Below, piece after piece: positions 1 to 64,000 of a stretch of 64,000 nt of DNA (positions are counted from its first letter, which is position 1; the number at the start of each line of letters is the position of its first letter). Below the pieces are notes generated by a model that did no database searches, was not told the DNA's origin, and saw nothing but the letters and a program-made list of their open reading frames with translations. A program made the translations under genes and the position numbers. Origin of the DNA: Spirochaetales bacterium (GTDB taxonomy: Bacteria; Bacillota; Clostridia; Christensenellales; UBA1242); the NCBI GenBank assembly GCA_050178795.1, contig JBFXFT010000001.1, positions 57,513 to 121,512 of the forward strand, given 5' to 3'.

Positions 1-479
1 AAATTGCCCATACTTGCACGAACGACTTTGTCGTTGTAGACATCTACACAGTCTATCATAAATATGTTTTTAAAGTTGCTCGCTGCGGCACTTCTAATGA
101 TTGCGCCAACGTTGCCTGGGTCTTGAATATGCTCTAGAACCAAAAAGTTATTGTTATCTATTACCATTGGCGTCAAGTATTTGGTTTTTACGGTTGCTAA
201 AATGCCCTGAGGGGTATCTGACGGTGAAATTGCCTTTAAAACGCGCTCATCTGTATAAATAATATTGCATTTTATTAAGTGAGCATACTTTGAGTATGTG
301 TCTTTTTTATTTTCATCAATAAAAAGATTAACAAACTCAAGTTTAGAGTTTATTCCCTCATCAATTATTTTGTGCCCCTCTAAAATTGCAAGGTTAAGTA
401 GTTTTCGGTACTTTTTTTGTTTTAAACTGCTCGCCTCTTTAATTATAGGGTTTTCAAGCGATTTTATTACTTGCGCCAT
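1..479 (-). CDS. TrmH/SpoU-family RNA 2'-O-methyltransferase (3' end cut by window edge)
   Basis: Absent from the ORF track because it is open at the window edge. Manual minus-strand translation from ATG at 479..477 gives MAQVIKSLENPIIKEASSLKQKKYRK...FLVLEHIQDPGNVGAIIRSAAASNF.... The EHIQDPGNVGAIIRSA block matches SpoU methylase motif 1. It lies directly downstream of rplT. Confidence 0.75.
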   Translation of the reverse strand, partial: MAQVIKSLENPIIKEASSLKQKKYRKLLNLAILEGHKIIDEGINSKLEFVNLFIDENKKDTYSKYAHLIKCNIIYTDERVLKAISPSDTPQGILATVKTKYLTPMVIDNNNFLVLEHIQDPGNVGAIIRSAAASNFKNIFMIDCVDVYNDKVVRASMGN

Positions 480-530
480 AATTTTCCTTTTTAAAAAAGG
501 CTCTTCCTACTAAGAAAAGCCATTTTTTAG

Positions 531-896
531 TTATTTTGTTTCCTTAGCTAGTGCTTTTTTTGCGGTTTCTGCTAAATTTGCAAAAGCTGCTGCGTCTTTT
601 ACTGCTAGTTCAGCTAGAACCTTGCGGTTAAGCTCAACATTTGCTAGTTTTAATCCATGCATTAAGTTGCTGTAAGAAAGTCCACTCAACCTTGCGGCTG
701 CGTTTATTCTTGTAATCCATAGAGAGCGCATATCTCTCTTTTTTAGTCTTCTGCCGATATAAGCATATTGACCACTCTTCATAACTGCTTGGCGAGCCAC
801 CCTATAAAGTGTACTCTTGGTTGCTCTGTAACCTTTTGCAGCCTTTAAAATTTTTCTACGTTTTTTTAGTGCGTTTACGCTTCTTTTAATTCTCAT
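531..896 (-). CDS. rplT: 50S ribosomal protein L20
   Basis: 121 aa. [25 protein letters not shown]... is the canonical bL20 N-terminus. SD GGAGGG lies upstream. Last gene of infC-rpmI-rplT. Confidence 0.97.
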
Positions 897-906
897 TACT
901 ACCCTC

Positions 907-1101
907 CTAACCTTGTATTAGTTGCTTAATCATTTTTTCTTGATTCTTAGCAACACTCACATTCTTTTTTAGTTGATTTTTTCTTTTTCTACTCATTTTG
1001 GTCAAGATGTGAGTAGTATTTTGTTGTCCCCTCTTAACTGAGCCAGAAGGTCTTAGTTTAAAGCGCATTTTAGCTGCTTTATTGGTTTTCATTTTTGGCA
1101 T
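907..1101 (-). CDS. rpmI: 50S ribosomal protein L35
   Basis: 64 aa, [24 protein letters not shown]..., typical bL35. Sits between infC and rplT. Confidence 0.95.
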
Positions 1102-1145
1102 AATTTCCTAATCTCCTTAAATTTTTGTGTTTTTTCTTTTCTTTT

Positions 1146-1658
1146 TTATTTTTTTGGTGTTAAAAACATTAAAACCATAAAGTCATTAACCATAGGTTTG
1201 TTTTCAACTGAACCATATTCGCTAGTTAATTCTGCGAATTTAAGCATAGTTTCAATGGCTTGGTCAGAGAAAGACCTTTCACGACCGCGAAGTTTTATGC
1301 TTACTTTAACTTTGTCCCCATCGGCTAAAAATGAGTTTACTTGTTTTGCCTTAAAGTTCATATCGTGCTCGCCTATTCCAAGGCTAAGACGCATACCTTT
1401 AATTTCAACCATTTTTTCGCGTTGTTTTTTGCGTGCTTCTTGCTCTTTTTTGGCTAGTTCAAACTTGTACTTGCCATAATTCATAAGTTTGCACACAGGT
1501 GGAGTTGCAGTAGGGCTTATTTTTACTAAGTCTAAATTTTGATCATCAGCAATTTTATTTGCTTCCATGGCACTTACTATGCCAAGTTGTTCTCCATTTT
1601 CACCAACAAGTCTTACTTCTTTGTCTCTGATTTGGTCGTTAATTTGTAAATCTTTTAT
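1146..1658 (-). CDS. infC: Translation initiation factor IF-3, probable non-AUG (ATA) start
   Basis: The track ORF (1146..1568) begins at an internal Met. The frame stays open upstream and encodes the conserved IF-3 N-domain (IKDLQINDQIRDKEVRLVGENGEQLGIVSAMEA). SD GGGAGGG is followed 7 nt later by ATA at 1658..1656. IF-3 genes classically use AUU/AUA starts. 513 nt gives 170 aa. Confidence 0.85.
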   Translation of the reverse strand: MKDLQINDQIRDKEVRLVGENGEQLGIVSAMEANKIADDQNLDLVKISPTATPPVCKLMNYGKYKFELAKKEQEARKKQREKMVEIKGMRLSLGIGEHDMNFKAKQVNSFLADGDKVKVSIKLRGRERSFSDQAIETMLKFAELTSEYGSVENKPMVNDFMVLMFLTPKK

Positions 1659-1820
1659 AACGAATCCCTCCCGAATTGTTTATTTACCCATTAAAAAGTG
1701 GGTATTCAAAATACCCACTCAATTACTATAATACAAGGCAAAAGCCTATAAATATTAATATAATTTACCGTGCAAAGTCAGTTCCTTGCAGGTGAGAAGT
1801 GGATACTTCTACTTTCAAAC
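1659..1820 (-). promoter_or_regulatory. infC-rpmI-rplT leader with attenuator hairpin (L20-leader-type candidate)
   Basis: This is the ~160-nt leader between the promoter (1827..1855) and the infC SD. It contains an intrinsic-terminator-like hairpin, GTGGGTAT-TTTGA-ATACCCAC followed by TTTTTAA on the minus strand (1691..1718), only ~30 nt before the SD, so no promoter can fit downstream of it. L20-mediated attenuation at such a leader is established in B. subtilis. Assigning this leader to that class is inference. Confidence 0.5.
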
Positions 1821-1826
1821 ATTGCA

Positions 1827-1855
1827 AATATACCAAAAATAGTACCATTTGTCAA
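1827..1855 (-). promoter_or_regulatory. sigma-A-type promoter of the infC operon
   Basis: Minus strand reads TTGACA, 17 nt, TGgTATATT (perfect -35, extended -10), immediately after the thrS stop. Confidence 0.55.
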
Positions 1856-1865
1856 CACTTTTTTA

Positions 1866-3638
1866 TTATTTTTTGCAAACCTTGTTCTCAATCTCTTCTA
1901 CTATGTTTTTGTAGAATTCTTGCCTATTTACATCGCTAGTTTGCTCGCCTTTACTTGTCCTTACAGCAAGTTTTTTGCTTTCAACCTCTTGTTCGCCAAT
2001 TATTAGCATATAGTTAACTCTATCTATTTGCGCTTCACGTATCTTTTTGCCTATTTTTTCGTTTCTAACGTCTGCATTCGCACGAACATTTAGTGCCTTT
2101 AGTTCCCTTTCAATTTCTAACGCTGTGTCTACTGCTTTTTCAGTTACACTTAACACTCTAACTTGCTCTGGTGCAAACCATAATGGGAAGTGTCCAGCAT
2201 ATTTTTCAATTAATAGTGCCAAAGTTCTTTCATAACAGCCTATTACGCTTTGGTGAATGACGTAAGGGCGTTGTTTTTGTCCGTTTTCGTCTACATAGTT
2301 CATATCAAAACGCTCGGCAAGTGCAAAGTCTATTTGCACTGTAAACATAGTGTCTTCCTTGCCATAAACATTCTTTGCTTGAATGTCTAATTTAGGACCG
2401 TAGAAGGCTGCTTCTCCGTCTGCTTCCGTATATTTTAGACCAAGTTTATCTAAGATGTTTTTTAAGATTATTTGAGTAGTTTCCCAAGCCTCAGGCTTGT
2501 CAATATACTTGCCTTTATTGTTATTTGGGTCCCACTTACTAAATCTAAATGTTACATCGTGTCTTAACCCTACCGCTTCAAGTGCATAGTAAATAAAGTC
2601 AAGAGCGTGCTTAAATTCTTGTTCTATTTGGTCTGGTCTACAAATTATGTGTGCGTCTGCTAGTTCAAATTGCCTTACCCTAATAAGACCGTGCATTTCG
2701 CCACTTGATTCATTTCTAAATAGATTGCTGTTTTCAAGATATCTTAAAGGAAGTTCTTTATAACTATGAATTTCGCTCTTATAAATCATAAATTGGAAAG
2801 GGCAAGTCATAGGGCGAAGTGCAAACACCTCTTTGTCTTTTTCCTCGTCACCTAAAACGAACATTCCTGATTTGTAGTGTTGCCAGTGACCGCTTATTTT
2901 GTATAGGTCGCTCTTTGCCATAAATGGAGTCCTAGTAACCATATAACCGCGTTTTTCGCTTTCATCTTCAACAAAGCGTTTTAAAGTATTAATCATTTTA
3001 GCACCACGAGGCATAAGTAGCGGTAAACCTTGACCTATTACGTCCTCAGTCATAAATAGTCTTAGTTCTCTGCCAAGTTTGTTATGGTCGCGTTTTAGAG
3101 CTTCTTCCCTTTGCTCTACATACTCTAATAAGTCCTTTTTGTTAGGAAAAGCAAGCACGTAAATACGAGTTAACATTTTGTTCTTTTCGCTTCCGCGCCA
3201 ATATGCGCCGTTTGCCTTATCAATTTTGTATGCCCAATTTTGTAGTTTTGAAGTGTTTTCTACATGTGGACCTCTGCATAGGTCAATAAACCCATCGCCA
3301 GTTTTATAAGCGCTTATTTCCTCGCCCTCTGGTAGTTCATTGATAAGTTCAACCTTATAAGGATTGCTTGCAAATAGTTTTAAGGCATCTTTTTTGTTTA
3401 AAACCATACGCTCAAAAGGTTCATTTGCATTTAATATCTTTTGCATTTCCTTTTCTATGGCCTTAAAGTTTTCTTGCTCTATTTTATCATCTATGTCAAA
3501 GTCATAGTAAAAGCCGTTGTCAATGCTTGGTCCTATTGTCAACTTTGCCTCAGGGTAAAGCCTTAGTACTGCCTTAGCAAGTACGTGCGCTAGACTATGT
3601 CTTCCCATATCTAATTTTTCATCTAATTCGATTTTCAT
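1866..3638 (-). CDS. thrS: Threonine--tRNA ligase (lacks N-terminal TGS domain)
   Basis: 590 aa. It starts near the editing-domain motif (GRHSLAHVLAKAV, compare B. subtilis RHSTAHLLAQAI). Class II core motifs are present (FALRPMTCPFQ, RVRQFELADAHI, GPKLD, VIHQSVIGCYERT). SD AGAGGAG. Preceded by a Thr T-box. Confidence 0.95.
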   Translation of the reverse strand: MKIELDEKLDMGRHSLAHVLAKAVLRLYPEAKLTIGPSIDNGFYYDFDIDDKIEQENFKAIEKEMQKILNANEPFERMVLNKKDALKLFASNPYKVELINELPEGEEISAYKTGDGFIDLCRGPHVENTSKLQNWAYKIDKANGAYWRGSEKNKMLTRIYVLAFPNKKDLLEYVEQREEALKRDHNKLGRELRLFMTEDVIGQGLPLLMPRGAKMINTLKRFVEDESEKRGYMVTRTPFMAKSDLYKISGHWQHYKSGMFVLGDEEKDKEVFALRPMTCPFQFMIYKSEIHSYKELPLRYLENSNLFRNESSGEMHGLIRVRQFELADAHIICRPDQIEQEFKHALDFIYYALEAVGLRHDVTFRFSKWDPNNNKGKYIDKPEAWETTQIILKNILDKLGLKYTEADGEAAFYGPKLDIQAKNVYGKEDTMFTVQIDFALAERFDMNYVDENGQKQRPYVIHQSVIGCYERTLALLIEKYAGHFPLWFAPEQVRVLSVTEKAVDTALEIERELKALNVRANADVRNEKIGKKIREAQIDRVNYMLIIGEQEVESKKLAVRTSKGEQTSDVNRQEFYKNIVEEIENKVCKK

Positions 3639-3649
3639 TTTTTCTCCTC

Positions 3650-3917
3650 TTTTTTATAAATTGTGTTTTGTTTAAATAAAAACTCGTCCGTTAACAAAAC
3701 TGTTAAGGACGAGTTAAATTTTTCCCGTGGTTCCACCTTAATTGATTAATAAAAACATACTAATCCACTTAGAGTTTGCAATGTCGTTTGCAAATACGCA
3801 TAGTGTAAAGGTGGTTTCAAGTTTAAGTCTAATAAGTTACTTCCAGCCTTGGTAACTCTCTCTAAATTAGATTGTTTAAACTCTACTTGTCTTTTAATAA
3901 ACCTATGTATTGAGTTG
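3650..3917 (-). promoter_or_regulatory. T-box riboswitch leader, Thr (ACC) specifier, controlling thrS
   Basis: Minus strand carries the AGAGAG box and a specifier-loop context TTGAA-ACC-A (ACC at 3813..3815). The T-box sequence is AATTAAGGTGGAACCACGGGAAA (3721..3743). It is followed by terminator CTCGTCCTTAACAG-TTTT-GTTAACGGACGAG plus TTTTTATTT (3674..3714). Confidence 0.85.
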
Positions 3918-3923
3918 TAATAA

Positions 3924-3951
3924 ATTATACTCAAAAATATTATTAAGTCAA
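3924..3951 (-). promoter_or_regulatory. promoter of thrS T-box leader
   Basis: Minus strand reads TTGACT, 16 nt, TATAAT. Confidence 0.5.
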
Positions 3952-3977
3952 CAAAATTTGTGTCTTTACTTTATTTT

Positions 3978-6719
3978 TTACATAACTTGCGCTGGATCGT
4001 CACCAGATAATGAGGTTAAAACTATTTGGTATCCCTCGTGGTCGGTCAATGTTAAAGTTGAACTTGTCTTTGTTATAGCAAATGCACTATATTGATATCC
4101 ATCCTCATAATCAACTTGGGTTACTATATAGTTGCCAATAACTTCATACGAACCAAAAACCATATCTGTTAAAATATCATCTACGTATGCTTGAGCCACA
4201 AAAGTAAAGTCTGAGCCGAATGTATATACATAATAACTGTTTTGTTCCTCTACATAATATTGTCCAGCAATATAAACATCTACTTCTTTTATTAGTTCTG
4301 CCATAACTGATTCATCATATGGATCAACAAATTTGATTAATGATGGACTTGGCACTATTTGGTATATCTCATATTGTGTCATCTCATTGTATGTGCTAAC
4401 AAATATAACGTAATTGCCAATAACTTGATAAGTGCCATCTACTGTTTGGGTTAATTCACCACTGTCATAAGCATAAGCACTTAAAGTGAAATCTGAACGG
4501 AATACGTATTCGTATATAGAATCATTATAATCATTCATATCTACATAGTAATATGAGCCAGCAAGGTTGTAGTCTACTTCCTTAGTTAATTCAGCCATAG
4601 TGTTTTCTTCACTGTAATCTGTAAATGTTAAAGTAGTTGTGCTCATAGTAACTTTATAGGTTTCGTATTGAGTCATTTCGTCAAAAGTAGTTTCAAATAT
4701 TACATAATTACCTATAACTTTATAAGTACCAGTTACTGTTTGGTCTAGTTCGCCATCGATGTAGTTGTAAGCATTTAAACTGTAATCGCTACCGAACACA
4801 TATTCTCCTAAGCTAACTTCTGATGAATAGTAATCTACCATATAGTAAGAACCCACTATATTTACATCTACTTCCTTAGTTAATTCAGCCATAGTGTTTT
4901 CTTCACTGTAATCTGTAAATGTTAAAGTAGTTGTGCTCATAGTAACTTTATAGGTTTCGTATTGAGTCATTTCGTCAAAAGTAGTTTCAAATATTACATA
5001 ATTACCTATAACTTTATAAGTACCAGTTACTGTTTGGTCTAGTTCGCCATTGATATAGTTGTAAGCATTTAAACTGTAATCGCTACCGAACACATATTCT
5101 CCTAAGCTAACTTCTGATGAATAGTAATCTACCATGTAGTAAGAACCCACTATATTTACATCTACTTCCTTAGTTAATTCAGCCATAGTGTTTTCGCCAC
5201 TATAGTCTGTAAATGTTAAAGTTGTAGTTCCCATAACCATTTTATATGTTTCGTATTGAGTCATTTCGTCAAAAGTAGTTTCAAATATTACATAATTACC
5301 AATTACATCGTAAGTACCAGTTACTGTTTGGTCTAGTTCGCCATTGATATAGTTGTAAGCATTTAAACTGTAATCGCTACCGAACACATATTCTCCTAAG
5401 CTAACTTCTGATGAATAGTAATCTACCATGTAGTAAGAACCCACTATGTTTACATCTACTTCCTTAGTTAATTCAGCCACAACTGTTCCGTCATTTAAAT
5501 CCATAAAGGTTAAAGTTGTTGTACCCATAGAAACTTGATATACCTCATATTGAGAGGTTTCATCAATAGTAGTCTCAAGCACTACGTAGTTGCCAAGCAT
5601 TTTATAAGTGCCAGACATTGTTTGACTTTCTTCACCAGCCACATATTGAATAGCGGTCAATGTATAATCACTGCTAAATATATACTCTGCTATTGAATCA
5701 TCTTCGGAATAAGTATTAAGCATATAATATGAACCAACTATATTTGAGTTTACTGACTCTTTAGTTAACTCAGCTACAACCGAGCCATCGTTTAAGTTTT
5801 TGAAAGTTAGAGTTGTTGTACCCATAACCACTTGATACATTTGATATGAAGTGTACTCATAGTAATCAACTGCAAATAACAAATAGTTGCCAATTACACT
5901 ATAAGTGCCAGACATAGTTTCGCTATCTTCACCTGTTGTATATTGAGTAGCAGTTAATGTGTAATCATTTTTAAAAACAAACTCAATAACAGAATTTTCA
6001 TCTGAAATTTCTTGAGTCATATAGTAACTGCCTACAATATCTACATCTTGCTCTCTAGTTAATGATAGTGTGCCGTCTTCTGTATCTGTAAATACAAGTG
6101 TGTTAGTAGTTGCAGTAAAAGGATATACTTGCAAACTGCCTTCTTCAAGTAAATCACTAAATATTATGTATGAACCAATAGTTTTATATGTTCCAGTTTC
6201 TGAGTTGGTTATACCAGTGGTATCATAACTATTTACCGTTGCACTTAAATTTGCATTAAGGGTAATTTCAAAAAGATATGCGTAACCATCATGTTCCGAA
6301 GTACCACAGTAAGTTCCTGTTATATCGGAACTTGTAGTAATTTTATCAAGTTCATAAAGTCCTACATTGCTAGAAAGCATTAATTCGGTAACAGTAATAC
6401 TGTATGAATAACTTTCTGTTACAGAAGTACTATAGGTAAGCACTAGAGTATTTGTATTCATAGAATAAGTACCACCAAAATTTGTTTGACCATATTCTGA
6501 ACTATACATCTTTTTTACAAATGTATTATTTGCAAAAAAGTCAAAGTATGTAAGGTCTCCAGCGTAAGAATCATAGTAAGTGTATTCACCAACTAGACTT
6601 AGGCTTTCTTCCTCTGGTGTGTCGCCGCCAAAACCGAAGTCAATTTCGCAACCACTAAACCCAACCACGCCAATTAGTAGTAATAAAACTACCGCAAAGT
6701 TTTTTAGTATTTGTTTCAT
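3978..6719 (-). CDS. Large modular surface lipoprotein, nine tandem ~98-aa beta-rich modules, function unknown
   Basis: 913 aa. Signal peptide plus lipobox (MKQILKNFAVVLLLLIGVVGFSG|C). SD GAGGAG. The mature part is nine repeats with the pattern VGSYY..-EYVF.SDY.L.A..Y..GE..QT..GTY.VIGNY..F-..YE.Y.V.M.TTTLTF.D-..AELTKE. Confidence 0.8.
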   Translation of the reverse strand: MKQILKNFAVVLLLLIGVVGFSGCEIDFGFGGDTPEEESLSLVGEYTYYDSYAGDLTYFDFFANNTFVKKMYSSEYGQTNFGGTYSMNTNTLVLTYSTSVTESYSYSITVTELMLSSNVGLYELDKITTSSDITGTYCGTSEHDGYAYLFEITLNANLSATVNSYDTTGITNSETGTYKTIGSYIIFSDLLEEGSLQVYPFTATTNTLVFTDTEDGTLSLTREQDVDIVGSYYMTQEISDENSVIEFVFKNDYTLTATQYTTGEDSETMSGTYSVIGNYLLFAVDYYEYTSYQMYQVVMGTTTLTFKNLNDGSVVAELTKESVNSNIVGSYYMLNTYSEDDSIAEYIFSSDYTLTAIQYVAGEESQTMSGTYKMLGNYVVLETTIDETSQYEVYQVSMGTTTLTFMDLNDGTVVAELTKEVDVNIVGSYYMVDYYSSEVSLGEYVFGSDYSLNAYNYINGELDQTVTGTYDVIGNYVIFETTFDEMTQYETYKMVMGTTTLTFTDYSGENTMAELTKEVDVNIVGSYYMVDYYSSEVSLGEYVFGSDYSLNAYNYINGELDQTVTGTYKVIGNYVIFETTFDEMTQYETYKVTMSTTTLTFTDYSEENTMAELTKEVDVNIVGSYYMVDYYSSEVSLGEYVFGSDYSLNAYNYIDGELDQTVTGTYKVIGNYVIFETTFDEMTQYETYKVTMSTTTLTFTDYSEENTMAELTKEVDYNLAGSYYYVDMNDYNDSIYEYVFRSDFTLSAYAYDSGELTQTVDGTYQVIGNYVIFVSTYNEMTQYEIYQIVPSPSLIKFVDPYDESVMAELIKEVDVYIAGQYYVEEQNSYYVYTFGSDFTFVAQAYVDDILTDMVFGSYEVIGNYIVTQVDYEDGYQYSAFAITKTSSTLTLTDHEGYQIVLTSLSGDDPAQVM
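4574..5455. repeat. Three near-identical in-frame 294-bp tandem repeats inside the lipoprotein gene
   Basis: Units run 4574..4867, 4868..5161 and 5162..5455. The landmark CTACTTCCTTAGTTAATTCAGCC recurs at 4574, 4868, 5162 and 5456, exactly 294 nt apart. Units 1 and 2 differ at only a few bases. More diverged units flank them across ~3978..6630. Confidence 0.95.
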
Positions 6720-6767
6720 AAATTCTCCTCAAAAATTTATTTTTTATATAAAATTTTTTTCAAAATT

Positions 6768-7352
6768 TTAAAGCACTTCAACTATGCCTGAATCGCTAAA
6801 TTCAGCATATAAAATTATATTTTGTATAAGAATAAAAGTATACGTTGATGATGTACTTACAATAGAACCACTACTTCCACCAGAGTGCCAACCTACAAAA
6901 TGGTATCCTGAATTTGCGGTTGCTATAATAGTAACAGAGGAATCCTCGTCAAATGTGCCCGCACCAGTAACTACGCCGCCAACACTTCTATTTAATGTTA
7001 CCGTGTAAGTCAAAACAGTAGTTTGTGTAAATGTAGCAACATATTCTCCGCTTGCTTGTGCTACAAAACTATAGCTACTTTCTGTTGAAACAACAGTGCC
7101 ATTTAAAGACCAACTGGTAAAAAGATACCCACTCTCTGGGGTTGCAGTTAAAGCAACTGTTTCACCAACTTCATAGTCCCCCTCTCCAGTGACAGTACCA
7201 CTGCCAACTGTAGATAGTGTAATTGTTATAACGGTTGGGCTACCATCATTAAATACTGGTTTTGCAACAGTAATACAGCCAGTTAAAGAAGTGGCTGTAA
7301 TTAATATAAGTATTAAGGAAAATAATTTTTTTAAATGTTTTTTCATATTCAT
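6768..7352 (-). CDS. Lipoprotein with two InlB-B-repeat-like (bacterial Ig-like) domains
   Basis: Start is placed at MNMKKHLKKLFSLILILITATSLTG|C (lipobox), not the upstream track start at 7430. There are two copies of the pattern G.GTVTG.G.Y..G..V.L.A.P.SGY.F..W (GSGTVTGEGDYEVGETVALTATPESGYLFTSW and GGVVTGAGTFDEDSSVTIIATANSGYHFVGW). Confidence 0.65.
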   Translation of the reverse strand: MNMKKHLKKLFSLILILITATSLTGCITVAKPVFNDGSPTVITITLSTVGSGTVTGEGDYEVGETVALTATPESGYLFTSWSLNGTVVSTESSYSFVAQASGEYVATFTQTTVLTYTVTLNRSVGGVVTGAGTFDEDSSVTIIATANSGYHFVGWHSGGSSGSIVSTSSTYTFILIQNIILYAEFSDSGIVEVL

Positions 7353-7459
7353 ACTACCTATATGTTTTTTATACTCAAATATTGTAACATAGCGAAAACA
7401 AATATTCAATATTTTTTTAAAATAAATCAAAAATAACTATCTATTTTTCGTATACATAA

Positions 7460-8314
7460 CTATATGGCTTGTTTTTTAGTAAAAAGTTTAGAAAATAATG
7501 TTTTAATATCTCTCCTTATGTCTTTTAGTTGCCAAGGAAGCGATATTAAAAGAGGTAAAACTAAAAAGTAAACAAATACACCCGGAAGTATCCAAAAAAG
7601 TGGCCAGTATTTTTCTTGCCCTGCATAGGCACCAAAAGGAATCGTCTTCATAAAATCAGGAGTGAATATACTAAATAGAATTGCCAAATCGTCGTTTGGT
7701 CCCCAAATTAATGATGGGTTTGTATAACCTATTGCAAGAATATCGCTGCCCCTTAAAGATACGATTCCAAGTTCAGACTGCAACACTTGGTTGCATATTA
7801 TAAACAACATAACGGCTGTCGCATAAAATGGCATCTTCCAAATTCTTTTATAGTCAATGGTATGCACTTTAAGTAAAACCATAAGTAGTGGTGCAATTAT
7901 AATAATCATGTGGCAAACATAAAACCTTATGTTATCTAGCGTCAAAACATTTTCACCCAAAGCCTCGGTTGGAATGACAAGCGCCAAAAATCCACTAATA
8001 ACACCCAAATAGAACATAAAATCTTTTGAATATTTATTTTTGCTCAAATAAAAAAATGGAAAAGTTAAAACACTGACAGCGCAAATATTTATAAAGCCAA
8101 TATCTCTTATTGCCTTTAAAAAATTATCGCTATACGGTGGAAAAGTAACCTTTAAAAAATGTAGTGCCAAATTAAACGCAAGTAGACTAAATAGCACTAT
8201 ATTTTTTGTTTTTGTACTCTTGTTTTTAAGCAAAAAATATAACCCCACAATAATTCCTGCCGTCAAAAATATAAAAAAGAAATACGGCAAATTAAAAAAT
8301 TCAACAACAACCAT
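7460..8314 (-). CDS. Polytopic integral membrane protein, unknown function (possibly YwaF/TIGR02206-like)
   Basis: 284 aa with about 7-8 hydrophobic spans and SD GGAG. The family guess comes only from overall look and size. Confidence 0.6.
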   Translation of the reverse strand: MVVVEFFNLPYFFFIFLTAGIIVGLYFLLKNKSTKTKNIVLFSLLAFNLALHFLKVTFPPYSDNFLKAIRDIGFINICAVSVLTFPFFYLSKNKYSKDFMFYLGVISGFLALVIPTEALGENVLTLDNIRFYVCHMIIIIAPLLMVLLKVHTIDYKRIWKMPFYATAVMLFIICNQVLQSELGIVSLRGSDILAIGYTNPSLIWGPNDDLAILFSIFTPDFMKTIPFGAYAGQEKYWPLFWILPGVFVYFLVLPLLISLPWQLKDIRRDIKTLFSKLFTKKQAI

Positions 8315-8458
8315 AATATGTTCTCCTATTGGTTTTTTATAGTAACTTTTTTATAATAGCACAACAAATTCTTTAAGTCCATACTATGTCAAAAAAAATT
8401 GTTGCAACAAACAATGGTAAAGTGCTATACTCAAAATGATAAAAATAGGAGGTTTAAT

Positions 8459-9067
8459 ATGATTTATTATATTGCAGATACCCATTTTGGGCATAAAAAC
8501 ATTATAAGAATGTGTAATAGACCTTTTGCATCCATTGACGAAATGAATGAGACATTAATTAATAATTGGAACAAAAAAGTAAAACCCACTGACACAGTTT
8601 ACATAATTGGCGATATGTTTCATCACTTAAATCGCGACCCTTCCGAAATTTTGGAAAGGCTAAATGGAGAAAAACATTTAATACTAGGCAATCACGACCC
8701 TAAGTGGCTAAGAAACTATCCTCAAACAGCGAAGTATTTTAAAACCATAAGCAGAATGGAACTTATAAATGTAACTGCTGGCACTGCCACACTATGCCAC
8801 TACCCTATGTTCTCTTTTGAAGGCAAATATTTAATTTATGGTCATATACACGAAAAAAGACAAGAACCCTTGTGGAGTTATACTAAGGATAATGAATTTA
8901 TGTTAAACGCTGGAGTAGATGTAAATAATTTTGAACCAGTGAACTTTTATGAATTACAAAAAAACAACGCAATTTACAAAGCAAAAAATTATGATAAACC
9001 TACCGAATGGAAAAATGAAAGAGGCGAAGCCAAAGAAACCGAAGGTGAAAATAATAAAACCCAGTAA
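8459..9067 (+). CDS. Metallophosphoesterase family protein
   Basis: Start is at ATG 8459 behind SD AGGAGG. Motifs in calcineurin-like order: MIYYIADTHFGH, VYIIGDMFH, ILGNHD, GHIH. Confidence 0.8.
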   Translation: MIYYIADTHFGHKNIIRMCNRPFASIDEMNETLINNWNKKVKPTDTVYIIGDMFHHLNRDPSEILERLNGEKHLILGNHDPKWLRNYPQTAKYFKTISRMELINVTAGTATLCHYPMFSFEGKYLIYGHIHEKRQEPLWSYTKDNEFMLNAGVDVNNFEPVNFYELQKNNAIYKAKNYDKPTEWKNERGEAKETEGENNKTQ

Positions 9068-9083
9068 ACACTGGGTTTTTTGT
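9057..9083 (+). terminator. intrinsic terminator after the metallophosphoesterase gene
   Basis: ACCCAGT-AAAC-ACTGGGT followed by TTTTTTG. Confidence 0.7.
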
Positions 9084-9301
9084 TGTTTTAAAAATCCCTT
9101 TTCAAATAAAACACACACAGACTGCTTAATTATAAGTTTAACAAAAAAAAGCAATATAAGCACTACTGTTAATTAGTGTAAATAAAGTAGCAGAAATTTA
9201 AAGATTTTTAAATGATTTAATCACAAATAAGTTCTTAATCGTATTTATACATTAAGGTTTTATTTTGGGGTTAAAGGGTTAAAAAGATTAAATTTATGCG
9301 G

Positions 9302-9331
9302 ATACAAAAAACGCTTTGCGTTGCAAAGCGT
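9302..9331 (-). terminator. intrinsic terminator after the tRNA cluster
   Basis: Minus strand reads ACGCTTTGC-AAC-GCAAAGCGT followed by TTTTTTG. Confidence 0.75.
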
Positions 9332-9337
9332 AATTTA

Positions 9338-9424
9338 TGGTACCGAAGGCCGGACTTGAACCGGCACGAGATTGCTCCCGAGGGATTTTAAGTCCCTTGT
9401 GTCTGCCTATTCCACCACTTCGGC
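9338..9424 (-). tRNA. tRNA-Leu (anticodon TAA), type II, CCA encoded
   Basis: GCCGAAGTGGTGGAATAGGCAGACACAAGGGACTTAAAATCCCTCGGGAGCAATCTCGTGCCGGTTCAAGTCCGGCCTTCGGTACCA. Folded by eye: anticodon loop CTTAAAA, long variable arm, T-loop GGTTCAAGTCC. Confidence 0.9.
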
Positions 9425-9438
9425 ATAATTAATGAGAT

Positions 9439-9512
9439 TGGAGGCACCACCCAGACTCGAACTGGGGATAAAGGCTTTGCAGGCCTCTGCCTTACCACTT
9501 GGCGATGGTGCC
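9439..9512 (-). tRNA. tRNA-Cys (anticodon GCA), CCA encoded
   Basis: GGCACCATCGCCAAGTGGTAAGGCAGAGGCCTGCAAAGCCTTTATCCCCAGTTCGAGTCTGGGTGGTGCCTCCA. Anticodon loop CTGCAAA, discriminator U. Confidence 0.9.
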
Positions 9513-9544
9513 AATTATTTAATTAACTCGCCATTATAAAAAAA

Positions 9545-9619
9545 TGGAGCGGAAGACGAGATTCGAACTCGCGACACCTGCCTTGGCAAGGCAGTGCTCT
9601 ACCACTGAGCCACTCCCGC
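9545..9619 (-). tRNA. tRNA-Gly (anticodon GCC), CCA encoded
   Basis: GCGGGAGTGGCTCAGTGGTAGAGCACTGCCTTGCCAAGGCAGGTGTCGCGAGTTCGAATCTCGTCTTCCGCTCCA. Anticodon loop TTGCCAA. Confidence 0.9.
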
Positions 9620-9636
9620 ATATTATGTATTTGTAT

Positions 9637-9713
9637 TGGTGGGAGCAACAGGACTCGAACCTGTGACCCTCTGCTTGTAAGGCAGATGCTCTAGCCAACT
9701 GAGCTATGCTCCC
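9637..9713 (-). tRNA. tRNA-Val (anticodon TAC), CCA encoded
   Basis: GGGAGCATAGCTCAGTTGGCTAGAGCATCTGCCTTACAAGCAGAGGGTCACAGGTTCGAGTCCTGTTGCTCCCACCA. Anticodon loop CTTACAA. Confidence 0.9.
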
Positions 9714-9731
9714 ATGTCATTGGACTTTTAT

Positions 9732-9760
9732 AATATACCAAATAATGGAATAAATTGCAA
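9732..9760 (-). promoter_or_regulatory. promoter of the Val-Gly-Cys-Leu tRNA operon
   Basis: Minus strand reads TTGCAA, 17 nt, TATATT, about 20 nt upstream of tRNA-Val. Confidence 0.45.
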
Positions 9761-9836
9761 CAACTTTTTTAAACTTTTTTAAACTTTTTTATAGTCCAAT
9801 TGTTTTGACCTCAAAAAGCCATTTTTTGGCTTTTTG

Positions 9837-11474
9837 TTAGTCTAGGCTTACTAAATAGTAATAAACTGGTTGACCGCCATTTATTAAAGTAATGTCAAAG
9901 TCTTCATACTTTTCCTCTAACACTTCTTTTAACTTTTGGGCGTCCTCTTCCTTTACGTCTTGTCCGTAAAAAAGCGTAATATTTACATAGTCTTCGTTCA
10001 TCATTTTTTCTATTAATTCTTCTACAACTGCACTTATGTCGTTACCTTTACTTAAAATTGCTTTATTATTTAAGCCAATAATATCGCCTGCTTTTAAGTC
10101 AAAGCCGTCAAGGTTCGTGTCTCTAACGGCGTAAGTTACGCTACCAGAGGCAACACTCTTTATGCTTTCTAGCATTGTTTCGGTATTTTCTTCTGGACTC
10201 ATAGCGTCGTTAAAACTTAGTATTGCACTTATGCCCTCAGGAATACTCCTAGTAGGTATTATATGCAAAAACTTATTGGTAAGTGCCCTTGCTTGTTCGC
10301 ACGCCAAAATTATGTTTTTATTGTTAGGAAAAACGAACACATTTTTAGCATTTACCTTGTTTATTGCCTTAGCAATGGTATCTGCCGATGGGTTCATGGT
10401 TTGACCGCCCTCAATTATAAAGTCAACTCCCAAGTCCTTAAATACAGCACTTACGCCATCGCCAACTGCAACGGCCACCATACCATATTCTTGTAGTTCA
10501 TTTTCTTTGTTTTGTTTTGCCCTTAATTGCCTATTTTGCTCTAACATATTGTCTATTTTTAAATTGTTAATTTCGCCAAGTTCAAGCGCATAACCAAGTG
10601 CAACATTTGGTTCATTTGTATGCACGTGTACCTTGACTAATTCTAGGTCGCCAATACATATTACACTGTCGCCAATTTCCATAAGTTTTTGACGCATTTT
10701 GTCTATGTCGCTCTCGGTAGTTTTCTTTTTCATTTGAATGACCATAAACTCGGTACAATAGCCAAATTCTATGTCTTCAAGGTCGTTTAAATTGACATGA
10801 AATTGTTCGTAATTACTCTCATTAATAAGGTCTTTTTCAAACTTAATTTCAAGCGTCTCATCGCCAGACAAAACCTTGTAAAAACCTGTAAAAATAATAA
10901 TTAAACCGCGTCCGCCAGCGTCAACCACGCCTGCTTTTTTAAGTACTGGTAGCATTTCAGGTGTTTGAAGTAAAATTCGCTCGCCTTCATCTATTATTTG
11001 GGCTAAAAATTCGGTCACATCTGTGCTATGTTTAACATTTTTAAGTGCGAACTCTGCCATTGTCCTTATTACAGTTAAAATTGTGCCTTCTTTTGGCTTT
11101 GTAACGGCATTATAGGCAACCTCGGCGCCCTTATCTAGTGCCTTTGCAAACTGTTTTGCACTTATCTCTTCCTCGTCTTTTAGTACCGAACAAAAGCCTT
11201 TAATAATTTGGCTTAAAATAACGCCAGAGTTACCTCTAGCACCTTTTAAAGCGCCCTTACTAAAAGCCTCTGCCAAACTGTCTAAATTGTTGTTAGGGCA
11301 TGCAGAAAGTTCGGTGCATGCCGACTTCAAGGTAAGGCTCATATTTGTTCCTGTGTCTCCATCTGGAACAGGAAAAACATTTAAGCCATTTACATATTCT
11401 TTATTATCTTCTAAAAGGGACGCCCCAGCCAAAATCATCTTTCGGAAAGTCGCACCATTAATATTCTTCTGCAT
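9837..11474 (-). CDS. DAK2 domain fusion protein (YloV family)
   Basis: 545 aa. The N-terminus ...LNVFPVPDGDTGTNMSLTLKSA... is the Dak2 phosphatase-domain signature. It follows the Asp23 gene as in the B. subtilis yloU-yloV pair. Confidence 0.9.
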   Translation of the reverse strand: MQKNINGATFRKMILAGASLLEDNKEYVNGLNVFPVPDGDTGTNMSLTLKSACTELSACPNNNLDSLAEAFSKGALKGARGNSGVILSQIIKGFCSVLKDEEEISAKQFAKALDKGAEVAYNAVTKPKEGTILTVIRTMAEFALKNVKHSTDVTEFLAQIIDEGERILLQTPEMLPVLKKAGVVDAGGRGLIIIFTGFYKVLSGDETLEIKFEKDLINESNYEQFHVNLNDLEDIEFGYCTEFMVIQMKKKTTESDIDKMRQKLMEIGDSVICIGDLELVKVHVHTNEPNVALGYALELGEINNLKIDNMLEQNRQLRAKQNKENELQEYGMVAVAVGDGVSAVFKDLGVDFIIEGGQTMNPSADTIAKAINKVNAKNVFVFPNNKNIILACEQARALTNKFLHIIPTRSIPEGISAILSFNDAMSPEENTETMLESIKSVASGSVTYAVRDTNLDGFDLKAGDIIGLNNKAILSKGNDISAVVEELIEKMMNEDYVNITLFYGQDVKEEDAQKLKEVLEEKYEDFDITLINGGQPVYYYLVSLD

Positions 11475-11522
11475 ATATTAGGATACTCCTTAAAAAGACC
11501 AAACATCATTTTATAGTGGTTA

Positions 11523-11873
11523 TTAAACCCTCACCCCAATAACATTAATGTTAACAGAGTCCACTATCATTCCTGTAAAGTCCTCAACAGCGTATTTAAC
11601 AGAGCGTTTTAAACTCTCTGCAACTGCACTTATTGAAACCCCGTACTTTAAAATGACATATAAGTCAATATAAATTCTATTATCAACGGTTAAAACCTTG
11701 ACACCCCTACTTAAAGGCTGTCTATTAAAAAGTTCCGAAAAAGTGTCTGATAGTTTTTTGCTAACTAAATCAACTACGCCATAGCATTCAAGAGCGTTGT
11801 AGCCAGCTACAACTGCAATTGCTTCGTCAGAAATAAACATTTTGCCGTAAGAATTTGCTGTATTAACAGACAT
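11523..11873 (-). CDS. Asp23/Gls24 family envelope stress protein (YloU-like)
   Basis: 116 aa, ...GKMFISDEAIAVVAGYNALECYGVVDL...VKV...IYIDLYVILKYGVSI..., typical of Asp23. Divergent from rpmB. Confidence 0.85.
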   Translation of the reverse strand: MSVNTANSYGKMFISDEAIAVVAGYNALECYGVVDLVSKKLSDTFSELFNRQPLSRGVKVLTVDNRIYIDLYVILKYGVSISAVAESLKRSVKYAVEDFTGMIVDSVNINVIGVRV

Positions 11874-11991
11874 AAGTTCGCCACTCCTATCAACAGATTT
11901 TAACTAATTAATGTTACAACAAAACAAAAACTTTGGCAAGGGAATTGCCTATAAAATTGTGTCATTCATTTGTAATAGTTTAAAAAAATAC

Positions 11992-12020
11992 TTGATTTAA
12001 TTATATTTTAATGTTAGAAT
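11992..12020 (+). promoter_or_regulatory. rpmB promoter
   Basis: TTGATT, 17 nt, TAGAAT, about 45 nt upstream of the rpmB SD (GGGAGG). Confidence 0.45.
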
Positions 12021-12065
12021 GTAGCAGTTAATTAAGAGATTACTAGTTTTAGGGAGGATTTTATA

Positions 12066-12248
12066 ATGTCAAGAGTATGCAGTATTTGTGGAAAAGGTAA
12101 AATGAATGGACACCTAGTAAGCCACGCTAATAATAAAACAAACCGCACTTGGAAGCCAAATATTCAAAAAGTTCAAATTGAAATAGACGGCAAGAAGTCA
12201 AGCGAATATGTTTGTACAAAATGTATGAAAACCGCTAAATCAAACTAG
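12066..12248 (+). CDS. rpmB: 50S ribosomal protein L28
   Basis: 60 aa, MSRVCSICGKGKMNGHLVSHANNKTNRTWKPNIQKV..., canonical bL28. Confidence 0.95.
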   Translation: MSRVCSICGKGKMNGHLVSHANNKTNRTWKPNIQKVQIEIDGKKSSEYVCTKCMKTAKSN

Positions 12249-12304
12249 TTTAAAAAAATAGTTAAAAAGTGCGTTGGCACTTTTTTGTTGCAGACAAAAA
12301 AGTA

Positions 12305-12341
12305 TTAAAAAAGAGGGATAATTTTGTACCTCTTTTTTTTG
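12305..12341. terminator. bidirectional terminator between rpmB and rpe
   Basis: A-run, AGAGG, 12-nt loop, CCTCT, T-run. A weaker hairpin (AAAAGTGC-GTTG-GCACTTTT) lies at 12264..12290 just after rpmB. Confidence 0.6.
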
Positions 12342-12346
12342 TTTTA

Positions 12347-13000
12347 TTAATTCTTTTTTAATAGTTCTAACGCCGTCTTTTTGTTTTCAGAATGGTATAA
12401 GTAACTGCCTACAACCAAAATGTCTGCGCCAGCGTCTGAAACTAGTTTTGCGTTGTTATTATTTATGCCACCGTCAACTTCAATGAGACAGTGTAAATTT
12501 TCTTTTTTAATGTATTCACTCAACTCTTTAATTCTTCCTAAACTTTCTTCCATAAACGTTTGACCGCTTTTACCTGGTTCAACGCTCATAACAAGTATTA
12601 AGTCAAATTGGTTTAATAGTGGTTTTATGTACTCTAAATTGGTGCTTGGCTTAAAACTAAGCCCTGCCATAACACCACGTTTTTTAATGTATTTTACAAC
12701 TTTTAAAAGTGACTTTATGCTATCAAAAGACTCATAGTGCACGGTTATTATATTTGCGCCTGCCTTTATGTAACTTTTAACTACCTTTTGTGGCTCTTCA
12801 ATCATCAAATGCACATCTAAAACAGTAGTGGTCATATTGTTGATTTCTGCTACTTTTTCATAGTCAAAAGTCTTAGCCTCAACAAAGTTGCCGTCCATAA
12901 TGTCGCAATGGAACATGTCTATGTTTAGTGCATCTAACTCTTTTATATATTCAGTTAATCTACTGCCTGCTGGATCAGTAGAAGCAGATATTTTAATCAT
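12347..13000 (-). CDS. rpe: Ribulose-phosphate 3-epimerase
   Basis: 217 aa. Motifs MFHCDIMDGNFV, LDVHLMIEEP, MSVEPGKSGQ.F, EVDGGIN. Overlaps the rsgA stop by 8 nt. Confidence 0.93.
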   Translation of the reverse strand: MIKISASTDPAGSRLTEYIKELDALNIDMFHCDIMDGNFVEAKTFDYEKVAEINNMTTTVLDVHLMIEEPQKVVKSYIKAGANIITVHYESFDSIKSLLKVVKYIKKRGVMAGLSFKPSTNLEYIKPLLNQFDLILVMSVEPGKSGQTFMEESLGRIKELSEYIKKENLHCLIEVDGGINNNNAKLVSDAGADILVVGSYLYHSENKKTALELLKKN

Positions 13001-13874
13001 ATAAAGTGTCCTCTTTTTGTTTTAGTTCTCTATAAATCTCAACATATCTATTATAGCGCTCTTTATTTATTTTTCCTAACTCTACGGCGCGCTTTACTGC
13101 ACAAAGTTCATTTTTTATGTCAGTATGCGTACAATTTTTATATTTACACTCGTCTTTATAGTCGTCAAATTCGTCATAATAGTTCTTTAAATTTGCAGAT
13201 TTTACATCAAACAGTTCAAGTAAACTAAAGCCCGGTGTGTCTGCAATAAAGGTATTTGCCATTATTTCAAATATTTCCGAGTGCCTTGTCGTATGTTTAC
13301 CGCGTTCGGACCTTGCACTTAACACGTCGGTTTTTGCTAACTTTTTTAGGGTTATCGCATTTAAAATTGTGCTTTTACCAACGGCAGATTGTCCAGCAAA
13401 AACAGACAATTTGTCCTTTAATTCTGCCTTTAAAGTATCTATTCCTGTGCCATTTTTTGCAGAGGTAGTAACTATTGCTTTTACAACCAAATTGTACTCT
13501 GCTTTTACCTCTTCTATGAAGTCATTTTCGGCTAAGTCACATTTATTAATGCATAAAACTACATCTAAGCCATTTTTTAGACCATATATTACCAATTTAT
13601 CTATAAGTAAAAGGTCTGGTTTAGGAACAGGCGCTAAAACTATGACTAATTGGTCTACATTTGCTATTTTGGGTCTAACTAAACTGTTTTTTCTTGGCAA
13701 AATTTTTTCTATTGTAAAACTGTTGTCCTCTACTAAAAATTCAACCTCGTCACCTACGGTAAGTTCGTCTTCAAGTTTTATTTTTTTGCGCGCAAAACAC
13801 TCGTACAACACTGCGTCTGTACTTTCTACCGTGTATTTGCCCCCAAAGGCTTTAATTAACCTACCTTTAATAAT
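12993..13874 (-). CDS. rsgA: Ribosome small-subunit-dependent GTPase A, probable non-AUG (ATT) start
   Basis: GTPase motifs are present (circularly permuted order: NKCDL ... GQSAVGKSTILN ... DTPGF) with C-terminal Zn-cluster cysteines. The track start (GTG 13811) truncates the conserved N-terminal OB segment (IIKGRLIKAFGGKYTVESTD), which is in frame upstream. The only in-frame start-like codons after SD AAGAGG are ATT at 13874 or 13871. The conservative alternative is 12993..13811. Confidence 0.85.
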   Translation of the reverse strand: MIKGRLIKAFGGKYTVESTDAVLYECFARKKIKLEDELTVGDEVEFLVEDNSFTIEKILPRKNSLVRPKIANVDQLVIVLAPVPKPDLLLIDKLVIYGLKNGLDVVLCINKCDLAENDFIEEVKAEYNLVVKAIVTTSAKNGTGIDTLKAELKDKLSVFAGQSAVGKSTILNAITLKKLAKTDVLSARSERGKHTTRHSEIFEIMANTFIADTPGFSLLELFDVKSANLKNYYDEFDDYKDECKYKNCTHTDIKNELCAVKRAVELGKINKERYNRYVEIYRELKQKEDTLYD

Positions 13875-13889
13875 AAAATACCTCTTATT

Positions 13890-14930
13890 TTAATTGTTTA
13901 TATGTTTTTGCCTTAATTGTCCGCAAGCGGCGTCAATGTCTTCGCCTAGTTTGCGCCTTAGAGTAACGCTTATGCCTGCTTTTTTTAGTTCGTTTAAAAA
14001 TGCCATTGCGCGGTTGTTACTGCTTGCTTTTAAACTCTTTTCTTTAACTTCATTTAGCCTTATTAAGTTTAGATGATAAGGCTTATTAAAGAATAGTTTT
14101 ATTAATTCATCTACTTGCTCTTTTGTATCTGTCAAGTCCTGTATTAATAGGTACTCAAACACTATGCGTCTACCTGTTTTTTGGTAGTAATAGTCGCATA
14201 CATCAAAAATTTGTCTCAAATTATATTTCTTTGCAATAGGCATAATTTCTTGCCTAATATCTCCTAATGCAGAGTGCAAAGATATTGTAAGAGTTATACC
14301 TAAATTTTCGTCCGCTAAACGCTTAATTTCTGGTGCTAGTCCGCTAGTAGATAGGGACACATTGCGAGTACTAATGTTAAGACCATTTTTATCGTTCAAT
14401 AAATGAATAAATTTTACAACATTTTCATAGTTGTCTAGTGGCTCGCCAGTTCCCATTAAAACGACGTTTGTTACCTTTCTGTCTTGTCCTAATTTGCCGC
14501 CCAAATACTTGTTTATGTAAATGACTTGTGCCAAAATTTCACCAGCACTTAGGTTTCTAACTAAGCCCTTTATTCCACTAGCACAAAAGGCGCAGTTCAT
14601 CCTGCAACCAACTTGCGTAGATACACACACGCTGTAGCCATAATCGTACTTCATAAGCACGCTTTCTATTGCGTTTTTGTCATTTAGTTCAAATAAAAAT
14701 TTTACCGTGCCGTCTGCCGATTTTTGCTCTTCAATTTTTACAACTGTTTCGTTTACAAACTCTTTTTTTAATGTTTCTTTTAACTCTTTTGGTAGAGTGG
14801 CAACTTCGTCTATACTTTTGCCTTGTGCTAGACCTTCAAATAGTTGCTTAGCCCTAAATTTAGGCTCACCTAAATTTGTCAATATTTTTTCTAATTCGTC
14901 AATGTTATAATCTAGTAATGTATTTATCAT
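13890..14930 (-). CDS. rlmN: 23S rRNA/tRNA (adenine-C2)-methyltransferase RlmN (radical SAM)
   Basis: 346 aa. Motifs FRAKQLFEGL and VSTQVGCRMNCAFCASG (CxxxCxxC), with C-terminal GEDIDAACGQL. Confidence 0.92.
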   Translation of the reverse strand: MINTLLDYNIDELEKILTNLGEPKFRAKQLFEGLAQGKSIDEVATLPKELKETLKKEFVNETVVKIEEQKSADGTVKFLFELNDKNAIESVLMKYDYGYSVCVSTQVGCRMNCAFCASGIKGLVRNLSAGEILAQVIYINKYLGGKLGQDRKVTNVVLMGTGEPLDNYENVVKFIHLLNDKNGLNISTRNVSLSTSGLAPEIKRLADENLGITLTISLHSALGDIRQEIMPIAKKYNLRQIFDVCDYYYQKTGRRIVFEYLLIQDLTDTKEQVDELIKLFFNKPYHLNLIRLNEVKEKSLKASSNNRAMAFLNELKKAGISVTLRRKLGEDIDAACGQLRQKHINN

Positions 14931-15877
14931 TCGCCCAACCTTGTCCCTGTTAAAATTTTTTTGCCGTTTAAGAAGGCTTTATCATTAACTCTGTTTTTGC
15001 CCTCTAATTTTATTTCTTCTAGTCTTACCGCTCCGCCACTTGCTTTTACAAATAGCCCTTGTTTAGGACTAGCAAGCACAACTTGACCGTTTTCATACCC
15101 TGAATAGTCTAAATTATATTCCGCAACGCTAGCCTTTAAAACATCAAGTTTTTTGCCCTCTAAATAAGTATACGCAATTGGCTCTGGGTTAAGCCCCCTT
15201 ACCAAATTTGCAACCTCTTGTGGCGTCTTGTTAAAGTCTATTAAAGCGTCTTCTTTTTTAATCATTTTTGTTTTTGTGGCAAGTTCATTGTCTTGCTTTT
15301 TTAATAGAGATTGCAACTTTCCATTTTCAATTATTTTTAGTGCTTCAACTAGCAATTTACCACCAATTTTACCCATTTTTTCTAGCATAGTTCCTGCTGT
15401 GTCATCTTTTAAAACTACTATTTCTTGTTGTAATATAATGTCGCCTGTATCCATTCCTATATCGGTCTTCATAATGGTTACGCCTGTAATGGTTTCACCA
15501 TTTATTATTGCCGTTTGCACTGGGCTTGCACCCCTATATTTAGGAAGCAAACTGCCATGTACGTTATAAACCCCAAGAGGTGTAATGTTTAAAACTTCTT
15601 GGCTTAAAATTTGCCCATAACCAGCGGTAATCATTAAGTCCGCCTTTAAATTTTTTAGTTCTTCTATTGCGTAAGGCTCTTTAATTTTTTTGTATTGCAA
15701 AACCTTTAAATTATTGTTTAAAGCAAATTCTTTAACAACAGAAAATTGTAACTTTTGTCCCCTGCCTGTCGGTTTATCTGGCTGAGTTACAACGGCAACA
15801 ATTTCGTGATTACTATTTATTAAATTTTCTAAAACACTTACAGCAAAATTGGGTGTTCCTAAAAAAATTATTCTCAC
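14927..15877 (-). CDS. fmt: Methionyl-tRNA formyltransferase
   Basis: 316 aa. Motifs MRIIFLGTPNFAV, TQPDKPTGRGQK, NVHGSLLPKYRGASP. Overlaps def and rlmN by 4 nt each. Confidence 0.95.
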   Translation of the reverse strand: MRIIFLGTPNFAVSVLENLINSNHEIVAVVTQPDKPTGRGQKLQFSVVKEFALNNNLKVLQYKKIKEPYAIEELKNLKADLMITAGYGQILSQEVLNITPLGVYNVHGSLLPKYRGASPVQTAIINGETITGVTIMKTDIGMDTGDIILQQEIVVLKDDTAGTMLEKMGKIGGKLLVEALKIIENGKLQSLLKKQDNELATKTKMIKKEDALIDFNKTPQEVANLVRGLNPEPIAYTYLEGKKLDVLKASVAEYNLDYSGYENGQVVLASPKQGLFVKASGGAVRLEEIKLEGKNRVNDKAFLNGKKILTGTRLGE

Positions 15878-16341
15878 TCTTGTTTTTTACCTTCTCTATA
15901 AATTTCTATCGCTTTATCGGTATATAAAATGCCGTCTAAGTGGTCAATTTCGTGGCTTAATGCAACCGCCAAATAGTCTGTTCCAACAATCATAAAGTTG
16001 TTGCCAAACCTATCTAGCGCCTTTACGCTTATTGTTGCAGGTCTTTTGACAAGTCCAGAACAATTTTGAATGCTTAAACAACCTTCAATATTTTGTTGTT
16101 CGCCTTCTGACGACACTATTTCTGGGTTTACTAACTCTAAAAACATATTGTTGACTTCAACTATTACTACGCGTTTTAATATGCCAACTTGAATAGCCGC
16201 TAGCCCTACGCCATCAGCTTTTTGCATAGTTTCTTTCATATCGTCTAGTAACTCGTGTAAATTCTCGTCAAACTCTGTTACTGGTTTACTCTTTTTTCTT
16301 ATTTGCGGATCAGTGTCAAACACTATTTTTCTTAAAGCCAT
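15874..16341 (-). CDS. def: Peptide deformylase
   Basis: 155 aa. Motifs GVGLAAIQVG, EGCLSI, HEIDHLDG. Confidence 0.95.
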   Translation of the reverse strand: MALRKIVFDTDPQIRKKSKPVTEFDENLHELLDDMKETMQKADGVGLAAIQVGILKRVVIVEVNNMFLELVNPEIVSSEGEQQNIEGCLSIQNCSGLVKRPATISVKALDRFGNNFMIVGTDYLAVALSHEIDHLDGILYTDKAIEIYREGKKQE

Positions 16342-16368
16342 TTTGTTCTCCTTTTTGCTTATATTTTA

Positions 16369-18576
16369 CTAACTTAAATTCTGTGGGTCAAGTTCTACAA
16401 AGCAAGTTATGCTTTTTGATAGTAATTTATTATGTATTGCATATATTTTTTGTATAATTTCGTCCTCGTTTTGCAGTCTTAACCTTATTAAAATTTGATA
16501 TCTGTATTTATTGCTTATTCTTTTAACTGGTGATTTCATAGCATCTAAATACAAAAAGTCATCTTTATATTCATTTTTTAATGCCACAATTTCGTCAAAA
16601 AACTCGTGCAAGAAATCTTTTGTTTTTTGTTCGTCCTCTCCTGTTGCCAAAATTCTTACAATTTTAGCATAAGGTGGAAATTTTGTTACCTTTCTTAAAT
16701 TCAATTCCTTGTCAAAAAAACCTTTATAGTCGTAGTTTTTTGCAAGGCTATAAACGTAGTGCCTTGGCGAATAGGTTTGCAGTATTATTTTGCCTTTTAG
16801 TTCGTCTCTACCTGCCCTACCAGATACTTGAGTAATTAGTTGAAAGGTGCGTTCGTTTGCCCTATAATCGGCAAAATGAAGGCTTAAATCGGCATCCATA
16901 ATGCCAACAAGCGTTACAAACGGAAAGTCGTGCCCTTTTGCTATCATTTGAGTGCCTACAAGTAAGCTAGGTCTTGTATTTGAAAACTCGCTTAATATTT
17001 TTAAATGAGAGTTTTTGCTGTTTACTGTGTCATTATCCATTCTTAAAACTTTTACTAATGGAAACTTCTCTTTTAACTCGCTAACCACTCTTTGCGTGCC
17101 TATTGCGCCTTGTCTCAACTTGTCACTGCCACAGTTAGGGCAATTCGTTAAAACCTCATAGCGCTTACCGCAAAAATGGCATTTTAGTTGGTGGTCTTCC
17201 TTATGATAAACTAAAGACACATCGCAATCGGTACATTTTGGTACGTAACCGCACTCCATACACCTTAAAAAACTTGAATAACCACGCCTATTAATAAACA
17301 GCATCGCTTGTTCTTTGTTTTCTATGCATCTAGTTAGTTCAATTTGTAAAGATTTAGAAAACATACTGCTATTGCCAACTCTAAGTTCGCTTAGCATATC
17401 TACAATTTCTACTTCTGGCATTTCTTTTTTGTTTATGCGCTCTTTTAATTCTAAAAGTTTATACTCGGCATTTTCTGCCTTATAAAAACTCTCTATGCTC
17501 GGCGTTGCAGAACCTAAAATTAATGGGCAATTATTGAACTTTGCCCTAAACTCTGCAATTTCGTGCGTGTGGTAACGTGGGTTGCTCTCGCTAAAATAAC
17601 TGCCGTCGTGCTCTTCATCTATTACAATTACACCTATATTATTTATTGGTGCAAAAATTGCAGAACGAGCGCCTACAACAATTTGTGCCTCGCCGTCCTT
17701 TATTCTGCGCCATTCGTCATAGCGCTCTCCAGCACTTAAACCACTATGTAATATTGCAACTTGAGAGCCAAACCTAGCCCTAAAATTTTTTAAAACTTGT
17801 GGGGTTAAAGATATTTCAGGAACTAGCATAATTGCCGTTTTAGAGTCGTTTAAAGCCTGACTTATAACGCGCATATATACTTCTGTTTTTCCACTGCCTG
17901 TAACACCGTGCAAAAGGTAAGTATTTGCAGGATTATGCATTATTTCTTCAACTATTTGCTTTTGAGAAGAAGTCAATGTAACTTTATCATCATTAAGCGT
18001 TTTTACTGCGCTATATGGCGTTCTTTTAACCTCATACTCGCTAGTTTCTAAAACTCCATTTTCAATAAATTTGTTTACAGTTACACTGCCAAAATTTTTG
18101 TTTAATTCTGTTCTATCTGCCTCTTTATTTTTTAGTAAAAACTCAACCAAATCTATTTGGTTCTTTGCGTTTTTCCTTATGCCACTAAGTAAAACTTCAG
18201 TGTCTATTTTGTCGCCTATTTTTACCATTTGTTTTATTACAGGTTTAACTGTGCCTGCACGCATACTTGACGGCAAAAATAGTCTTAAAATGTCTACCAT
18301 TTTTAGATTATATTTGTGCTTCATAAAGTGCGATAATTCTAAAAGTTCGGAATTTATTACTGGGTATTTTTCACATAGCGAAACTATGCTTTTTAACTTT
18401 GAATTTGGTAGTACGCTTTCCTTTTTAATTGCCACTATATAGCCTTCAATACGCCTAGCCCCAAAAGGCACAATTACCCTTGAGCCTATTTTAACATCTA
18501 AATTGTTTTCAATTTTATAGTCAAAAACTTTATCTACTTGTGCGTTTGCTACGTCAACAATTACTTCGGCTATCAT
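16369..18576 (-). CDS. priA: Primosomal protein N' (replication restart helicase PriA)
   Basis: Start is at ATG 18576 behind SD AAAGGAGG (track start 18612 is less likely). Motifs LLHGVTGSGKTEVY, DEEHD, and Cys-rich Zn fingers (CMECGYVPKCTDCDVSL...CHFCG...CPNCGS). Confidence 0.93.
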   Translation of the reverse strand: MIAEVIVDVANAQVDKVFDYKIENNLDVKIGSRVIVPFGARRIEGYIVAIKKESVLPNSKLKSIVSLCEKYPVINSELLELSHFMKHKYNLKMVDILRLFLPSSMRAGTVKPVIKQMVKIGDKIDTEVLLSGIRKNAKNQIDLVEFLLKNKEADRTELNKNFGSVTVNKFIENGVLETSEYEVKRTPYSAVKTLNDDKVTLTSSQKQIVEEIMHNPANTYLLHGVTGSGKTEVYMRVISQALNDSKTAIMLVPEISLTPQVLKNFRARFGSQVAILHSGLSAGERYDEWRRIKDGEAQIVVGARSAIFAPINNIGVIVIDEEHDGSYFSESNPRYHTHEIAEFRAKFNNCPLILGSATPSIESFYKAENAEYKLLELKERINKKEMPEVEIVDMLSELRVGNSSMFSKSLQIELTRCIENKEQAMLFINRRGYSSFLRCMECGYVPKCTDCDVSLVYHKEDHQLKCHFCGKRYEVLTNCPNCGSDKLRQGAIGTQRVVSELKEKFPLVKVLRMDNDTVNSKNSHLKILSEFSNTRPSLLVGTQMIAKGHDFPFVTLVGIMDADLSLHFADYRANERTFQLITQVSGRAGRDELKGKIILQTYSPRHYVYSLAKNYDYKGFFDKELNLRKVTKFPPYAKIVRILATGEDEQKTKDFLHEFFDEIVALKNEYKDDFLYLDAMKSPVKRISNKYRYQILIRLRLQNEDEIIQKIYAIHNKLLSKSITCFVELDPQNLS

Positions 18577-18631
18577 ACTACCTCCTTTTAAAGTAAAAAT
18601 TCTATTACACATAAGGTAATAGAATTATTTT

Positions 18632-18829
18632 TTAGTCTTCGTCGGCACCTAACTTGCCATCATAAACTTCCTTTGCTGCTTCTGAAATTTCTTTTAATTT
18701 TGGTTCAGAAATTTCTTCCCTCAAATTTCGTTTTTGAATTTGTTTTGCCCTTTTTGCTACTAGAACCGTAAGTTTATATTTATTACCTACTTTTTCGCTC
18801 ATTTCGTCAATTGGTGGTTCGATCATCAT
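18632..18829 (-). CDS. rpoZ: DNA-directed RNA polymerase subunit omega
   Basis: 65 aa, ...NKYKLTVLVAKRAKQI..., typical omega. Sits upstream of priA as in Bacillus. Confidence 0.85.
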   Translation of the reverse strand: MMIEPPIDEMSEKVGNKYKLTVLVAKRAKQIQKRNLREEISEPKLKEISEAAKEVYDGKLGADED

Positions 18830-18842
18830 AACTTTATTCTCC

Positions 18843-20282
18843 TTAAATTTTATTTAATTGTTCTTCTATTAATTTATTTACTATTCCTGGGTTTGCCTTT
18901 CCTTTAGTCATCTTCATAACTTGTCCCATAAAGAAAGTAATTGCCCTCGTGTTTCCTGCTTTATAGTCTATTACGGCTTGTGGGTTTGCGTCAATTATTT
19001 CAAGTACAATTTTTTCAATTTGTCCTTCATCGCTCACTTGTTTTAGTCCTAAACTTTCAACAAGGTCGTTTGCGTCCTTACCTGTTTCCCAAACTGCCTC
19101 AAATAGAGTTTTAGCACCGCTTGAATTAATCTCTGCATTTTTTGCCATTTTTATTATAGCACACAAGTTTTGCGCCGTAATTTTAATATTGATGTTTTCT
19201 GTGTCTAAGTCCTCTTTTAACACCCTTAAAACGTGGCTCATAATAAAGTTACTTACCGCTTTAGGTTCATTAAATATTGTTAAACACTCTTCAAAGAAGT
19301 CGGATATTGCCTTTTTGTTGGTTAGCACCTTTGCGTCATATTCTGGAAGTCCTAGTTTATCAATATAGCGTTTTTTGCGACTTATTGGAAGTTCTGGCAA
19401 GTGTTTTTTGATTTCTGCAATATATTCCTCAGTTATATTTATTGGAAGTAGGTCTCTGTCTGGAAAGTATCTATAATCGTTGGAGTTTTCTTTGTTTCTC
19501 ATTGAAAAACTTTTGCCTAAGTTGTCGTCCCAACGCCTCGTTTCTTGGTCTATTGTTTTACCCTCTCCAAGTAGTGATGCTTGACGCTCTACTTCATAGT
19601 CAATGGCACGTTTAACGGCTTTAAAACTGTTTAAGTTTTTCATTTCGGTTCTATTTCCTAGAACTTTACAGCCGTGCTCTTTTAAACTTACGTTTACGTC
19701 GCACCTTAAACTGCCTTCTTGCATTTTGCCGTCTGTTACACCTATGTAAATTAGCGTTTGCCTTATTTGGTCTAGATATCTTACTGCTTCATCGCTTGAA
19801 TAAATTTCTGGCTCGCTTACAATTTCAATAAGTGGTACACCACAGCGATTAAAGTCCACCATAGAAATACCTAAAAAGTCGTCGTGCATATTTTTGCCTG
19901 CATCTTCTTCCATGTGTATGCGGTTTAAACTTACGTGTTTTGTTGTTCCGTCTTCAAGTTCAACCTCAACGCTTCCGCCAACGCAAATTGGTTTTTCAAG
20001 TTGAGATATTTGGTACGCTTTTGATAGGTCTGGGTAAAAATAGTTTTTACGTTCAAATATTGCCTCGTTATTAATTATGGAGTTAAAAGCAAGTCCTGCA
20101 CGAATTGTGTATTCTACAGCCGTTTTATTGGCAACAGGAAGTGCGCCAGGTAAACCTAAGCAAACTGGACAACAGTTAATGTTTGGCATACCGCCAAATT
20201 CGTTCTTGCAAGAACAAAATGCTTTTGTATTTGTCTTTAATTCGGAGTGGACTTCAAGTCCTATAACTATATCATATTTCAT
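18843..20282 (-). CDS. gatB: Asp/Glu-tRNA(Asn/Gln) amidotransferase subunit B
   Basis: 479 aa, MKYDIVIGLEVHSELKTNTKAFCSC.... Third gene of gatCAB. Confidence 0.95.
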   Translation of the reverse strand: MKYDIVIGLEVHSELKTNTKAFCSCKNEFGGMPNINCCPVCLGLPGALPVANKTAVEYTIRAGLAFNSIINNEAIFERKNYFYPDLSKAYQISQLEKPICVGGSVEVELEDGTTKHVSLNRIHMEEDAGKNMHDDFLGISMVDFNRCGVPLIEIVSEPEIYSSDEAVRYLDQIRQTLIYIGVTDGKMQEGSLRCDVNVSLKEHGCKVLGNRTEMKNLNSFKAVKRAIDYEVERQASLLGEGKTIDQETRRWDDNLGKSFSMRNKENSNDYRYFPDRDLLPINITEEYIAEIKKHLPELPISRKKRYIDKLGLPEYDAKVLTNKKAISDFFEECLTIFNEPKAVSNFIMSHVLRVLKEDLDTENINIKITAQNLCAIIKMAKNAEINSSGAKTLFEAVWETGKDANDLVESLGLKQVSDEGQIEKIVLEIIDANPQAVIDYKAGNTRAITFFMGQVMKMTKGKANPGIVNKLIEEQLNKI

Positions 20283-21727
20283 TATTTGCCCTCCCCATTA
20301 AAGTGTTTTTCAAAATAGTCAGCGGCGTTAAATAGTTTGCCCTCATCAAAGTGCTTAGCAATTAATTGCATACCTATTGGAAGTCCGTTTTCATTATTTC
20401 CGCAAGGAACACTTATTGCAGGAACACCAATTGTGTTTACTACAACTGTATAAATATCGCTCAAATACATTTTAATATGGTCGTTAGATTTTTCGCCAAG
20501 TTTAAATGCTACACTTGGTGACGTTGGAGTTAAAATAACATCGCACTTTTCAAAAGCGTCATTAAACTCTTCTTTTAATAACTCTCTAACTTTTTCTGCT
20601 TTTTTGTAGTAAGCGTCATAATAACCGCTGCTTAAAACAAAGTTGCCAAGCATAATTCTGCGTTTTACTTCTTTTCCAAAACCTTCAGTTCTAGAATTCA
20701 AATAAAGTTCGTGCAAATTGCTTACTTTTTCACTTCTTGTGCCGTATCTTACACCGTCAAACCTACCAAGGTTACTGCTAGCCTCGGCAGAACTTAAAAC
20801 GTAATAAACAGGTAAACTTGCACCTATGTTTTTTAGTTCAATGTCTACAATTTGTGCACCGTGACTCTTATAAAATTCTATTGCTTTTTCAATTTGAAGT
20901 TTTACATCTTCGTCCATCCCAAGACCAAAGAACTCTTTAGCTATGCCTATTCTTAGACCTTTAATGTCGCCTTTAATTTCTTTTAAGTAGTCAACTTTTG
21001 GTCTATTAGCACTTGTGCTTTCATTAATATCGTGTCCTGCTAGCGCATTTAACATAATTGCACCGTCTTTAACTGTTCTTGTTAGTGTTCCTACTTGGTC
21101 AAAACTGCTACCAAAAGCGACAACCCCGTATCTGCTTACAAGTCCGTAAGTGGGTTTTAAACCAACTACACCACAAAAGCTTGCTGGTTGCCTTACGCTA
21201 CCACCTGTGTCTGTTCCAAGTGCTCCATATGCCTCATAACTTGCAACACTAACAGTGCTTCCGCCACTGCTACCACCAGAAACATAAGCCCTATTTACAG
21301 GGTTTAAAACAGGACCAAAAGCAGAGTTCTCGTTTGAACTGCCCATTGCAAATTCGTCCATATTGGCTTTTGCTATTATTATTGCACCGTTTTCTTTTAG
21401 CCTTGTTGTTACAGTGGCGTCATAAACTGCCACATAATCTTTTAAAAACTTTGAAGAACAGGTGTTTTTGTAGCCTTTAACAGAAATATTGTCTTTTAAA
21501 ACCACTGGTATACCTGCTAAAAGTGGCAAACTCTCGCCAGATTTTCTTAAAGCATCAATTCTTTTTGCCTCTTTTATTGCCTCTTCATAGTAAGTGCTAT
21601 TTAAAGCGTTTAGGTCTTTATTTTTTTCTATATTTTTAAATGATTGTTCTACTAATTCTTCACTTGTTACCTTGCCACTTTGTAAAAGGGCAGAAACTTC
21701 TAAAATGCTTAATTTTGTATAATCCAT
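20282..21727 (-). CDS. gatA: Glutamyl-tRNA(Gln) amidotransferase subunit A
   Basis: 481 aa with the amidase signature GGSSGGS and ...DTGGSVRQPASFCG.... Confidence 0.95.
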   Translation of the reverse strand: MDYTKLSILEVSALLQSGKVTSEELVEQSFKNIEKNKDLNALNSTYYEEAIKEAKRIDALRKSGESLPLLAGIPVVLKDNISVKGYKNTCSSKFLKDYVAVYDATVTTRLKENGAIIIAKANMDEFAMGSSNENSAFGPVLNPVNRAYVSGGSSGGSTVSVASYEAYGALGTDTGGSVRQPASFCGVVGLKPTYGLVSRYGVVAFGSSFDQVGTLTRTVKDGAIMLNALAGHDINESTSANRPKVDYLKEIKGDIKGLRIGIAKEFFGLGMDEDVKLQIEKAIEFYKSHGAQIVDIELKNIGASLPVYYVLSSAEASSNLGRFDGVRYGTRSEKVSNLHELYLNSRTEGFGKEVKRRIMLGNFVLSSGYYDAYYKKAEKVRELLKEEFNDAFEKCDVILTPTSPSVAFKLGEKSNDHIKMYLSDIYTVVVNTIGVPAISVPCGNNENGLPIGMQLIAKHFDEGKLFNAADYFEKHFNGEGK

Positions 21728-21735
21728 TTCGCCTC

Positions 21736-22023
21736 CTACTCCACAATTTTTGGCACGGCAAACATACCGCTTCCAGCCTTTGGTGCGCCCTTTAAAATTT
21801 CTTGTTGTGGTAAAGAATCTTTAACAATGTCTTCCCTTAAATCAAACTCTGCATTCAACTTATTGGAAGTGCTCTTTACCCTATTTGTATCTATTTTTTG
21901 TAGTGTATCTACATAGCTTAAAGTCTTAGCAAATTCGCCCTTAAAGTTCTCAATTTCTTCATCTGTGAACTCTAACTTACTCAAATTTGCAAGATGCTTT
22001 ACAAGTTTTGTTGTAATCTCCAT
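21736..22023 (-). CDS. gatC: Asp/Glu-tRNA amidotransferase subunit C
   Basis: 95 aa, ...VKHLANLSKLEFTDEEIENF.... First gene of gatCAB. Confidence 0.9.
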   Translation of the reverse strand: MEITTKLVKHLANLSKLEFTDEEIENFKGEFAKTLSYVDTLQKIDTNRVKSTSNKLNAEFDLREDIVKDSLPQQEILKGAPKAGSGMFAVPKIVE

Positions 22024-22074
22024 ACATCCTTCCTTTTTTAAACTTTTTTATTATAGCATTTAATAAACTTACTT

Positions 22075-24036
22075 TCAACTGTTTATCAACTTTAAAAATT
22101 CGCTTTCTGAATAAATTTTTACGCCTAATTCCTGTGCTTTTGCTAGTTTGCTACCAGCACTTTCGCCAGCGAGTACAAAGTCTGTATTTTTACTTACTGT
22201 GCTAACCACACTTGCACCCATTTTTTCAAGTAAATCTGTCATTTCTCGTCTACCATAATGTTCCAAAGTGCCTGTTAGCACAACCTTTTTGCCCCAAAAT
22301 AAGTTATTTGTGGTTTCTTCTTTTTGTTCTTCTAATTTTATGCCAACATATTTTAGGTCGTTTAGTAGCCAGTCGCTTATTGGGTTTTTAAAAAACTCAA
22401 TTATGTTGCTAGCCAAAACTTCGCCAATTTCGTGAAGAGCTAAAAGGTCTTCTTTTGTTGCCATTTTTAGGTTGTCTAGCGTCTTAAATTTTTTTGCTAA
22501 ATCTTTGCTTGCTTTAACGCCTATTCCATTTATTCCAAGTGCAAATATGAACTTATTTAAAGTTGTATTTTTGCTGTTTTTTATTGCCTCAATAATGTTG
22601 TTTGCTTTTTTTTCTTTAAAACCGTCAAGGGTTAGTAATTCCTCTTTTGTTAGTTTATAAAGGTCACTAAAACTCCTTAAATGCAATTTTTGGTACATAG
22701 TTTCAACCGTTTTGTCGCTAAGCCCTTCAATATTCATAGCGTCTCTACTAGTAAAGTGAGTAATTCTATCCTTAATTTGCTCTTCACAGTCGTAATAGTT
22801 GCGACAGAATAAATTTGCTCCGTCTTCAACTAAAACAGAGTGACAACTAGGACAATAAACAGGTTTTTCAACAGGTTTAGAGTCTTTTGTTAACCTTGCT
22901 ACACCCAAAATTTCTGGTATAACTTCATTACTGCGCCTTACAAATACATAACTATTTAATTTTATTTTTTTTCTTTCAATATCGCCAAAATTGTTTAGTG
23001 TGGCGCGCCTAATTGTTGCGCCTGCTAATTCAACAGGGTCTAAAATTGCTATTGGGGTAATTTTGCCTGTACGACCGACCTGCCAAACAACGTCTTCAAG
23101 TTTGGTAGATAGTTCCTCAGGGGCAAATTTATAGGCTATTGCAAAGCGAGGAAATTTTGCCGTATAGCCAAGTTCTTCCCTTCCTGCAATATCGTTTAAT
23201 TTTATCACTATGCCGTCAATCAAAATGTCTAAGTTTTGCTTACCCACTTCCATTTCGTCAATTTTATTTTTTATGTCTATAAACTTAGAATATAAATTAA
23301 ACTCTTTTGCAACATAAAATTTATTCTCTTTTAAAAACTCATACTGCTCTTCTTGGGTTGCAAACTTTTTATTTTCTATAAAGTTTACAGAATAAAAAAT
23401 TACGTCCAAATTTCTGCTTGCAGTTACTTTTGGGTCTAAGTTTCTTATTGCGCCTGCTACGCCGTTGCGTGCATTTTTTAGTGGTTCATCTGCTTTTGCG
23501 TTGTATTTTTTTAGAGCACTCAGTTTCATTATACCTTCGCCCTGAACTATTACTTCGCCCTTAAAATTAATTGTAAGTGGCACAGTTTTAATGGTTTTAA
23601 CCTGTGCTGTTACGTCTTCACCAACTGAGCCATTGCCACGAGTTGCGGCATTTATAAGTTCGCCATTTTTATAGGTTATGCTAATTGTAAGCCCATCATA
23701 TTTACTTTCAACCGAAAATTCTGCGTTTGGAATTTTACTTTTTACATCTTTTACCCATTCTTCAAGCGCTTCAAAGGTGTTGCACTTATTTAGACTATAA
23801 AGTTGTACTTTATGGGTGTACTTTTCAAAACCGTCAATAATTTCTCCACCCACTCTTTTAGTTGGAGAGTTTGGTAAAACTACGCCTGTCTTACTTTCAA
23901 GTTTTAAAAGTTCGTCATAAAGTTTGTCCCACTCGCCGTCGCTAATTGTGGGATTATCTAAAGAATAGTAGTTGTAGTTGTGATAATTAATCGTCTCAAC
24001 CAACTCTTTCATTCTGTTTTTTAAACTTTCGTCCAT
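22075..24036 (-). CDS. ligA: NAD-dependent DNA ligase
   Basis: 653 aa. Contains the adenylation lysine motif (ESKYDGLTISI), a Zn finger (CPSCHS...CRNYYDC), HhH repeats and a C-terminal BRCT (GKKVVLTGTL). Confidence 0.95.
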   Translation of the reverse strand: MDESLKNRMKELVETINYHNYNYYSLDNPTISDGEWDKLYDELLKLESKTGVVLPNSPTKRVGGEIIDGFEKYTHKVQLYSLNKCNTFEALEEWVKDVKSKIPNAEFSVESKYDGLTISITYKNGELINAATRGNGSVGEDVTAQVKTIKTVPLTINFKGEVIVQGEGIMKLSALKKYNAKADEPLKNARNGVAGAIRNLDPKVTASRNLDVIFYSVNFIENKKFATQEEQYEFLKENKFYVAKEFNLYSKFIDIKNKIDEMEVGKQNLDILIDGIVIKLNDIAGREELGYTAKFPRFAIAYKFAPEELSTKLEDVVWQVGRTGKITPIAILDPVELAGATIRRATLNNFGDIERKKIKLNSYVFVRRSNEVIPEILGVARLTKDSKPVEKPVYCPSCHSVLVEDGANLFCRNYYDCEEQIKDRITHFTSRDAMNIEGLSDKTVETMYQKLHLRSFSDLYKLTKEELLTLDGFKEKKANNIIEAIKNSKNTTLNKFIFALGINGIGVKASKDLAKKFKTLDNLKMATKEDLLALHEIGEVLASNIIEFFKNPISDWLLNDLKYVGIKLEEQKEETTNNLFWGKKVVLTGTLEHYGRREMTDLLEKMGASVVSTVSKNTDFVLAGESAGSKLAKAQELGVKIYSESEFLKLINS

Positions 24037-24050
24037 TAGAATGTGTCTCC

Positions 24051-26279
24051 TTATATTATTTCAAGTGGAGCAAAATTTAACGCTAAAATTTTTGTTCCAA
24101 AGGTTTCAAAGTCAATTTTTGCTGTTCTTGTTGAGCCCTCACCACTGAGAGACAAAACAAAACCAATTCCAAATTTTGGGTGTCTAACCCTGTCGTTTAC
24201 TTTTAGAGTATTTACAATGTCTTTTGAAACAGTGGTTGGCTTTTTGTTTTCTACCACTATTTCATTTAGAGATGAAATAACTGTTTTAACTGGATTATAA
24301 ATTGGATCGTAGTAATTGTCTTCATAATAATCGCGCTCTTTTTTAGTGTCTGCAATTAGTCCTGCCTCTTTTAAAAATTGGCTAGGTAACATAAAACTCG
24401 TTTCGCCATATAAGAACCTGCTTTGGCAATTTGTTATGTAAAGTCGCTCCTTTGCCCTTGTAATTGCGACATACATAAGCCTTCTTTCTTCTTCTAGGTC
24501 GTCATCTGAACTGTCCCTACGCTTTATAGGAAAAATTCCGTCCTCAACGCCTACAATAAACACAACCTTAAATTCTAAACCTTTAACACCATGCACTGTT
24601 GCCAAGGTTATTGAATTGTTTTCTTCGTCATAGGTGTCAATGTCTGTAAATAGGCTAATGCTTTGCAAATATTCGCTCAAAGTTGCGTCAATATTTTCCT
24701 CTTCATAGTCTTTAACCGACTTTATAAACTCGTTTAGGTTATAAAGCCTGCTTTCGTCTTCTTCTTTGCCTGAATTATATGCCTCTGCAAAATTTACAAA
24801 GTCAATTAAATACTCTACAAACTCGCTAAGTTTTAAAACACTGCTCTTTTCAATTAGATTTTGCATAATTTTAGCAAACTCTAAAAACTTGTTTAAAGCG
24901 CCAGTGCTTAAATTTGAGTTTTCGGTTAAATTTAGTATAGTCTCAAATGGTCCATTATTTTCATTAACCGCTACCATATAGTCCTTTAAACTTAAAAGTG
25001 CTGCTGAACCTATGCCACGTTTAGGAAAATTTATTACCCTATTAAAACTTGCCATGTCTTTTGGGTTTACAAGCAGTTTTAAATAGGCTATTACATTTTT
25101 AATTTCTGCCCTGTCGTAGAACTTCATACCCCCAAACACCCTATATGGCAAGTTGAACTCTAAAAGTTTTTCTTCAAAGTGCCTTGTAAGTGCGTTTAAA
25201 CGCATTAAAATTGCTATATCTGAGTAATTGTAGTTATTTCTATGAACCAAGTTATATATTGTTTCTGCGACGTAGTCTGCCTCGTATCGCTCGTTATATG
25301 GCGAACTGTATTCCACTTTAACGCCGTCTTCTTTGTCCGTCCAAAGTTGTTTTTCAAGCCTACTCGTATTGTGCTTTATTACCTTGTTTGCGACCTCTAA
25401 TATCTTTTTAGTGGAGCGGTAATTTTGTTCAAGTTTTATTATTTTTACATTTTCATAGTCTTCTGTAAATTTGAAAATATGTGTGGAGTTTGCACCGCGC
25501 CAAGTGTATATGCATTGGTCTTCGTCACCCACTACAAAAATGTTTTTATATTTACCTGCTAAAATTTGCATAAGGTCGTATTGAACTTTGTTGGTGTCTT
25601 GAAATTCGTCAATATGAATGTATTTAAACTTGTTTTGGTAGTATTCTCTAACATCTTCATATTGCGCTAAAAGTTTGTAAGTATAGGTTAGCAAACTATC
25701 AAAATCTAGTGCGTTATTTGCGTTCATTTTTTGCTCATATTTTTGCATTAGGTCAATTAAAAGGTCAACGTCTTTGTAATAACTTATTTCGTTAGCATAA
25801 CTATCTAGTGATATGTTTTTATTTTTATAGTTTGATATGTTCCATTCTAGTTTTTCTAAATAGTCTTTGTCTTCTATTTTTGCGTCTGCAATTATACCCT
25901 TTAAAATTCGTGCTCTATCGTCCGTGTCGTAAATAGAAAAATTGACGGTGTAGCCTTGTAATCTTTCAATATTGCGGTTTTCCCTAAGTAGTCTTACGCA
26001 CATTGAGTGAAATGTCATAACCCACATATTGTTTGCAGATACATCGGTAAGCATGCTATTTAGCCTTTCTTTCATTTCGCTTGCCGCTTTATTGGTAAAA
26101 GTAACCGCCAAAATGTTATATGGGCTAATATGTAAATTTTCAATTAAATTAGCAATTCTAAATGTTAAAACCCTCGTTTTACCGCTTCCAGCACCAGCCG
26201 TAACAAGCACAGCACCCTGTGTATTATTTACCGCTTCTAGTTGCTCTCTATTCAAAGTTGCAAAGTTAAGTTTTGACAT
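24051..26279 (-). CDS. pcrA: ATP-dependent DNA helicase PcrA (UvrD family)
   Basis: Start is at ATG 26279 behind GAAAGGG (the track start is an upstream TTG). Motifs LNREQLEAV, AGAGSGKTRVLT, TFTNKAA, DEFQDTN, QNYRST, TVHGVKGLEF. Confidence 0.9.
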   Translation of the reverse strand: MSKLNFATLNREQLEAVNNTQGAVLVTAGAGSGKTRVLTFRIANLIENLHISPYNILAVTFTNKAASEMKERLNSMLTDVSANNMWVMTFHSMCVRLLRENRNIERLQGYTVNFSIYDTDDRARILKGIIADAKIEDKDYLEKLEWNISNYKNKNISLDSYANEISYYKDVDLLIDLMQKYEQKMNANNALDFDSLLTYTYKLLAQYEDVREYYQNKFKYIHIDEFQDTNKVQYDLMQILAGKYKNIFVVGDEDQCIYTWRGANSTHIFKFTEDYENVKIIKLEQNYRSTKKILEVANKVIKHNTSRLEKQLWTDKEDGVKVEYSSPYNERYEADYVAETIYNLVHRNNYNYSDIAILMRLNALTRHFEEKLLEFNLPYRVFGGMKFYDRAEIKNVIAYLKLLVNPKDMASFNRVINFPKRGIGSAALLSLKDYMVAVNENNGPFETILNLTENSNLSTGALNKFLEFAKIMQNLIEKSSVLKLSEFVEYLIDFVNFAEAYNSGKEEDESRLYNLNEFIKSVKDYEEENIDATLSEYLQSISLFTDIDTYDEENNSITLATVHGVKGLEFKVVFIVGVEDGIFPIKRRDSSDDDLEEERRLMYVAITRAKERLYITNCQSRFLYGETSFMLPSQFLKEAGLIADTKKERDYYEDNYYDPIYNPVKTVISSLNEIVVENKKPTTVSKDIVNTLKVNDRVRHPKFGIGFVLSLSGEGSTRTAKIDFETFGTKILALNFAPLEII

Positions 26280-26373
26280 AAAAAACCCTTTCAAAATTAA
26301 TTACTATAATTTTAGCATAAAGAGCGCTTTTTAACAACCACAAACGCATAAAAAATAAAACAAAACATAAAAC

Positions 26374-26401
26374 AAAAAACGCACCCAAATTTTAGATGCG
26401 T
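26374..26401 (-). terminator. rpsU terminator
   Basis: Minus strand reads ACGCATCT-AAAATTT-GGGTGCGT followed by TTTTTTG. Confidence 0.65.
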
Positions 26402-26410
26402 TTTTAATAA

Positions 26411-26593
26411 TTAGTGTTTTTTTGCGTTGCGCTTTCTTGCTGCTATAGCCTTCATTTTGCGTTTTACGCTTGGTTTTTCATATTCTCTTCTTTTTCTTAA
26501 TTCGCCGATGATGCCGTCTTTTTGACATTTGCGTTTAAAACGTTTGATTGCGCTTTCAACACTTTCATTTTCGCCAACTTTTACTGTTGCCAC
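26411..26593 (-). CDS. rpsU: 30S ribosomal protein S21
   Basis: 60 aa (GTG start), [28 protein letters not shown]...EYEKPS.KRK..., canonical bS21. SD AAAGGTGGTGA. Confidence 0.93.
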
Positions 26594-26647
26594 TTCTTTT
26601 CACCACCTTTGCTTTAAGCTAAATTTGTATTTTTTAATACCGCTACT

Positions 26648-26675
26648 AGTATACTATAAAAAGACTAAAAGTCAA
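26648..26675 (-). promoter_or_regulatory. rpsU promoter
   Basis: Minus strand reads TTGACT, 16 nt, TATACT. Confidence 0.45.
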
Positions 26676-26693
26676 GCACTTTTAACAAACTTT

Positions 26694-27032
26694 TTAAGCG
26701 GGATTCCAACCCATTTTTTGACCTGCTAAAATATGAATATGTAGGTGCTCCACCGCTTGTCCTGCGTCTTCCCCTTGGTTTATTACAAGCCTGTAACCAT
26801 TTTCTAGGTGCAAAACATTTTTTAACTCTGCTATTTTAAAAATGCTCTCCGCAAGTTGTTTTTGAGCCTTTTTGCTTGCCTCTTCTAAGTGAGAGTAATG
26901 TATTTTTGGTATTAACAAATAATGATATTTACTCACTGGATTAATGTCTTTAATAATTATCATATTTTTGTCTTCAAAGACCTTTTCTGCTGGTATTTTA
27001 CCCTCTATAATTTTACAAAATATGCAATCCAT
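26694..27032 (-). CDS. HIT (histidine triad) family nucleotide hydrolase
   Basis: 112 aa, MDCIFCKII.GKIPA... with the triad HLHIHIL. Confidence 0.9.
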   Translation of the reverse strand: MDCIFCKIIEGKIPAEKVFEDKNMIIIKDINPVSKYHYLLIPKIHYSHLEEASKKAQKQLAESIFKIAELKNVLHLENGYRLVINQGEDAGQAVEHLHIHILAGQKMGWNPA

Positions 27033-28295
27033 TTACTTTTCCTCCTCAATTATTTGCGCTAGTGCTCCGTCTTTAAAGCGCTCAATTAATTTTACTTTTA
27101 CAAACTCCCCACTTGTAATTTTATTGTTTAGTGGAATATAAACTTTAATAAAATATTCGGTATGACCCCTTAAATAACCGTCATATTCTTCCTCTATTAG
27201 CACCGTTTGCATAGTACCTAAACTCTTCTTTATATAGTCGTCAATTGACCTCTGTTTTACCTTAAGTGCTTCTTGTACTCTGGCTTTTATTATTTCTGGT
27301 GCAAGTTCTTTTAACTCGTATGCCTTTGTACCTTTCCTTTTAGAGTAAGGGAAAACGTGAATATCAAAGAATTTTGCTCTCTTTAAGGTTTTCAAAGTCT
27401 CTTTAAAATTTTTGTCCGTTTCTGTACTAAAACCAACTATTAAGTCGGTAGTTATTGCGGCGTTTTGAAAGTATTTACGTATAAGTTTTACTTTATCCAA
27501 GTACTCTTTTACGCTATATTTTCGGTTCATTGCTTTTAGTACTTCATCACTACCGCTTTGAAGGCTTAAATGAAAGTGTGGTGCAAAATTTGGCACTTCT
27601 TTTAATACCTTTAAAAAGTCGTCAGTTATTATGTTCGCCTCTAAACTGCTTATTCTTATCCTTGCATCAATTTTGCCCATTTCTGCCATAAGAACTGAGA
27701 GTGCTAACTTGCCATTTATTTTATAATCTGAGGTGTTTATGCCTGTTATTACAATTTCGTTTGTGTGTTTTGCTAGTTCTGTTGCCTCTTCAATTATTGA
27801 ATTTAGGTCTCTACTTCTGCTTCTGCCCCTCAAATATGGTATTAAACAATAAGCACAAAAGTTGTCGCAACCGTCTTGCACTTTTAGCGTTGCACGCGTC
27901 TTTGTTAGACCTGCAAAAAAGTTGTTTTCGTACTCTGAAGGTAGCGGAACAGTTAAATTGCCCTCTTTATTTAAAAGTTGCGGTATTAAATGCTTACCGC
28001 CAACGCCTAAAACCGCCTGCACGTTGTCCCTATCTAAAAATTGGTCTGGATTATTCTCGCTAGCACAACCCATTACAATTACCTTTGCTTTTTCGTTTAG
28101 TTTTTTAATTTTTGCAAGCACTTGTCTACTCTTTTTTTCACTTTCTAGTGTTACTGCACATGTGTTTAATATGTATAAATCAGCAACTTCTAGACTAGTT
28201 GAAACCTCGTGCCCCTCGTTTTGAAGGGAAAGAGCAAGGCTGTCGCTTTCGTATTGATTGACCTTGCAACCAAGCGTAAATATTACTATTTTCAT
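27033..28295 (-). CDS. mtaB: tRNA (t6A37) methylthiotransferase MtaB (radical SAM)
   Basis: 420 aa. Motifs FTLGCKVNQYESD and DGCDNFCAYCLIP. Located after rsmE, as yqeU-yqeV in Bacillus. Confidence 0.85.
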   Translation of the reverse strand: MKIVIFTLGCKVNQYESDSLALSLQNEGHEVSTSLEVADLYILNTCAVTLESEKKSRQVLAKIKKLNEKAKVIVMGCASENNPDQFLDRDNVQAVLGVGGKHLIPQLLNKEGNLTVPLPSEYENNFFAGLTKTRATLKVQDGCDNFCAYCLIPYLRGRSRSRDLNSIIEEATELAKHTNEIVITGINTSDYKINGKLALSVLMAEMGKIDARIRISSLEANIITDDFLKVLKEVPNFAPHFHLSLQSGSDEVLKAMNRKYSVKEYLDKVKLIRKYFQNAAITTDLIVGFSTETDKNFKETLKTLKRAKFFDIHVFPYSKRKGTKAYELKELAPEIIKARVQEALKVKQRSIDDYIKKSLGTMQTVLIEEEYDGYLRGHTEYFIKVYIPLNNKITSGEFVKVKLIERFKDGALAQIIEEEK

Positions 28296-29035
28296 TACTC
28301 TAATTCCCCTAATTCGTACATAACAAGCCCTGTTAAAACTATGCTTGCAGTCTCTGCACGCAATATTCTCTCACCTAAACTTATAGTCTTTAAATTTTTG
28401 ACATTACTCTCCAAAAATTCAACTTCACTTTCGCTAAAACCACCCTCACTACCTACGATGATTGCTACATTTTTTAGGTCTTTTTTATTTTTTGTGGCTT
28501 CTTTTAAAGATACTCCGCCTTTTTCATAAGCGAGTAATACTAAGTCGTAACTTTTTAACTCTTCTGCAAGTTTTTTAATTGAAATAATGGGGTTAATATC
28601 TAACATTTTGGCTCTGCCACATTGACGAGTGGCATTTAGGGCTATTTTTATTAATCTATCCTCTTTATTTTCGCCATTTTTTACCATTGTAAACTGGCTT
28701 GTAAAAGGTATTAGTTTTGTTGCACCAAGTTCGCTTATTTTTTGCAAAATTAGTTCAAATTTATCGCCTTTTACTAGCGCTTGGCAAACGGTTAAATTAA
28801 CTTTTGGCTCTGAAGTATTAAAGGTTTCGTCCTCAACCATAATAGTTAATGAGTTTTTTTGTATATTCTTAATTTGGCACAAAAAATCGTAACCTGTATT
28901 GTTACTAATGACTATTTTATCGCCCACTTTTTGCCTCATGACATTGACTATGTAGTTGTAATCATCTTTTACTAGGTCATAAGTGTTATTTTTGAAAAGT
29001 TCTAAGTCCTTTACAAAAAACCTTTTATTCTCCAT
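28295..29035 (-). CDS. rsmE: 16S rRNA (uracil1498-N3)-methyltransferase
   Basis: 246 aa, ...RFFV...VNVMRQKVGD... with C-terminal IIVGSEGGFSE.E and ISLG.RILRAETA. Confidence 0.88.
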   Translation of the reverse strand: MENKRFFVKDLELFKNNTYDLVKDDYNYIVNVMRQKVGDKIVISNNTGYDFLCQIKNIQKNSLTIMVEDETFNTSEPKVNLTVCQALVKGDKFELILQKISELGATKLIPFTSQFTMVKNGENKEDRLIKIALNATRQCGRAKMLDINPIISIKKLAEELKSYDLVLLAYEKGGVSLKEATKNKKDLKNVAIIVGSEGGFSESEVEFLESNVKNLKTISLGERILRAETASIVLTGLVMYELGELE

Positions 29036-29077
29036 ATCTCAAATTCCTTTTTTCAAGTAGATAATAACATAAATAGC

Positions 29078-29110
29078 ACAAAAAATGTAGGATTTTCTCC
29101 TACATTTTTT
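29078..29110 (-). terminator. dnaJ terminator
   Basis: ATGTAGGA-TTTTC-TCCTACAT flanked by A- and T-runs. Confidence 0.7.
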
Positions 29111-30267
29111 TATTTTTTATTAAGTTTATTCAAATATTGTTTGTATTGGGTATAATTTGCTTCATCGGAGTTGTTGTCAATTTCTTTAATCATCGCTTTT
29201 ACATCTTTGCTTAAAGTTTTTGGCATTTCAACTTCTACCGTTACAAATAGGTCACCCTTTGTGTCTCTTCTTAAACTCTTTATACCCTTATTTTTTATTT
29301 TAAAGGTTGAACCAGTTTGTGTTAATTCTGGAATTGTAAACTCAATTTTTTCCTTTATACCCGGAACTATTAGCGTTCCACCAAGTAGGCTAAGAGTGTA
29401 AGGAATTGGCACTTTAATGTATAGATTGTTGCCCTCTCTACGAAGTAGTTGGTGTTCCATTACAGATATTACAATTTTTAAGTCGCCTTTTGGTTGACCT
29501 TCCTTTCCTGCACTGCCCTCATTTTTAATGGTTAAAATTTGTCCATTATCTATTCCTGCTGGAATGGTTACAGATATTGTCCTATCTACCCTTACTTTTC
29601 CTGTGCCGTTACAGGTTCCACATTTTTCTTTTATTTGTTTACCAGTTCCGTTGCAGGCTTTACACTCTGAAACATTTGTCATTCTGCCAAACATTGTATC
29701 TTGCGTATATTGTTTTTTACCAAGTCCATTACAAGAGGAACAAGTATAATATTCAGTGCCATTTTTAGCACCAGTGCCCTTGCAGGCTTTACATTCTTCA
29801 TATCTTGTAATTCTTATATCTTTTTTAACACCTAGTGCTGCGTCTTCTAATGTTATGTCTAATTTGACCGCTATGTCTTCGCCTTTTACAGTTTTGCGTG
29901 AGGTCGTTGCACCAGCACCAAAGCCAGAAAACATATTAAATAGGTCTTCAAAACCGCCACTAAAAGAACCAGTATTGTTAAAGCCACCAAAACCAGAGAA
30001 TCCGCCAGTGCTACCACCAGCACCACCGCCAAAGCCCTTGAATTGTGGACCATCGGCAGAGCCATATTGGTCATAATTTGCACGCTTTGCTTTATCGCTC
30101 AGTACTTCGTTTGCCTCATTTATCTCTTTAAATTTATGAGCGGCATTTTCGTCGTCTTTATTTACGTCTGGGTGATACTTTTTAGCAAGTTTTCTGTAAG
30201 CAGATTTTATTTCGTCTTCTGTTGCATCTTTTTTAACGCCCAATATTTCGTAGTAATCTTTTGCCAC
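29110..30267 (-). CDS. dnaJ: Molecular chaperone DnaJ
   Basis: 385 aa (GTG start, SD AGGAGAG). Has a J domain (DYYEILGV...YHPD), a G/F region and four CxxCxGxG zinc motifs. Confidence 0.97.
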
Positions 30268-30363
30268 TATAGCTCTCCTAAAATTTTAATTTTTGTTTAT
30301 AGTATGTGCGTGCAAACTAATTTTTGCACGCAACAATCTATAAAATTTTAAAAAGGTTTGGAA

Positions 30364-32205
30364 TTAATTTTTTTTGTCGTCGTCTGAACTTGTTTTATAG
30401 TCGCCCTCGTGCACTTCGTAGTCCTTAGCGTTTGCACCTTGTGCGCCGTCTTGTTTAGCGTTATTGCCAACATTTTCGTAAAGTTTGCTAAATACATCAT
30501 TACTAATTGTTGTCAATTTTTCAAGTTCTTTCTTAATTGCTTCAAGATCTTCACCTGCGAACACCTTTTTAGCCTCTTCAATGGCCTTTTGTAGTCTCTC
30601 TTTTTCTGCTGAGCCCAACTTATCGCCATTGTCTCTTAGAGTCTTTTCAATGCTAAATACAAAGCCATCTGCTTGGTTTTTAGTATCTACCAACTCTCTG
30701 CGCTTTTTGTCTTCTTCTGCGTGCGCTTCTGCTTCTTTAATTGCTTTATTTATGTCTTCGTCTTTCAAGTTAGTGCTTGCGGTAATCTTAATGCTTTGTT
30801 GTTTATTTGTACCTAAGTCTTTTGCACTTACTGAAACGATACCGTTTGCATCAATATCAAAAGTAACTTCAATTTGAGGTACGCCTCTTGGTGCAGGTGG
30901 AAGGTCTATTAGGCTAAATCTGCCTAGAGTCTTGTTGCCACTTGCAAACTCTCTTTCACCTTGTAAAACGTGAATGTCTACGCCTGGTTGATTGTCGCTT
31001 GCCGTACTAAATACTTGGCTCTTTTTAGTTGGGATTGTAGTATTTCTTTCAATTAATTTAGTGAATACTCCGCCCAAGGTTTCAATGCCAAGGCTAAGTG
31101 GTGTAACATCAAGTAGTAGTACATCTTTAACTTCTCCTGCTAATACGCCGCCTTGAATTGCAGCGCCAATTGCAACTGCTTCGTCTGGGTTGATGCCCTT
31201 GTAAGCCTCTTTGCCCATTTCTTTTTCTACTGCTGTTACAACCATTGGAATACGTGTAGAACCGCCTACCAAAATAACTTTGTCTATTTGACTTGGACTT
31301 AACTTAGCATCTTTTAATGCAAGTTTAATCTTTTCAATACTGCCCTTTATATAGTCCTCAATTAAAGACTCAAATTTTGCCCTTGTTAGGTCATACTCTA
31401 AGTGTTTTGGACCTGTTGCGTCTGCTGTTATAAATGGCAAGTTGATTGTAGTTTTAGCGACAGAAGAAAGTTCAATTTTTGCTTTTTCTGCTGCCTCTTT
31501 AAGCCTTTGCATAGCAAGTTTATCTTTGCTTAAATCTATGCCGTTGCTCTTTTTAAACTCGTCAACAAGTAGTTCAATAATTCTTTGGTCAAAGTCGTCT
31601 CCACCAAGTCTATTGTTACCGTTTGTTGCAAGAACTTCAAATACGCCGTCGCCAATTTCAAGTATGGATACATCAAATGTACCGCCACCAAGGTCATAAA
31701 CCATAATTTTTTGGCTCTTATTTTCGCCTTTATCTAGTCCGTAGGCTAGCGCTGCTGCCGTTGGCTCGTTAATTATACGCAAAACTTCAAGTCCTGCAAT
31801 TTTACCTGCGTCCTTTGTTGCTTGTCTTTGGCTGTCTGTAAAGTATGCTGGCACTGTAATAACTGCTTGAGTTACTTTGCCGCCAAGATAACTTTCAGCA
31901 TCAGATTTTAGTTTGCCTAAAATCATAGCGCTTATTTCTTGTGGTGAATACTCTTTGCCGCCAAGGTGTGCTCTATAAGAGTTTCCCATTTCCCTTTTAA
32001 TGGATGAAATTGTATTGTCAGAGTTTGCAACTGCTTGACGCTTTGCAACTTGACCTACAAGTCTTTCTCCATCTTTATTTAATGCTACTACAGAAGGGGT
32101 TGTACGATTGCCTTCTGTATTTGGTATGACTGTTGGCTTTCCTCCTTCCATTACAGCCACACATGAGTTTGTTGTTCCTAAGTCTATTCCTATTACTTTA
32201 CTCAT
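30364..32205 (-). CDS. dnaK: Molecular chaperone DnaK (Hsp70)
   Basis: 613 aa with motifs [24 protein letters not shown] and VGGSTRIP. Confidence 0.98.
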
Positions 32206-32275
32206 ATTGTTTTTCTCCTTTGTATTTTTAAAAAATTTTATCTTTTGTATACATAAACACGTTTTAAGTGTGTGT

Positions 32276-32833
32276 TTAGCCGTTTATTTTGACTACCGAA
32301 TGTCTTATAACCTTATCGTTTAGTCTGTAACCTTCTTGCAAAACTTCTAAAATTAGTCCGCTCTCTTTAGTCTTGTCTTCTCCCATCATTATTACGTTGT
32401 GTAAATTTGGGTCAAACTGCTTACCTAAAGCGTCAATCTGCTCCACGCCAATGTTTTTAAGCGCCGTAAGCAATTGCTCTTTTACTAGTTGAAAGCCTAC
32501 TAATTCTTCCTTTTTAACTTGCTTTTCAGCGACATTTAAACTGTCTAAAACTGGAAGTAGTTTCTCTACCACAAACACTATGCCTTCTGCTTTTGCTTGG
32601 ATTGCTAAAAGTTCGTTGCGCTTTCTGTAATTGTCAAATTCGGCTTGTGTGCGTTGTAATAAATTTAAGTACTCGTTTGCCTTTTCTTTCTCTTTTTCGC
32701 AATCACAGGTTCTGTGGGTCGCGTGAGTTTTATGCTCCTCTCCACAGTTTTCACAGTGCTCGTGGTGATGCTCTTTTTCACCCGTCTTTTTTTGTATGTG
32801 TTCTTTTAAATCTTCTTTGTTTGTATTACTCAT
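32276..32833 (-). CDS. grpE: Nucleotide exchange factor GrpE with His/Cys-rich N-terminal extension
   Basis: 185 aa. The core is ...[14 protein letters not shown]...[16 protein letters not shown]. The N-terminus is [28 protein letters not shown]. Confidence 0.93.
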
Positions 32834-32842
32834 AAGTCCTCC

Positions 32843-33910
32843 TTATTCGTCATCTTTTTTATTTAAGTTCATCGGTAATTGTTTTATTACGGTTAGTTCG
32901 CTAACCAAATATTTTAAAACCGCTGCGACTTTTGAATAGTTCATCCTTTGTGGTCCAATTATTCCTATGCTTGCCACGTTATTGCCGTTTACAGTATAGT
33001 TTGCAGTAATTACTCCACAACTTGATAAGTCCTCGTGCTCGTTTTCTGTACCTATTGAGAAACTTATGTCTGAATAGTTGTCTTTATGTTTAAATATGTT
33101 TTTTAACTCGTTTTCATCTTCTAGAACGTGGAGAACTTTTTTTGCAGAATCTATATCGGCGTATTCAGGGTTATTAAGCAGTTTAATACTGCCCTCGCTC
33201 GCTAGTCTTGCGTTGTTCCTGCTAGATAAATCAATTAAACAATTAGTTAAAATGTTAAATATGTTCTTGTAGTCAGATAAATCTTCCCTCATTTCCCTTT
33301 TATAGGTGTTTATGTTTAAAATCATATCTGCGATGGTGCGACCTTTAAAATGAGAAGTTAAGAAGTTACTTGCGTCCCTGCATACATCTTCATTTATGTT
33401 TTCTGTAACATCAATAGTATTATTAATTATGCCTGTGCTCGTAGTTATTAAAACAACTGCTCGGCTACCTATTACAGGTATTATTTTTACACTTTGCACG
33501 GTCAATTTGTCAAAACCGTTTAAAACAACAACCGCTGGATAATTAGTCGCCTTGCTTATTGTCTTTGCAATATTTGTTACAATGTCTTCCAAACTGTTTG
33601 TTCTTTCTGCAAACATTTGCTTTACAATTTCTAGGCTTTTTGAGTCAAATTCTGCCTCGTTCATAAGTTCATCTACAAATAACCTATATGCTTTTGTAGT
33701 TGGCACTCTTCCACCAGAAGTGTGTAGTTGCTTTAAATAGCCCATTGCTTCAAGTGCGTTAAGTTCGTTTCTTAGAGTTGCAGTGCTTATGTCTGCTAAA
33801 TACTTGTCGTGCACCGCTCCACTCGTTATTGGCTCGGCAGTTTCAATGTAATCTTCAATGGTATTTCGCAAAATTTTTAACTTTCTTTCGCTTAATATCT
33901 CTCTTTCCAA
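32843..33910 (-). CDS. hrcA: Heat-inducible transcription repressor HrcA
   Basis: 355 aa (TTG start), ...LSERKLKILRNTIEDYIETAEPITSGAV...LRNELNALEAMGYLKQLHTSGGRVPT.... First gene of hrcA-grpE-dnaK-dnaJ, with CIRCE upstream. Confidence 0.93.
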   Translation of the reverse strand: MEREILSERKLKILRNTIEDYIETAEPITSGAVHDKYLADISTATLRNELNALEAMGYLKQLHTSGGRVPTTKAYRLFVDELMNEAEFDSKSLEIVKQMFAERTNSLEDIVTNIAKTISKATNYPAVVVLNGFDKLTVQSVKIIPVIGSRAVVLITTSTGIINNTIDVTENINEDVCRDASNFLTSHFKGRTIADMILNINTYKREMREDLSDYKNIFNILTNCLIDLSSRNNARLASEGSIKLLNNPEYADIDSAKKVLHVLEDENELKNIFKHKDNYSDISFSIGTENEHEDLSSCGVITANYTVNGNNVASIGIIGPQRMNYSKVAAVLKYLVSELTVIKQLPMNLNKKDDE

Positions 33911-33942
33911 AGTGTCCCCCTATCATAAATTTTAGTAGAGTG

Positions 33943-33969
33943 TTAGCACTCGTTATTTATGATTGCTAA
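33943..33969. promoter_or_regulatory. CIRCE operator (HrcA binding site)
   Basis: TTAGCACTC-GTTATTTAT-GATTGCTAA. It matches the consensus TTAGCACTC-N9-GAGTGCTAA with one mismatch and lies ~35 nt upstream of hrcA. Confidence 0.85.
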
Positions 33970-34059
33970 ATTATTATAACACCAATAAAATATTTGTCAA
34001 ACAATTTCTGACAAATTTTTTAAATTATTTTTGGGTTAAAATTTACAAGTTTTTACCTA

Positions 34060-34088
34060 TTAAAAAAAGAGGCTTTAACCTCTTTTTA
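34060..34088 (-). terminator. hemW terminator
   Basis: Minus strand reads AGAGG-TTAAAG-CCTCT followed by TTTTTTTAAT. Confidence 0.6.
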
Positions 34089-34090
34089 TA

Positions 34091-35230
34091 TTATGATGTT
34101 AACTCTAAAACTATTTTATTTAAAACTTGCATACCTTTTTCGGTCAAATACATAAAAGTACCATTAAAGCGTATAAAACCTTTTATTAAAAACTCTTCTA
34201 CTGCCTTTTGTTTTAATTTTATTAAGTTCTCATTAAATAATTTACTGTACTCAGTTAAATCAATACCTATAGTTTTTCTAAGTCCTAACATTATAAACTC
34301 TTCTTTTTGCTCTTCTATTGTTAGTTCTATTAATTCTTCATATTCTAACTTTTTATTTTCTATATTTTTTAAATATGTATCTAAAACTTCTGTGTTATTA
34401 AAGCGAGTGTTGCCAATTTTGCTGTGAGCGGCTAATCCTATTCCCAAATAGTCGTCTAAATCCCAATATTTTAAGTTGTGTTTGCACTCATAGCCTTCTT
34501 TTGCGTAATTGCTTACTTCATACCTTTTGAAGACGGCTTTTTTAAGTGCTTTAAGTACATAGTTTTGCATTTTTAGGTTAAGTTTTTCGCTTATTTCTTT
34601 GTACTCGTGAGACTTAACTTTGTTATATAGCGGTGTACCCTCCTCCAAAATTAGGTCGTATACAGATATGTGGGTAACCTTTTGTTTAATAAGCAGTCTT
34701 ATAGATGCCTTTAAATCTCTCAAACTTTGTGTTGGTAGTCCTAGCATTAAATCGGCGTTTATGTTTTCAAACTTCGTCTCTTTTACTAACGCTAGTGCAT
34801 TTAAAAACTCTTCCTTAGTGTGTGGACGATTAAGCAGTTTTAAAAGCCTATCACTTGCACTTTGAAAACCTATGCTTATTCTATTGATTCCTGCCATTTT
34901 GTATTCTTGCAGTTTTTCCTTTGTTATGCTGTCTGGGTTGCATTCAATGGTTATTTCGGCCTTACTTGCCACATCAAAGTTTTGTTTTACGGCGCTCATA
35001 ATTTTTAGTATTGACCCAACTGGCAAAAAACTTGGCGTACCACCACCTAAAAATATGGTATCTACCTTTTTGTTTTTGTAAGTTTTTGAAGTGAGTAAAA
35101 TTTCAGATACTAACGCGTCAATATAGTTTTCCATAACTTCTTTTCCAGCAGGAAAAGAAATAAAGGAACAATAAGCACATTTGCTTTTGCAAAACGGTAT
35201 GTGAATGTATAGTGCTAAATTATTTTTCAT
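34091..35230 (-). CDS. hemW: Radical SAM heme chaperone HemW (HemN-like, coproporphyrinogen III oxidase family)
   Basis: 379 aa. Motifs LYIHIPFCKSKCAYCSF (CxxxCxxC) and ...FLGGGTPS.... Located between lepA and hrcA, as in Bacillus. Confidence 0.88.
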   Translation of the reverse strand: MKNNLALYIHIPFCKSKCAYCSFISFPAGKEVMENYIDALVSEILLTSKTYKNKKVDTIFLGGGTPSFLPVGSILKIMSAVKQNFDVASKAEITIECNPDSITKEKLQEYKMAGINRISIGFQSASDRLLKLLNRPHTKEEFLNALALVKETKFENINADLMLGLPTQSLRDLKASIRLLIKQKVTHISVYDLILEEGTPLYNKVKSHEYKEISEKLNLKMQNYVLKALKKAVFKRYEVSNYAKEGYECKHNLKYWDLDDYLGIGLAAHSKIGNTRFNNTEVLDTYLKNIENKKLEYEELIELTIEEQKEEFIMLGLRKTIGIDLTEYSKLFNENLIKLKQKAVEEFLIKGFIRFNGTFMYLTEKGMQVLNKIVLELTS

Positions 35231-35318
35231 AACAAATTAAAAAACCTTTTTTATTTAAGTATTATTTATGGTATATTAATTGTAACATATAATAAAGAAT
35301 TTTAGAGGACTTTTTTTA

Positions 35319-36281
35319 ATGAATTTTGCTTATGTTACCTTTTTAATAAAAAATGATAGTTATGTGCCAGGTGCACTTGCCTTTGCCTACGCCTTAAAAA
35401 AGCAAAACACCAAATATGACCTACTTTGTTTTGTAAGTAAAGACATAAGCGAAGACGCTGTAAAAAGCCTTAAAGTTTTATATGACAAGGTAGTTTTTAC
35501 CGAGCAAATAGAGGTGGAAAACAAGCGCAAATACTCTAGGCAAGATGTAAAACTTTTGTTTAACCGCTTTAATGCCCTACTTTTAGAAGATGATACGGTT
35601 GCAGGCAAAAAATATGACAAAATAATAATTGCCGACTGCGATGTTCTACCAATTAAAATGTGGGACACGTTGTTTGAAATTACTGCCCCAGCAGGAATAA
35701 TAAATGAAAGCAAACTTCACACAATGGAATATGATGAAAACGGCAGATACATAATACCAAAAAATTATGAAAAAACAACCGAGTGGAAATGGCACGAAAT
35801 TTATAAAGACTACCCTCACGGAACGCTTTTACCAAAAGAAATTACAGATAGAGTAAATACAGATAACGAAAATATGGGCGTAAATTCTGGGCTTTACCTG
35901 CTTACGCCAAGTGTAGAACTATACAAAAGTATTTTAGACGACCTGCAAAATGAAACAGAAAAGAAAAAAATACACAACTATAATTGGCCAGAAATGCAGT
36001 ACCTAACTCAAAAACTAAGTGGCTCGTGGCACAATATTGACATAAAATACAATAGCATAAGCGGTTACCCCACTTTGGAACACATTTACGGAATACACTT
36101 TGTGGGGCTAAAACCTTGGAGTTTTAACAACAAGAGTTTAAAAACATTTTCGCGCTACCCAGATTTTAAATTGTGGCACAAAACATATAACGAAATGTTA
36201 AATGACTACCCACAACTTTTGACAAACTATAAATTAAAAAATTTAGAGAGCAAAATTTTCAAATTGCAACAAAACAATTAA
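35319..36281 (+). CDS. Glycosyltransferase family 8 (glycogenin-like)
   Basis: 320 aa. N-terminal AYVTFL...YVPGALAFAYALKK, DxD-type IIADCDVL, NSGLYLL, and late H..G.KPW. Confidence 0.75.
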   Translation: MNFAYVTFLIKNDSYVPGALAFAYALKKQNTKYDLLCFVSKDISEDAVKSLKVLYDKVVFTEQIEVENKRKYSRQDVKLLFNRFNALLLEDDTVAGKKYDKIIIADCDVLPIKMWDTLFEITAPAGIINESKLHTMEYDENGRYIIPKNYEKTTEWKWHEIYKDYPHGTLLPKEITDRVNTDNENMGVNSGLYLLTPSVELYKSILDDLQNETEKKKIHNYNWPEMQYLTQKLSGSWHNIDIKYNSISGYPTLEHIYGIHFVGLKPWSFNNKSLKTFSRYPDFKLWHKTYNEMLNDYPQLLTNYKLKNLESKIFKLQQNN

Positions 36282-36282
36282 A

Positions 36283-36312
36283 GGTCATAACTTACATTAT
36301 GACTTTTTATTT
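36283..36312 (+). terminator. terminator after the GT8 gene
   Basis: GTCATAA-CTTACA-TTATGAC followed by TTTTTATTTT. Confidence 0.55.
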
Positions 36313-36381
36313 TACATTTATAAAAAAGAGGACTACAATTAAAATATATGTGCTTAATAAAAAGTTTTATTGAGGAAAATT

Positions 36382-37473
36382 ATGGAAAAAGTTAAAAAAT
36401 ATTTGGTAACTGGGGCAACTGGGCATATCGGAGTTGCACTTTTGCACGAATTAAAGGCACAAAACAAGTTTGTTCGTGTCATGGTTGTACCCGGCGAAAA
36501 TTATGCTTACATAAAGGGTTTATATGATGAATTGGTATTCGCCGATGTGACAAGCAAATCAAGTTTGTTTATGGCGTTTAAAGACATTGACAGCGTCTTT
36601 CACTTGGCTGGAATAATTACAATAGGTGCAGAGGATAAAAAACTATTAAAATCTGTCAATATTGAGGGCACAAAAAATGTGCTTGAAGCGGCAAAAAACG
36701 CAAAAGTAAAAAGGCTAGTATACACTTCTAGCGTGCACGCCATTAATGTATTAAAAAAGGGTGCAAAAATGACTGAGCAAAAGAGTTATAGCCCTAAAAA
36801 ATTGACTGGTGAATATGCAAAAAGCAAAGCAACAGCCACACAACTAGTCATGGACGCCAATGGCGAATACCTTGAAACCATTGTAACCTTCCCTAGTGGC
36901 GTAATTGGACCTTATGCCTATAAACGCAGTAACATAGGTCAATTAATAATGGATTACAAAAACAAAAAAATACCTATGTTCTTTAAAGGTGCTTATAATT
37001 ATGTTGATGTTAGAGATGTCGCACACGGACTAGCGCGTGCCGAAGAAGTGGGACGAGCAGGAGAAGGCTATATTTTGAGCGGTCACGCTATGGGTGTTGA
37101 AGATATGTTAAAAATCTTGGAAACTGAGACTGGAATTAAGCGTCCAAAATCTAAGATTCCTGTAAAATTATTGCAAATAGTTATGCCACTTGCAGAACTA
37201 TATTACAAGGTGCGCAATTTAAAACCAGTATTTACAAGATATTCACTATACACCCTAAATGTTAACTGTGATTTTTCATCTGAAAAGGCACAAAAAGAAC
37301 TTGGCTTTAACCCTCGCCCACTTGAAGAAAGTTTTAAAGACGAAATTAAATTTATGCTAGGCGAAAAACCAAAAAATAAAGAGGAATTTGAACCAACCTC
37401 TAAAACTACTATTAATGCCGCAAAACCACACAAAAGTGCTATAAATGAAAATACCCATACTAACGAAAAATAG
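36382..37473 (+). CDS. NAD(P)-dependent epimerase/dehydratase (extended SDR family)
   Basis: Start is at ATG 36382 behind GAGGAAA. Contains the Rossmann motif VTGATGHIG and catalytic Y..SK (YAKSK). The C-terminal ~40 aa are low-complexity and Lys/Pro-rich. Confidence 0.8.
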   Translation: MEKVKKYLVTGATGHIGVALLHELKAQNKFVRVMVVPGENYAYIKGLYDELVFADVTSKSSLFMAFKDIDSVFHLAGIITIGAEDKKLLKSVNIEGTKNVLEAAKNAKVKRLVYTSSVHAINVLKKGAKMTEQKSYSPKKLTGEYAKSKATATQLVMDANGEYLETIVTFPSGVIGPYAYKRSNIGQLIMDYKNKKIPMFFKGAYNYVDVRDVAHGLARAEEVGRAGEGYILSGHAMGVEDMLKILETETGIKRPKSKIPVKLLQIVMPLAELYYKVRNLKPVFTRYSLYTLNVNCDFSSEKAQKELGFNPRPLEESFKDEIKFMLGEKPKNKEEFEPTSKTTINAAKPHKSAINENTHTNEK

Positions 37474-37490
37474 GGTAAAATAACAACATT

Positions 37491-37527
37491 AAAAAAGAAT
37501 GGCTAAATTTATGCCATTCTTTTTTTA
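37491..37527. terminator. bidirectional terminator (SDR gene / small minus-strand ORF)
   Basis: A-run, AGAATGGC, 9-nt loop, GCCATTCT, TTTTTT. Confidence 0.75.
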
Positions 37528-37541
37528 CTAGCTTTCAACAT

Positions 37542-37634
37542 CTACTTTTTTACTGGTTTTTTTGGTGCTGGTTTAGCTTCAACCTTTGGTGCAGGTTTAG
37601 GTGCTGGAGCTGCTTTTTTTACTTCTTTTACCAT
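37542..37634 (-). CDS. Candidate 30-aa Lys/Pro/Ala-rich small protein (unannotated sORF)
   Basis: Below the ORF-track size cutoff. ATG lies 9 nt after GGAGGT. Translation is MVKEVKKAAPAPKPAPKVEAKPAPKKPVKK*. A candidate promoter lies upstream (TTTACT, 17 nt, TATAAT) and a terminator immediately downstream. Confidence 0.35.
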   Translation of the reverse strand: MVKEVKKAAPAPKPAPKVEAKPAPKKPVKK

Positions 37635-37782
37635 TTTATTTTACCTCCATATTTGGATGATATCAATATTATATTCCTGCCAATTTTTAAAGTAAAATAA
37701 AATAATATATATTTCTATAACATTTTCTTTCTTTGTGCAAATTGACGATAAAATGTATCATAACATAAATTATAAACTCAAC

Positions 37783-37821
37783 AAAAAAACGGTAAGATTT
37801 ACAAAATATTACCGTTTTGTT
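37783..37821 (-). terminator. lepA terminator
   Basis: Minus strand reads AACGGTAA, 13-nt loop, TTACCGTT, followed by TTTTTTGTTG. Confidence 0.7.
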
Positions 37822-37822
37822 T

Positions 37823-39619
37823 TTAAATTTTTAGTATGGACATAAAAGCATCTGACGGCACTTCAACTGAGCCTACTTGACGCATACGCTTTTTGCCTCG
37901 TTTTTGCTTCTCTAAAAGTTTCTTTTTACGCGTAATGTCTCCGCCGTAGCACTTACTTAAAACGTCTTTACGAAGCGCTTTTACAGTTTCACGCGCAATT
38001 ATTTTACTGCCTATTGCCGCTTGAATAGGTATTTCAAAAAGTTGTCTTGGTATTACTTCTTTTAATTTTTCTACAATTGCTTTGCCTTTTTCGTAGGCTT
38101 TTGTCCTATGCACTATTAAACTTAATGCATCTGTAATTTCGCCGTTTAATAAAATGTCTAGCCTTATTAGGTCACTCTTTTGGTAGCCTGTTATTTCGTA
38201 CTCCATACTAGCATAGCCTTTTGTTTTACTTTTTAGGCTATCAAAAAAGTCGTAAATAATTTCGTTTAGTGGTATTTCGTAAGTTAAATTTACCCTTTTT
38301 GCGTCTAGGTAGTTCATATCTATTTGCGTGCCACGTTTACTTTGAGTCAAATCCATAATTGCGCCAACATACTCTGGCGGGCTAAATATGTGCATTTTTA
38401 CAACCGGTTCTTCTAAATAGTCAACTTCTTGCGGTTTTGGTAAGTTTACAGGGTTTGAAACGACCATCATTGAACCGTCATTTTTGTGTACTTTATAACT
38501 AACGCCAGGTGCAGTTGTAACTATGTCTAGGTCAAACTCTCTTTCAAGTCTTTCTTGTATTATTTCCATGTGAAGTAACCCTAAAAAGCCACATCTAAAA
38601 CCAAAGCCAAGTGCCTTACTAACTTCTGGCTCAAAAGATAGAGATGCATCGTTTAATTTAAGTTTTTCAAGTGCGTCTTTTAGGTCGTTATATTTGCTGC
38701 CGTCGCTAGAAAATATACCGCAATAAACCATTGGGGTAACCTCTTTGTAGCCGTGCAAAGGCTCTAAGGCTTGGTTTAGTGCGTTTGTAATTGTGTCGCC
38801 TACCCTAGTCTCCGAAACATTTTTAATGCTAGCCGTCAAATAGCCAACATCGCCAGCCGTCAAAATATCAGTCGTTTTTGTAGTAGGTGTAAATATGCCA
38901 ACCTCAACTACATCAAACTCTTTTTCTGTCCTCATCATTCTTATTTTGTCGCCAGCTTTTACCTCTCCGTCTACTATTCTTATAAGACAAACTGCACCTT
39001 TATAATTATCGTAATAACTGTCAAAAATTAGAGCTTTTAATGGTTTTTCTGGGTTGCCTGTTGGACTTGGAAAATATTTTACAACGGCGTCCAAAACTTC
39101 GCCTATATTTGTACCATTTTTAGCGCTTATAAGTGGTGCATAACTTGCGTCTATTCCTATTGCGTCTTCAATTTCCTTTTTGGTGCCCTCTGGATCTGCA
39201 CTCGGTAAATCTATTTTATTTATTACTGGCAAAATTTCCAAATTTTGCGAACTCGCTAGGTATACATTGGCTAGGGTTTGCGCCTCAACGCCTTGGCTTG
39301 CGTCAACTATTAAAATTGCACCTTCACAAGCAGCAAGAGAGCGTGAAACCTCATAAGTAAAGTCCACGTGCCCTGGGGTATCTATTAAGTTTAGTGTATA
39401 TTCAATGCCGTCTTTATGGTATTTCATAGTTGTTGGAGCAAGTTTTATTGTTATGCCCCTTTCTTGTTCTATTTCCATACTGTCTAGTTGTTGGTCTTTC
39501 ATATCGCGTTTTTGCATGGTACCAGTATACTCAATTAGCCTGTCTGCTAGAGTACTCTTGCCGTGGTCTATGTGTGCCACTATACAAAAATTTCTTACGT
39601 ATTTTTGGTTATCGCTCAT
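37823..39619 (-). CDS. lepA: Translation elongation factor 4 (LepA)
   Basis: 598 aa. Motifs [32 protein letters not shown], and the characteristic C-terminal domain ...[21 protein letters not shown]... Confidence 0.97.
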
Positions 39620-39778
39620 TTAAAATAATGTACCTTTAAAATTTATTGTCTTTTTCATTATATTGTAAGTTTGACATTTTGGCAACAATTTTTAAAAGCG
39701 TATAAAAAAATAGAGTTATTTTACTAGTAAAAAATGGCTATAAGTGGTAATATTGTCTTATAAAAAATAGGAGTTTGT

Positions 39779-40513
39779 ATGCAAGACTTATACGACAGTT
39801 TTTTAGTAAATACCTTAATAGCGCATAGAGGTCTGCACGACAAAGACGCTGGCATACCAGAAAACAGTTTAAAGGCTTTTGAAAGAGCAATTAAAGAAGG
39901 ATATGCAATAGAGTGCGACGTGCAAGGAATGGAAGACGGAACTCCCATTGTTTTTCACGACGCTAAACTAGATAGAATGACAGGTCAAGACGGCTACACC
40001 AACACCCTAACCCACGAAAATTTAAAAAATTATAAACTATTAAATACAGACCATGGTATTCCCACTTTTGAAGAATTTTTAAAATTAGTGGACGGAAAGA
40101 CGCCAGTTTTAATTGAAATAAAAAACAGCTTTAGACCTGGAATTATGGAAAAGAAAGTTTTAGAAATGTTAAAAAATTATAAGGGCACTTTTGCAATTAT
40201 GAGTTTTAACCCTTATGTTTTGAACTGGTTTAAAAACAATGCACCCGAAATTGTAAGGGGTCAACTTAGTTCATTTTTTAAAGATGAAAGCCTTGCTCCT
40301 ATGAAAAAATTGTTATTAAAAAGGCTTAAATTTTCTAACCTAAGTAGACCACAATTTATAGCATACGACACAAGAAATTTGCCAAACCGATTTGTAAGAA
40401 GGTTTAAAAATATACCGCTTTTGGCTTGGACTGTAAAGAGTGAAGAAGAGTATTTAAGAGTAATAAAATACTGCGATAACATAATATTTGAGGGTTTTGA
40501 ACCAAAAATTTAA
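39779..40513 (+). CDS. Glycerophosphodiester phosphodiesterase family protein
   Basis: 244 aa. Motifs IAHRGLH...PENSLKAFERAI..GYAIECDV...FHD. SD AGGAG. Confidence 0.85.
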   Translation: MQDLYDSFLVNTLIAHRGLHDKDAGIPENSLKAFERAIKEGYAIECDVQGMEDGTPIVFHDAKLDRMTGQDGYTNTLTHENLKNYKLLNTDHGIPTFEEFLKLVDGKTPVLIEIKNSFRPGIMEKKVLEMLKNYKGTFAIMSFNPYVLNWFKNNAPEIVRGQLSSFFKDESLAPMKKLLLKRLKFSNLSRPQFIAYDTRNLPNRFVRRFKNIPLLAWTVKSEEEYLRVIKYCDNIIFEGFEPKI

Positions 40514-40532
40514 CAAAAAACACGAGTTTTTA

Positions 40533-40568
40533 CAAAAAAAACAGCAATTAGTTGCTGTTTTTTGTTTT
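40533..40568. terminator. bidirectional terminator between GDPD gene and rubrerythrin
   Basis: A-run, AACAGCAA-TTAG-TTGCTGTT, T-run. Confidence 0.75.
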
Positions 40569-40586
40569 TTATGCAATTTGTTAATT

Positions 40587-41123
40587 TTAATAGTTTGTCT
40601 CTTCAAGCATAAAGAATGCTTGTGGATGTTTACATGCTGGGCACTCATCTGGTGCTTCTGTTCCGTAGTGTTTGTAACCACAGTTTTGGCATTGCCAAAC
40701 TACTGGTTCGTCACTTTTAAATACTTTGTCTTCGTCTATATTCTTTTTATATTTGCGGTAACGTTTTTCGTGTTCTCTCTCTGCCTCGGCAACTCTTTCA
40801 AAGTGGTAAGCAATTTCTTCAAAGCCTTCCTCTCTTGCTACCTTTGCAAAGTTTTGGTACATATCCGTCCATTCATAATTTTCACCCTCTGCAGCGTGAA
40901 CCAAGTTTTCTTCAGTTGTGCCTATGCCCTCTAAATATTTAAACCAAAGTTTTGCATGCTCCTTTTCATTTAAAGCGGTCTCTGCAAACATCCTTGATAT
41001 TTGCTCATAACCCTCTTTTTTTGCAGTGCTTGAAAAATAGTCATACTTATTGCGTGCTTGACTTTCGCCAGCAAAAGCAGCCCATAAATTTGCTTCTGTT
41101 TTTGATCCTTTTAATTCTTTCAT
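40587..41123 (-). CDS. rbr: Rubrerythrin
   Basis: 178 aa. N-terminal ferritin-like diiron domain ([19 protein letters not shown], ...E.EH...) plus a C-terminal rubredoxin-like domain, WQCQNCGY...CPACKHP. Confidence 0.93.
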
Positions 41124-41214
41124 AAAGATACTTCCTTTTATATTGTATTTTAAACTTTAATAGTTTAATTTATTTAACAAATTTTGTAAAACATATAACG
41201 CCCATATTGGCAAT

Positions 41215-42483
41215 TTATTTTTCACGTTTGATTATTTTTATGTCCTTTTCTCTACCATTTTTGCTTGGCTCATAGTAAACTGCGTCCTTTAAACTGTCTG
41301 GCAAATATTGTTGTTTTACATAGCCACCAAAATCGTGCGGATACTTATAGTTTTTGCTTTGTGGGGTATTGTTTTTTAAATATGGTGGTACATTGTCGTC
41401 AACATATTTTAGCGCGTCTTGTTGCGCCCTGCCAAGTGCCACAACAACGGAGTTGCTTTTTGGTGCTAGACACACGTAAATTATAGCGTGAGTAAGTGGA
41501 ATATTGCCCTCTGGCATACCAAGTTTTTCAACCGCGTCAAGTGCTGCGTTTGCTAGTAACATGGCGTTAGAATCTGCCATTCCTACATCTTCACTTGCGT
41601 GCGCTACAAGTCTCCTTGCAATTATTCTTGGGTCCACGCCGCCTAAAATCATCCTGTTGGCATAATATAGTGCCGCGTCTGGGTCACTACCCCTCAAACT
41701 CTTACAAAAAGCGCTCAAAAGGTGATAATATAGGTCTTCATCTACTGATAGCGACTTATTTTGCAAACATTCTTCAATGCTACTAATTGTTATTTCTATC
41801 TTTTTGTCTTTATTGATTCCACTTGTACTGCTAGCAAGTTCCAAAGTATTAAGTGCAACTCGCATATCGCCAACCGCTTGAGACGCTAAAAAGTCTATTA
41901 CTTTGTCGTCCATTACTATGTCAAGTTCGCCAAGTCCATTTTCTTTGTCTGTAAGTGCCCTTTTTATTGCTACTTTTATGTCTTCTTTGGTAAGCCTTTT
42001 AAATTCAAACACTTTTACCCTAGACAAAATAGCGCTCGTCATACTTATGTATGGGTTTTCGGTGGTTGAACCTATTAAAATTATGCTTCCGTCCTCTATT
42101 GCCTCTAAAATACTGTCCGATTGAGCCTTGCTCCACCTGTGGCACTCGTCAAGTAGCAAATAGGTCTTTTTGCCATAAAGTGCTAACTGACTTTTAGCCT
42201 CTTTTATTGTTTCTTTAGCGTCTGCAACTCCACTGCTAACTGCGTTTAACTTTTTAAAGTTTGCACTTGTCATATTTGCTATTATACCAGCAAGTGTTGT
42301 TTTGCCTGTTCCCGGTGGACCATAAAAAATAACACTGCCAAGAGAGCCAGCATTTATTGCCTTGACTAAAAGGCTGTTGTTATAAATTAGATGTTGTTGC
42401 CCTATGAACCCCTCTAAATTTTTGGGGCGCATACGCTCTGGCAGTGGTGCCATTTTTTTGACATTATCTGAAAATAGGTCCAT
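41215..42483 (-). CDS. rarA: Replication-associated recombination protein A (RarA/MgsA AAA+ ATPase)
   Basis: 422 aa. Motifs PLPERMRPKNLEGFIGQQHL, FYGPPGTGKTTLA, LLDECHRWSKAQQD-like (LLDECHRWSKAQSD), GSTTENP. Confidence 0.93.
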   Translation of the reverse strand: MDLFSDNVKKMAPLPERMRPKNLEGFIGQQHLIYNNSLLVKAINAGSLGSVIFYGPPGTGKTTLAGIIANMTSANFKKLNAVSSGVADAKETIKEAKSQLALYGKKTYLLLDECHRWSKAQSDSILEAIEDGSIILIGSTTENPYISMTSAILSRVKVFEFKRLTKEDIKVAIKRALTDKENGLGELDIVMDDKVIDFLASQAVGDMRVALNTLELASSTSGINKDKKIEITISSIEECLQNKSLSVDEDLYYHLLSAFCKSLRGSDPDAALYYANRMILGGVDPRIIARRLVAHASEDVGMADSNAMLLANAALDAVEKLGMPEGNIPLTHAIIYVCLAPKSNSVVVALGRAQQDALKYVDDNVPPYLKNNTPQSKNYKYPHDFGGYVKQQYLPDSLKDAVYYEPSKNGREKDIKIIKREK

Positions 42484-42582
42484 AAAAAACTATCCTTAAA
42501 TGAGATTTTTTTGCTATCGTATTAATTTTAACACAAAGCCTAAAATTATAAAAATGTTTAGCCATAACTTTATTTAAAAAGC

Positions 42583-42607
42583 AAAAAAGTGTGGAATTTA
42601 CCACACC
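42583..42607 (-). terminator. rnpB terminator
   Basis: Minus strand reads GTGTGG-TAAATT-CCACAC followed by TTTTTTGC. Confidence 0.75.
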
Positions 42608-42619
42608 TTCTTGACAATC

Positions 42620-42962
42620 GTTACCTAGCCTATAAGCCGAGTTTTGTATTAGATGGTTATCTATCTAGGCTTATTATTACTAACAAGCTCAAGCGGTGTA
42701 TAGGGCTCAGCGAACAGCCGAATTTGCCCTTTTTACCTTGCACCAAGTGGGGTTTACAGAGGATTAAAGTCACCGATAATCCTAGTGTGCTCTTACCACG
42801 CTTTTCCACCCTTGCTCTTACTCCTTACGGAGCAGTGAGCGGTATATCTCTGTTGCACTTTCCTTCAGGTCACCCTGACTGGGAGTTACCCAGCACCCTG
42901 TTCTATGGGGCTCGGACTTTCCTCGTGAGTAATTAACTCACGCAACCATCTGGCTAACTAAC
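42620..42962 (-). ncRNA. rnpB: RNase P RNA, bacterial class A
   Basis: Minus strand reads GTTAGTTAGCC...GAGGAAAGTCCGAGC...GGGTGCTGGGTAACTCCCAG...GGAAAGTGCAACAGA...GGTAAGAGCACAC...GTAAACCCCACTTGGTGCAAGG...GCTTGAGC...CCTAGATAGATAACCATC...ACAAAACTCGGCTTATAGGCTAGGTAAC. The P1 ends pair (GTTAGTTAGCC / GGCTAGGTAAC). The order of blocks is collinear with E. coli-type M1 RNA. Confidence 0.92.
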
Positions 42963-42968
42963 TTAAAT

Positions 42969-42997
42969 ATTGTATCAAATTTCAACATTTTTTGCAA
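42969..42997 (-). promoter_or_regulatory. rnpB promoter
   Basis: Minus strand reads TTGCAA, 17 nt, TACAAT, ending ~7 nt before the predicted 5' end of the RNA. Confidence 0.55.
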
Positions 42998-43078
42998 GTA
43001 GTAATTACTCGCAAACGAAATTTGACTTTAAAAAACTAAAAATCATAAAATTTTTAGTTTAATAAACGAGTTTTGTTA

Positions 43079-43333
43079 TTACGCTTCTTTAGTTGGCTCT
43101 TTAAGTTCAGGATATTTTTGATAAATGCCATCTATAATTTCGTTGCAATAATTTGTTAATGTCATGCTATCTTCTACTTCGCCAACTAGTTTATATTCTG
43201 CCCTAGTTCGCTTTGATGCTGCCAATATATCCTTATATGTTCTTAAAAGCGTTTCGCCATCACTTAGCGACTGTACTCTTTTTAGTACTGCTGCGACTTT
43301 TGCTTGGTCGCCAAAATCTTTTTGTATATTCAT
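43079..43333 (-). CDS. Small hypothetical protein (84 aa)
   Basis: Strong SD (TAGGAGT). The sequence looks helical and soluble (MNIQKDFGDQAKVAAVLKRVQSLSDGETLLRTYKDILAASKR...). I recognise no family. Confidence 0.6.
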   Translation of the reverse strand: MNIQKDFGDQAKVAAVLKRVQSLSDGETLLRTYKDILAASKRTRAEYKLVGEVEDSMTLTNYCNEIIDGIYQKYPELKEPTKEA

Positions 43334-43440
43334 AATTTTACTCCTATAAATTTAAAATTTATAGCCCAATAAACGAGTAATATTACTGTAATTTTAAACC
43401 TTTTTTATTTTACGATTGAATTTTAGCACATATCTAAAAA

Positions 43441-44676
43441 TTAATCAATACTTTTTTCGTCACTTTTTATTCTTAGCATATCGCCAGTTTTTAACTTCAA
43501 ATTTGTCTTTAAATAAAGCCTTTGTTGCACCAAGTTTGCTACTGTAACTTGCTCTTTGTCCTCGTTCAAAACTTCTGTAACCTTTAAAGTTTTGTTAAAG
43601 TTTTCATTTGGACTTAAAACTTCTAGTTCGTCGCCTACTTCAAACCTGTTGCGTTGTTCCACTAAAATGTAACCATCTTTAGCGTCTTCTAGCACTATCG
43701 CTATAAATTTATAGGTACTGACTGGTGCAGAGGTTTTAATGTTGTTTCTGTCCTCATTTCCAAAGTAAAAACCTGTTGTATAGTCCCTATGGCTCGCTTT
43801 ATTTAACTCATCAACTAGTTCCTGTGGTGCTTCATAATTTTTTGGATCTTTTTCTAAGATATCAATAGCGCGCTTATATGCATTTGTTGTGGTTGCGACA
43901 TAGTATGGGCTCTTCATACGTCCCTCAATTTTAAAACTTGTAACGCCTGCTTCCATAAGAAGATTTAAGTGTTCTATTACGTTTAAGTCTTTACTGTTTA
44001 AAATGTAAGTGCCGCGCTCGTCCTCTTTAATTTCAAATTGTTCACCATTTCTGCCTTTTTCGGTAATTGTGTACTCCCACCTACAAGGTTGTGCGCAAGC
44101 ACCGCGGTTTGCGTCCCTACCAGTGAGATAGTTACTAAGTAAACACCTTCCAGAGTATGCCATACACATAGCGCCGTGAACAAAAGTTTCAAGTTCTACA
44201 CTTTCAGGTAAATAGTCTCTTATTGCTTTAATCTCTTTTAATGATAGTTCCCTAGCGAGAATTAGCCTAGTTGCGCCCATATCTGCAAACATTTTTGCCG
44301 TATATTTGTTTGTTATGTTTGCCTGCGTGCTTACATGAATAGGCATATTTGGAGCGACCTCTCTAACTATGCCCAAAATGCCTAAATCGGCAACTATTAC
44401 GGCGTCTGCTTTAATCTCGTCTAAATATTCAACATATTCTTTTAGCCCTTTAAAGTCTATTTCGTGCGCTAGAATGTTTAATGTTATGTATGCTTTTTTG
44501 CCTAGGCTGTGAGCGTATTCTATTTGCTCTTTTAGTTCGTCTTTTTCAAAATTGCCTGCATACGCCCTAAGTCCAAAACGCTTGCCCGCAAAATATGCTG
44601 CGTCTGCACCATAGTAAAACGCCGTCTGTAATTTTTCTTTGTCTCCTGCTGGGGATAATAGTTCTATTTTACTCAT
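43441..44676 (-). CDS. Peptidase U32 family protein (TrhP/YrrN-YrrO-like, tRNA ho5U-associated family)
   Basis: 411 aa. N-terminus ELLSPAGDKEKLQTAFYYGADAAYFAGKRFGLRA... and central E.FVHGAMC.AYSGRC.LS are typical U32. The start overlaps the O-methyltransferase stop by 4 nt. Confidence 0.85.
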   Translation of the reverse strand: MSKIELLSPAGDKEKLQTAFYYGADAAYFAGKRFGLRAYAGNFEKDELKEQIEYAHSLGKKAYITLNILAHEIDFKGLKEYVEYLDEIKADAVIVADLGILGIVREVAPNMPIHVSTQANITNKYTAKMFADMGATRLILARELSLKEIKAIRDYLPESVELETFVHGAMCMAYSGRCLLSNYLTGRDANRGACAQPCRWEYTITEKGRNGEQFEIKEDERGTYILNSKDLNVIEHLNLLMEAGVTSFKIEGRMKSPYYVATTTNAYKRAIDILEKDPKNYEAPQELVDELNKASHRDYTTGFYFGNEDRNNIKTSAPVSTYKFIAIVLEDAKDGYILVEQRNRFEVGDELEVLSPNENFNKTLKVTEVLNEDKEQVTVANLVQQRLYLKTNLKLKTGDMLRIKSDEKSID

Positions 44677-45311
44677 TTTGATTCCTTTATACTTATGCTT
44701 ATTCCGTCTTCAAGGTCAATAATTTGTGTTTTTAAAGACTTATTTGAACCTATTTCGTTTAAAAATTGTTGCAAATTTTTAACGATGGTGCGGTTTTTGT
44801 GAGGTATTTTGCCATCACTTAAAACCATACCTCTAAATAGCACATTGTCTGCAAACAGTGTTCCGCCAACTTTTAAAAGCTCTAAAAGTCGTGGCAAATA
44901 GTGTATGTATTGTGCCTTTGGTCCGTCTAAAAATATAAAATCATACTCACCGCTTAGAGTATTCAATACTTCCTTAGCGTCACCAAGAATTGTTTTTACC
45001 CTATCGGTTAAATTTAATTCTTCAAAATTTTTTGTTGCCACATCTAAAACGCTTGCGTCTTTTTCAATGGTGTCAAGTGTTGAATTTGTGCTTGATTTTA
45101 GCATTAATGCACCAGAGTAGCCTATTGCTGTGCCTATTTCTAACACTCTTTTAGGACTATGTTCTTTAACATAATTAAATAATAGGTTTGCCGTTTTAGG
45201 TCTTACTATTGGTACATTATTTAGTTTAGCATATTCCACAATTTTTTCTAGTTTTTTAAATTCGTCTTCATTTAAAACCGATATTAAATTGTCCTTTAAC
45301 TCTTGTTCCAA
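44673..45311 (-). CDS. Class I SAM-dependent O-methyltransferase (TrmR/YrrM-like)
   Basis: 212 aa (TTG start, SD GGAGAG). Contains SAM motif VLEIGTAIGYS, then DFIFLDGPK.... Paired with U32 as in B. subtilis yrrM-yrrN-yrrO. Confidence 0.8.
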   Translation of the reverse strand: MEQELKDNLISVLNEDEFKKLEKIVEYAKLNNVPIVRPKTANLLFNYVKEHSPKRVLEIGTAIGYSGALMLKSSTNSTLDTIEKDASVLDVATKNFEELNLTDRVKTILGDAKEVLNTLSGEYDFIFLDGPKAQYIHYLPRLLELLKVGGTLFADNVLFRGMVLSDGKIPHKNRTIVKNLQQFLNEIGSNKSLKTQIIDLEDGISISIKESK

Positions 45312-45312
45312 A

Positions 45313-47388
45313 TTAACTCTCCAAAATAAATGTCAAAATCATTGGTCTACGCTTAGTCTTTTTATAGAAGTAATTGCCAAGGCTCGCCCTAACTGCGTTT
45401 TTAACTATGCTCCACTCGTCTTCTTTTAGTGAAAGTTCTTTAAATGTGTTAATTATTACTTCTTTTGCCTCTTCAATTATGTCTCCACTCTCGTTTGAGT
45501 ACATAAAACCACGAGTCATAATGTCTGGACCGCTTGTAAGTTCGCCACTTGCACCGTTTATGCCAAGCATAACAACGCAAAGTCCGTCCTCTGAAAGTTG
45601 TTTTCTGTCCCTTAGAACTACGCTTTCCATATCACCAAAACCTAGTCCATCAACAAGCCTTCTGCCTGCTGGTACTGTGCCTGCGCGCTTTAATGTTGTT
45701 TTGCTAATTTCAATTGCATCGCCGTTTTCTGTAATTAAAGTGTGGCTTTCTGGTAGTCCCATTGATGTTACAATTTCTACGTGTTTTTTAAGCATTCTAA
45801 ACTCTCCGTGCGCTGGCACAAAGAATTTTTCTTTTACTAGTGCGTGAATTAATTTTAATTCCTCTTGCATAGCGTGTCCTGATGCGTGCACCTCTGCTAA
45901 TTTATCGTAAATTACTTCACAACCTGTTTTATAAAGGTTGTTAATTACTGTTCCAACTGCCTTTTCGTTACCTGGAATTGGGGTTGCAGATATTATTATT
46001 AAGTCGTTTGCACCAAGGTTGATGCCTTTAAAGTTGCCTGCTGCAATGCGAGTTAGTGCGCTAAATGGCTCGCCTTGACTACCAGTAGAAAGTATTAAAA
46101 GTTCGCTATCTTTATAGTTTTTAATTTTATCAAGCGGAACTATTATGTCTTTATTTATTTTAACTTCACCAATTTTAGTTGCAACTTCAACTACGCTAAC
46201 CATACTGCGTCCGCTAAATGCTATTTTCCTGCCGTGCTTTTCTGCTAGGTCAATAAGTTGTTGAAGTCTATATACGTTGCTTGCAAAAGTGGCAACGAAT
46301 ATGCGCTTTTCGTTGTGAGTGGCAAATATTGTATCCAAACTCTTTTTTACGTTGCTTTCACTTGTCGTATAACCTGCCCTTTCAACATTTGTACTGTCTG
46401 CGGTTAAAAGTAAAACGCCTTGTTTACCAAGTTCTGCTAGACGAGTTAAATCTGTAACTACACCGTCTATTGGATTGAAGTCAATTTTAAAGTCGCCTGT
46501 GTGAATCCATGTGCCAACTGGCGTTGTGATTGCTAGTGCAAAAGCGCCTGAAATTGAGTGGTTAACATAAATAAACTCTATGCTAAAAGCACCAATTTTA
46601 ATGGTTTCGCCTGATTTTACAGTTACTAGTTGAGACTTAATTGTTTTAAACTCTTGTAGTTTTTTGTCTACAAGTGCTAAAGTCATACGGCTACCGTAAA
46701 TTGGTACGTTAATATCTGGCAACAAATAAGGTAGTCCACCAATGTGGTCCTCATGTCCGTGGGTTAAAACTATGCCCCTAATTCTATCTTTATTTTGTAA
46801 TAAATAAGTAATATCTGGAACTATTAGGTCAATACCTGGTAAATCGTCGCCTGGGAAGGTTGAACCAGCATCAACTATTATTATGTCGCTACCATATTCA
46901 ACTGCCATCATATTTTTGCCGACTTCACCAACACCGCCTAAAAACATAATTTTTAGTTTTTTATTGGACTTGTGTTGTTGATTTAGCATTTGTTGATTTT
47001 GCTTTTTTACGACTTTTATGTGTTCGTCGTTCTTTGCAAATATCTTTGTATTGTCTAAATTTCTATTATTGTTTTTGTTTTTATTTATTCTAACGGTTGC
47101 GTTTATGTTTATTCTCTTATTTGAGTTTTGATTTGCTTGACCGTTGTTATTTGCGCTTTGCTCGCCATTTTGTGCGCCTTCTGTATTTATGGTTATGGCG
47201 TTAACCTTAATTTGTTTTGGCATATTTGAACTATTAAGTTCTTTATTTATCTTGCTAATAATTTGCCTCTTTATTTGTTCTTGTTGTTTTGTGTCTACAG
47301 TAGATTTTTTGCCACTCAAATTAGACCTCTTTAAATAGGTCATTCTTGGAGCACTAATCACTTCCTGTGTTTCTTCTGTGTTATTCAA
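45313..47388 (-). CDS. rnj: Ribonuclease J with ~140-aa Asn/Gln/Lys-rich N-terminal extension
   Basis: The core begins at KLKIMFLGGVGEVGKNM, with metallo-beta-lactamase HGHEDHIGG plus beta-CASP and C-terminal domains. The start is uncertain. I prefer TTG 47388 (SD AAGGAG 9 nt upstream) over track GTG 47421 (no SD, abuts a hairpin) or ATG 47343. Confidence 0.9.
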   Translation of the reverse strand: MNNTEETQEVISAPRMTYLKRSNLSGKKSTVDTKQQEQIKRQIISKINKELNSSNMPKQIKVNAITINTEGAQNGEQSANNNGQANQNSNKRININATVRINKNKNNNRNLDNTKIFAKNDEHIKVVKKQNQQMLNQQHKSNKKLKIMFLGGVGEVGKNMMAVEYGSDIIIVDAGSTFPGDDLPGIDLIVPDITYLLQNKDRIRGIVLTHGHEDHIGGLPYLLPDINVPIYGSRMTLALVDKKLQEFKTIKSQLVTVKSGETIKIGAFSIEFIYVNHSISGAFALAITTPVGTWIHTGDFKIDFNPIDGVVTDLTRLAELGKQGVLLLTADSTNVERAGYTTSESNVKKSLDTIFATHNEKRIFVATFASNVYRLQQLIDLAEKHGRKIAFSGRSMVSVVEVATKIGEVKINKDIIVPLDKIKNYKDSELLILSTGSQGEPFSALTRIAAGNFKGINLGANDLIIISATPIPGNEKAVGTVINNLYKTGCEVIYDKLAEVHASGHAMQEELKLIHALVKEKFFVPAHGEFRMLKKHVEIVTSMGLPESHTLITENGDAIEISKTTLKRAGTVPAGRRLVDGLGFGDMESVVLRDRKQLSEDGLCVVMLGINGASGELTSGPDIMTRGFMYSNESGDIIEEAKEVIINTFKELSLKEDEWSIVKNAVRASLGNYFYKKTKRRPMILTFILES

Positions 47389-47422
47389 TTTTTTGTTCTC
47401 CTTTCTTGTTTTGTTTTGCACG

Positions 47423-47459
47423 CAATAAACAACTATATTTCAATATAGCTTGTTTATTG
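47423..47459 (-). other. 17-bp stem-loop immediately upstream of rnj (5'-leader structure)
   Basis: Plus strand reads CAATAAACAA-CTATATT-tc-AATATAG-c-TTGTTTATTG. No U-tract follows on the minus strand. Confidence 0.6.
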
Positions 47460-47531
47460 GTCTTGTTTTAATAATTTTATTTTAATAAGTTAAAAACTTA
47501 AACAATTCTTTTTTAATATTTTATGGAATGG

Positions 47532-48485
47532 TTAAATTACAAACTTGGTATAGCGCATTTTGTCTTGCTCTTCAAGTTTCTTGGGACTCAAAATAGTCTC
47601 TGGGTCAACGTAGTACCTCATTCCCATACTACCATAATACATTACCATGCCAAAAATTGCAAGCAAAAATGTGCTAGATGGCAAAGTTATTATTAGACCA
47701 GCCCCTGCGGTGATGATAGTTACAAAGGCATTTACTATCAAAATAGTAAAAACTATTACTATGCTATTTGATAGTGTTTTAAAAAATCTTCTACTAACTG
47801 CCTTAAAGCCACGCCTATAGCCCTCAAAAACCCCACAATTATGAACTGTAATTGCTGGTATAACACCGCTAAACACTGTTATATTTAGTGCAATAAGCAC
47901 AGTGCTTAGAGTTATTACTATAAGTGGCGCTAAAAGTAACACAAAATAATCACTGCTATATAATAATGGCAATGTTAAGTATATTAAATAGGTAATAATT
48001 AAGTTAATTGGCAAATTGATTGCTAGTTTTGCTAGTTGAAGTTTTAACGACTTGCCAAAATTTTTTATGTAAGAGTTTAAAAATGAAAAATTAGCATTAC
48101 TTGACATATAGCCATTTAATGTATCTGTAACCGCTAGTTCACTAAGACCATTTAAAAAGCCGCCAAGTACTATTATTATTAAAAATACGCCTATTAGGCT
48201 ATATATTACTGCGCCCAAGTTTGCTGCTATTACGCTTACAAATAAATTTACTATACTACTAATAGATAGAAGTATTATGTTAAAGTCCAAATTTAGCATA
48301 AATGTACTTAGGGTATCTTTTAAATCTATAAAAAAGTTGTTTGCATTCAGCACATTAATTAAAGGTAGCGCTACGACTGTTGCAAGTGAAAAAACAATTA
48401 TGGTAACCACAATTTTGTACAAAAGAATTTTCCACGCCGTGTGGAAATTAGAAATTAACAATCGTAACGAATTTCTAAACATCAT
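47532..48485 (-). CDS. Polytopic membrane protein, unknown function (paralog of next gene)
   Basis: 317 aa with about 6-7 TM spans. C-terminal motif is MVMYYGSMGMRYY. Confidence 0.65.
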   Translation of the reverse strand: MMFRNSLRLLISNFHTAWKILLYKIVVTIIVFSLATVVALPLINVLNANNFFIDLKDTLSTFMLNLDFNIILLSISSIVNLFVSVIAANLGAVIYSLIGVFLIIIVLGGFLNGLSELAVTDTLNGYMSSNANFSFLNSYIKNFGKSLKLQLAKLAINLPINLIITYLIYLTLPLLYSSDYFVLLLAPLIVITLSTVLIALNITVFSGVIPAITVHNCGVFEGYRRGFKAVSRRFFKTLSNSIVIVFTILIVNAFVTIITAGAGLIITLPSSTFLLAIFGMVMYYGSMGMRYYVDPETILSPKKLEEQDKMRYTKFVI

Positions 48486-48499
48486 AACAGTTTTTGCTC

Positions 48500-49321
48500 C
48501 TATTTATAATAGTATTTTCTTTTGTTATCGTACCTGGTTGTTTGAGTTAAAGTATAATAAGCGGTCATACTTAGGCTTGAATAGTACATTATTAACAAGG
48601 CTACGCATATAACACTTATTAATGGCATAACTATGGTGCCTGAAAATAAAATTGCTATAAGACCAATTACTAAAGTTGGCACTAAAACCGCTACAAGTAT
48701 GCCTAAACTGTCTTTTTCTACAAGTTTAATGACGCTTGCTAGCGAGGTTTTAAACTGAGAACCGTTTACGATCATACTTGGAACATTTAAAAACATAACG
48801 CCAGCAATAAGTGCATAAATGGTAAGTATTGCAAGTACTATAACTGTGCTCAAAACTACATTAAAAGCGGTTGGAACATTGTTGATTCCAGATAAAATTA
48901 AATGTGTTAAAAATAATAGAGTGCTAGTTAAAAACATAATTACGAAGGCAATTAATAAAAATGCGAACATATTGGCAATTACCACCAAAATGTTGGAGTT
49001 TACATGCTCTTTTAGTGCTCTAAAATTTGTTTTGCCACTCCTCATGTGGTTTTCTATTTGACCGATGATTGCACTGACAAATATCGCAAGTAAAGACATA
49101 CCAAACACGGCAATTACAAAATTTAGAAAATTAATATTCAAAATGTAATTGAAAATTGTATCAAAACTAGCAATATTCATAGAGGCATAGTCTTTTATAA
49201 ATTCAAAAATTTTAAATGGGTTCAAAAGTAGCCCTAAAAATACAGCAGGAATGATTGCAAACAAAAACATATATAAAAAGTTTTTAAACATATAAGAAAG
49301 CCCTGCTCTAACAAATTTCAT
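48500..49321 (-). CDS. Polytopic membrane protein, unknown function (paralog of previous gene)
   Basis: 273 aa with about 6 TM spans. C-terminal motif is LIMYYSSLSMTAYY. It has its own promoter (TTGCTA, 17 nt, TATAAT) and SD GAGGGA. Confidence 0.65.
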   Translation of the reverse strand: MKFVRAGLSYMFKNFLYMFLFAIIPAVFLGLLLNPFKIFEFIKDYASMNIASFDTIFNYILNINFLNFVIAVFGMSLLAIFVSAIIGQIENHMRSGKTNFRALKEHVNSNILVVIANMFAFLLIAFVIMFLTSTLLFLTHLILSGINNVPTAFNVVLSTVIVLAILTIYALIAGVMFLNVPSMIVNGSQFKTSLASVIKLVEKDSLGILVAVLVPTLVIGLIAILFSGTIVMPLISVICVALLIMYYSSLSMTAYYTLTQTTRYDNKRKYYYK

Positions 49322-49402
49322 ACTCGTCCCTCACTATTTTTAATTATAATATAAAAAGAAAAGTTTAGCAAACATATAAATCGGTATAATGACATTGCAA
49401 GC

Positions 49403-49434
49403 AAAAAAAAGGAAGGTCATTTTGCCTTCCTTTT
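49403..49434 (-). terminator. terminator closing the phage-derived operon
   Basis: Minus strand reads AAGGAAGG-CAAAATGA-CCTTCCTT followed by TTTTTTTTGC. Confidence 0.8.
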
Positions 49435-49437
49435 TTA

Positions 49438-49674
49438 TTAATCTTGACTTTTGTTGCCTTCATCGGTGTTGTCGCTATAGCCACTGCCACTAGTAGGGTC
49501 AGATATTATGCCAAGCACAACAAATACTCCGCAAACACTGGTTACAATTCCCATTATTAACTCGTTGTCAATTTTAAAGCCTAGCGCTTCGCCTATCGTT
49601 TGCAAAACAAGTATCAAAGCGGCGGCAAGACTTATCCAAAAGCCATAATTTTTAACTTTTTGTTTTAAATTCAT
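49438..49674 (-). CDS. Holin (phi-LC3-like family)
   Basis: 78 aa. MNLKQKVKNYGFWISLAAALILVLQTIGEALGF...GIVTSVCGVFVVLGIISDPTSGSGYSD matches the remembered family pattern K.R.KN..FW..L..A.LLL.Q...G......VF..L.ILGI..DPT..G..DS. It has two TM helices. Confidence 0.75.
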   Translation of the reverse strand: MNLKQKVKNYGFWISLAAALILVLQTIGEALGFKIDNELIMGIVTSVCGVFVVLGIISDPTSGSGYSDNTDEGNKSQD

Positions 49675-49689
49675 TTCATACTCCTAAAA

Positions 49690-49902
49690 TTAATATTTTT
49701 GCCTAAGTACTAAATGTTTAATTTGTTTAACATCTGTCTTAATGTCTTTTACTGTGCCTAAATGTTCGTTTAAGTCTTTTATTGTTTCTTGGTACTTTTT
49801 TTCTCTTTTATTGCTGTCCTTTAATTCAAATATTAAAAGCCCAACAAATAGCGCCGCCCATAAACCATTGCCTATTGCCAAATCAAAAATTTGTTCCCAC
49901 AT
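49690..49902 (-). CDS. BhlA/UviB-family holin-like peptide
   Basis: 70 aa. N-terminal TM (AIGNGLWAALFVGLLIFELKDSNKREKKYQ) followed by a charged helix, closely following the BhlA pattern (...GIFAALFVYLLFYVLKENSKRE.KYQ...). Confidence 0.7.
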   Translation of the reverse strand: MWEQIFDLAIGNGLWAALFVGLLIFELKDSNKREKKYQETIKDLNEHLGTVKDIKTDVKQIKHLVLRQKY

Positions 49903-50175
49903 TTATAGTTTAAACGCCTCGCTTAGGTTATGCACCATTTGCTCGCTTAAATTTGGGTGTGTTGCAATATAATTTACTACTTCTTCTTTACTTGAGTCCT
50001 TAAAGTATTCCTGTATAATGGAAAACTCTACTTTTTCTCTCGCTTGTTTTAAGGTTAAAGGTTCTGTTTTTTCGTCACCATTAAAAGTGACCTCAATTTT
50101 TTCTTGTTCTGTAACTTGACTATTATTTTCGTCAATTTCTTCATTTAATTTTTCATTAAAAAGGGTATCAAACAT
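49903..50175 (-). CDS. Phage hypothetical protein (acidic, 90 aa)
   Basis: Start is at ATG 50175, 7 nt after a perfect SD AAAGGAGGAA. An alternative upstream ATG at 50262 (119 aa, track ORF) lies 1 nt after the preceding stop. Its stop abuts the BhlA start (TAAATG). Confidence 0.55.
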   Translation of the reverse strand: MFDTLFNEKLNEEIDENNSQVTEQEKIEVTFNGDEKTEPLTLKQAREKVEFSIIQEYFKDSSKEEVVNYIATHPNLSEQMVHNLSEAFKL

Positions 50176-50263
50176 ATTTATTCCTCCTTTTTTTATGTAA
50201 TACTTTTGTCTAATTTTTGTAAACGCTTTTTGTAAAAATTTTTTGCTGTGTAAAACGTTCATA

Positions 50264-51769
50264 TTACACCAAATTTAACTTAATTTTGGCGTTAGATATA
50301 AACGCTTTATCTGTTAGGCTTTCTATTTTTATTCCTATCATTTCACCTTTCAAGTTCGGTCTTATTTTACTTGTGGTCGCCTTGCCTGAAATAGCAAAAG
50401 TTTTAGACGTACTTTCTGTAAAAACGGTCAAATTTATGTCGTAATAAGTAAGAAGGCTAATTTCCTTTACCACTTTTTCGGTTGCAGGGTAGCCTAAGTC
50501 ACTTATTGGAGAATACCAATGTTTTACTGTGTTATCTTCAAAAAATTTGCCATTATTCTCAAGTTGTCCTAAGTTTTGGCTGTACCCAGTATTAAAACAA
50601 AACACCATTTTGCTCATGCTTTCTACTTGAATAGAGGTCATACTAACGACGTCAATGCCCCTTATTATGTTGAATGTATTTGTTTTTACATCTAACTCAA
50701 TAAGTGTGTTATTGATGTGATCTGGGTCACTTTCTGAGCCTATTTCGTTACTATCTGGGTAGTTTAATTTACAAGAGACATAGTATTTACCTTCGTGGTA
50801 GTTTGCCACTGCCTGCTCGTTATAAATGCCGTCAAATAAAGAGTCTATTTTTAGATCTATTTTTGAGGTAGTTATGCCATCAAACTCGTAAATTCCGTCC
50901 TTTGTAAGCATTAAAATTTTGTCACCGCAAACACAAATTGTGTTTTTGTAAATTCTATTGCCAGATACAAATAGTTGACTAACATTTATTTCGTCGGAGC
51001 CATCATAAGTCTTTATTTTTGCTATTCCAAAGTCTCTAAACGCAAAAACATAACCCAAAAAACTTATTACCTTGTTTATTCCGCCACGCATATCGTTCAT
51101 TTCTATATATGGGTTGCTTGCATCTGTTAGGTCTGTTGTCCATGTTGTTGGGTCCAAATTTGAGGAGTACCTAATTAAATTGCGCTCGCCACCAATCGTT
51201 GCAAAAAGTTTGTCCTTATGCTCGCAAAGTGAACTTATTTTTGGAGCGGTTGAAACCACTTGTGGCACATCTTCTCCGTTCCAATATGCCATTCCGTCTG
51301 CTTCACTGGTCAAAATTATGGTGTCTTTACCATTTATTTTGTAGTTCATAGCAACAGGCCTTTCGGTAAATGTTATGCCACTAAGTAAAAAGAAAGTTGG
51401 AGTAATGCTAAAAAGCCTTGCGTAATAAATTAAATGGTCTTTTGTATATACCATTAGTTTATCTATTCTTTTGCCTTGAATTTCGCTATAGTGTTTAAAG
51501 TGCCAAATTGAGTCAATCTCTTTTCCGTCTGGTAGAGTTGGCAGATTTTCTATGTTTGGGTCATCTGCTGTTTCTGGTATTAACAGTTCTGCAAAACCAA
51601 GTCCCTCAACTAGAGCGCCATTTTCAAAATTATAGTTATAGGCATTTGTAGCGTATTTAAAGGGCATAATGTTCTCTGCAATCTCTGTATTTACACCATT
51701 TTTAAAGTCGCTTATATTTAAAGTTACTTCTTTTGGGGTTTGATATTTTAATGTCTTAGCATAAAACAT
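50264..51769 (-). CDS. Phage structural protein candidate (501 aa; possible tail/nozzle, beta-propeller-like)
   Basis: Start is at ATG 51769 behind SD TAGGAGGTGG, overlapping the upstream stop (TAATG). The sequence is beta-rich and repetitive (…DKLFATIGGERNLIRYS…, …DKILMLTKDGIYEFDG…). The role is inferred from position only. Confidence 0.45.
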   Translation of the reverse strand: MFYAKTLKYQTPKEVTLNISDFKNGVNTEIAENIMPFKYATNAYNYNFENGALVEGLGFAELLIPETADDPNIENLPTLPDGKEIDSIWHFKHYSEIQGKRIDKLMVYTKDHLIYYARLFSITPTFFLLSGITFTERPVAMNYKINGKDTIILTSEADGMAYWNGEDVPQVVSTAPKISSLCEHKDKLFATIGGERNLIRYSSNLDPTTWTTDLTDASNPYIEMNDMRGGINKVISFLGYVFAFRDFGIAKIKTYDGSDEINVSQLFVSGNRIYKNTICVCGDKILMLTKDGIYEFDGITTSKIDLKIDSLFDGIYNEQAVANYHEGKYYVSCKLNYPDSNEIGSESDPDHINNTLIELDVKTNTFNIIRGIDVVSMTSIQVESMSKMVFCFNTGYSQNLGQLENNGKFFEDNTVKHWYSPISDLGYPATEKVVKEISLLTYYDINLTVFTESTSKTFAISGKATTSKIRPNLKGEMIGIKIESLTDKAFISNAKIKLNLV

Positions 51770-52338
51770 TATAACCACCTCCTAACAGGCATTTTTATGT
51801 CGCTCTTTTTGCGACTTGCCACTAATAGTGCATCCTTAAAGCGTTGTTCCCAAGTTGTAGCTTCGTCAAATAGTCCACTTATTAATGAATATTCTGCTGT
51901 AACTCCATATGCCACAATTCTTTCTGTCAACTTGCCACCAAAAGTTTCAATATTGCCATCTAGAGTAGCGCTTTCTGGTGCGTAAGAATACTCTAAATTG
52001 TAAGTTCCGTTTTCTAAAACTATTGCGGTAGGAAACATTTTATATTTTACATTTACACCATTTTCGTCAGTAAGTTTAATTACATTTATTAAACGTTTTG
52101 CAAGGCTACTTAATGCTATTTCTTCGTCTAGCACTATAACCTCTTCTTCATAATTTAGGGGTATGTAGTCTGTTGCTATTTCGTCATAGACTAAATTTAA
52201 ACACCTAACTAATAACTCTAAATTTTTGGTGGTTAGTGCCGAAGGCTCTGTTACCTCCCCACCAAATGTTGTAAGTTCTAAAACGTCCTCCATTTGCAAA
52301 TATGTTGCAACAAGTTTTATTATTTCTGTAACACTCAT
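51769..52338 (-). CDS. Phage structural protein candidate (189 aa; possible head-tail adaptor)
   Basis: Intact ORF translationally coupled to the 501-aa gene. The size and position after the capsid gene resemble podovirus adaptor proteins. No motif recognised. Confidence 0.4.
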   Translation of the reverse strand: MSVTEIIKLVATYLQMEDVLELTTFGGEVTEPSALTTKNLELLVRCLNLVYDEIATDYIPLNYEEEVIVLDEEIALSSLAKRLINVIKLTDENGVNVKYKMFPTAIVLENGTYNLEYSYAPESATLDGNIETFGGKLTERIVAYGVTAEYSLISGLFDEATTWEQRFKDALLVASRKKSDIKMPVRRWL

Positions 52339-52350
52339 ACTCTTCCTCCT

Positions 52351-52740
52351 TTATACCCATTTTGTTTTGTAAGCGTCGTCAAAGTTAAGGTCAAAATTAT
52401 TACCTTTGCCCTCAATAAAATCAAGCATTTCTTTTAGTTTTATTTGTGCTTCGTCTAACGCTTTATTTTGTTCGGTAATCTCTAATTTTTTATTGTTTTT
52501 TTCTATTTCTGCGGTCAATTTTTCTAAATTTTCTCGCTTTGTTTTTAATAAATGTTCAATAGTTCTATAGTCAAGGTCTTTAAATGGCAAAACCAACTCT
52601 AAAACCTCTTTTTTAGGTGTGCTATAAAATATTTCATAGCGACTTTTAAAATAGTTCCATTTTATTATGTAATTTTTATCAATGTTTTTTATGCGTTTAC
52701 TTATGTTAAAAGTATCATCCATTATTTTTTTATATTTCAA
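52351..52740 (-). CDS. Phage hypothetical protein (129 aa, coiled-coil C-terminal half)
   Basis: TTG start 6 nt after AGAGG (alternative ATG at 52722). First gene after the capsid-gene terminator. Confidence 0.5.
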   Translation of the reverse strand: MKYKKIMDDTFNISKRIKNIDKNYIIKWNYFKSRYEIFYSTPKKEVLELVLPFKDLDYRTIEHLLKTKRENLEKLTAEIEKNNKKLEITEQNKALDEAQIKLKEMLDFIEGKGNNFDLNFDDAYKTKWV

Positions 52741-52770
52741 TTTTAACCTCTATACCACATAGTAAATTTT

Positions 52771-52804
52771 AAAAAAACAAGGGCAAGCAAGATTTGCTTA
52801 CCCT
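52771..52804 (-). terminator. strong terminator after the major capsid gene
   Basis: Minus strand reads AGGGTAAGCAA-ATC-TTGCTTGCCCT followed by TGTTTTTTT. Confidence 0.8.
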
Positions 52805-52845
52805 ATGTCTTTGTTATTGTTTATGAGTTTAACCTAATAAAAGAA

Positions 52846-54027
52846 TTAAGCTGCGCTTGCTGTACCGTCTAAGCCACTAATTTTTGCTTGACCAGATGGT
52901 TTATTACAAATAAGGTCAGCATATTTTACTAGCGTTGCTGTATAAGTTGCGTAACCTGGCATTTGTTTAATAATTCTGCCATCTTCACCTTCTAGCCATT
53001 TCCAGTCACATAGTTGATGTAAAGAAAATTCACTAGTATCAAGTAAATACATTGCGTCTTCTGCTACAAAGCGGTCTGCTATTACAGGAATTCCGTTGTA
53101 TGAAATTGCCTTAAAGCCACCAGCTAGTTCCATAACATCAATATTGCGTCTAAAAGTTGCTAAGTATTGTTGATATGCTCTTTTTACTTTTTGGCTAGTT
53201 GCAATAAAGTCAATGTCACTGCCAGAAACCTCTTCCAAATAGTCAATAGCGGTTTGAATTACAGTGTCGCCAATTCCACCTACGCTGCCTTGCATATATG
53301 GAGTCATCCAAGAGTGTTCGCTCCTATCTACGCCGTATAGACTGCCGTCTGAAGCAAATATTTTGCCTAGGCCTGTAAGTTCTAAGTCCTTAGAATTTTG
53401 AACTGTAAAGTAGTAACCTGCGGCAGTTGCAGCATCTGGGTCAACGCTCAATTTTATTTGTTTGTTTGCCCTATCAATATAGTTGATTCTGGCAGTTTTG
53501 CCTGTAACTTTTACATCTGCATCTGTGTAGGTATCTATTGTCATACCTTCCATTAAATTTCTTACAGAGTCTACTGTAATCAATTTTGTTTCTGTGCTAT
53601 ATGCGGTAACTGTTGCAATTACGCCAGAACCATCGCCGTATAGCATACGTCCAAAGTTAAAGGCACTTGCCCTAACTAGACCTTCCATTTCTGCGTTTAA
53701 TAGGTTTACAAAAGAGCCAGCATTATTGCTAGATGCCCTTATTGCTTTGTCGCTAAGTTCTATTGTTCCATATAAGTTTTTTAATTCGCTAACAAATTGA
53801 ACATAGTTGTTTGAAGCAGCAGAAGGAAGTGCGCCTTCCTCAGTACCTGCGCCAACACCACCGTTTAGTCCAAATGGTGCAAGTTTTCTAACTTCTTTGC
53901 CCCAAACGTCTGCTGTTGTTTGTTTAATTCTTGATAAAAGTGGGTTTGCCTCTGTGTTTAATTGGTTGCTAACTACTCCCAAATAAACGGTTTTTAGGGC
54001 ATTTTCTGCACTTGTTAAAGTAACCAT
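52846..54027 (-). CDS. Phage major capsid protein
   Basis: 393 aa with a very strong SD (TAGGAGGAA). It follows the scaffold gene and is followed by a strong terminator. There is no adjacent protease, so the system is scaffold-dependent. The fold is not verifiable here. Confidence 0.7.
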   Translation of the reverse strand: MVTLTSAENALKTVYLGVVSNQLNTEANPLLSRIKQTTADVWGKEVRKLAPFGLNGGVGAGTEEGALPSAASNNYVQFVSELKNLYGTIELSDKAIRASSNNAGSFVNLLNAEMEGLVRASAFNFGRMLYGDGSGVIATVTAYSTETKLITVDSVRNLMEGMTIDTYTDADVKVTGKTARINYIDRANKQIKLSVDPDAATAAGYYFTVQNSKDLELTGLGKIFASDGSLYGVDRSEHSWMTPYMQGSVGGIGDTVIQTAIDYLEEVSGSDIDFIATSQKVKRAYQQYLATFRRNIDVMELAGGFKAISYNGIPVIADRFVAEDAMYLLDTSEFSLHQLCDWKWLEGEDGRIIKQMPGYATYTATLVKYADLICNKPSGQAKISGLDGTASAA

Positions 54028-54043
54028 AAATTCCTCCTAATTT

Positions 54044-54736
54044 TTAAATTTTAAAGAAGGCCTTAGCAAGTTCCTTTGCCTCGTCTAGGTTCTTTGGCTT
54101 GTTTTTTGGCGCCAAACTAAAAGCCGAACCAGTGTGCGCCGTCATTACTGTAGCCCCTCTATTTTCTTTAAGTGATGTTAAATAATTTTGTATTATTTTT
54201 TCCTTCACTTTTTTGTTGTTTAATATATAGTTTTCAATAAAGTCTTCGTCTTCACTCAAAACTTCATTTGACCTATATTTGCCTGCTAAGATTTTTGAAT
54301 AAGCAAGTTCAAACGGTGTTTCAAGTTTACTTAAAACGTTGTCGTTTTTTACTAATTCAATTATTTCCGTGGCGTAGTTTTTTGCTTGTGGGGTGTTTTT
54401 AAAAAACTCGTCTAATTTTTGATTGTTGTTTCCAAATTCGGGTGCAACAGGTGTTACATTTTCCGTTTTTTCACTTAAATCTTTTAACACTTGACTTAAC
54501 TTTTGGCTCTTTCTAGTAAACTCCGACTGAAGATTATTATATGCCTCTAGTAAACTCTTGGTGTCCTTAAACTTGCCCACTGGCGAGCCCTCTAAAAACT
54601 CATCTGACACCTCTTCATCATTCAAATTTTCGGTACTAACCGCTTGTGTACTGTCAGTTTTTATTGGTTGTTCGCTATTATTTTGAGAGGAGTTTATTAA
54701 AAATTCTTCCTCTTTTTCTAATTTAATTTCTTCCAC
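54044..54736 (-). CDS. Phage scaffolding protein
   Basis: 230 aa (GTG start, SD AGGAG). Acidic and helical, located between portal and capsid. The segment ...GKFKDTKSLLEAYNNLQSEFTRKSQKL... resembles capsid-assembly scaffold proteins. Confidence 0.55.
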   Translation of the reverse strand: MEEIKLEKEEEFLINSSQNNSEQPIKTDSTQAVSTENLNDEEVSDEFLEGSPVGKFKDTKSLLEAYNNLQSEFTRKSQKLSQVLKDLSEKTENVTPVAPEFGNNNQKLDEFFKNTPQAKNYATEIIELVKNDNVLSKLETPFELAYSKILAGKYRSNEVLSEDEDFIENYILNNKKVKEKIIQNYLTSLKENRGATVMTAHTGSAFSLAPKNKPKNLDEAKELAKAFFKI

Positions 54737-54761
54737 TTTTTTCTCCTAAATGTTTTTTATT

Positions 54762-56678
54762 TTATTGTGTTTGTAAAAGTGCTTTGTGTTCGTTTATGTG
54801 TTCTAAAAGCATATCCTTTAATTTTGGTTTTTGAAGTACTGTCTTTTCATACTCTCCACCTAACATAAAGGCTATGTGCTCGTCTATGTGAAGTTTATGG
54901 TCGTCAATTTCTAGGACTTCTATTTTTTTAGTGCTATATGCAAAGTCTAAGTTTTCCCTTTTTGCCCTGTCTATTTGAAGTTCGTTAAGGTCACTTCTAT
55001 CTTCCCAAACTCCAAACCCCAACATTTCAAGGGTTTTAGAGCGTATGCGATTACTTAATTTTCCATTTTCATCCTGCAATAGACCAGCCTTTAAAAGTTC
55101 AAAAATCATATTTCGTTTTTGGGTTAGAGTTTCGCCTAGTTCTGTTTGCGTTTCAAAAATTATATCATCGCTATTGATGTTTGAAGACTCAAAGTAAAAC
55201 ATTTCTACCGAGCCATCTTTACCTATTATTTTTGCAAGCCTACTGCCAACAGTAAATTGTTTATACAGTCTTAAAATTTGAGCGGCTAGGTGCTTTGCGC
55301 AAAATTTTACTTGATCTGCAACGCTATTTAGCCTTGTATTGTCTTGTTCTAGTAAAATTTCTAGCGCGTTACCGCTTATGGTTGAAGTGTTAATTTTGGA
55401 GTTTAGCATAAGGTCGCTCACGCCACTTATTTGTATGAATTCATTAAGTAAGCGCTCTTCTTCGTCGCTAAAATCGCTTGGAATTTCGCCAGAGTCCATA
55501 ATTTTTGGTGCAGAACTGCCTTGCCTATAAATTAGTACTTTTCCTGGGCTTAGCCCTTCTTCTTCTAAGTTGTCTACGTCTACACTACCGTCCTCTACGG
55601 TTAGAATACCCATACTTATACGATTCAAAAACTCGTGTTTTCTGTTTTTTACTGCGTTGTACGCCCTTTGCACTGGAATTAGTCTTTCAATTATGCTGGT
55701 GCCCCAAAAACTGCCTGGTTGTTCTATTGAGTCTTGCTTAATAAAGGGGAAGCCGCGCTTGTCTTCTACCCTGTTTACATAAGGAAGTTCCCCTATGTAT
55801 AAAAGTTTGTCGCCTGCCACTATTATTACTCTTCCATTTGGATGGTCAACACTTGGCGACTCGTACTTTTCTATTACTATTGCGTGGTTACTTTTTACCT
55901 TGCTTATTACTTTTGGTACACTTGCCGTATAGCCAAGTCCACCAATGGTAGATATGTTGTCAAGCGAGAATACATCAATATTTTCACCCTTAACCTCGGC
56001 ACCCCAAATGCTTTTTATGTCGTCAATATGATAGGCTTTTGCGTGAATTATGCTCCTGCAATCGTCAATGCTTGTAGCGTTATTGCTCTCTGGAAAAATT
56101 TCATAAGGAGGGCAAACCGTCACATTTATGTCGCCCTCTTTAATTTTGTTTCCTTCCTCGTCAATTCCTACAATATTGCCTGCTTTTGAGTCCCAAGTAA
56201 CCTTGTAAAAACTTGTGCCACAAATTTCGCTCCATACAGTTGCGTCGCTAATTTTTTCGCTCAAACTTAGTTTATGGTAAGCCGAGTTTATTATGTTTTT
56301 ACTTACTTTTGCAGTGTTTATGTCTGCTTCACTTGTGCTTGCTGGCACAACAGACATTGTTGGCCTAACCTTACTAAGTTTACTTATTCGCACTTCTACA
56401 AGTGGCGCTATGTGGTTATAAATTTCGCGTTCTTGCCAAAAATATTGCTTTTCGTAGTCCTCAATATCGCCTGTTCCTGCAATGGTGCAATACTGATTTC
56501 CAAGTAAAAAGTTCATATTTAATTGCCACTGATTTTCGTAAGATTTGCGCTCTTGTTGCCTAACCTTAAAGTCGTCTCTTACTTCCTGTACTAAGTCTTC
56601 CAGATATTTGTCGCCATATATGTGGCTATAAATATGGTCGTTGTTAGTTGGTTTTTTGTTTTTTGTTTTACTAATCAT
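54762..56678 (-). CDS. Phage portal protein
   Basis: 638 aa. Position lies between the terminase and scaffold/capsid genes. N-terminal ...SYENQWQLNMNFLLGNQY... is portal-like. Confidence 0.7.
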   Translation of the reverse strand: MISKTKNKKPTNNDHIYSHIYGDKYLEDLVQEVRDDFKVRQQERKSYENQWQLNMNFLLGNQYCTIAGTGDIEDYEKQYFWQEREIYNHIAPLVEVRISKLSKVRPTMSVVPASTSEADINTAKVSKNIINSAYHKLSLSEKISDATVWSEICGTSFYKVTWDSKAGNIVGIDEEGNKIKEGDINVTVCPPYEIFPESNNATSIDDCRSIIHAKAYHIDDIKSIWGAEVKGENIDVFSLDNISTIGGLGYTASVPKVISKVKSNHAIVIEKYESPSVDHPNGRVIIVAGDKLLYIGELPYVNRVEDKRGFPFIKQDSIEQPGSFWGTSIIERLIPVQRAYNAVKNRKHEFLNRISMGILTVEDGSVDVDNLEEEGLSPGKVLIYRQGSSAPKIMDSGEIPSDFSDEEERLLNEFIQISGVSDLMLNSKINTSTISGNALEILLEQDNTRLNSVADQVKFCAKHLAAQILRLYKQFTVGSRLAKIIGKDGSVEMFYFESSNINSDDIIFETQTELGETLTQKRNMIFELLKAGLLQDENGKLSNRIRSKTLEMLGFGVWEDRSDLNELQIDRAKRENLDFAYSTKKIEVLEIDDHKLHIDEHIAFMLGGEYEKTVLQKPKLKDMLLEHINEHKALLQTQ

Positions 56679-56680
56679 AA

Positions 56681-56902
56681 CTAATCTTCCTTTTTAAATT
56701 TTTTAGGTTCTTTTAATATATTTTTAGGGCTTAACGGCACTAACTCGCGAGAAATAGTTTCGTGTAAGTCGTTTAAACAGTTCTTGCAGAGTTTTGTGTT
56801 TCCAATGTTCCAAAAACGCCTAAATTTTAAAATGTATGTTGCATCATTTTTGCAATTTGGAGTGTCGCACTTACTCTTCTCCTTCACTCTCTCCAGTTCC
56901 AT
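56681..56902 (-). CDS. Phage small zinc-ribbon protein
   Basis: 73 aa from ATG 56902 (SD GGAG; the track ORF extends to 56926). Contains C..C (CDTPNC) ... C..C (CKNC). Overlaps the 3' end of the TerS-like gene in another frame. Confidence 0.5.
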   Translation of the reverse strand: MELERVKEKSKCDTPNCKNDATYILKFRRFWNIGNTKLCKNCLNDLHETISRELVPLSPKNILKEPKKFKKED

Positions 56903-57245
56903 CTGTTTCTCCTTTTTGTAAATCATTTAATAAGTTTAATAACTTTATTTTTTCCTCCTCCAACTCCTCATCACTCATATCTCTAAACGAACTCGCACCA
57001 TTTTTGAAGTCAAGTTCTAAAAGTGCCTTAACAGCCGATATGTCTGGCGGAATGTTTTTATAACTTACTTTGCGCTTGGTTAAAATTAACTCTCCGTCGT
57101 CTTTATCTTTACTATATTCTTCTATAACTTCTTCAAGTTTGTAGCCAAGAGCCTTTTTATATAAAACATCTGTAAGTTTGTCCTTTTTAGCATTTGAAGG
57201 TTGTCGTTGGTCTTCTAATTTTGCATTTTTTACTCTTTTAGCCAT
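56871..57245 (-). CDS. Terminase small-subunit-like protein lacking an N-terminal HTH domain
   Basis: 124 aa from ATG 57245 (SD GAGGAA). The segment LTDVLYKKALGYKLEEVIEEY...GELILTKRKVSYKNIPPDISAVKALLELDFKNG parallels the oligomerisation core of SPP1/SF6 G1P (LEHLTRIALGQEKEQV...THVEVSAKDRIKALELLGKAH). The C-terminal tail is acidic. It lies downstream of TerL. Confidence 0.5.
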   Translation of the reverse strand: MAKRVKNAKLEDQRQPSNAKKDKLTDVLYKKALGYKLEEVIEEYSKDKDDGELILTKRKVSYKNIPPDISAVKALLELDFKNGASSFRDMSDEELEEEKIKLLNLLNDLQKGETDGTGESEGEE

Positions 57246-57253
57246 AAAATTCC

Positions 57254-58690
57254 TCAATATCTATTAGTTCTTTTTAGTCGTTTATAGAGGCGCTCTTTAT
57301 CCTTTTGAATTATGCTCTTTTGCACTAAGTGTTTTGGCACTTCTGGTCTACTCATTATGTAATATCTCAGTTCGTCAAGTGCATGGTCGTTTTGTTTTTT
57401 GGGTCTGTCATTGTCGCTCCACCAGTAACTTTTAATTTCTCTTATTAAGTTGACGCAGTTTTTAAATATGTATAGTTTTACTTCGCCGTCAGCGTTTTTT
57501 AGGTAACTTTTTACCCTTTGAATACCGCTAAAAAGGTCTTTATTTACGTTTGAATTTACTTGAATTCCATACTCGTAAAAAAGTTCAACCACGCTCTTTG
57601 TTCCACTTAACGTTCTTTGGTTTGCAGCGGAATCAATTAGCGAATTAATCATACCGTTACTGTTCCTGTGCCAACCTAAATTATCACTTATTTCGTGTAT
57701 TCTTTTTGAGTGATAACTTATGTCTCTATCTGCCTCATAGTGTTCTGCAATTACATAAACTGTTCCATCATAGTCAACCGCATACCAGTGCGCAGAGAGT
57801 GGATTTTTTAAACCAGGGTCTATGCTTATGTTATCGTACCAGTCCTTTGGCACTTCAAATGGGTCTATGACATGCACGCTCTCTTCAAAAGCGCTATATA
57901 CCATACCCCCTGTGCCCACAAACTTGCCATAACAGCGACTGTCTAACTCTTCTTCACTTAGACTACTCGTTATTAAATTTACCTCTTCTTCTTTTAAAAA
58001 AGGGTTGTCCTCCCAAGACATATTTATGTGCCAAACTTCTCTATCGTTATTTTTGTTTAAGTAAATTTCTTCATACACCCAAGTTAAGCCTTTTAGTGGC
58101 GTCATTGTGCCAAATATTTCCCCGCTTTTATCTAGTACGCGCATTTTGCACTCTAAATAAATATCGTAGGGCGGTTCTTCGTCAAACCACACATAGTCTA
58201 AACTTGTGCCTTGAAATTTTTCGCGCCCTTGGTCGCAACTTTTAAAGCCAATTTTGCTTATTCCACCAAATATGTTCTTTATTAAAATATGGTCTATTAC
58301 TCCGCTTTCTGGGCTGTCTTTCCTGCCTGATAGCATAACTATGTTTACAATCCAGTCTGGGTTAAGATAGTACAAAATTTTTTGCTGAGCTACGTCCCTT
58401 TGCACCTGAGTAGATAGTGAAACCACCCAACCTGATGTGTCTTTTTTGTTTGTTTTGTAGGGGTGTATGCCACGAGCGAGATATATTGTTTCAACCGCGC
58501 CACATTCCGTCTTTCCTGTTCTATTTCCTCCAAAAACCCACCTGTTTCGTTTAGTATTTTTGTGAAACTCTAACTGTTTAGCGTGAACTTTTTGTCCCTT
58601 ATTGTATTTTAAAACCCTGTTTTTTACTGACCTTACATTTTGCTCTTTTTCAATTTCTTTTAGTTTTTCAATTATGTCTTTTTCTTCCAA
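57254..58690 (-). CDS. Phage terminase large subunit
   Basis: 478 aa (TTG start, SD AGAGGTG). Walker A WVFGGNRTGKTECG, Walker B LDYVWFDEEP, and a C-terminal nuclease-type region ...IDSAAN...HALDELRYY.... Confidence 0.88.
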   Translation of the reverse strand: MEEKDIIEKLKEIEKEQNVRSVKNRVLKYNKGQKVHAKQLEFHKNTKRNRWVFGGNRTGKTECGAVETIYLARGIHPYKTNKKDTSGWVVSLSTQVQRDVAQQKILYYLNPDWIVNIVMLSGRKDSPESGVIDHILIKNIFGGISKIGFKSCDQGREKFQGTSLDYVWFDEEPPYDIYLECKMRVLDKSGEIFGTMTPLKGLTWVYEEIYLNKNNDREVWHINMSWEDNPFLKEEEVNLITSSLSEEELDSRCYGKFVGTGGMVYSAFEESVHVIDPFEVPKDWYDNISIDPGLKNPLSAHWYAVDYDGTVYVIAEHYEADRDISYHSKRIHEISDNLGWHRNSNGMINSLIDSAANQRTLSGTKSVVELFYEYGIQVNSNVNKDLFSGIQRVKSYLKNADGEVKLYIFKNCVNLIREIKSYWWSDNDRPKKQNDHALDELRYYIMSRPEVPKHLVQKSIIQKDKERLYKRLKRTNRY

Positions 58691-58795
58691 GTAGCACCTC
58701 TTTTTAGGGGCATCAGTTTAAATTTAAAAAAATAGAACGCATACACATACATTCTATTTTCATTTTTTATTATTTTAAAGTTTTACTGCCAAAAA

Positions 58796-59374
58796 TTAAT
58801 AATACAGCGCTGGCTCTAACTTTTTGTAGGAGTTATAAGCGAGGTTTAAAAGTTTATTTTCGTCAAATTCTTTCTCTGCTTTTAGTGCATTATTTTTTTG
58901 CTTTGATGCTTTATTTCTTTCACTTAAAATTTCATCTTTATATAGTTTATTGTATAAATCCATTATCCAAATCTCTTTAGACAACATAGTTTTTAACTCT
59001 TTGTGGCTATAGTTTTTGCCCTTTAAGGCAAGTTCAAAACTCTTAATTGAACTATTGCTTCTTCTAAAAAATGTACGCGTACTTATGTCTAAAACTTTTG
59101 CAATATCTTCACTTTTTACCCTGTCTACATACTTCAACATAAGTAATTTTGCGTCGTCACAATTAAGACTTGCCAAGCAGTCTTCTATTAGAAGTTTTAA
59201 GTTGATTAGTGTAATTTTTCTGTCCGTAAGTTCTATAATTTTACTAGCCGAATAGTAAACGTCCATATTAGAATTTAAGCCCGATGTCAACACAATTTTA
59301 TCTATTGCGCTTACAATTTTTTCAAGCGACCTATACGCATTTAAAAAAGTTTTAGACCAAATTTTTAATTCCAT
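58796..59374 (-). CDS. Phage late-gene transcriptional regulator (sigma-70 region-4-like HTH; ArpU/RinA-type position)
   Basis: 192 aa from ATG 59374 (SD GGAGGAA). The HTH-like segment is AKLLMLKYVDRVKSEDIAKVLDISTRTFFRRSNSSIKSF. It sits immediately upstream of the terminase gene. Confidence 0.55.
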   Translation of the reverse strand: MELKIWSKTFLNAYRSLEKIVSAIDKIVLTSGLNSNMDVYYSASKIIELTDRKITLINLKLLIEDCLASLNCDDAKLLMLKYVDRVKSEDIAKVLDISTRTFFRRSNSSIKSFELALKGKNYSHKELKTMLSKEIWIMDLYNKLYKDEILSERNKASKQKNNALKAEKEFDENKLLNLAYNSYKKLEPALYY

Positions 59375-59482
59375 TACAATTCCTCCAAGTGCCATAGTAA
59401 AATTATGCAAACATTAAGCATTAATGGCTCACTGAGGCTATTATAGATTATGAGTTTTTTGATTGTCAAAGGTTTATGCCAT

Positions 59483-59546
59483 ATTTTTGTAAAATATTAT
59501 TATTTTTTGTATTTTTTTACAAAAATGTTTTTTATTGTATTTTTTT
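59483..59546. promoter_or_regulatory. Inverted and direct repeats in the island's upstream control region (candidate operators)
   Basis: Perfect 12-bp inverted repeat ATTTTTGTAAAA (59483..59494) / TTTTACAAAAAT (59515..59526). Also a 12-bp direct repeat TTGTATTTTTTT at 59507..59518 and 59535..59546. Confidence 0.35.
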
Positions 59547-59704
59547 GCATATACATAGGGCTTATAATTTCTAAAATACGGCTAATACTTGGCAATTTGT
59601 AAACTTTTTGGGCTTTTATATAAAAATTATTTTATTTTTCAAGTAGGTAGTTGTAAAAATTAATAGTTTTTTGTTATAATAGTACAGATTAATGGGAGAA
59701 ATAT

Positions 59705-61576
59705 ATGAAGAAACATTCGTTTATACGTACAAAATTGTTATATATCTTAATAGCCCTATTTGTAATGTTTGTTTTGGGTTTTTCTTCCAGTATTGCAACT
59801 GCATACGCAGAGGACGTAATAATAGGCGCTTTGGAGGACTACTCCACTACCCTAACTAACGATACCACAAATTTAACCAAATTTGTCATTAAAAACAACG
59901 ACCAATTTTATTTTACAGATACCACAAACAGTAAAGTGATAGTATGGAACAATGGCACCTTGGAGGAATTTGGAAGTTTTGGCGCAGGCAACGGTAGTTT
60001 TGTCAATCCGAGTTTAATAGCCACCCTACCAAATAATAAAATTTATGTATACGACAACTTAAAAAGATTACAAGAGTTTGACTCTAGTTACACATTTTTA
60101 AATAGTTATAACATTGTTAGAACCTCCACCACTTACATAGCAATGGGCTCAATCTCATCTATTAGCAATGACCTATCAAACAATTTATATATGATAGATT
60201 ATGATAACGATATAATAATTAAAAAATCGTCAACAACTAGCGAACTTACCGAATATTTAAACGGCACTAGCCTTGGACTAAACTTTGGTGCAAACTCACA
60301 AATTGCGGTTTCGCCAAATGGTGCAACTATCTTCGTTACAAACATTAATGGCGCAAGCAACATCTATTCAATTAACAACTTACTTTCAATAAATCAAATA
60401 GATATCGCCTCTTATCCTATTACTAACGTAAGCCAAATTGCAATAGATTGTGCCAATAATTTATTTGTACTAGACAAAAATGCAATCAGTTCTAAATTAT
60501 TTAAACTTTCAAGAAATACCTACGCTTATGAAAGTTACTTATATGTAGTAGGCAATGCTTTAAACAATTTAACGAGCCTTAACATAAACATTGAAAGCGG
60601 ACAAGTAATGGCAATAAATACCTCTACCAATACGCTTCAAAATGTAAATGTAACCGATTATGAAAGCAATTTTACAGAAAATATTACAAGTTTTGTAGAC
60701 CCAATAGATTACACTTTAGCAACTGCTTTAAGTAGTTATGCAAGGCTTGCAAGCGTAAGCGTTGAGGGCTGTCCCCTACTACAAACGCCTTACAATATAA
60801 CGCCGATTATTGAACTAAGCGAAGGTCAAAAACTAATAATTTTAAGCCAAACGGTAGACAATAACCCAGATTACTATTATGTGTTATATGTCAACGCAGG
60901 TGACGACTACAACATTGACGGCTATGTCTTAAAAAACAATATAACAACCTTGACAAATACAGATTTAGGTTTAAGTTTTGACGATGTTAGAATATTAAAC
61001 AATGCGACAAACATCTATAAATACCCTACCTCATTAAATAGCAACCTTGATACACCAGTAGTTGTAACTACCATAGACAAAAACGAAGAACTTGAAGTAC
61101 TAGGGACAGCCTATGACATAATTGATGGCAACGGACAAAGTTTTTATGAGGTTAAAATAACTACCAACACAATAGGCTATATAAGAGCGATTGATGCTGT
61201 TAGAGTCACCGTTACAACAATAGTGCCAACCATATCTACAAATGCAGAAATAGTAATTCCAGACAATAGCTCTTATGTAAATGTATATTCTAGCGAGGGC
61301 AACTTAAACACTTTGCTTCCACAAATACTGCTTAGCGGTCAACGCATATATATTAGCGTGTACAATAAAGACGCACTTTGGACGCAAGTTACCTTTGTTG
61401 ATCCATTAAATAGGCAAGTTACTGGCTACATTGAAACAAAATATATTGAAGTTTATGACGACTACAATAACTTATTGCAAGCGTTTTTACTTACAGTTAT
61501 AAGTTTTGTGTTAATAGTAATTGTAATAATTGTTAAAACAAGAAAAAAACCTATTGATGACGATATAATAGAATAA
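59705..61576 (+). CDS. Membrane-anchored surface protein: NHL-repeat beta-propeller plus three SH3b-like domains
   Basis: 623 aa. Signal peptide (…SSSIATAYA|ED). NHL-like blades (FGSFGAGNGSFVNPSLIATLPNNKIYVYDNLKRLQEFD; LYMIDYDNDIIIK; IFVTNINGASNIYSI; LFVLDKNAISSKLFKL). Three SH3b-like units in the C-terminal half. C-terminal TM (LLQAFLLTVISFVLIVIVIIV) followed by KTRKK. Confidence 0.7.
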   Translation: MKKHSFIRTKLLYILIALFVMFVLGFSSSIATAYAEDVIIGALEDYSTTLTNDTTNLTKFVIKNNDQFYFTDTTNSKVIVWNNGTLEEFGSFGAGNGSFVNPSLIATLPNNKIYVYDNLKRLQEFDSSYTFLNSYNIVRTSTTYIAMGSISSISNDLSNNLYMIDYDNDIIIKKSSTTSELTEYLNGTSLGLNFGANSQIAVSPNGATIFVTNINGASNIYSINNLLSINQIDIASYPITNVSQIAIDCANNLFVLDKNAISSKLFKLSRNTYAYESYLYVVGNALNNLTSLNINIESGQVMAINTSTNTLQNVNVTDYESNFTENITSFVDPIDYTLATALSSYARLASVSVEGCPLLQTPYNITPIIELSEGQKLIILSQTVDNNPDYYYVLYVNAGDDYNIDGYVLKNNITTLTNTDLGLSFDDVRILNNATNIYKYPTSLNSNLDTPVVVTTIDKNEELEVLGTAYDIIDGNGQSFYEVKITTNTIGYIRAIDAVRVTVTTIVPTISTNAEIVIPDNSSYVNVYSSEGNLNTLLPQILLSGQRIYISVYNKDALWTQVTFVDPLNRQVTGYIETKYIEVYDDYNNLLQAFLLTVISFVLIVIVIIVKTRKKPIDDDIIE

Positions 61577-61587
61577 AAATAAACAAC

Positions 61588-61619
61588 AAAAAACACTGTA
61601 AAATTACAGTGTTTTTTTA
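61588..61619. terminator. bidirectional terminator between the NHL/SH3b gene and parC
   Basis: A-run, CACTGTAA..TTACAGTG, TTTTTTT. Confidence 0.75.
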
Positions 61620-64000
61620 TTACTTTTTGTTGTAGGAATATGTGATAGGTTCCCACTCATACTTATAAATGTGTTTTATTTTTATAGGTTTTTTACTTGG
61701 GGTAATTAACTTACCCTTTGTCAATCTACTTTCAACAGGCATATAGTCGGTATTTAATGAAATTATTTTGCCCTTGTCGTTTATTATGTAAATTTCAAAA
61801 GTATGCTCAACTTTAGAGGCATAAAGTAGGTCAAAGCCATTATCCATGCCTAAGGTTACTGCTTTTATACCTTTTCTGTATTTTGCCATTGGGGCGTTTT
61901 CATTAATTTCAATCTTCTTAGCATAGCCCTTGGTGGTAATAATTGCTACTACATCGTCCCTTGTTGTCATACAGCCACAAATTACGTAATCGCTATCGTT
62001 TAGTTTTATGCCTTTAACGCCTCCGCTCAACCTGTTTTGAGTTGGAACCTCTTCGTTCACAGCGTTTAGAATCATACCTTCTTTGGTTACAAAAGTTAAG
62101 GTTTTGTCTTTATCAAACACTTCAACATTAATAAGAACATCGCCTTCTTTTAGTTTTAGTGCTTCAAAACTAGTCTTTTTAACATCGTATTCGCTAAATT
62201 CGCTCTTTTTAACTATGCCGTCTTTAGTGAAGAATATTAATTCCTTTTTAGGAAATTTTGTGCTAACTGGGAACGCTGCAACAACATTTTCATCTGGCTC
62301 AAAGTTTTTAATTAACTCGTTTAACTTGCTACCCCTGTCTTTCCACTTTGTCTCTAACACTGGGTCTAAGTTTAACCTGTGGCAGTTGCCCCTATCGGTA
62401 AACAAAATTAGTTCTTTATCGCTTTCTGTCGCTAAAACTATAGAGTGAACCTCGTTTAAAGTGCTCTTGTCTGTTATTAGCCTTGCGGTCATAGCAAAAC
62501 TCTTTTGAGGTATTTTTTTAATACAGCCCTTTTCATTAAAGGCAATTATTACCTCTTTTACTGGTGTAAAGTCTGCCTCATTTAGGTCAAGAAGTTCGCT
62601 TGCGTCTTCAATTATTTTTGTCCTACGTTTTGTCGCATAAGCCTTTTTAACTTCTAGTAGTTCCTTTTTAACAATACTCATTTGCCTTGCTCTACTTGCC
62701 ACAATCGCTGTCAATTTTTCAATAAGTGATAAAAGTTCTTTTAATTCTTCTTCTAATCTACCAACTTCCAAATTAGTAAGTCTAGATAGACGCATATCAA
62801 GTACTGCTTGCGCTTGTTTGTCTGAAAGTTTAAATCTTTCTCTTAAAGTTGATTTTGCTTCAACCGTTGAAGCGCTAGCCTTAATAATTTTTATTACTTC
62901 GTCAATGTTTTTTATTGCTATTAATAGTCCCTCAATAATGTGAGCGCGTTTTTTAGCGGTGTCTAGGTCAAACTTTGTTCTATTTAAAACGACTTCGCGT
63001 TGATATTCGCTGTAATACTCCAAAATATCAATAAGTCCAAGTTGCTTTGGCTTGCCACCTGCTATTGCCACCATATTAATGGCAAAAGATATTTGCAAGT
63101 CAGTATTTTTAAATAGATAATTTAAAATTATTTCATCATCAACATCTTTCTTTAAATAGATTGCTGCCCTTACGCCGTTTCTATCTGACTCATCTCTTAT
63201 TTCGGCTATTCCGCTAAGTAAGTCTTTATTTTCCTCGCGTAGGCTCGCTATTTTTTGTAATAATGACGCTTTATTTACTTGATAAGGAAATTCGTCAACA
63301 ACAATAGTCTTTTTTCCGCCTTCCGTTTCAATGTGGGTCTTAGCGCGCAAAATTATTTTGCCCTTGCCTGTTCTATAAGCCTCTTCAATGCCATCAGTGC
63401 CTAAAATAATGCCACCCATTGGAAAGTCTGGTCCCTTAATGTAGCCCATTAAGTCTTTTAATGATATTTTTTTGTCTTCAATGTATGCTACAACGGCATC
63501 AATAGTTTCGCCTAAATTGTGTGGCGGAATGTTTGTTGCAAGACCTACAGCAATACCGCTACTGCCATTTACAAGTAGATTTGGAAACCTGCCTGGTAAA
63601 ATGTCTGGCTCCTTCTTGCTGTCGTCATAGTTTGGCGAAAAGCGCACAGTCTCTTTTTCAATATCTTTTAAAAGTTCTATTGCTATTTCGCTTAATTTTG
63701 CCTCGGTGTAACGCATAGCGGCTGGAGAGTCGCCATCCATTGAACCAAAGTTACCATGTCCTTTAATTAATATTTCATTCATATTAAAGGCCTGACTCAT
63801 ACGCACCATAGCGTTATATACAGAACTATCGCCGTGTGGGTGGTAGTTTGCCATACAGTCGCCTACTACTTTTGCGCTCTTTTTAAACGGTTTGTCTGGC
63901 GTTAAACCAAGTTCATACATAGAATACAAAATTCTTCTTTGAACTGGTTTTAGTCCGTCCTCTACCCTTGGTAGTGCTCTATCTAGAATTACATACTCTG
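61620..64000 (-). CDS. parC: Type IIA topoisomerase subunit A, probably topoisomerase IV ParC (5' end beyond window)
   Basis: The frame stays open to the window edge (…[32 protein letters not shown]…). Motifs HPHGD and the active-site region [10 protein letters not shown] are present. The C-terminal domain has no GyrA-box (QRRGGKG-like) motif, which favours ParC over GyrA. Confidence 0.85.

Follow-up and report, generated by a model that had tools for sequence, protein, structure and literature searches.

The size-variable lipoproteins Vlp and Vsa of the wall-less bacteria Mycoplasma carry short and mostly unstructured repeats, are encoded at multigene phase-variable loci, and change in-frame repeat number by recombination or slippage. 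A second design is that of the Periscope Proteins (for example, Sgo_0707 SHIRT, Rib, and SasG), variable-length surface stalks of high-identity tandem domains that are operationally defined by tandem folded domains of >50 amino acids (aa) with ≥80% identity (PMC8201768). At the level of the single domain, the Pfam families Lipocalin_4 (PF13648), DUF5640 (PF18692), and NlpE_N (PF04170) comprise units of ~90 to 100 aa with eight antiparallel strands that occur downstream of lipoprotein signal peptides, frequently as 2 to 6 tandem copies; our literature search on PF13648, Lipocalin_4, and DUF5640 recovered no functional study.

Here we describe a 913-aa protein encoded in a 64-kb stretch of DNA (the window) from a metagenome-assembled genome. 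The protein resembles Vlp and Vsa in its predicted N-terminal lipid anchor, but its repeats are predicted to be folded 98-aa barrels and its gene is single copy. Our analyses indicate that the protein is real, restricted to its lineage, and of a familiar kind, the bacterial surface proteins built from repeats.

RESULTS

A putative lipoprotein composed of nine modules

The gene and its modules are arranged as follows.

3978..6719, minus strand: coding sequence of the repeat lipoprotein, 913 aa, ATG start (NCBI MGD9900969.1, locus tag AB7S44_00310)
6725..6730, minus strand: GAGGAG resembling a Shine-Dalgarno sequence, 5 nt upstream of the ATG, read from the sequence
6648..6719, minus strand: signal peptide and lipobox, aa 1-24 (...VGFSG-C24), motif judged by eye
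6336..6608, minus strand: module M1, aa 38-128, the most diverged (module profile)
6051..6335, minus strand: module M2, aa 129-223 (module profile)
5754..6050, minus strand: module M3, aa 224-322 (module profile)
5460..5753, minus strand: module M4, aa 323-420 (module profile)
5166..5459, minus strand: module M5, aa 421-518; 19 nt unlike M6, of which unit nt 1-149 account for 1 and nt 150-294 for 18
4872..5165, minus strand: module M6, aa 519-616, used for the structure model
4578..4871, minus strand: module M7, aa 617-714; 3 nt unlike M6, at unit positions 30, 111, and 115
4284..4577, minus strand: module M8, aa 715-812 (module profile)
3981..4283, minus strand: module M9, aa 813-913, diverged, at the membrane-distal end

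The N terminus, MKQILKNFAVVLLLLIGVVGFSGC, has two Lys residues and a hydrophobic core followed by F-S-G-C, in keeping with the lipobox rule; at the level of the motif, MKQILKNFAVVLLLLIGVVGFSG-C24 conforms to the pattern [LVI..][ASTG][GAS]-C. Lipidation at Cys24 and exposure at the surface are predicted. The predicted mature protein has 890 aa, a mass of 100.7 kDa, and a pI of 4.05, and the composition is strongly acidic, with abundant Tyr and Thr and no Trp. The dN/dS ratio is ~0.2 in the older modules, which indicates that 3978..6719 is a real, constrained gene. When the surroundings of the gene were searched for an invertible promoter or a terminator, only AT-rich chance matches and zero terminators came up, and no homopolymer switch was seen at the locus.

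The preliminary description of this DNA had portrayed the protein as a lipobox followed only by modules of ~98 aa, nine in number, and the open reading frame, the lipobox at Cys24, and nine consecutive matches to a module profile (aa ~38-908, with zero other matches in the window) bear this out. With the same profile, no non-module domain was found in the protein, including a distinct "head" that a stalk might display. The landmark motifs that had been listed as common to all modules are clear in M3 to M8, whereas M1, M2, and M9 retain them only in part. Protein identity to M6 falls outward through the array (58% for M4, 56% for M8, 51% for M3, 35% for M9, 31% for M2, and 20% for M1), as expected from the earlier statement that the outer units are progressively diverged.

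Recent homogenization of the central modules

The center of the array contains a block of high DNA identity.

4573..5479, no strand: recently homogenized tandem block, bounded by the outermost 31-mers present three times in the window

The longest exact internal repeat, of 184 nt, lies in this block together with one of 137 nt, and Tandem Repeats Finder reported 3.3 copies of a 294-nt period at 4573..5540 with 93% matches. The units at 4574-4867 and 4868-5161 differ at 3 of 294 positions (99.0% identity), so the description of these units as almost base-for-base identical holds for two of them; it is only approximate for the third (5162-5455), which differs from the other two at 22 and 19 positions, respectively (92.5 to 93.5% identity). 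The three units as originally drawn correspond to the M5 to M7 repeats in a phase offset by 4 nt.

At the protein level, M5 to M7 (98 aa each) are 94 to 99% identical. Synonymous divergence (dS) is 0.035 between M6 and M7 and 0.20 to 0.25 between M5 and either of these, and it exceeds 1 in every other pair; module pairs outside M5 to M7 are saturated at synonymous sites. The low dS within M5 to M7, together with the sharp edges of the high-identity block at aa 421 and 714 and the mosaic pattern of its differences, agrees with the original proposal of recent unequal recombination or gene conversion. We rejected the view that M6 arose solely by one unequal crossover in an ancestor with two units, because M6 is M5-like in its 5' half and M7-like in its 3' half, the opposite of the expected crossover hybrid. 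Repeated conversion would fit the M6 mosaic better.

These values also place the protein relative to the Periscope Proteins. M5 to M7 lie within the Periscope range of domain length and identity, and only these 3 of the 9 modules do so. Further points of resemblance are a predicted surface location, short linkers, a multidomain model of good confidence, and DNA identity that would suffice for recombination within the gene. Several features differ: the anchor is an N-terminal lipid here and a C-terminal LPXTG in Periscope Proteins, the domains are predicted beta-barrels instead of Ig-like or SHIRT domains, a separate adhesive head is absent, and most modules are old and diverged. The defining behavior of Periscope Proteins, variation in repeat number from strain to strain, is conjectural for the present protein.

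Behavior of the repeat block in assembly

We compared the window with an independent k=31 Logan assembly of run SRR27751817, which samples the same population and is the only other place where the sequence turned up. Literature searches on this run and on the locus-tag prefix brought up nothing of relevance. An exact look-up of the 913-aa protein in the contig index gave no match, and the neighboring genes led to the relevant Logan contigs, which span window positions 1..4602 and 5450..9407 and leave out 4603-5449. Both contigs end, to the base, at the last unique 31-mers flanking the M5 to M7 block. Such breakage at both block edges supports the anticipated susceptibility of this region to assembly failure and indicates that the repeat is real but that its copy number is the assembler's estimate only.

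The block could therefore be real and its three-unit count, and with it the figures of nine modules and 913 aa, nevertheless be wrong, either because a larger number of copies was collapsed or because strain variants of one or two units were strung together and inflated the count. The source is a metagenome-assembled genome, the exact repeats are longer than usual short-read k-mers, and the k=31 assembly was unable to cross the block. On the other hand, both Logan contig ends fall exactly where the structure of the window predicts graph branching, which implies that the reads include one or more unit-to-unit junctions; an assembler has anchors in the 19 to 22 sites that separate M5 from M6 and M7 and in the 3 that separate M6 from M7, and the reading frame is unbroken throughout. 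We regard a miscount as quite unlikely and retain three homogenized units in an array of nine as the estimate.

Predicted fold and relationship to Lipocalin_4-type domains

An AlphaFold (AF2) model of the single module M6 (pLDDT 90.8) forms a barrel of eight consecutive antiparallel strands. A three-module model reached a pLDDT of 88.1 with 7-residue linkers and a pTM of 0.79; because the input for this value was a 7-row alignment of repeats from the protein itself, rigidity may be overestimated. Foldseek searches with the single-module model recovered ToxS, BT_0846 (2m4l, TM 0.65), BACUNI_03114 (2mhd, TM 0.62), and the NlpE N-domain (2z4h, TM 0.63), with fatty acid-binding proteins (FABPs) and lipocalins as further structural neighbors; all E values were 7e-3 or worse, and the nearest solved calycin-type barrels had TM scores of 0.57 to 0.65. 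The three-module model returned only propeller-like matches with TM scores of 0.11 to 0.24, which indicates that there is no solved multidomain analog.

Profile comparisons lead in the same direction. The module profile finds lipoproteins with 1 to 6 tandem Pfam Lipocalin_4, DUF5640, or NlpE domains, and it matched proteins that pass PF13648 (P0002, P0004, P0005, P0007, P0009, and P0010) with library-wide E values of 1.5e-6 to 2.6e-4. Alignment of the module profile by hhalign to five Lipocalin_4/DUF5640/NlpE domains, from members picked by that same profile, gave a probability of 97.9% and an E value of 5e-13 over 87 columns. The whole protein had no match to PF13648 even at E ≤ 1, and when scanned singly 4 of the 9 modules matched Lipocalin_4 (best E value, 7.6e-4) but stayed below the gathering threshold of 22.4 bits, near which comparison matches of 24 to 25 bits had E values of 3.5e-5 to 7.4e-5. 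Scans of the whole protein against Pfam and NCBIfam gave zero matches above threshold; weak matches to HVO_0513_N, DUF4618, AraJ, and TIGR03066 fell below it and were treated as noise.

The modules and Lipocalin_4-type domains share a common order of motifs, namely, G-x-aromatic in strand 1, an "F..dgT" strand, "GTY.v.Gn.l", and a final "L.L/F" strand. They differ in that the G-x-W Trp of calycin strand 1 is absent from the modules, where Tyr takes its place in 9 of 9 (G-S/E/T/Q-Y, with G-S-Y as the typical form), as well as in the below-threshold Pfam scores, the presence of nine copies of which three are near-identical in DNA, and the lack of a close relative among 1.84 billion representative proteins. 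We predict that the module is an eight-stranded antiparallel up-and-down beta-barrel of calycin/lipocalin-like fold, and the fold and profile comparisons identify it as a divergent, Trp-free relative of Lipocalin_4/DUF5640/NlpE_N domains. The initial guess of a small beta-barrel or lipocalin-like unit is upheld by the single-module model, its Foldseek neighbors, and the profile-profile match, while the suggestion that the module is new survives only insofar as it scores below Pfam thresholds, since it is recognizable as a far-diverged relative of Lipocalin_4/DUF5640.

The fold also raises the possibility of a multivalent binding protein, each barrel of which would take a lipid, a glycan, or a small hydrophobic molecule as its ligand, with the tandem arrangement increasing capacity or avidity in scavenging or sensing at the membrane surface. 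The fold neighbors are ligand-binding barrels, and single-domain relatives include ToxS, which acts with bile salts, NlpE in envelope sensing, and the lipid-binding FABPs and lipocalins; moreover, every module, the old ones included, is under purifying selection (dN/dS about 0.2), and there is no separate functional head domain. Against this, classical lipocalins are far larger than a ~98-aa barrel, the nearest solved relatives (2m4l and 2mhd) were deposited as uncharacterized with no function named, the conserved residues are structural Gly, Tyr, and Leu with no polar or catalytic ones standing out beyond these, and there are no transporter or sensor genes nearby. A binding function of this kind is unlikely in our assessment, as is an enzymatic role, and we consider a structural or interactive role at the cell surface to be the most likely.

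Distribution of the module and an adjoining B-repeat lipoprotein

Among the 1.84 billion representatives, the module profile found only the 913-aa protein itself below an E value of 1e-10. A word-indexed search of 5.8 billion proteins returned the self-match only, pattern-based scans of GTDB species genomes and JGI metagenomes found no relatives, and no modules were found at 80 thrS loci of Clostridia. A positional ortholog lies upstream of thrS in the genome L093 and has 5 diverged modules (BLASTP E value, 2e-11), which are likewise G-x-Y. In a second related genome, the syntenic protein has 805 aa and combines 2 InlB-type B-repeat domains with module-like stretches (about 5). Both proteins carry a lipobox (...ALVSLSG-C in L093 and ...TVFISG-C in the fusion protein). 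The gene is absent from two further relatives, such that module number between species in related genomes is 9, 5, about 5 plus B-repeats, or 0.

The B-repeat domains of the fusion protein have a counterpart next to the repeat gene in the window.

6768..7346, minus strand: gene for a 192-aa lipoprotein (lipobox LTGC) with two InlB-type B-repeat (Flg_new_2) domains, adjoining the repeat gene on its upstream side

The B-repeat domains thus form a separate, adjoining protein here and are fused with the module protein in a relative, an alternation between split and fused arrangements that hints at a functional partnership. The gene neighborhoods of three remote relatives had no recurring partner genes and gave no functional clue.

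Identity of the host

The cellular location of the protein depends on the host. The best named matches of its threonyl-tRNA synthetase (ThrRS) are in Clostridia and Bacillota; T-box and L20 leaders, RNase J, and PcrA are present and Bacillota-like; and the ytxC-thrS-infC-rpmI-rplT synteny, shared by relatives with 75 to 78% ThrRS identity, is Bacillota-like as well. The host is probably an uncultured Bacillota-like bacterium with a single membrane, judging from these genes. The NCBI label of the metagenome-assembled genome is "Spirochaetales bacterium," which, if right, would mean two membranes and an uncertain location, with the protein perhaps a periplasmic or outer membrane lipoprotein that has a periplasmic structural or chaperone-like role and is not an exposed stalk. 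Given that the named ThrRS relatives, the leaders, RNase J, PcrA, and the thrS synteny all argue against the label, a spirochaete host is very improbable, and we proceed with a Bacillota-like one.

DISCUSSION

In this study, we characterized a repeat protein that we consider moderately likely to be a lipid-anchored envelope protein of a Bacillota-like bacterium, a string of nine barrels whose middle was recently homogenized and which has a structural or interactive role at the surface. Cleavage of the signal peptide and lipidation of Cys24 would place the protein on the outer face of the cytoplasmic membrane, from which nine small eight-stranded lipocalin-like (calycin) barrels would extend outward as a string with linkers of ~7 residues. 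The array is old, as most modules are saturated at synonymous sites yet under purifying selection. Its middle appears to have recently grown or been homogenized through in-register unequal recombination and gene conversion of the 294-bp unit, giving rise to M5 to M7, and the same mechanism would make module number labile over evolutionary time. The product could be a variable-length stalk or coat, "Periscope"-like, that works with the adjoining B-repeat lipoprotein; we infer both the rod shape and the strain-level variation in length. Only tentatively do we suggest a more specific reading, in which this is an undescribed length-variable stalk with an N-terminal lipid anchor and Trp-free lipocalin-like barrels, confined to one uncultured Bacillota lineage, gaining and losing 98-aa units within populations, and forming a two-part system with the B-repeat lipoprotein.

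The locus illustrates, to the base, how short-read assemblies break at such genes, and the lengths of repeat-built genes in metagenome-assembled genomes are best regarded as estimates for this reason. For a protein whose only annotation is hypothetical, our analysis also provides a module profile and a fold predicted with confidence. The nine-barrel lipoprotein does not overturn current understanding; rather, it extends the "high-identity tandem domain" design of surface proteins to the lipid-anchored, lipocalin-like barrels of an uncultured lineage.

The lipoprotein and its module array

The module protein (913 aa; NCBI MGD9900969.1) is encoded by the minus-strand ORF 3978..6719, in which the sequence reads as an ATG start with GAGGAG just 5' of it. 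Its N-terminus, MKQILKNFAVVLLLLIGVVGFSG-C24, combines charge, a hydrophobic core, and an F-S-G-C end, a motif reading that matches a lipoprotein signal peptide. A profile built from the nine-row alignment of the ~98-aa modules (M1 to M9, N- to C-terminal) gave nine back-to-back matches over residues ~38 to 908 and, across all reading frames of the 64-kb window, no other match, in keeping with the preliminary description of a lipobox signal peptide followed by nine modules; the array is a real, well-delimited feature. The mature protein (890 aa, 100.7 kDa, pI 4.05) contains 12.0% Tyr, 13.7% Thr, 2.2% Lys, 0.2% Arg, and no Trp, compared to 4.0% Tyr and 9.3% Lys in the remainder of the window. 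A search of the flanks of the gene found neither a terminator nor an invertible element.

Tandem Repeats Finder reported a single array (4573..5540, period 294, 3.3 copies). The description of three near-identical 294-bp units holds strictly for two of them, 4574-4867 and 4868-5161, with mismatches at 3 of 294 bases, and loosely for the third, 5162-5455 (22 and 19 mismatches, respectively). Protein identity to the central module, M6, drops outward from 56-58% to 51%, 35%, 31%, and 20%, in line with the progressive divergence first noted for the outer units. Synonymous divergence is 0.035 between M6 and M7, 0.20-0.25 between M5 and either of these, and >1 (saturated) in all pairs other than those within M5-M7, while dN/dS is ~0.2 throughout, indicating that the array is old and constrained but has a young center. 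The high-identity block runs from aa 421 to aa 714, with sharp edges that fall precisely on module boundaries and also on predicted domain boundaries; in the models, residue 97 closes the last strand of a module, and the first strand of the following unit opens at its residue 7.

Differences within this block are mosaic. Of the positions at which M5 differs from M6, 18 fall in unit nt 150-294 and 1 falls in nt 1-149 (binomial P 3e-5); for M5 against M7, the corresponding counts are 18 and 4 (P 0.002), and M6 and M7 mismatch only at unit nt 30, 111, and 115. Uneven constraint along the module could in principle produce such a pattern, but the half-unit skew is absent in older module pairs, which argues for tract exchange between units. 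We infer gene conversion or repeated unequal exchange, and the low synonymous divergence, sharp block edges, and mosaic differences together support the recent recombination proposed initially.

Assembly evidence for the repeat

The Logan assembly of SRR27751817 holds a near-identical copy of the window threonyl-tRNA synthetase (ThrRS), with one DNA mismatch within the first codons. One contig of this assembly (L081) corresponds to window 1..4602 with one mismatch and another (L082) to 5450..9407 exactly, while 4603..5449, the M5-M7 block, is absent from its contigs, so the anticipated proneness to assembly failure is borne out. The 31-mer at 4572-4602 is single in the window and that at 4573-4603 is present three times; likewise, 5450-5480 is single and 5449-5479 is present three times. 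The k=31 graph branched exactly where the window structure predicts, and exact branching at both edges means that unit-to-unit junctions were present in the reads and that the repeat is real. Because exact internal repeats are 184 and 137 nt long, the three units counted in the MAG should be taken as an estimate. These breaks also show that short-read assembly fragments tandem genes of this kind.

Four clustered tRNA genes lie at 9341-9713 (minus strand), and L082 stops at 9407, inside the first of these, suggesting another repeat-induced break.

Fold and family of the module

An AlphaFold2 model of M6, with the nine modules as its alignment, has eight consecutive antiparallel strands (pLDDT 90.8, pTM 0.80). 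A Foldseek search of this model against the PDB returned nothing below E 1e-3, and the resulting list was coherent, including ToxS periplasmic domains, fatty-acid-binding proteins (FABPs), lipocalins, and designed barrels; TM scores were 0.65 for Bacteroides BT_0846 (2m4l), 0.63 for the NlpE N-domain (2z4h), and 0.62 for Bacteroides BACUNI_03114 (2mhd), the last of which the module profile also picked at the sequence level (E 0.18). The initial guess of a small beta-barrel or lipocalin-like unit agrees with both the model and this calycin-type list.

Among 1.84 billion representative proteins, the module profile recovered only the module protein below 1e-10 and matched 18 further proteins at E 1.5e-6 to 1e-3. 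Eight of 10 scanned matches pass the Pfam threshold for Lipocalin_4, DUF5640, or NlpE; most of these have lipoprotein signal peptides, and they carry from one to about six copies of the domain in tandem. Alignment of the modules to five Lipocalin_4-positive domains with hhalign gave 97.9% probability (E 5e-13), a test that is not independent because the same profile had picked these domains; a profile of the domains in turn matched 2mhd (E 9e-4), with weak matches to FABP and ToxS. The whole protein had no Pfam match; scanned singly, four of the nine modules gave sub-threshold matches to Lipocalin_4 (best E 7.6e-4). The module, described at first as unrecognised, is thus outside formal membership of any Pfam family, but the profile, fold, and Pfam results together place it as a highly divergent relative of the Lipocalin_4/DUF5640 group, with a predicted calycin-type barrel. 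Unlike that group, it has G-S-Y in place of the hallmark G-x-W.

A model of M4-M6, with the protein's own repeats as its alignment (pLDDT 88.1, pTM 0.79), has 7-residue linkers between barrels and suggests that these may be held in a fairly fixed arrangement; it had no whole-model resemblance to solved structures (TM <=0.24).

The locus and its relatives

Two genes lie upstream of the module gene:

6768-7346, minus strand: lipoprotein of 192 aa with two InlB-type B-repeat (Flg_new_2) domains, directly upstream of the module gene
7460-8314, minus strand: TMEM164 / TP0381-like integral membrane acyltransferase (Pfam 39.9 bits), directly upstream of the lipoprotein gene pair

Where ThrRS is 74-78% identical, the order Asp23 - DAK2/FakA - ... 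- Flg_new_2 protein - (CmpB) - YtxC - thrS - infC - rpmI - rplT is kept; the relatives examined have CmpB and YtxC genes at the acyltransferase site and no TMEM164-type gene. A contig from run DRR337531 (L093) encodes a 505-aa lipoprotein between ytxC and thrS that is colinear with residues 1-478 of the module protein (25% identity, BLASTP E 2e-11) and shares the N-terminus ...SGC-x-ID-x-GF...LSL-x-GEYTY-x-D. Its five modules have a mutual identity of only 16-39%, and both position and sequence mark the protein as an orthologue, one with five diverged units versus nine. In GCA_001263535.1 and two metagenome copies, an 805-aa lipoprotein encoded directly upstream of thrS (7234-9651 of contig L087) carries two Flg_new_2 domains (95 bits) ahead of about five weak module-like stretches, together with a Pro/Glu-rich low-complexity stretch. 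Two other relatives have no such gene at the thrS-upstream site. Module number and domain partners of this lipoprotein therefore change among related genomes, and the locus hosts a fast-evolving, lineage-restricted lipoprotein.

Weak module-like stretches also occur near thrS in further small or fragmentary proteins (L093:1-759, a fragment at the start of that contig; L093:4253-4714; L093:7528-8163; and L087:4499-5467), in some of them following B-repeat domains. There may be a small lineage-specific paralogue family of the barrel module.

Taxonomic affinity and other window features

The NCBI record labels the MAG "Spirochaetales bacterium." Organism-named ThrRS matches are to Clostridia, Bacillota, or Eubacteriales at about 60-63% identity, and the window encodes RNase J, PcrA, and GatCAB. 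Regulatory elements around thrS and infC are as follows:

3702-3910, minus strand: probable T-box leader (RF00230), 5' of thrS; 79.9 bits, E 7e-18, under the Rfam gathering score of 93
3951-3924, minus strand: promoter-like TTGACT-16-TATAAT ahead of the T-box leader
1684-1820, minus strand: ribosomal protein L20 leader, 5' of infC-rpmI-rplT; 60.2 bits, just over threshold

The T-box alignment lacks one internal stem of the model, and the leader begins ~70 nt past the lipoprotein stop codon, with no terminator detected between the two. Given the ThrRS relatives, T-box and L20 leaders, RNase J, PcrA, and synteny with ytxC-bearing relatives, the window looks Bacillota/Clostridia-like, and the Spirochaetales label may be wrong. 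In a cell with a single membrane, the lipoprotein would sit on the outer face of the cytoplasmic membrane.

Elsewhere, the window contains the following:

42617-42961, minus strand: class A bacterial RNase P RNA (263 bits)
54762-56678, minus strand: P22/SU10-type portal, phage-like, amid housekeeping genes
57254-58690, minus strand: large terminase, phage-like, amid housekeeping genes

The phage-like genes (54762-58690, possibly about 50-61.6 kb) are probably a prophage or remnant; ORFs 50264-51778 and 59705-61576 had no Pfam match.

Comparison with known systems

Periscope Proteins are surface-anchored chains of folded domains whose core units have DNA identical enough to recombine (PMC8201768). 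The module protein, as predicted from its sequence, follows this layout, and M5-M7 are sufficiently identical by the operational test. The module protein differs in its predicted N-terminal lipid anchor, its lipocalin-like barrel domain, its lack of a head domain, and the old age of most of its units; further, strain-level variation defines Periscope Proteins, whereas the module protein is known here from one population's sequence. The main functional rival to such a surface chain, prompted by the modeled fold, is that each barrel would bind a ligand. The initial sequence-level reading was largely right, and the gene is a new, sequence-isolated case of two known types, lipocalin-like lipoproteins and tandem-domain surface proteins, rather than a novel type of system.

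In practical terms, the gene offers an assembly break located to the base and a reminder that repeat counts in MAGs are uncertain. In biological terms, the lead is that module and B-repeat domains are split in one genome and fused in another: the two domain types are in adjacent genes in the window and in one 805-aa protein in GCA_001263535.1, which hints that the B-repeat and module lipoproteins of the window may act together.

Follow-up and report, generated by a model that had tools for sequence, protein, structure and literature searches.

Gene content and boundaries of the cluster

The window analysed here, a 64,000-nucleotide stretch of genomic DNA, contains a compact cluster of 13 intact ORFs, all on the minus strand, that extends from position 49,438 to 59,410, with a consensus promoter at one end and a terminator at the other. 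These ORFs, together with a control region and a terminator as the bounds of the cluster, had been described in the original prediction; our own re-call, as well as an independent gene call on a public contig that is identical to the window, returned the same genes, and the bounds proved to be a 12/12 sigma-70 promoter and a hairpin at 49,405–49,436. The features, in the direction of transcription, are as follows.

59483..59526, no strand assigned: palindromic, operator-like element (TTTTGTAAAA...TTTTACAAAA), an inverted repeat shortly upstream of the −35 box in the promoter of the regulator gene
59440..59469, minus: consensus sigma-70 promoter (TTGACA-18-TATAAT, 12/12), running from 59,469 to 59,440 and driving the regulator gene
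58796..59395, minus: late-gene activator, 199 aa, sigma-70 region-4/RinA/DUF1492-like (family matches and gene call)
57254..58690, minus: large terminase (TerL) with ATPase and nuclease domains (Terminase_6N 7.8e-13; phrog_2 7.6e-34)
56871..57245, minus: small-terminase (TerS) core protein, 124 aa (family-level TerS matches)
56681..56902, minus: conserved zinc-ribbon protein, 73 aa, Cx4C...CxxC (all four cysteines invariant in 31 homologues)
54762..56678, minus: portal protein, 638 aa, P22/SU10 type (P22_portal 2.5e-20; SU10_portal 8.4e-9; phrog_156 2.9e-38)
54044..54736, minus: acidic protein, 230 aa, putative scaffold (assignment from gene position only)
52846..54027, minus: major capsid protein, 393 aa, podovirus HK97-fold family (NCBIfam and PHROG)
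52780..52804, minus: intrinsic terminator separating the capsid gene from the tail genes (11-bp stem with 5 GC pairs, T-run)
52351..52722, minus: conserved coiled-coil protein, 123 aa, encoded between capsid and adaptor (found at 54 of 80 loci)
51769..52338, minus: predicted head-to-tail adaptor, 189 aa, SU10/T7 gp11 type (Pfam match of a homologue and predicted structure)
50264..51769, minus: predicted tail nozzle, 501 aa, beta-propeller, T7 gp12/P22 gp10 type (predicted structure)
49903..50262, minus: variable acidic protein, 119 aa, in a tail-distal slot (gene call)
49690..49902, minus: BhlA-family holin, 70 aa (Pfam Holin_BhlA 3.6e-15)
49438..49674, minus: Phage_holin_1-family holin, 78 aa (Pfam PF04531 4.1e-10)
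49405..49436, no strand assigned: bidirectional terminator hairpin closing the cluster (13-bp stem between an A-run and a T-run)

The cluster is embedded in chromosomal DNA, with rnj and two membrane protein genes on one side and genes for a surface protein and a topoisomerase IV/gyrase A-type protein on the other, in agreement with the core chromosomal flanks described originally. The ORFs examined in the remainder of the 64-kb window are housekeeping genes, and the GC content of the cluster is that of the surrounding window. No tRNA or Rfam element adjoins the cluster, and a computed search for flanking direct repeats or att repeats found none, as an earlier inspection by eye had suggested.

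Among the window ORFs examined we found no integrase, endolysin or fibre gene, consistent with what had been claimed for this DNA, and comparison with Pfam, PHROG and NCBIfam identified no repressor, replication gene or protease in the same set. Family searches within the cluster detected no polymerase, terminal protein, primase module or excision genes, nor any sheath, tube, tape measure or baseplate family. The window copy offers no clear candidate for a receptor-binding protein, and the 64-kb window holds no second operon with baseplate, fibre, receptor-binding protein, holin and endolysin genes. The endolysin has to come from genes elsewhere or from the host, and the same is probably true of the receptor-binding protein.

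Packaging, head and tail proteins

The large terminase carries Walker A, Walker B and TMTP motifs and nuclease aspartates that are invariant in 123 distinct homologues; the two Walker motifs quoted in the original prediction are thus real. Its description of the neighbouring 124-residue protein as TerS-core-like is upheld at the level of the protein family, of which 33 of 39 members match phrog_309 (TerS; best 1.4e-8) and 14 match phrog_23444 (also TerS), with the window copy alone reaching 0.017 against phrog_309 over profile positions 197–244 of 319. An N-terminal DNA-binding domain could not be recognised in this protein. The 73-residue protein that follows matches no Pfam or PHROG family; it does contain the cysteine pairs of the zinc ribbon that had been described, in all 31 homologues with the spacing Cx4C...CxxC and not CxxC..CxxC. 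The next gene had been read correctly as that of a 638-residue portal, which matches the P22 family most clearly among the Pfam portal families listed above.

A gene in the position of the putative scaffold lies between portal and capsid in 77 of 80 loci, and the 230-residue window protein has no family match in Pfam, PHROG or NCBIfam. The predicted capsid gene is confirmed by a score of 259.5 bits against the NCBIfam model NF033394 (capsid_maj_Podo, cut-off 80) and by a match to phrog_14242 (4.5e-59); relatives of the window capsid also match SU10_MCP. For the 123-residue coiled-coil protein the sole PHROG match was phrog_17018 (function not annotated), and a search of the PDB found no match.

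The 189- and 501-residue proteins, which had been left unlabelled with the advice that their structures be predicted, are both assigned as tail proteins. A homologue of the former (66% identical) scores above the Pfam threshold for SU10_adaptor (31.7 bits versus 27), and the AF2 model of the window protein (pLDDT 89) is matched by Foldseek to the adaptors of Pa223, SU10, KHP30, N4 and T7, so that this protein is assigned as a podovirus head-to-tail adaptor on sequence and predicted structure. The AF2 model of the latter (pLDDT 87, pTM 0.86) is matched by Foldseek to the Pa223 tail (9nwi_Y, 5e-23, TM 0.75) and also to VP1, GP4, SU10, P22 gp10 and T7 gp12, and this protein is assigned as a tail nozzle. 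Contrary to one of the options raised originally, the island is not tailless, as adaptor and nozzle together form the core of a podovirus tail.

The tail-distal ORF, thought at first to encode a 90-residue acidic protein, is present and acidic and was called at 119 residues. Its product is only 31–44% identical in the closest relatives and has the highest dN/dS of the cluster (0.22–0.42); other lineages carry a DUF7934 protein in this slot, with or without a coiled-coil protein. The last two genes match the Holin_BhlA and Phage_holin_1 families, in keeping with their earlier description as a BhlA/UviB-type peptide and a phi-LC3-type holin. With the adaptor, nozzle and TerS core assigned, the products of the cluster are a capsid and a packaging motor, along with a minimal short tail and a pair of holins.

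Control signals

The sigma-70 region-4-like character ascribed to the regulator is reflected in matches to Pfam Sigma70_r4_2 (1.2e-5) and DUF1492 (4.6e-4), phrog_36 (1e-8) and NCBIfam RinA (8.9e-4), all of which lie below the curated cut-offs. The −35 and −10 boxes of its promoter are kept in relatives. The palindrome and an adjoining block are likewise kept in two of the related loci (L084 and L086) despite saturated synonymous sites between these genomes, and the palindrome may serve as an operator. The strong terminator reported after the capsid gene is present (reading from 52,804 to 52,780) and probably attenuates transcription into the tail genes.

Distribution, synteny and selection

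The capsid gene was found at 61–71% identity in at least 568 species-level genomes among the matches listed, a figure that counts species-representative genomes carrying the capsid (carriers only), and all of these belong to Christensenellales-like Clostridia. More than 6,300 related proteins were found. The carriers are uncultured gut and environmental Clostridia species.

Gene order is kept across the 80 loci that were fetched. Fifty loci extend far enough downstream to show the rnj side, and in 17 of them the cluster is flanked by the same genes (two membrane proteins, rnj, an O-methyltransferase and a U32 peptidase), and this site persists down to rnj identities of 46%; one locus, L111, keeps the rnj-side flank at a capsid identity of 47% and an rnj identity of 48%. 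Divergence of the cluster follows that of the host gene, with Mantel r values of 0.84 for rnj versus capsid and 0.86 for rnj versus portal (p = 2e-4); as rnj adjoins the island, this test does not fully separate co-divergence from co-transfer. Some lineages have host genes, aspS among them, inserted between TerL and TerS, and the structural genes of those clusters are intact.

In 90% of genome pairs, conservation of the capsid exceeds that of rnj. Values of dN/dS, which are rough because synonymous sites are saturated even in comparison with the closest relatives, indicate purifying selection on the capsid (0.06–0.12), portal (0.08–0.10) and nozzle (0.06), and are higher for rnj (0.15–0.19). 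Full-length ORFs were present in 97–100% of copies of the core genes (TerL, 123 of 125; portal, 139 of 144; capsid, 138 of 140; nozzle, 93 of 96; adaptor, 116 of 116). The original prediction had called the island undecayed and maintained, and had named the relatives as the place to look for sporadic occurrence, frameshifts or neutral evolution; what we observed is an order and site kept across species, intact ORFs and a constrained capsid.

The portal or TerL ORF is split in a few copies (L082 in the portal, L086 in TerL, and L012), which could represent either decay or MAG errors.

The near-identical modules within complete prophages that had also been considered were not encountered: a comparison with 50,697 phage records identified no related complete phage, the best matches, including that of the capsid, being at most 28% identical. 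Those IMG/VR matches that extend far enough correspond to the same chromosomal island, which either adjoins rnj or has defence-like genes interrupting it.

Comparison with known systems

The statement that no minimal podovirus-like gene transfer agent (GTA) had been described in Clostridia is outdated. FpGTA of Faecalibacterium prausnitzii, encoded by operons I and II, forms particles of ~40 nm that contain 8.4–8.9 kb of host DNA (Nat Commun 2026; PMC12946183), and it provides a precedent for the window cluster, with the same architecture and a different capsid family. Compared by way of the published annotation (RCH50844–RCH50852), both are podovirus-derived operons of ~10 kb from Gram-positive anaerobes of the class Clostridia, lack replication and integration genes, and encode a TerS protein with no DNA-binding domain, TerL, portal, a protein in the scaffold position, capsid, a small ORF, adaptor and nozzle. 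They are also alike in breadth, FpGTA being nearly ubiquitous in its host clade and the window cluster being represented by a count of carriers.

The two systems differ in several respects. The FpGTA capsid (RCH50849.1) is annotated as N4-gp56 family, whereas the window capsid belongs to capsid_maj_Podo; the latter has no match to TIGR04387, and together with 10 distant relatives it matches only NF033394. An hhalign comparison of the window capsid family profile with N4 gp56, taken as a stand-in for the FpGTA capsid, gave a probability of 0.05%, and orthology of the two capsids, judged through the annotated family of the FpGTA protein, was rejected. TerS follows TerL in the window cluster, which also holds its holins in the same operon and has a RinA/sigma-like activator attached. 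The second operon of FpGTA (baseplate, fibre, receptor-binding protein, holin and endolysin) has no counterpart in the 64-kb window, and the hosts belong to different orders. FpGTA is backed by electron microscopy, proteomics and packaged DNA of 8.4–8.9 kb, whereas the window cluster is known from its genes.

RcGTA of Alphaproteobacteria resembles the window cluster in its vertical inheritance at a fixed chromosomal locus under purifying selection, in a TerS protein devoid of a DNA-binding domain, in its lack of replication and integration genes, and in that lysis and attachment genes may lie elsewhere (PMC12946183, PMC9662315). It differs in its siphovirus-like form, in which the tail is long and non-contractile and the head-tail cluster spans ~15 kb (the window cluster has a short-tail adaptor and nozzle only), in structural proteins that are unrelated in sequence, and in control by CtrA and quorum sensing. 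PBSX of Bacillus is likewise a chromosomally fixed, phage-like element of a Gram-positive host, with a sigma-like late activator (Xpf) and holin-based lysis. It packages 13 kb of host DNA. At ~28 kb and with a contractile myovirus tail it is mainly a killing particle, unlike the window cluster, which has no sheath, tube or tape measure. We rejected a PBSX-like defective prophage or tailocin, there being no contractile or long-tail families and a tail that consists of the podovirus adaptor and nozzle.

Podoviruses of the SU10, P22, T7 and Pa223 types possess homologues of the portal, capsid, adaptor and nozzle of the window cluster, but are complete replicating phages of 38–77 kb that also carry ejection proteins, endolysins and either fibres or tailspikes. 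A complete temperate podovirus prophage was rejected for the cluster on the grounds that genes for replication, lysogeny, an endolysin and a fibre or tailspike are absent, that the locus is fixed, and that phage capsids are at most 28% identical.

A probable element of the gene-transfer-agent type

The cluster combines head, packaging and tail genes with an absence, among the window ORFs examined, of replication, integration and lysogeny modules, and it is inherited vertically at a fixed locus under purifying selection (17 of 50 loci; Mantel r 0.84–0.86). Being non-autonomous, undecayed and actively maintained, it is best regarded as a domesticated particle-producing module, a reading already present in the original prediction that synteny, selection and intact ORFs now reinforce, and from which the satellite and tailless options can be removed. 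Its fixation beside a housekeeping gene and its integrity across hundreds of species point to a host-owned particle that packages DNA, by analogy akin to the Faecalibacterium GTA, as the most likely product, and we consider it probable that the cluster is an element of the GTA type, derived from a podovirus, fixed in the chromosome and passed on vertically.

The particle might instead have been domesticated for another purpose, as a killer or bacteriocin-like agent or for programmed lysis that frees DNA or public goods, with packaging being incidental. Holins of the BhlA/UviB type, a family that is represented among the two found here, have been linked elsewhere to bacteriocin or toxin release. 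Neither a receptor-binding protein nor a fibre was found in the window copy, and the authors of the FpGTA study leave a PBSX-like role open (PMC12946183). We nevertheless think such a purpose unlikely: conservation is no less strict in the ATPase and nuclease residues of TerL, in the TerS core and in the portal than in the capsid, which points to selection on DNA packaging itself, and the short podovirus tail comes without a contractile killing device.

A capsid-forming satellite (cf-PICI-like), or a different helper-dependent mobile element with borrowed tail or lysis parts, would resemble the cluster in its small size (~10 kb), its own capsid, portal and small terminase, its RinA-type regulatory link (RinA-like regulators are known from SaPI/helper systems) and its missing fibre and endolysin. 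Satellites, however, have an integrase, att sites, a replication module and a helper's TerL and tail, none of which applies here; we found neither an integrase or att repeats nor excision genes or a module for replication or priming (primase), and the island has its own TerL with invariant catalytic residues, as well as an adaptor and nozzle. Its occupation of one site down to rnj at 46% identity, its co-divergence with the host and the host genes inserted within it in some lineages likewise argue against a satellite, and we reject that option as highly improbable. Still less probable is a defective prophage remnant, kept by chance or very recently inactivated and now functionless: the genes present do not suffice for an autonomous phage and relatives occasionally have split ORFs (portal in L082, TerL in L086), but the cluster is carried by at least 568 species among the matches listed, its core genes, catalytic residues, promoter and operator-like element are kept as described above, and recent horizontal spread of a single element is disfavoured by the divergence of rnj relative to capsid and portal. 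An autonomous minimal temperate podovirus, with replication and integration performed by unrecognised small ORFs or host enzymes, could call upon the zinc-ribbon, 123- and 119-residue proteins, which have no assigned role. We consider this the least credible of these explanations, given the lack of a polymerase, terminal protein, integrase, repressor or boundary repeats, the vertical inheritance at one locus, the absence of the element from cultured-phage records and the housekeeping genes that interrupt it in some lineages.

If the cluster is of the GTA type, the RinA/sigma-like activator, transcribed from its conserved host-type promoter with the palindromic operator, would switch on a single late operon yielding TerL, a TerS core devoid of a DNA-binding domain, portal, scaffold and capsid protein. 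Read-through of the post-capsid terminator would supply the adaptor, nozzle and variable distal protein in smaller amounts, and the two holins would come last. Headful packaging with no sequence specificity would then fill small, short-tailed capsids, mostly with host chromosome, and lysis of a subpopulation would free the particles. The capacity of the capsid may be smaller than the 10-kb cluster, which we assume could not be packaged whole, and we infer that the element would serve to package host DNA at random and transfer it. GTA-like packaging of 4.1 and 6.3 kb of host DNA has been reported from virome data for Christensenellaceae genomes, with no locus assigned (PMC12946183), and these events are tied circumstantially to the window cluster.

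Gene content of the cluster

We examined the 13 consecutive minus-strand ORFs at 49,438–59,410, which are joined by short or overlapping junctions. The 13-ORF island of the original prediction was confirmed by its coordinates, by an independent gene call on the identical public contig (which returned the same 13 genes), and by profile searches. Those searches also bore out its calls of a regulator (sigma-70 region-4/DUF1492/RinA-like), TerL (Terminase_6N, 7.8e-13; phrog_2, 7.6e-34), a portal, here of the P22/SU10 type (2.5e-20), a capsid (phrog_14242, 4.5e-59; NCBIfam capsid_maj_Podo, 259 bits for a cut-off of 80) and two holins (BhlA, 3.6e-15; Phage_holin_1, 4e-10).

Features of the cluster and its control regions
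59,483–59,526: palindrome TTTTGTAAAA...TTTTACAAAA, abutting the sigma-70 promoter of the activator gene
59,469→59,440: perfect promoter, TTGACA-18-TATAAT, upstream of the activator gene
58,796–59,395, minus strand: 199-aa regulator (activator)
52,804→52,780: intrinsic terminator 3' of the capsid gene
After the capsid gene, minus strand: 123-aa protein, no function assigned
After the nozzle gene, minus strand: 119-aa protein, no function assigned
49,405–49,436: bidirectional hairpin

The impression that the island encodes no tail was not borne out, because an adaptor and a nozzle are present. The 189-aa protein is assigned as a head-to-tail adaptor from sequence and predicted structure: a homologue with 66% identity exceeds the Pfam SU10_adaptor threshold, and an AlphaFold model (pLDDT 89) matches the adaptors of Pa223, SU10, KHP30, N4 and T7. 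The 501-aa protein is identified by its model (pLDDT 87, pTM 0.86) as a tail nozzle, with matches to the nozzles of Pa223 (E 5e-23, TM 0.75), VP1, GP4, SU10, P22 gp10 and T7 gp12. The 124-aa protein has relatives of 85–128 aa, and 33 of the 39 members of this family match PHROG small-terminase families (best 1.4e-8). Its assignment as TerS is one made at the level of the PHROG family; a profile search against the PDB gave no significant match. The family match is limited to the central segment of the profile, so the protein is a TerS core that lacks the N-terminal DNA-binding domain found in most small terminases.

With these assignments, the cluster encodes a capsid with its packaging motor, core parts of a short podovirus tail, and two holins, as well as a conserved 73-aa zinc ribbon (Cx4C...CxxC). 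A PDB profile search and a PHROG scan returned nothing useful for the 123-aa protein, and among the cluster ORFs we found no fibre or tailspike, endolysin, protease, or replication, integration or lysogeny genes.

Distribution, synteny and selection

When one genome from each species was scanned, the capsid was found at 61–71% identity in at least 568 species; the matches kept have titles that point to Clostridia MAGs of the Christensenellales type (Christensenella spp., Candidatus Borkfalkia, 'Clostridia bacterium'). More than 6,300 capsid relatives are present in the protein database. Across 80 homologous loci that were retrieved, the gene order runs regulator, TerL, TerS core, zinc ribbon, portal, scaffold and capsid, and then continues into a tail and lysis part comprising the 123-aa protein, adaptor, nozzle, a variable slot, BhlA and holin.

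The chromosomal context is also shared. The same membrane-protein pair and rnj follow the cluster in 17 of the 50 loci with enough downstream sequence, many of these 17 also carrying an O-methyltransferase and a U32 peptidase, and both flanks are common to the closest relatives. Even where the capsid is only 47% identical, in the IMG/VR contig L111, rnj (48%) still lies downstream. Divergence of rnj correlates with that of the capsid (Mantel r = 0.84) and of the portal (0.86; p = 2e-4), and in 90% of genome pairs the capsid has diverged less than rnj.

Estimates of dN/dS for nearest relatives were 0.06–0.12 for the capsid, 0.08–0.10 for the portal and 0.06 for the nozzle, against 0.15–0.19 for rnj; these values are rough and indicative only, because synonymous sites are saturated (dS > 1.2 even for the closest relative, whose capsid is 91% identical). 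Full-length ORFs were found for TerL in 123 of 125 cases, portal in 139 of 144, capsid in 138 of 140, nozzle in 93 of 96 and adaptor in all 116, and across 123 distinct TerL sequences the Walker A, Walker B, TMTP and nuclease Asp residues do not vary.

Core genes are split into two ORFs in a few relatives (the portal in L082, 3293–5194, and in L012; TerL in L086, 5438–6867). Locus L083 has the same capsid protein as L082 and an intact portal. These splits represent either rare decay or errors in low-coverage MAGs.

NCBI lists the identical proteins under 'Spirochaetales bacterium' (MGD9901015.1, locus tags AB7S44_005xx). Its names for the closest relatives are 'Clostridia bacterium' and 'Tenericutes bacterium HGW-Tenericutes-4', and beyond these the family is one of Christensenellales. 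The 'Spirochaetales' label of the source MAG is probably wrong.

Control signals

The promoter of the activator gene and its adjoining palindrome are conserved in the closest relatives, L084 and L086, despite saturated synonymous sites between these genomes. The palindrome has the appearance of an operator to which a dimeric host regulator would bind. The motif TTTGTC occurs within 60 nt of the TerL start codon at 25 of 114 loci, compared with 1 of 114 in a control region further upstream, and may form part of an activator-dependent late promoter. A second motif, TTGGCA, recurs upstream of TerS in loci that lack TerL and is at background level upstream of TerL (11/115); since the TerL-less loci are phylogenetically clustered, we draw no conclusion from them about a late-promoter motif. 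TTTGTC is frequently located immediately 5' of the Shine-Dalgarno sequence, and is not evident in the copy in the window (58,691–58,795).

Interrupted and variable clusters

In 21 of 57 informative loci, no TerL was found within 6–10 kb upstream of the structural genes. Such loci form clades in the capsid tree and never adjoin rnj; one TerL-less lineage (L014) has aspS and a methyltransferase in the upstream position (4068–5816). In TerL-positive lineages related to these, TerL and TerS are already separated by insertions of 2.6–4.7 kb that carry surface-protein-like genes. When metagenomes were scanned with TerL, this recovered nine intact TerL loci with no portal or capsid gene in the ~10 kb downstream, five of them with the regulator.

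Dispersal of the cluster to two loci is one reading of this pattern. It is weakened by the finding that the region downstream of TerL in one such locus (L121) aligns collinearly with the region upstream of the structural genes in a locus that lacks TerL (L040), which indicates that at least part of the split is an insertion of at least 10 kb, with no relocation. At least part of the separation between TerL and the structural genes is therefore due to growing host-gene insertion inside the cluster. Host genes in this position would be intolerable for a packaged phage genome and tolerable for a host-regulated gene set.

Several smaller variations were seen. ORFs of 803 to 1115 aa that resemble surface proteins, with M26_N or InlB-repeat matches, lie between TerL and TerS in L008 (4015–6426) and L068 (2432–6927). 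A gene of ~240 aa lies on the opposite strand between activator and TerL in L084 (4493–5227), L086 (4652–5371) and L012 (4624–5373), with an SH3_3 domain in the latter two, and could encode a cell-wall-binding or lysis accessory protein; the window lacks it, and its activator–TerL gap is only 105 bp. The tail-distal slot between nozzle and BhlA is variable (L014, 13720–14631; L012, 13704–16305): the window has only the fast-evolving 119-aa protein, and other loci have a DUF7934 protein (303–372 aa) with or without a 522-aa coiled-coil protein, both candidates for a receptor-binding or fibre module.

Relationship to phages and to known gene transfer agents

No parent phage was found among 50,697 phage records or 31 IMG/VR matches. 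The best capsid matches in the phage records are actinophages at no more than 28% identity; the IMG/VR matches are mostly short contigs, and those that extend far enough carry the same island, either beside rnj (L111) or with restriction/helicase-type genes inserted behind the capsid gene. In two such contigs (L117, 5986–12763; L095, 8658–15290), DNA methyltransferase and helicase-type ORFs with the look of a restriction or defence system follow the capsid gene, with no adaptor or nozzle in the expected place. The island may be an insertion hotspot.

The closest described system is FpGTA, the gene transfer agent (GTA) of Faecalibacterium prausnitzii, described in 2024–2026 as the first podovirus-type GTA and called the first podovirus-like GTA by its authors (PMC12946183). 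It provides the precedent that the original prediction had thought missing, namely a minimal podovirus-like GTA in Clostridia. Its 10.5-kb operon I encodes a TerS that lacks the DNA-binding domain, along with TerL, portal, a protein in the scaffold position, capsid, adaptor and nozzle, and its particles of ~40 nm carry 8.4–8.9 kb of host DNA (PMC12946183). The element in the window has the same architecture. However, the FpGTA capsid is annotated as N4-gp56 family, whereas the window capsid and ten distant relatives match only capsid_maj_Podo; the profile of the window capsid family has no similarity to N4 gp56, which served as a proxy for the FpGTA capsid and makes this comparison indirect. 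Unlike FpGTA operon I, the window operon includes the holins and the activator, and no second operon of the FpGTA kind was seen within the 64-kb window. The cluster is possibly an independent domestication relative to FpGTA.

A capsid-forming satellite, which the original prediction had offered as an option, was rejected; like the readings as a complete prophage, a remnant or a PBSX-like element, it fails on defining features. Comparative genomics gives good support to a domesticated, GTA-like element, the part of that prediction that stood; its satellite, no-tail and no-precedent parts did not. The cluster is best filed as a podovirus-type GTA-like element. Its gene identities, conservation and inheritance are shown by the present analysis.

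The mechanism that we consider most likely, and quite probable, is activator-driven, GTA-like packaging and release. A host signal, relayed by the conserved promoter and operator, would lead to expression of the RinA/sigma-like activator, which would in turn switch on the late operon, with the terminator 3' of the capsid gene reducing expression of tail genes relative to head genes. TerL, together with a TerS core that has no DNA-binding domain, would fill small capsids by headful packaging with no sequence specificity; adaptor and nozzle would close the portal, and the holins, together with a hydrolase encoded elsewhere, would release the particles. We infer that particles form and that transfer occurs, as we do the specificity of packaging and the capacity of the capsid.

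Christensenellaceae show GTA-like packaging of host fragments of 6.3 kb (QANA01) and 4.1 kb (HGM11616) in human gut viromes, reported without a locus (PMC12946183); in the literature searched, we found no further paper linking GTAs to the Christensenellales-type clade. The cluster is a concrete, testable candidate locus for that packaging. A broader proposal, to which we give slightly less than an even chance, is that it is an ancient, independently domesticated podovirus-type GTA, inherited vertically across an order-level Clostridia clade (Christensenellales and relatives, at least 568 species) from an ancestor predating the divergence of rnj to ~46% identity, and that it is the genetic basis of the 4–6 kb host-DNA packaging in Christensenellaceae. 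If so, it would rank with the oldest and most widely distributed GTA families on record outside Alphaproteobacteria, where few GTAs have been tied to genes, and would represent a second, convergent origin of the FpGTA-type architecture. The same minimal architecture would have been domesticated more than once if the capsid lineage truly differs from that of FpGTA.

The order-wide, syntenic and strongly constrained distribution suggests that capsid-mediated mobilisation of host DNA is a trait of long standing, kept by selection, in a major group of anaerobes from the gut and the environment; some of its members have been linked to host health. In MAG annotation and virome analysis, a marker set of capsid_maj_Podo capsid, SU10-type adaptor, nozzle and TerS core would separate such elements from 'defective prophages'.

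Flanks and remainder of the window

Outside the island, flanks included, the window is ordinary chromosome, with rnj, genes for an O-methyltransferase and a U32 peptidase, a topoisomerase IV/gyrase A-type gene, thrS, gatCAB, priA, def, fmt, dnaJ, ligA and pcrA among others, and the GC content of the island equals that of the window. Scans around the island found no adjacent tRNA, Rfam element or flanking direct repeats, the last in agreement with what had been judged by eye. An exact-match look-up of two window proteins found none on record, and their families were taken from Pfam.

Two multi-pass membrane proteins (47,532–49,321; 317 and 273 aa) follow the holin in many species, and weak matches to them occur in Borkfalkia-like loci without a visible rnj (L055, L146, L170, L186, L197). 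This pair may be more than a neighbour of the element and have a functional tie to it (perhaps in lysis, immunity or uptake). On the other side, a 623-aa surface protein (59,705–61,576, plus strand) is transcribed in the direction opposite to the activator gene, away from it; the protein shows a weak SH3_3 match, a signal-like sequence at its N-terminus and an anchor at its C-terminus. It occupies the same position at ~52% identity in L084 and L086 and at 22–30% identity in the more distant loci L065, L078, L060, L076, L048, L045, L028 and L004.

Farther away, the region 3978–7430 (minus strand) encodes a 913-aa protein without a Pfam match and then a 220-aa InlB-B-repeat/PKD surface protein, whose repeat domains resemble those of ORFs inserted inside the clusters of other lineages. 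Four tRNA genes (Leu-TAA, Cys, Gly and Val) at 9338–9713 (minus strand) are distant from the island and unrelated to it.
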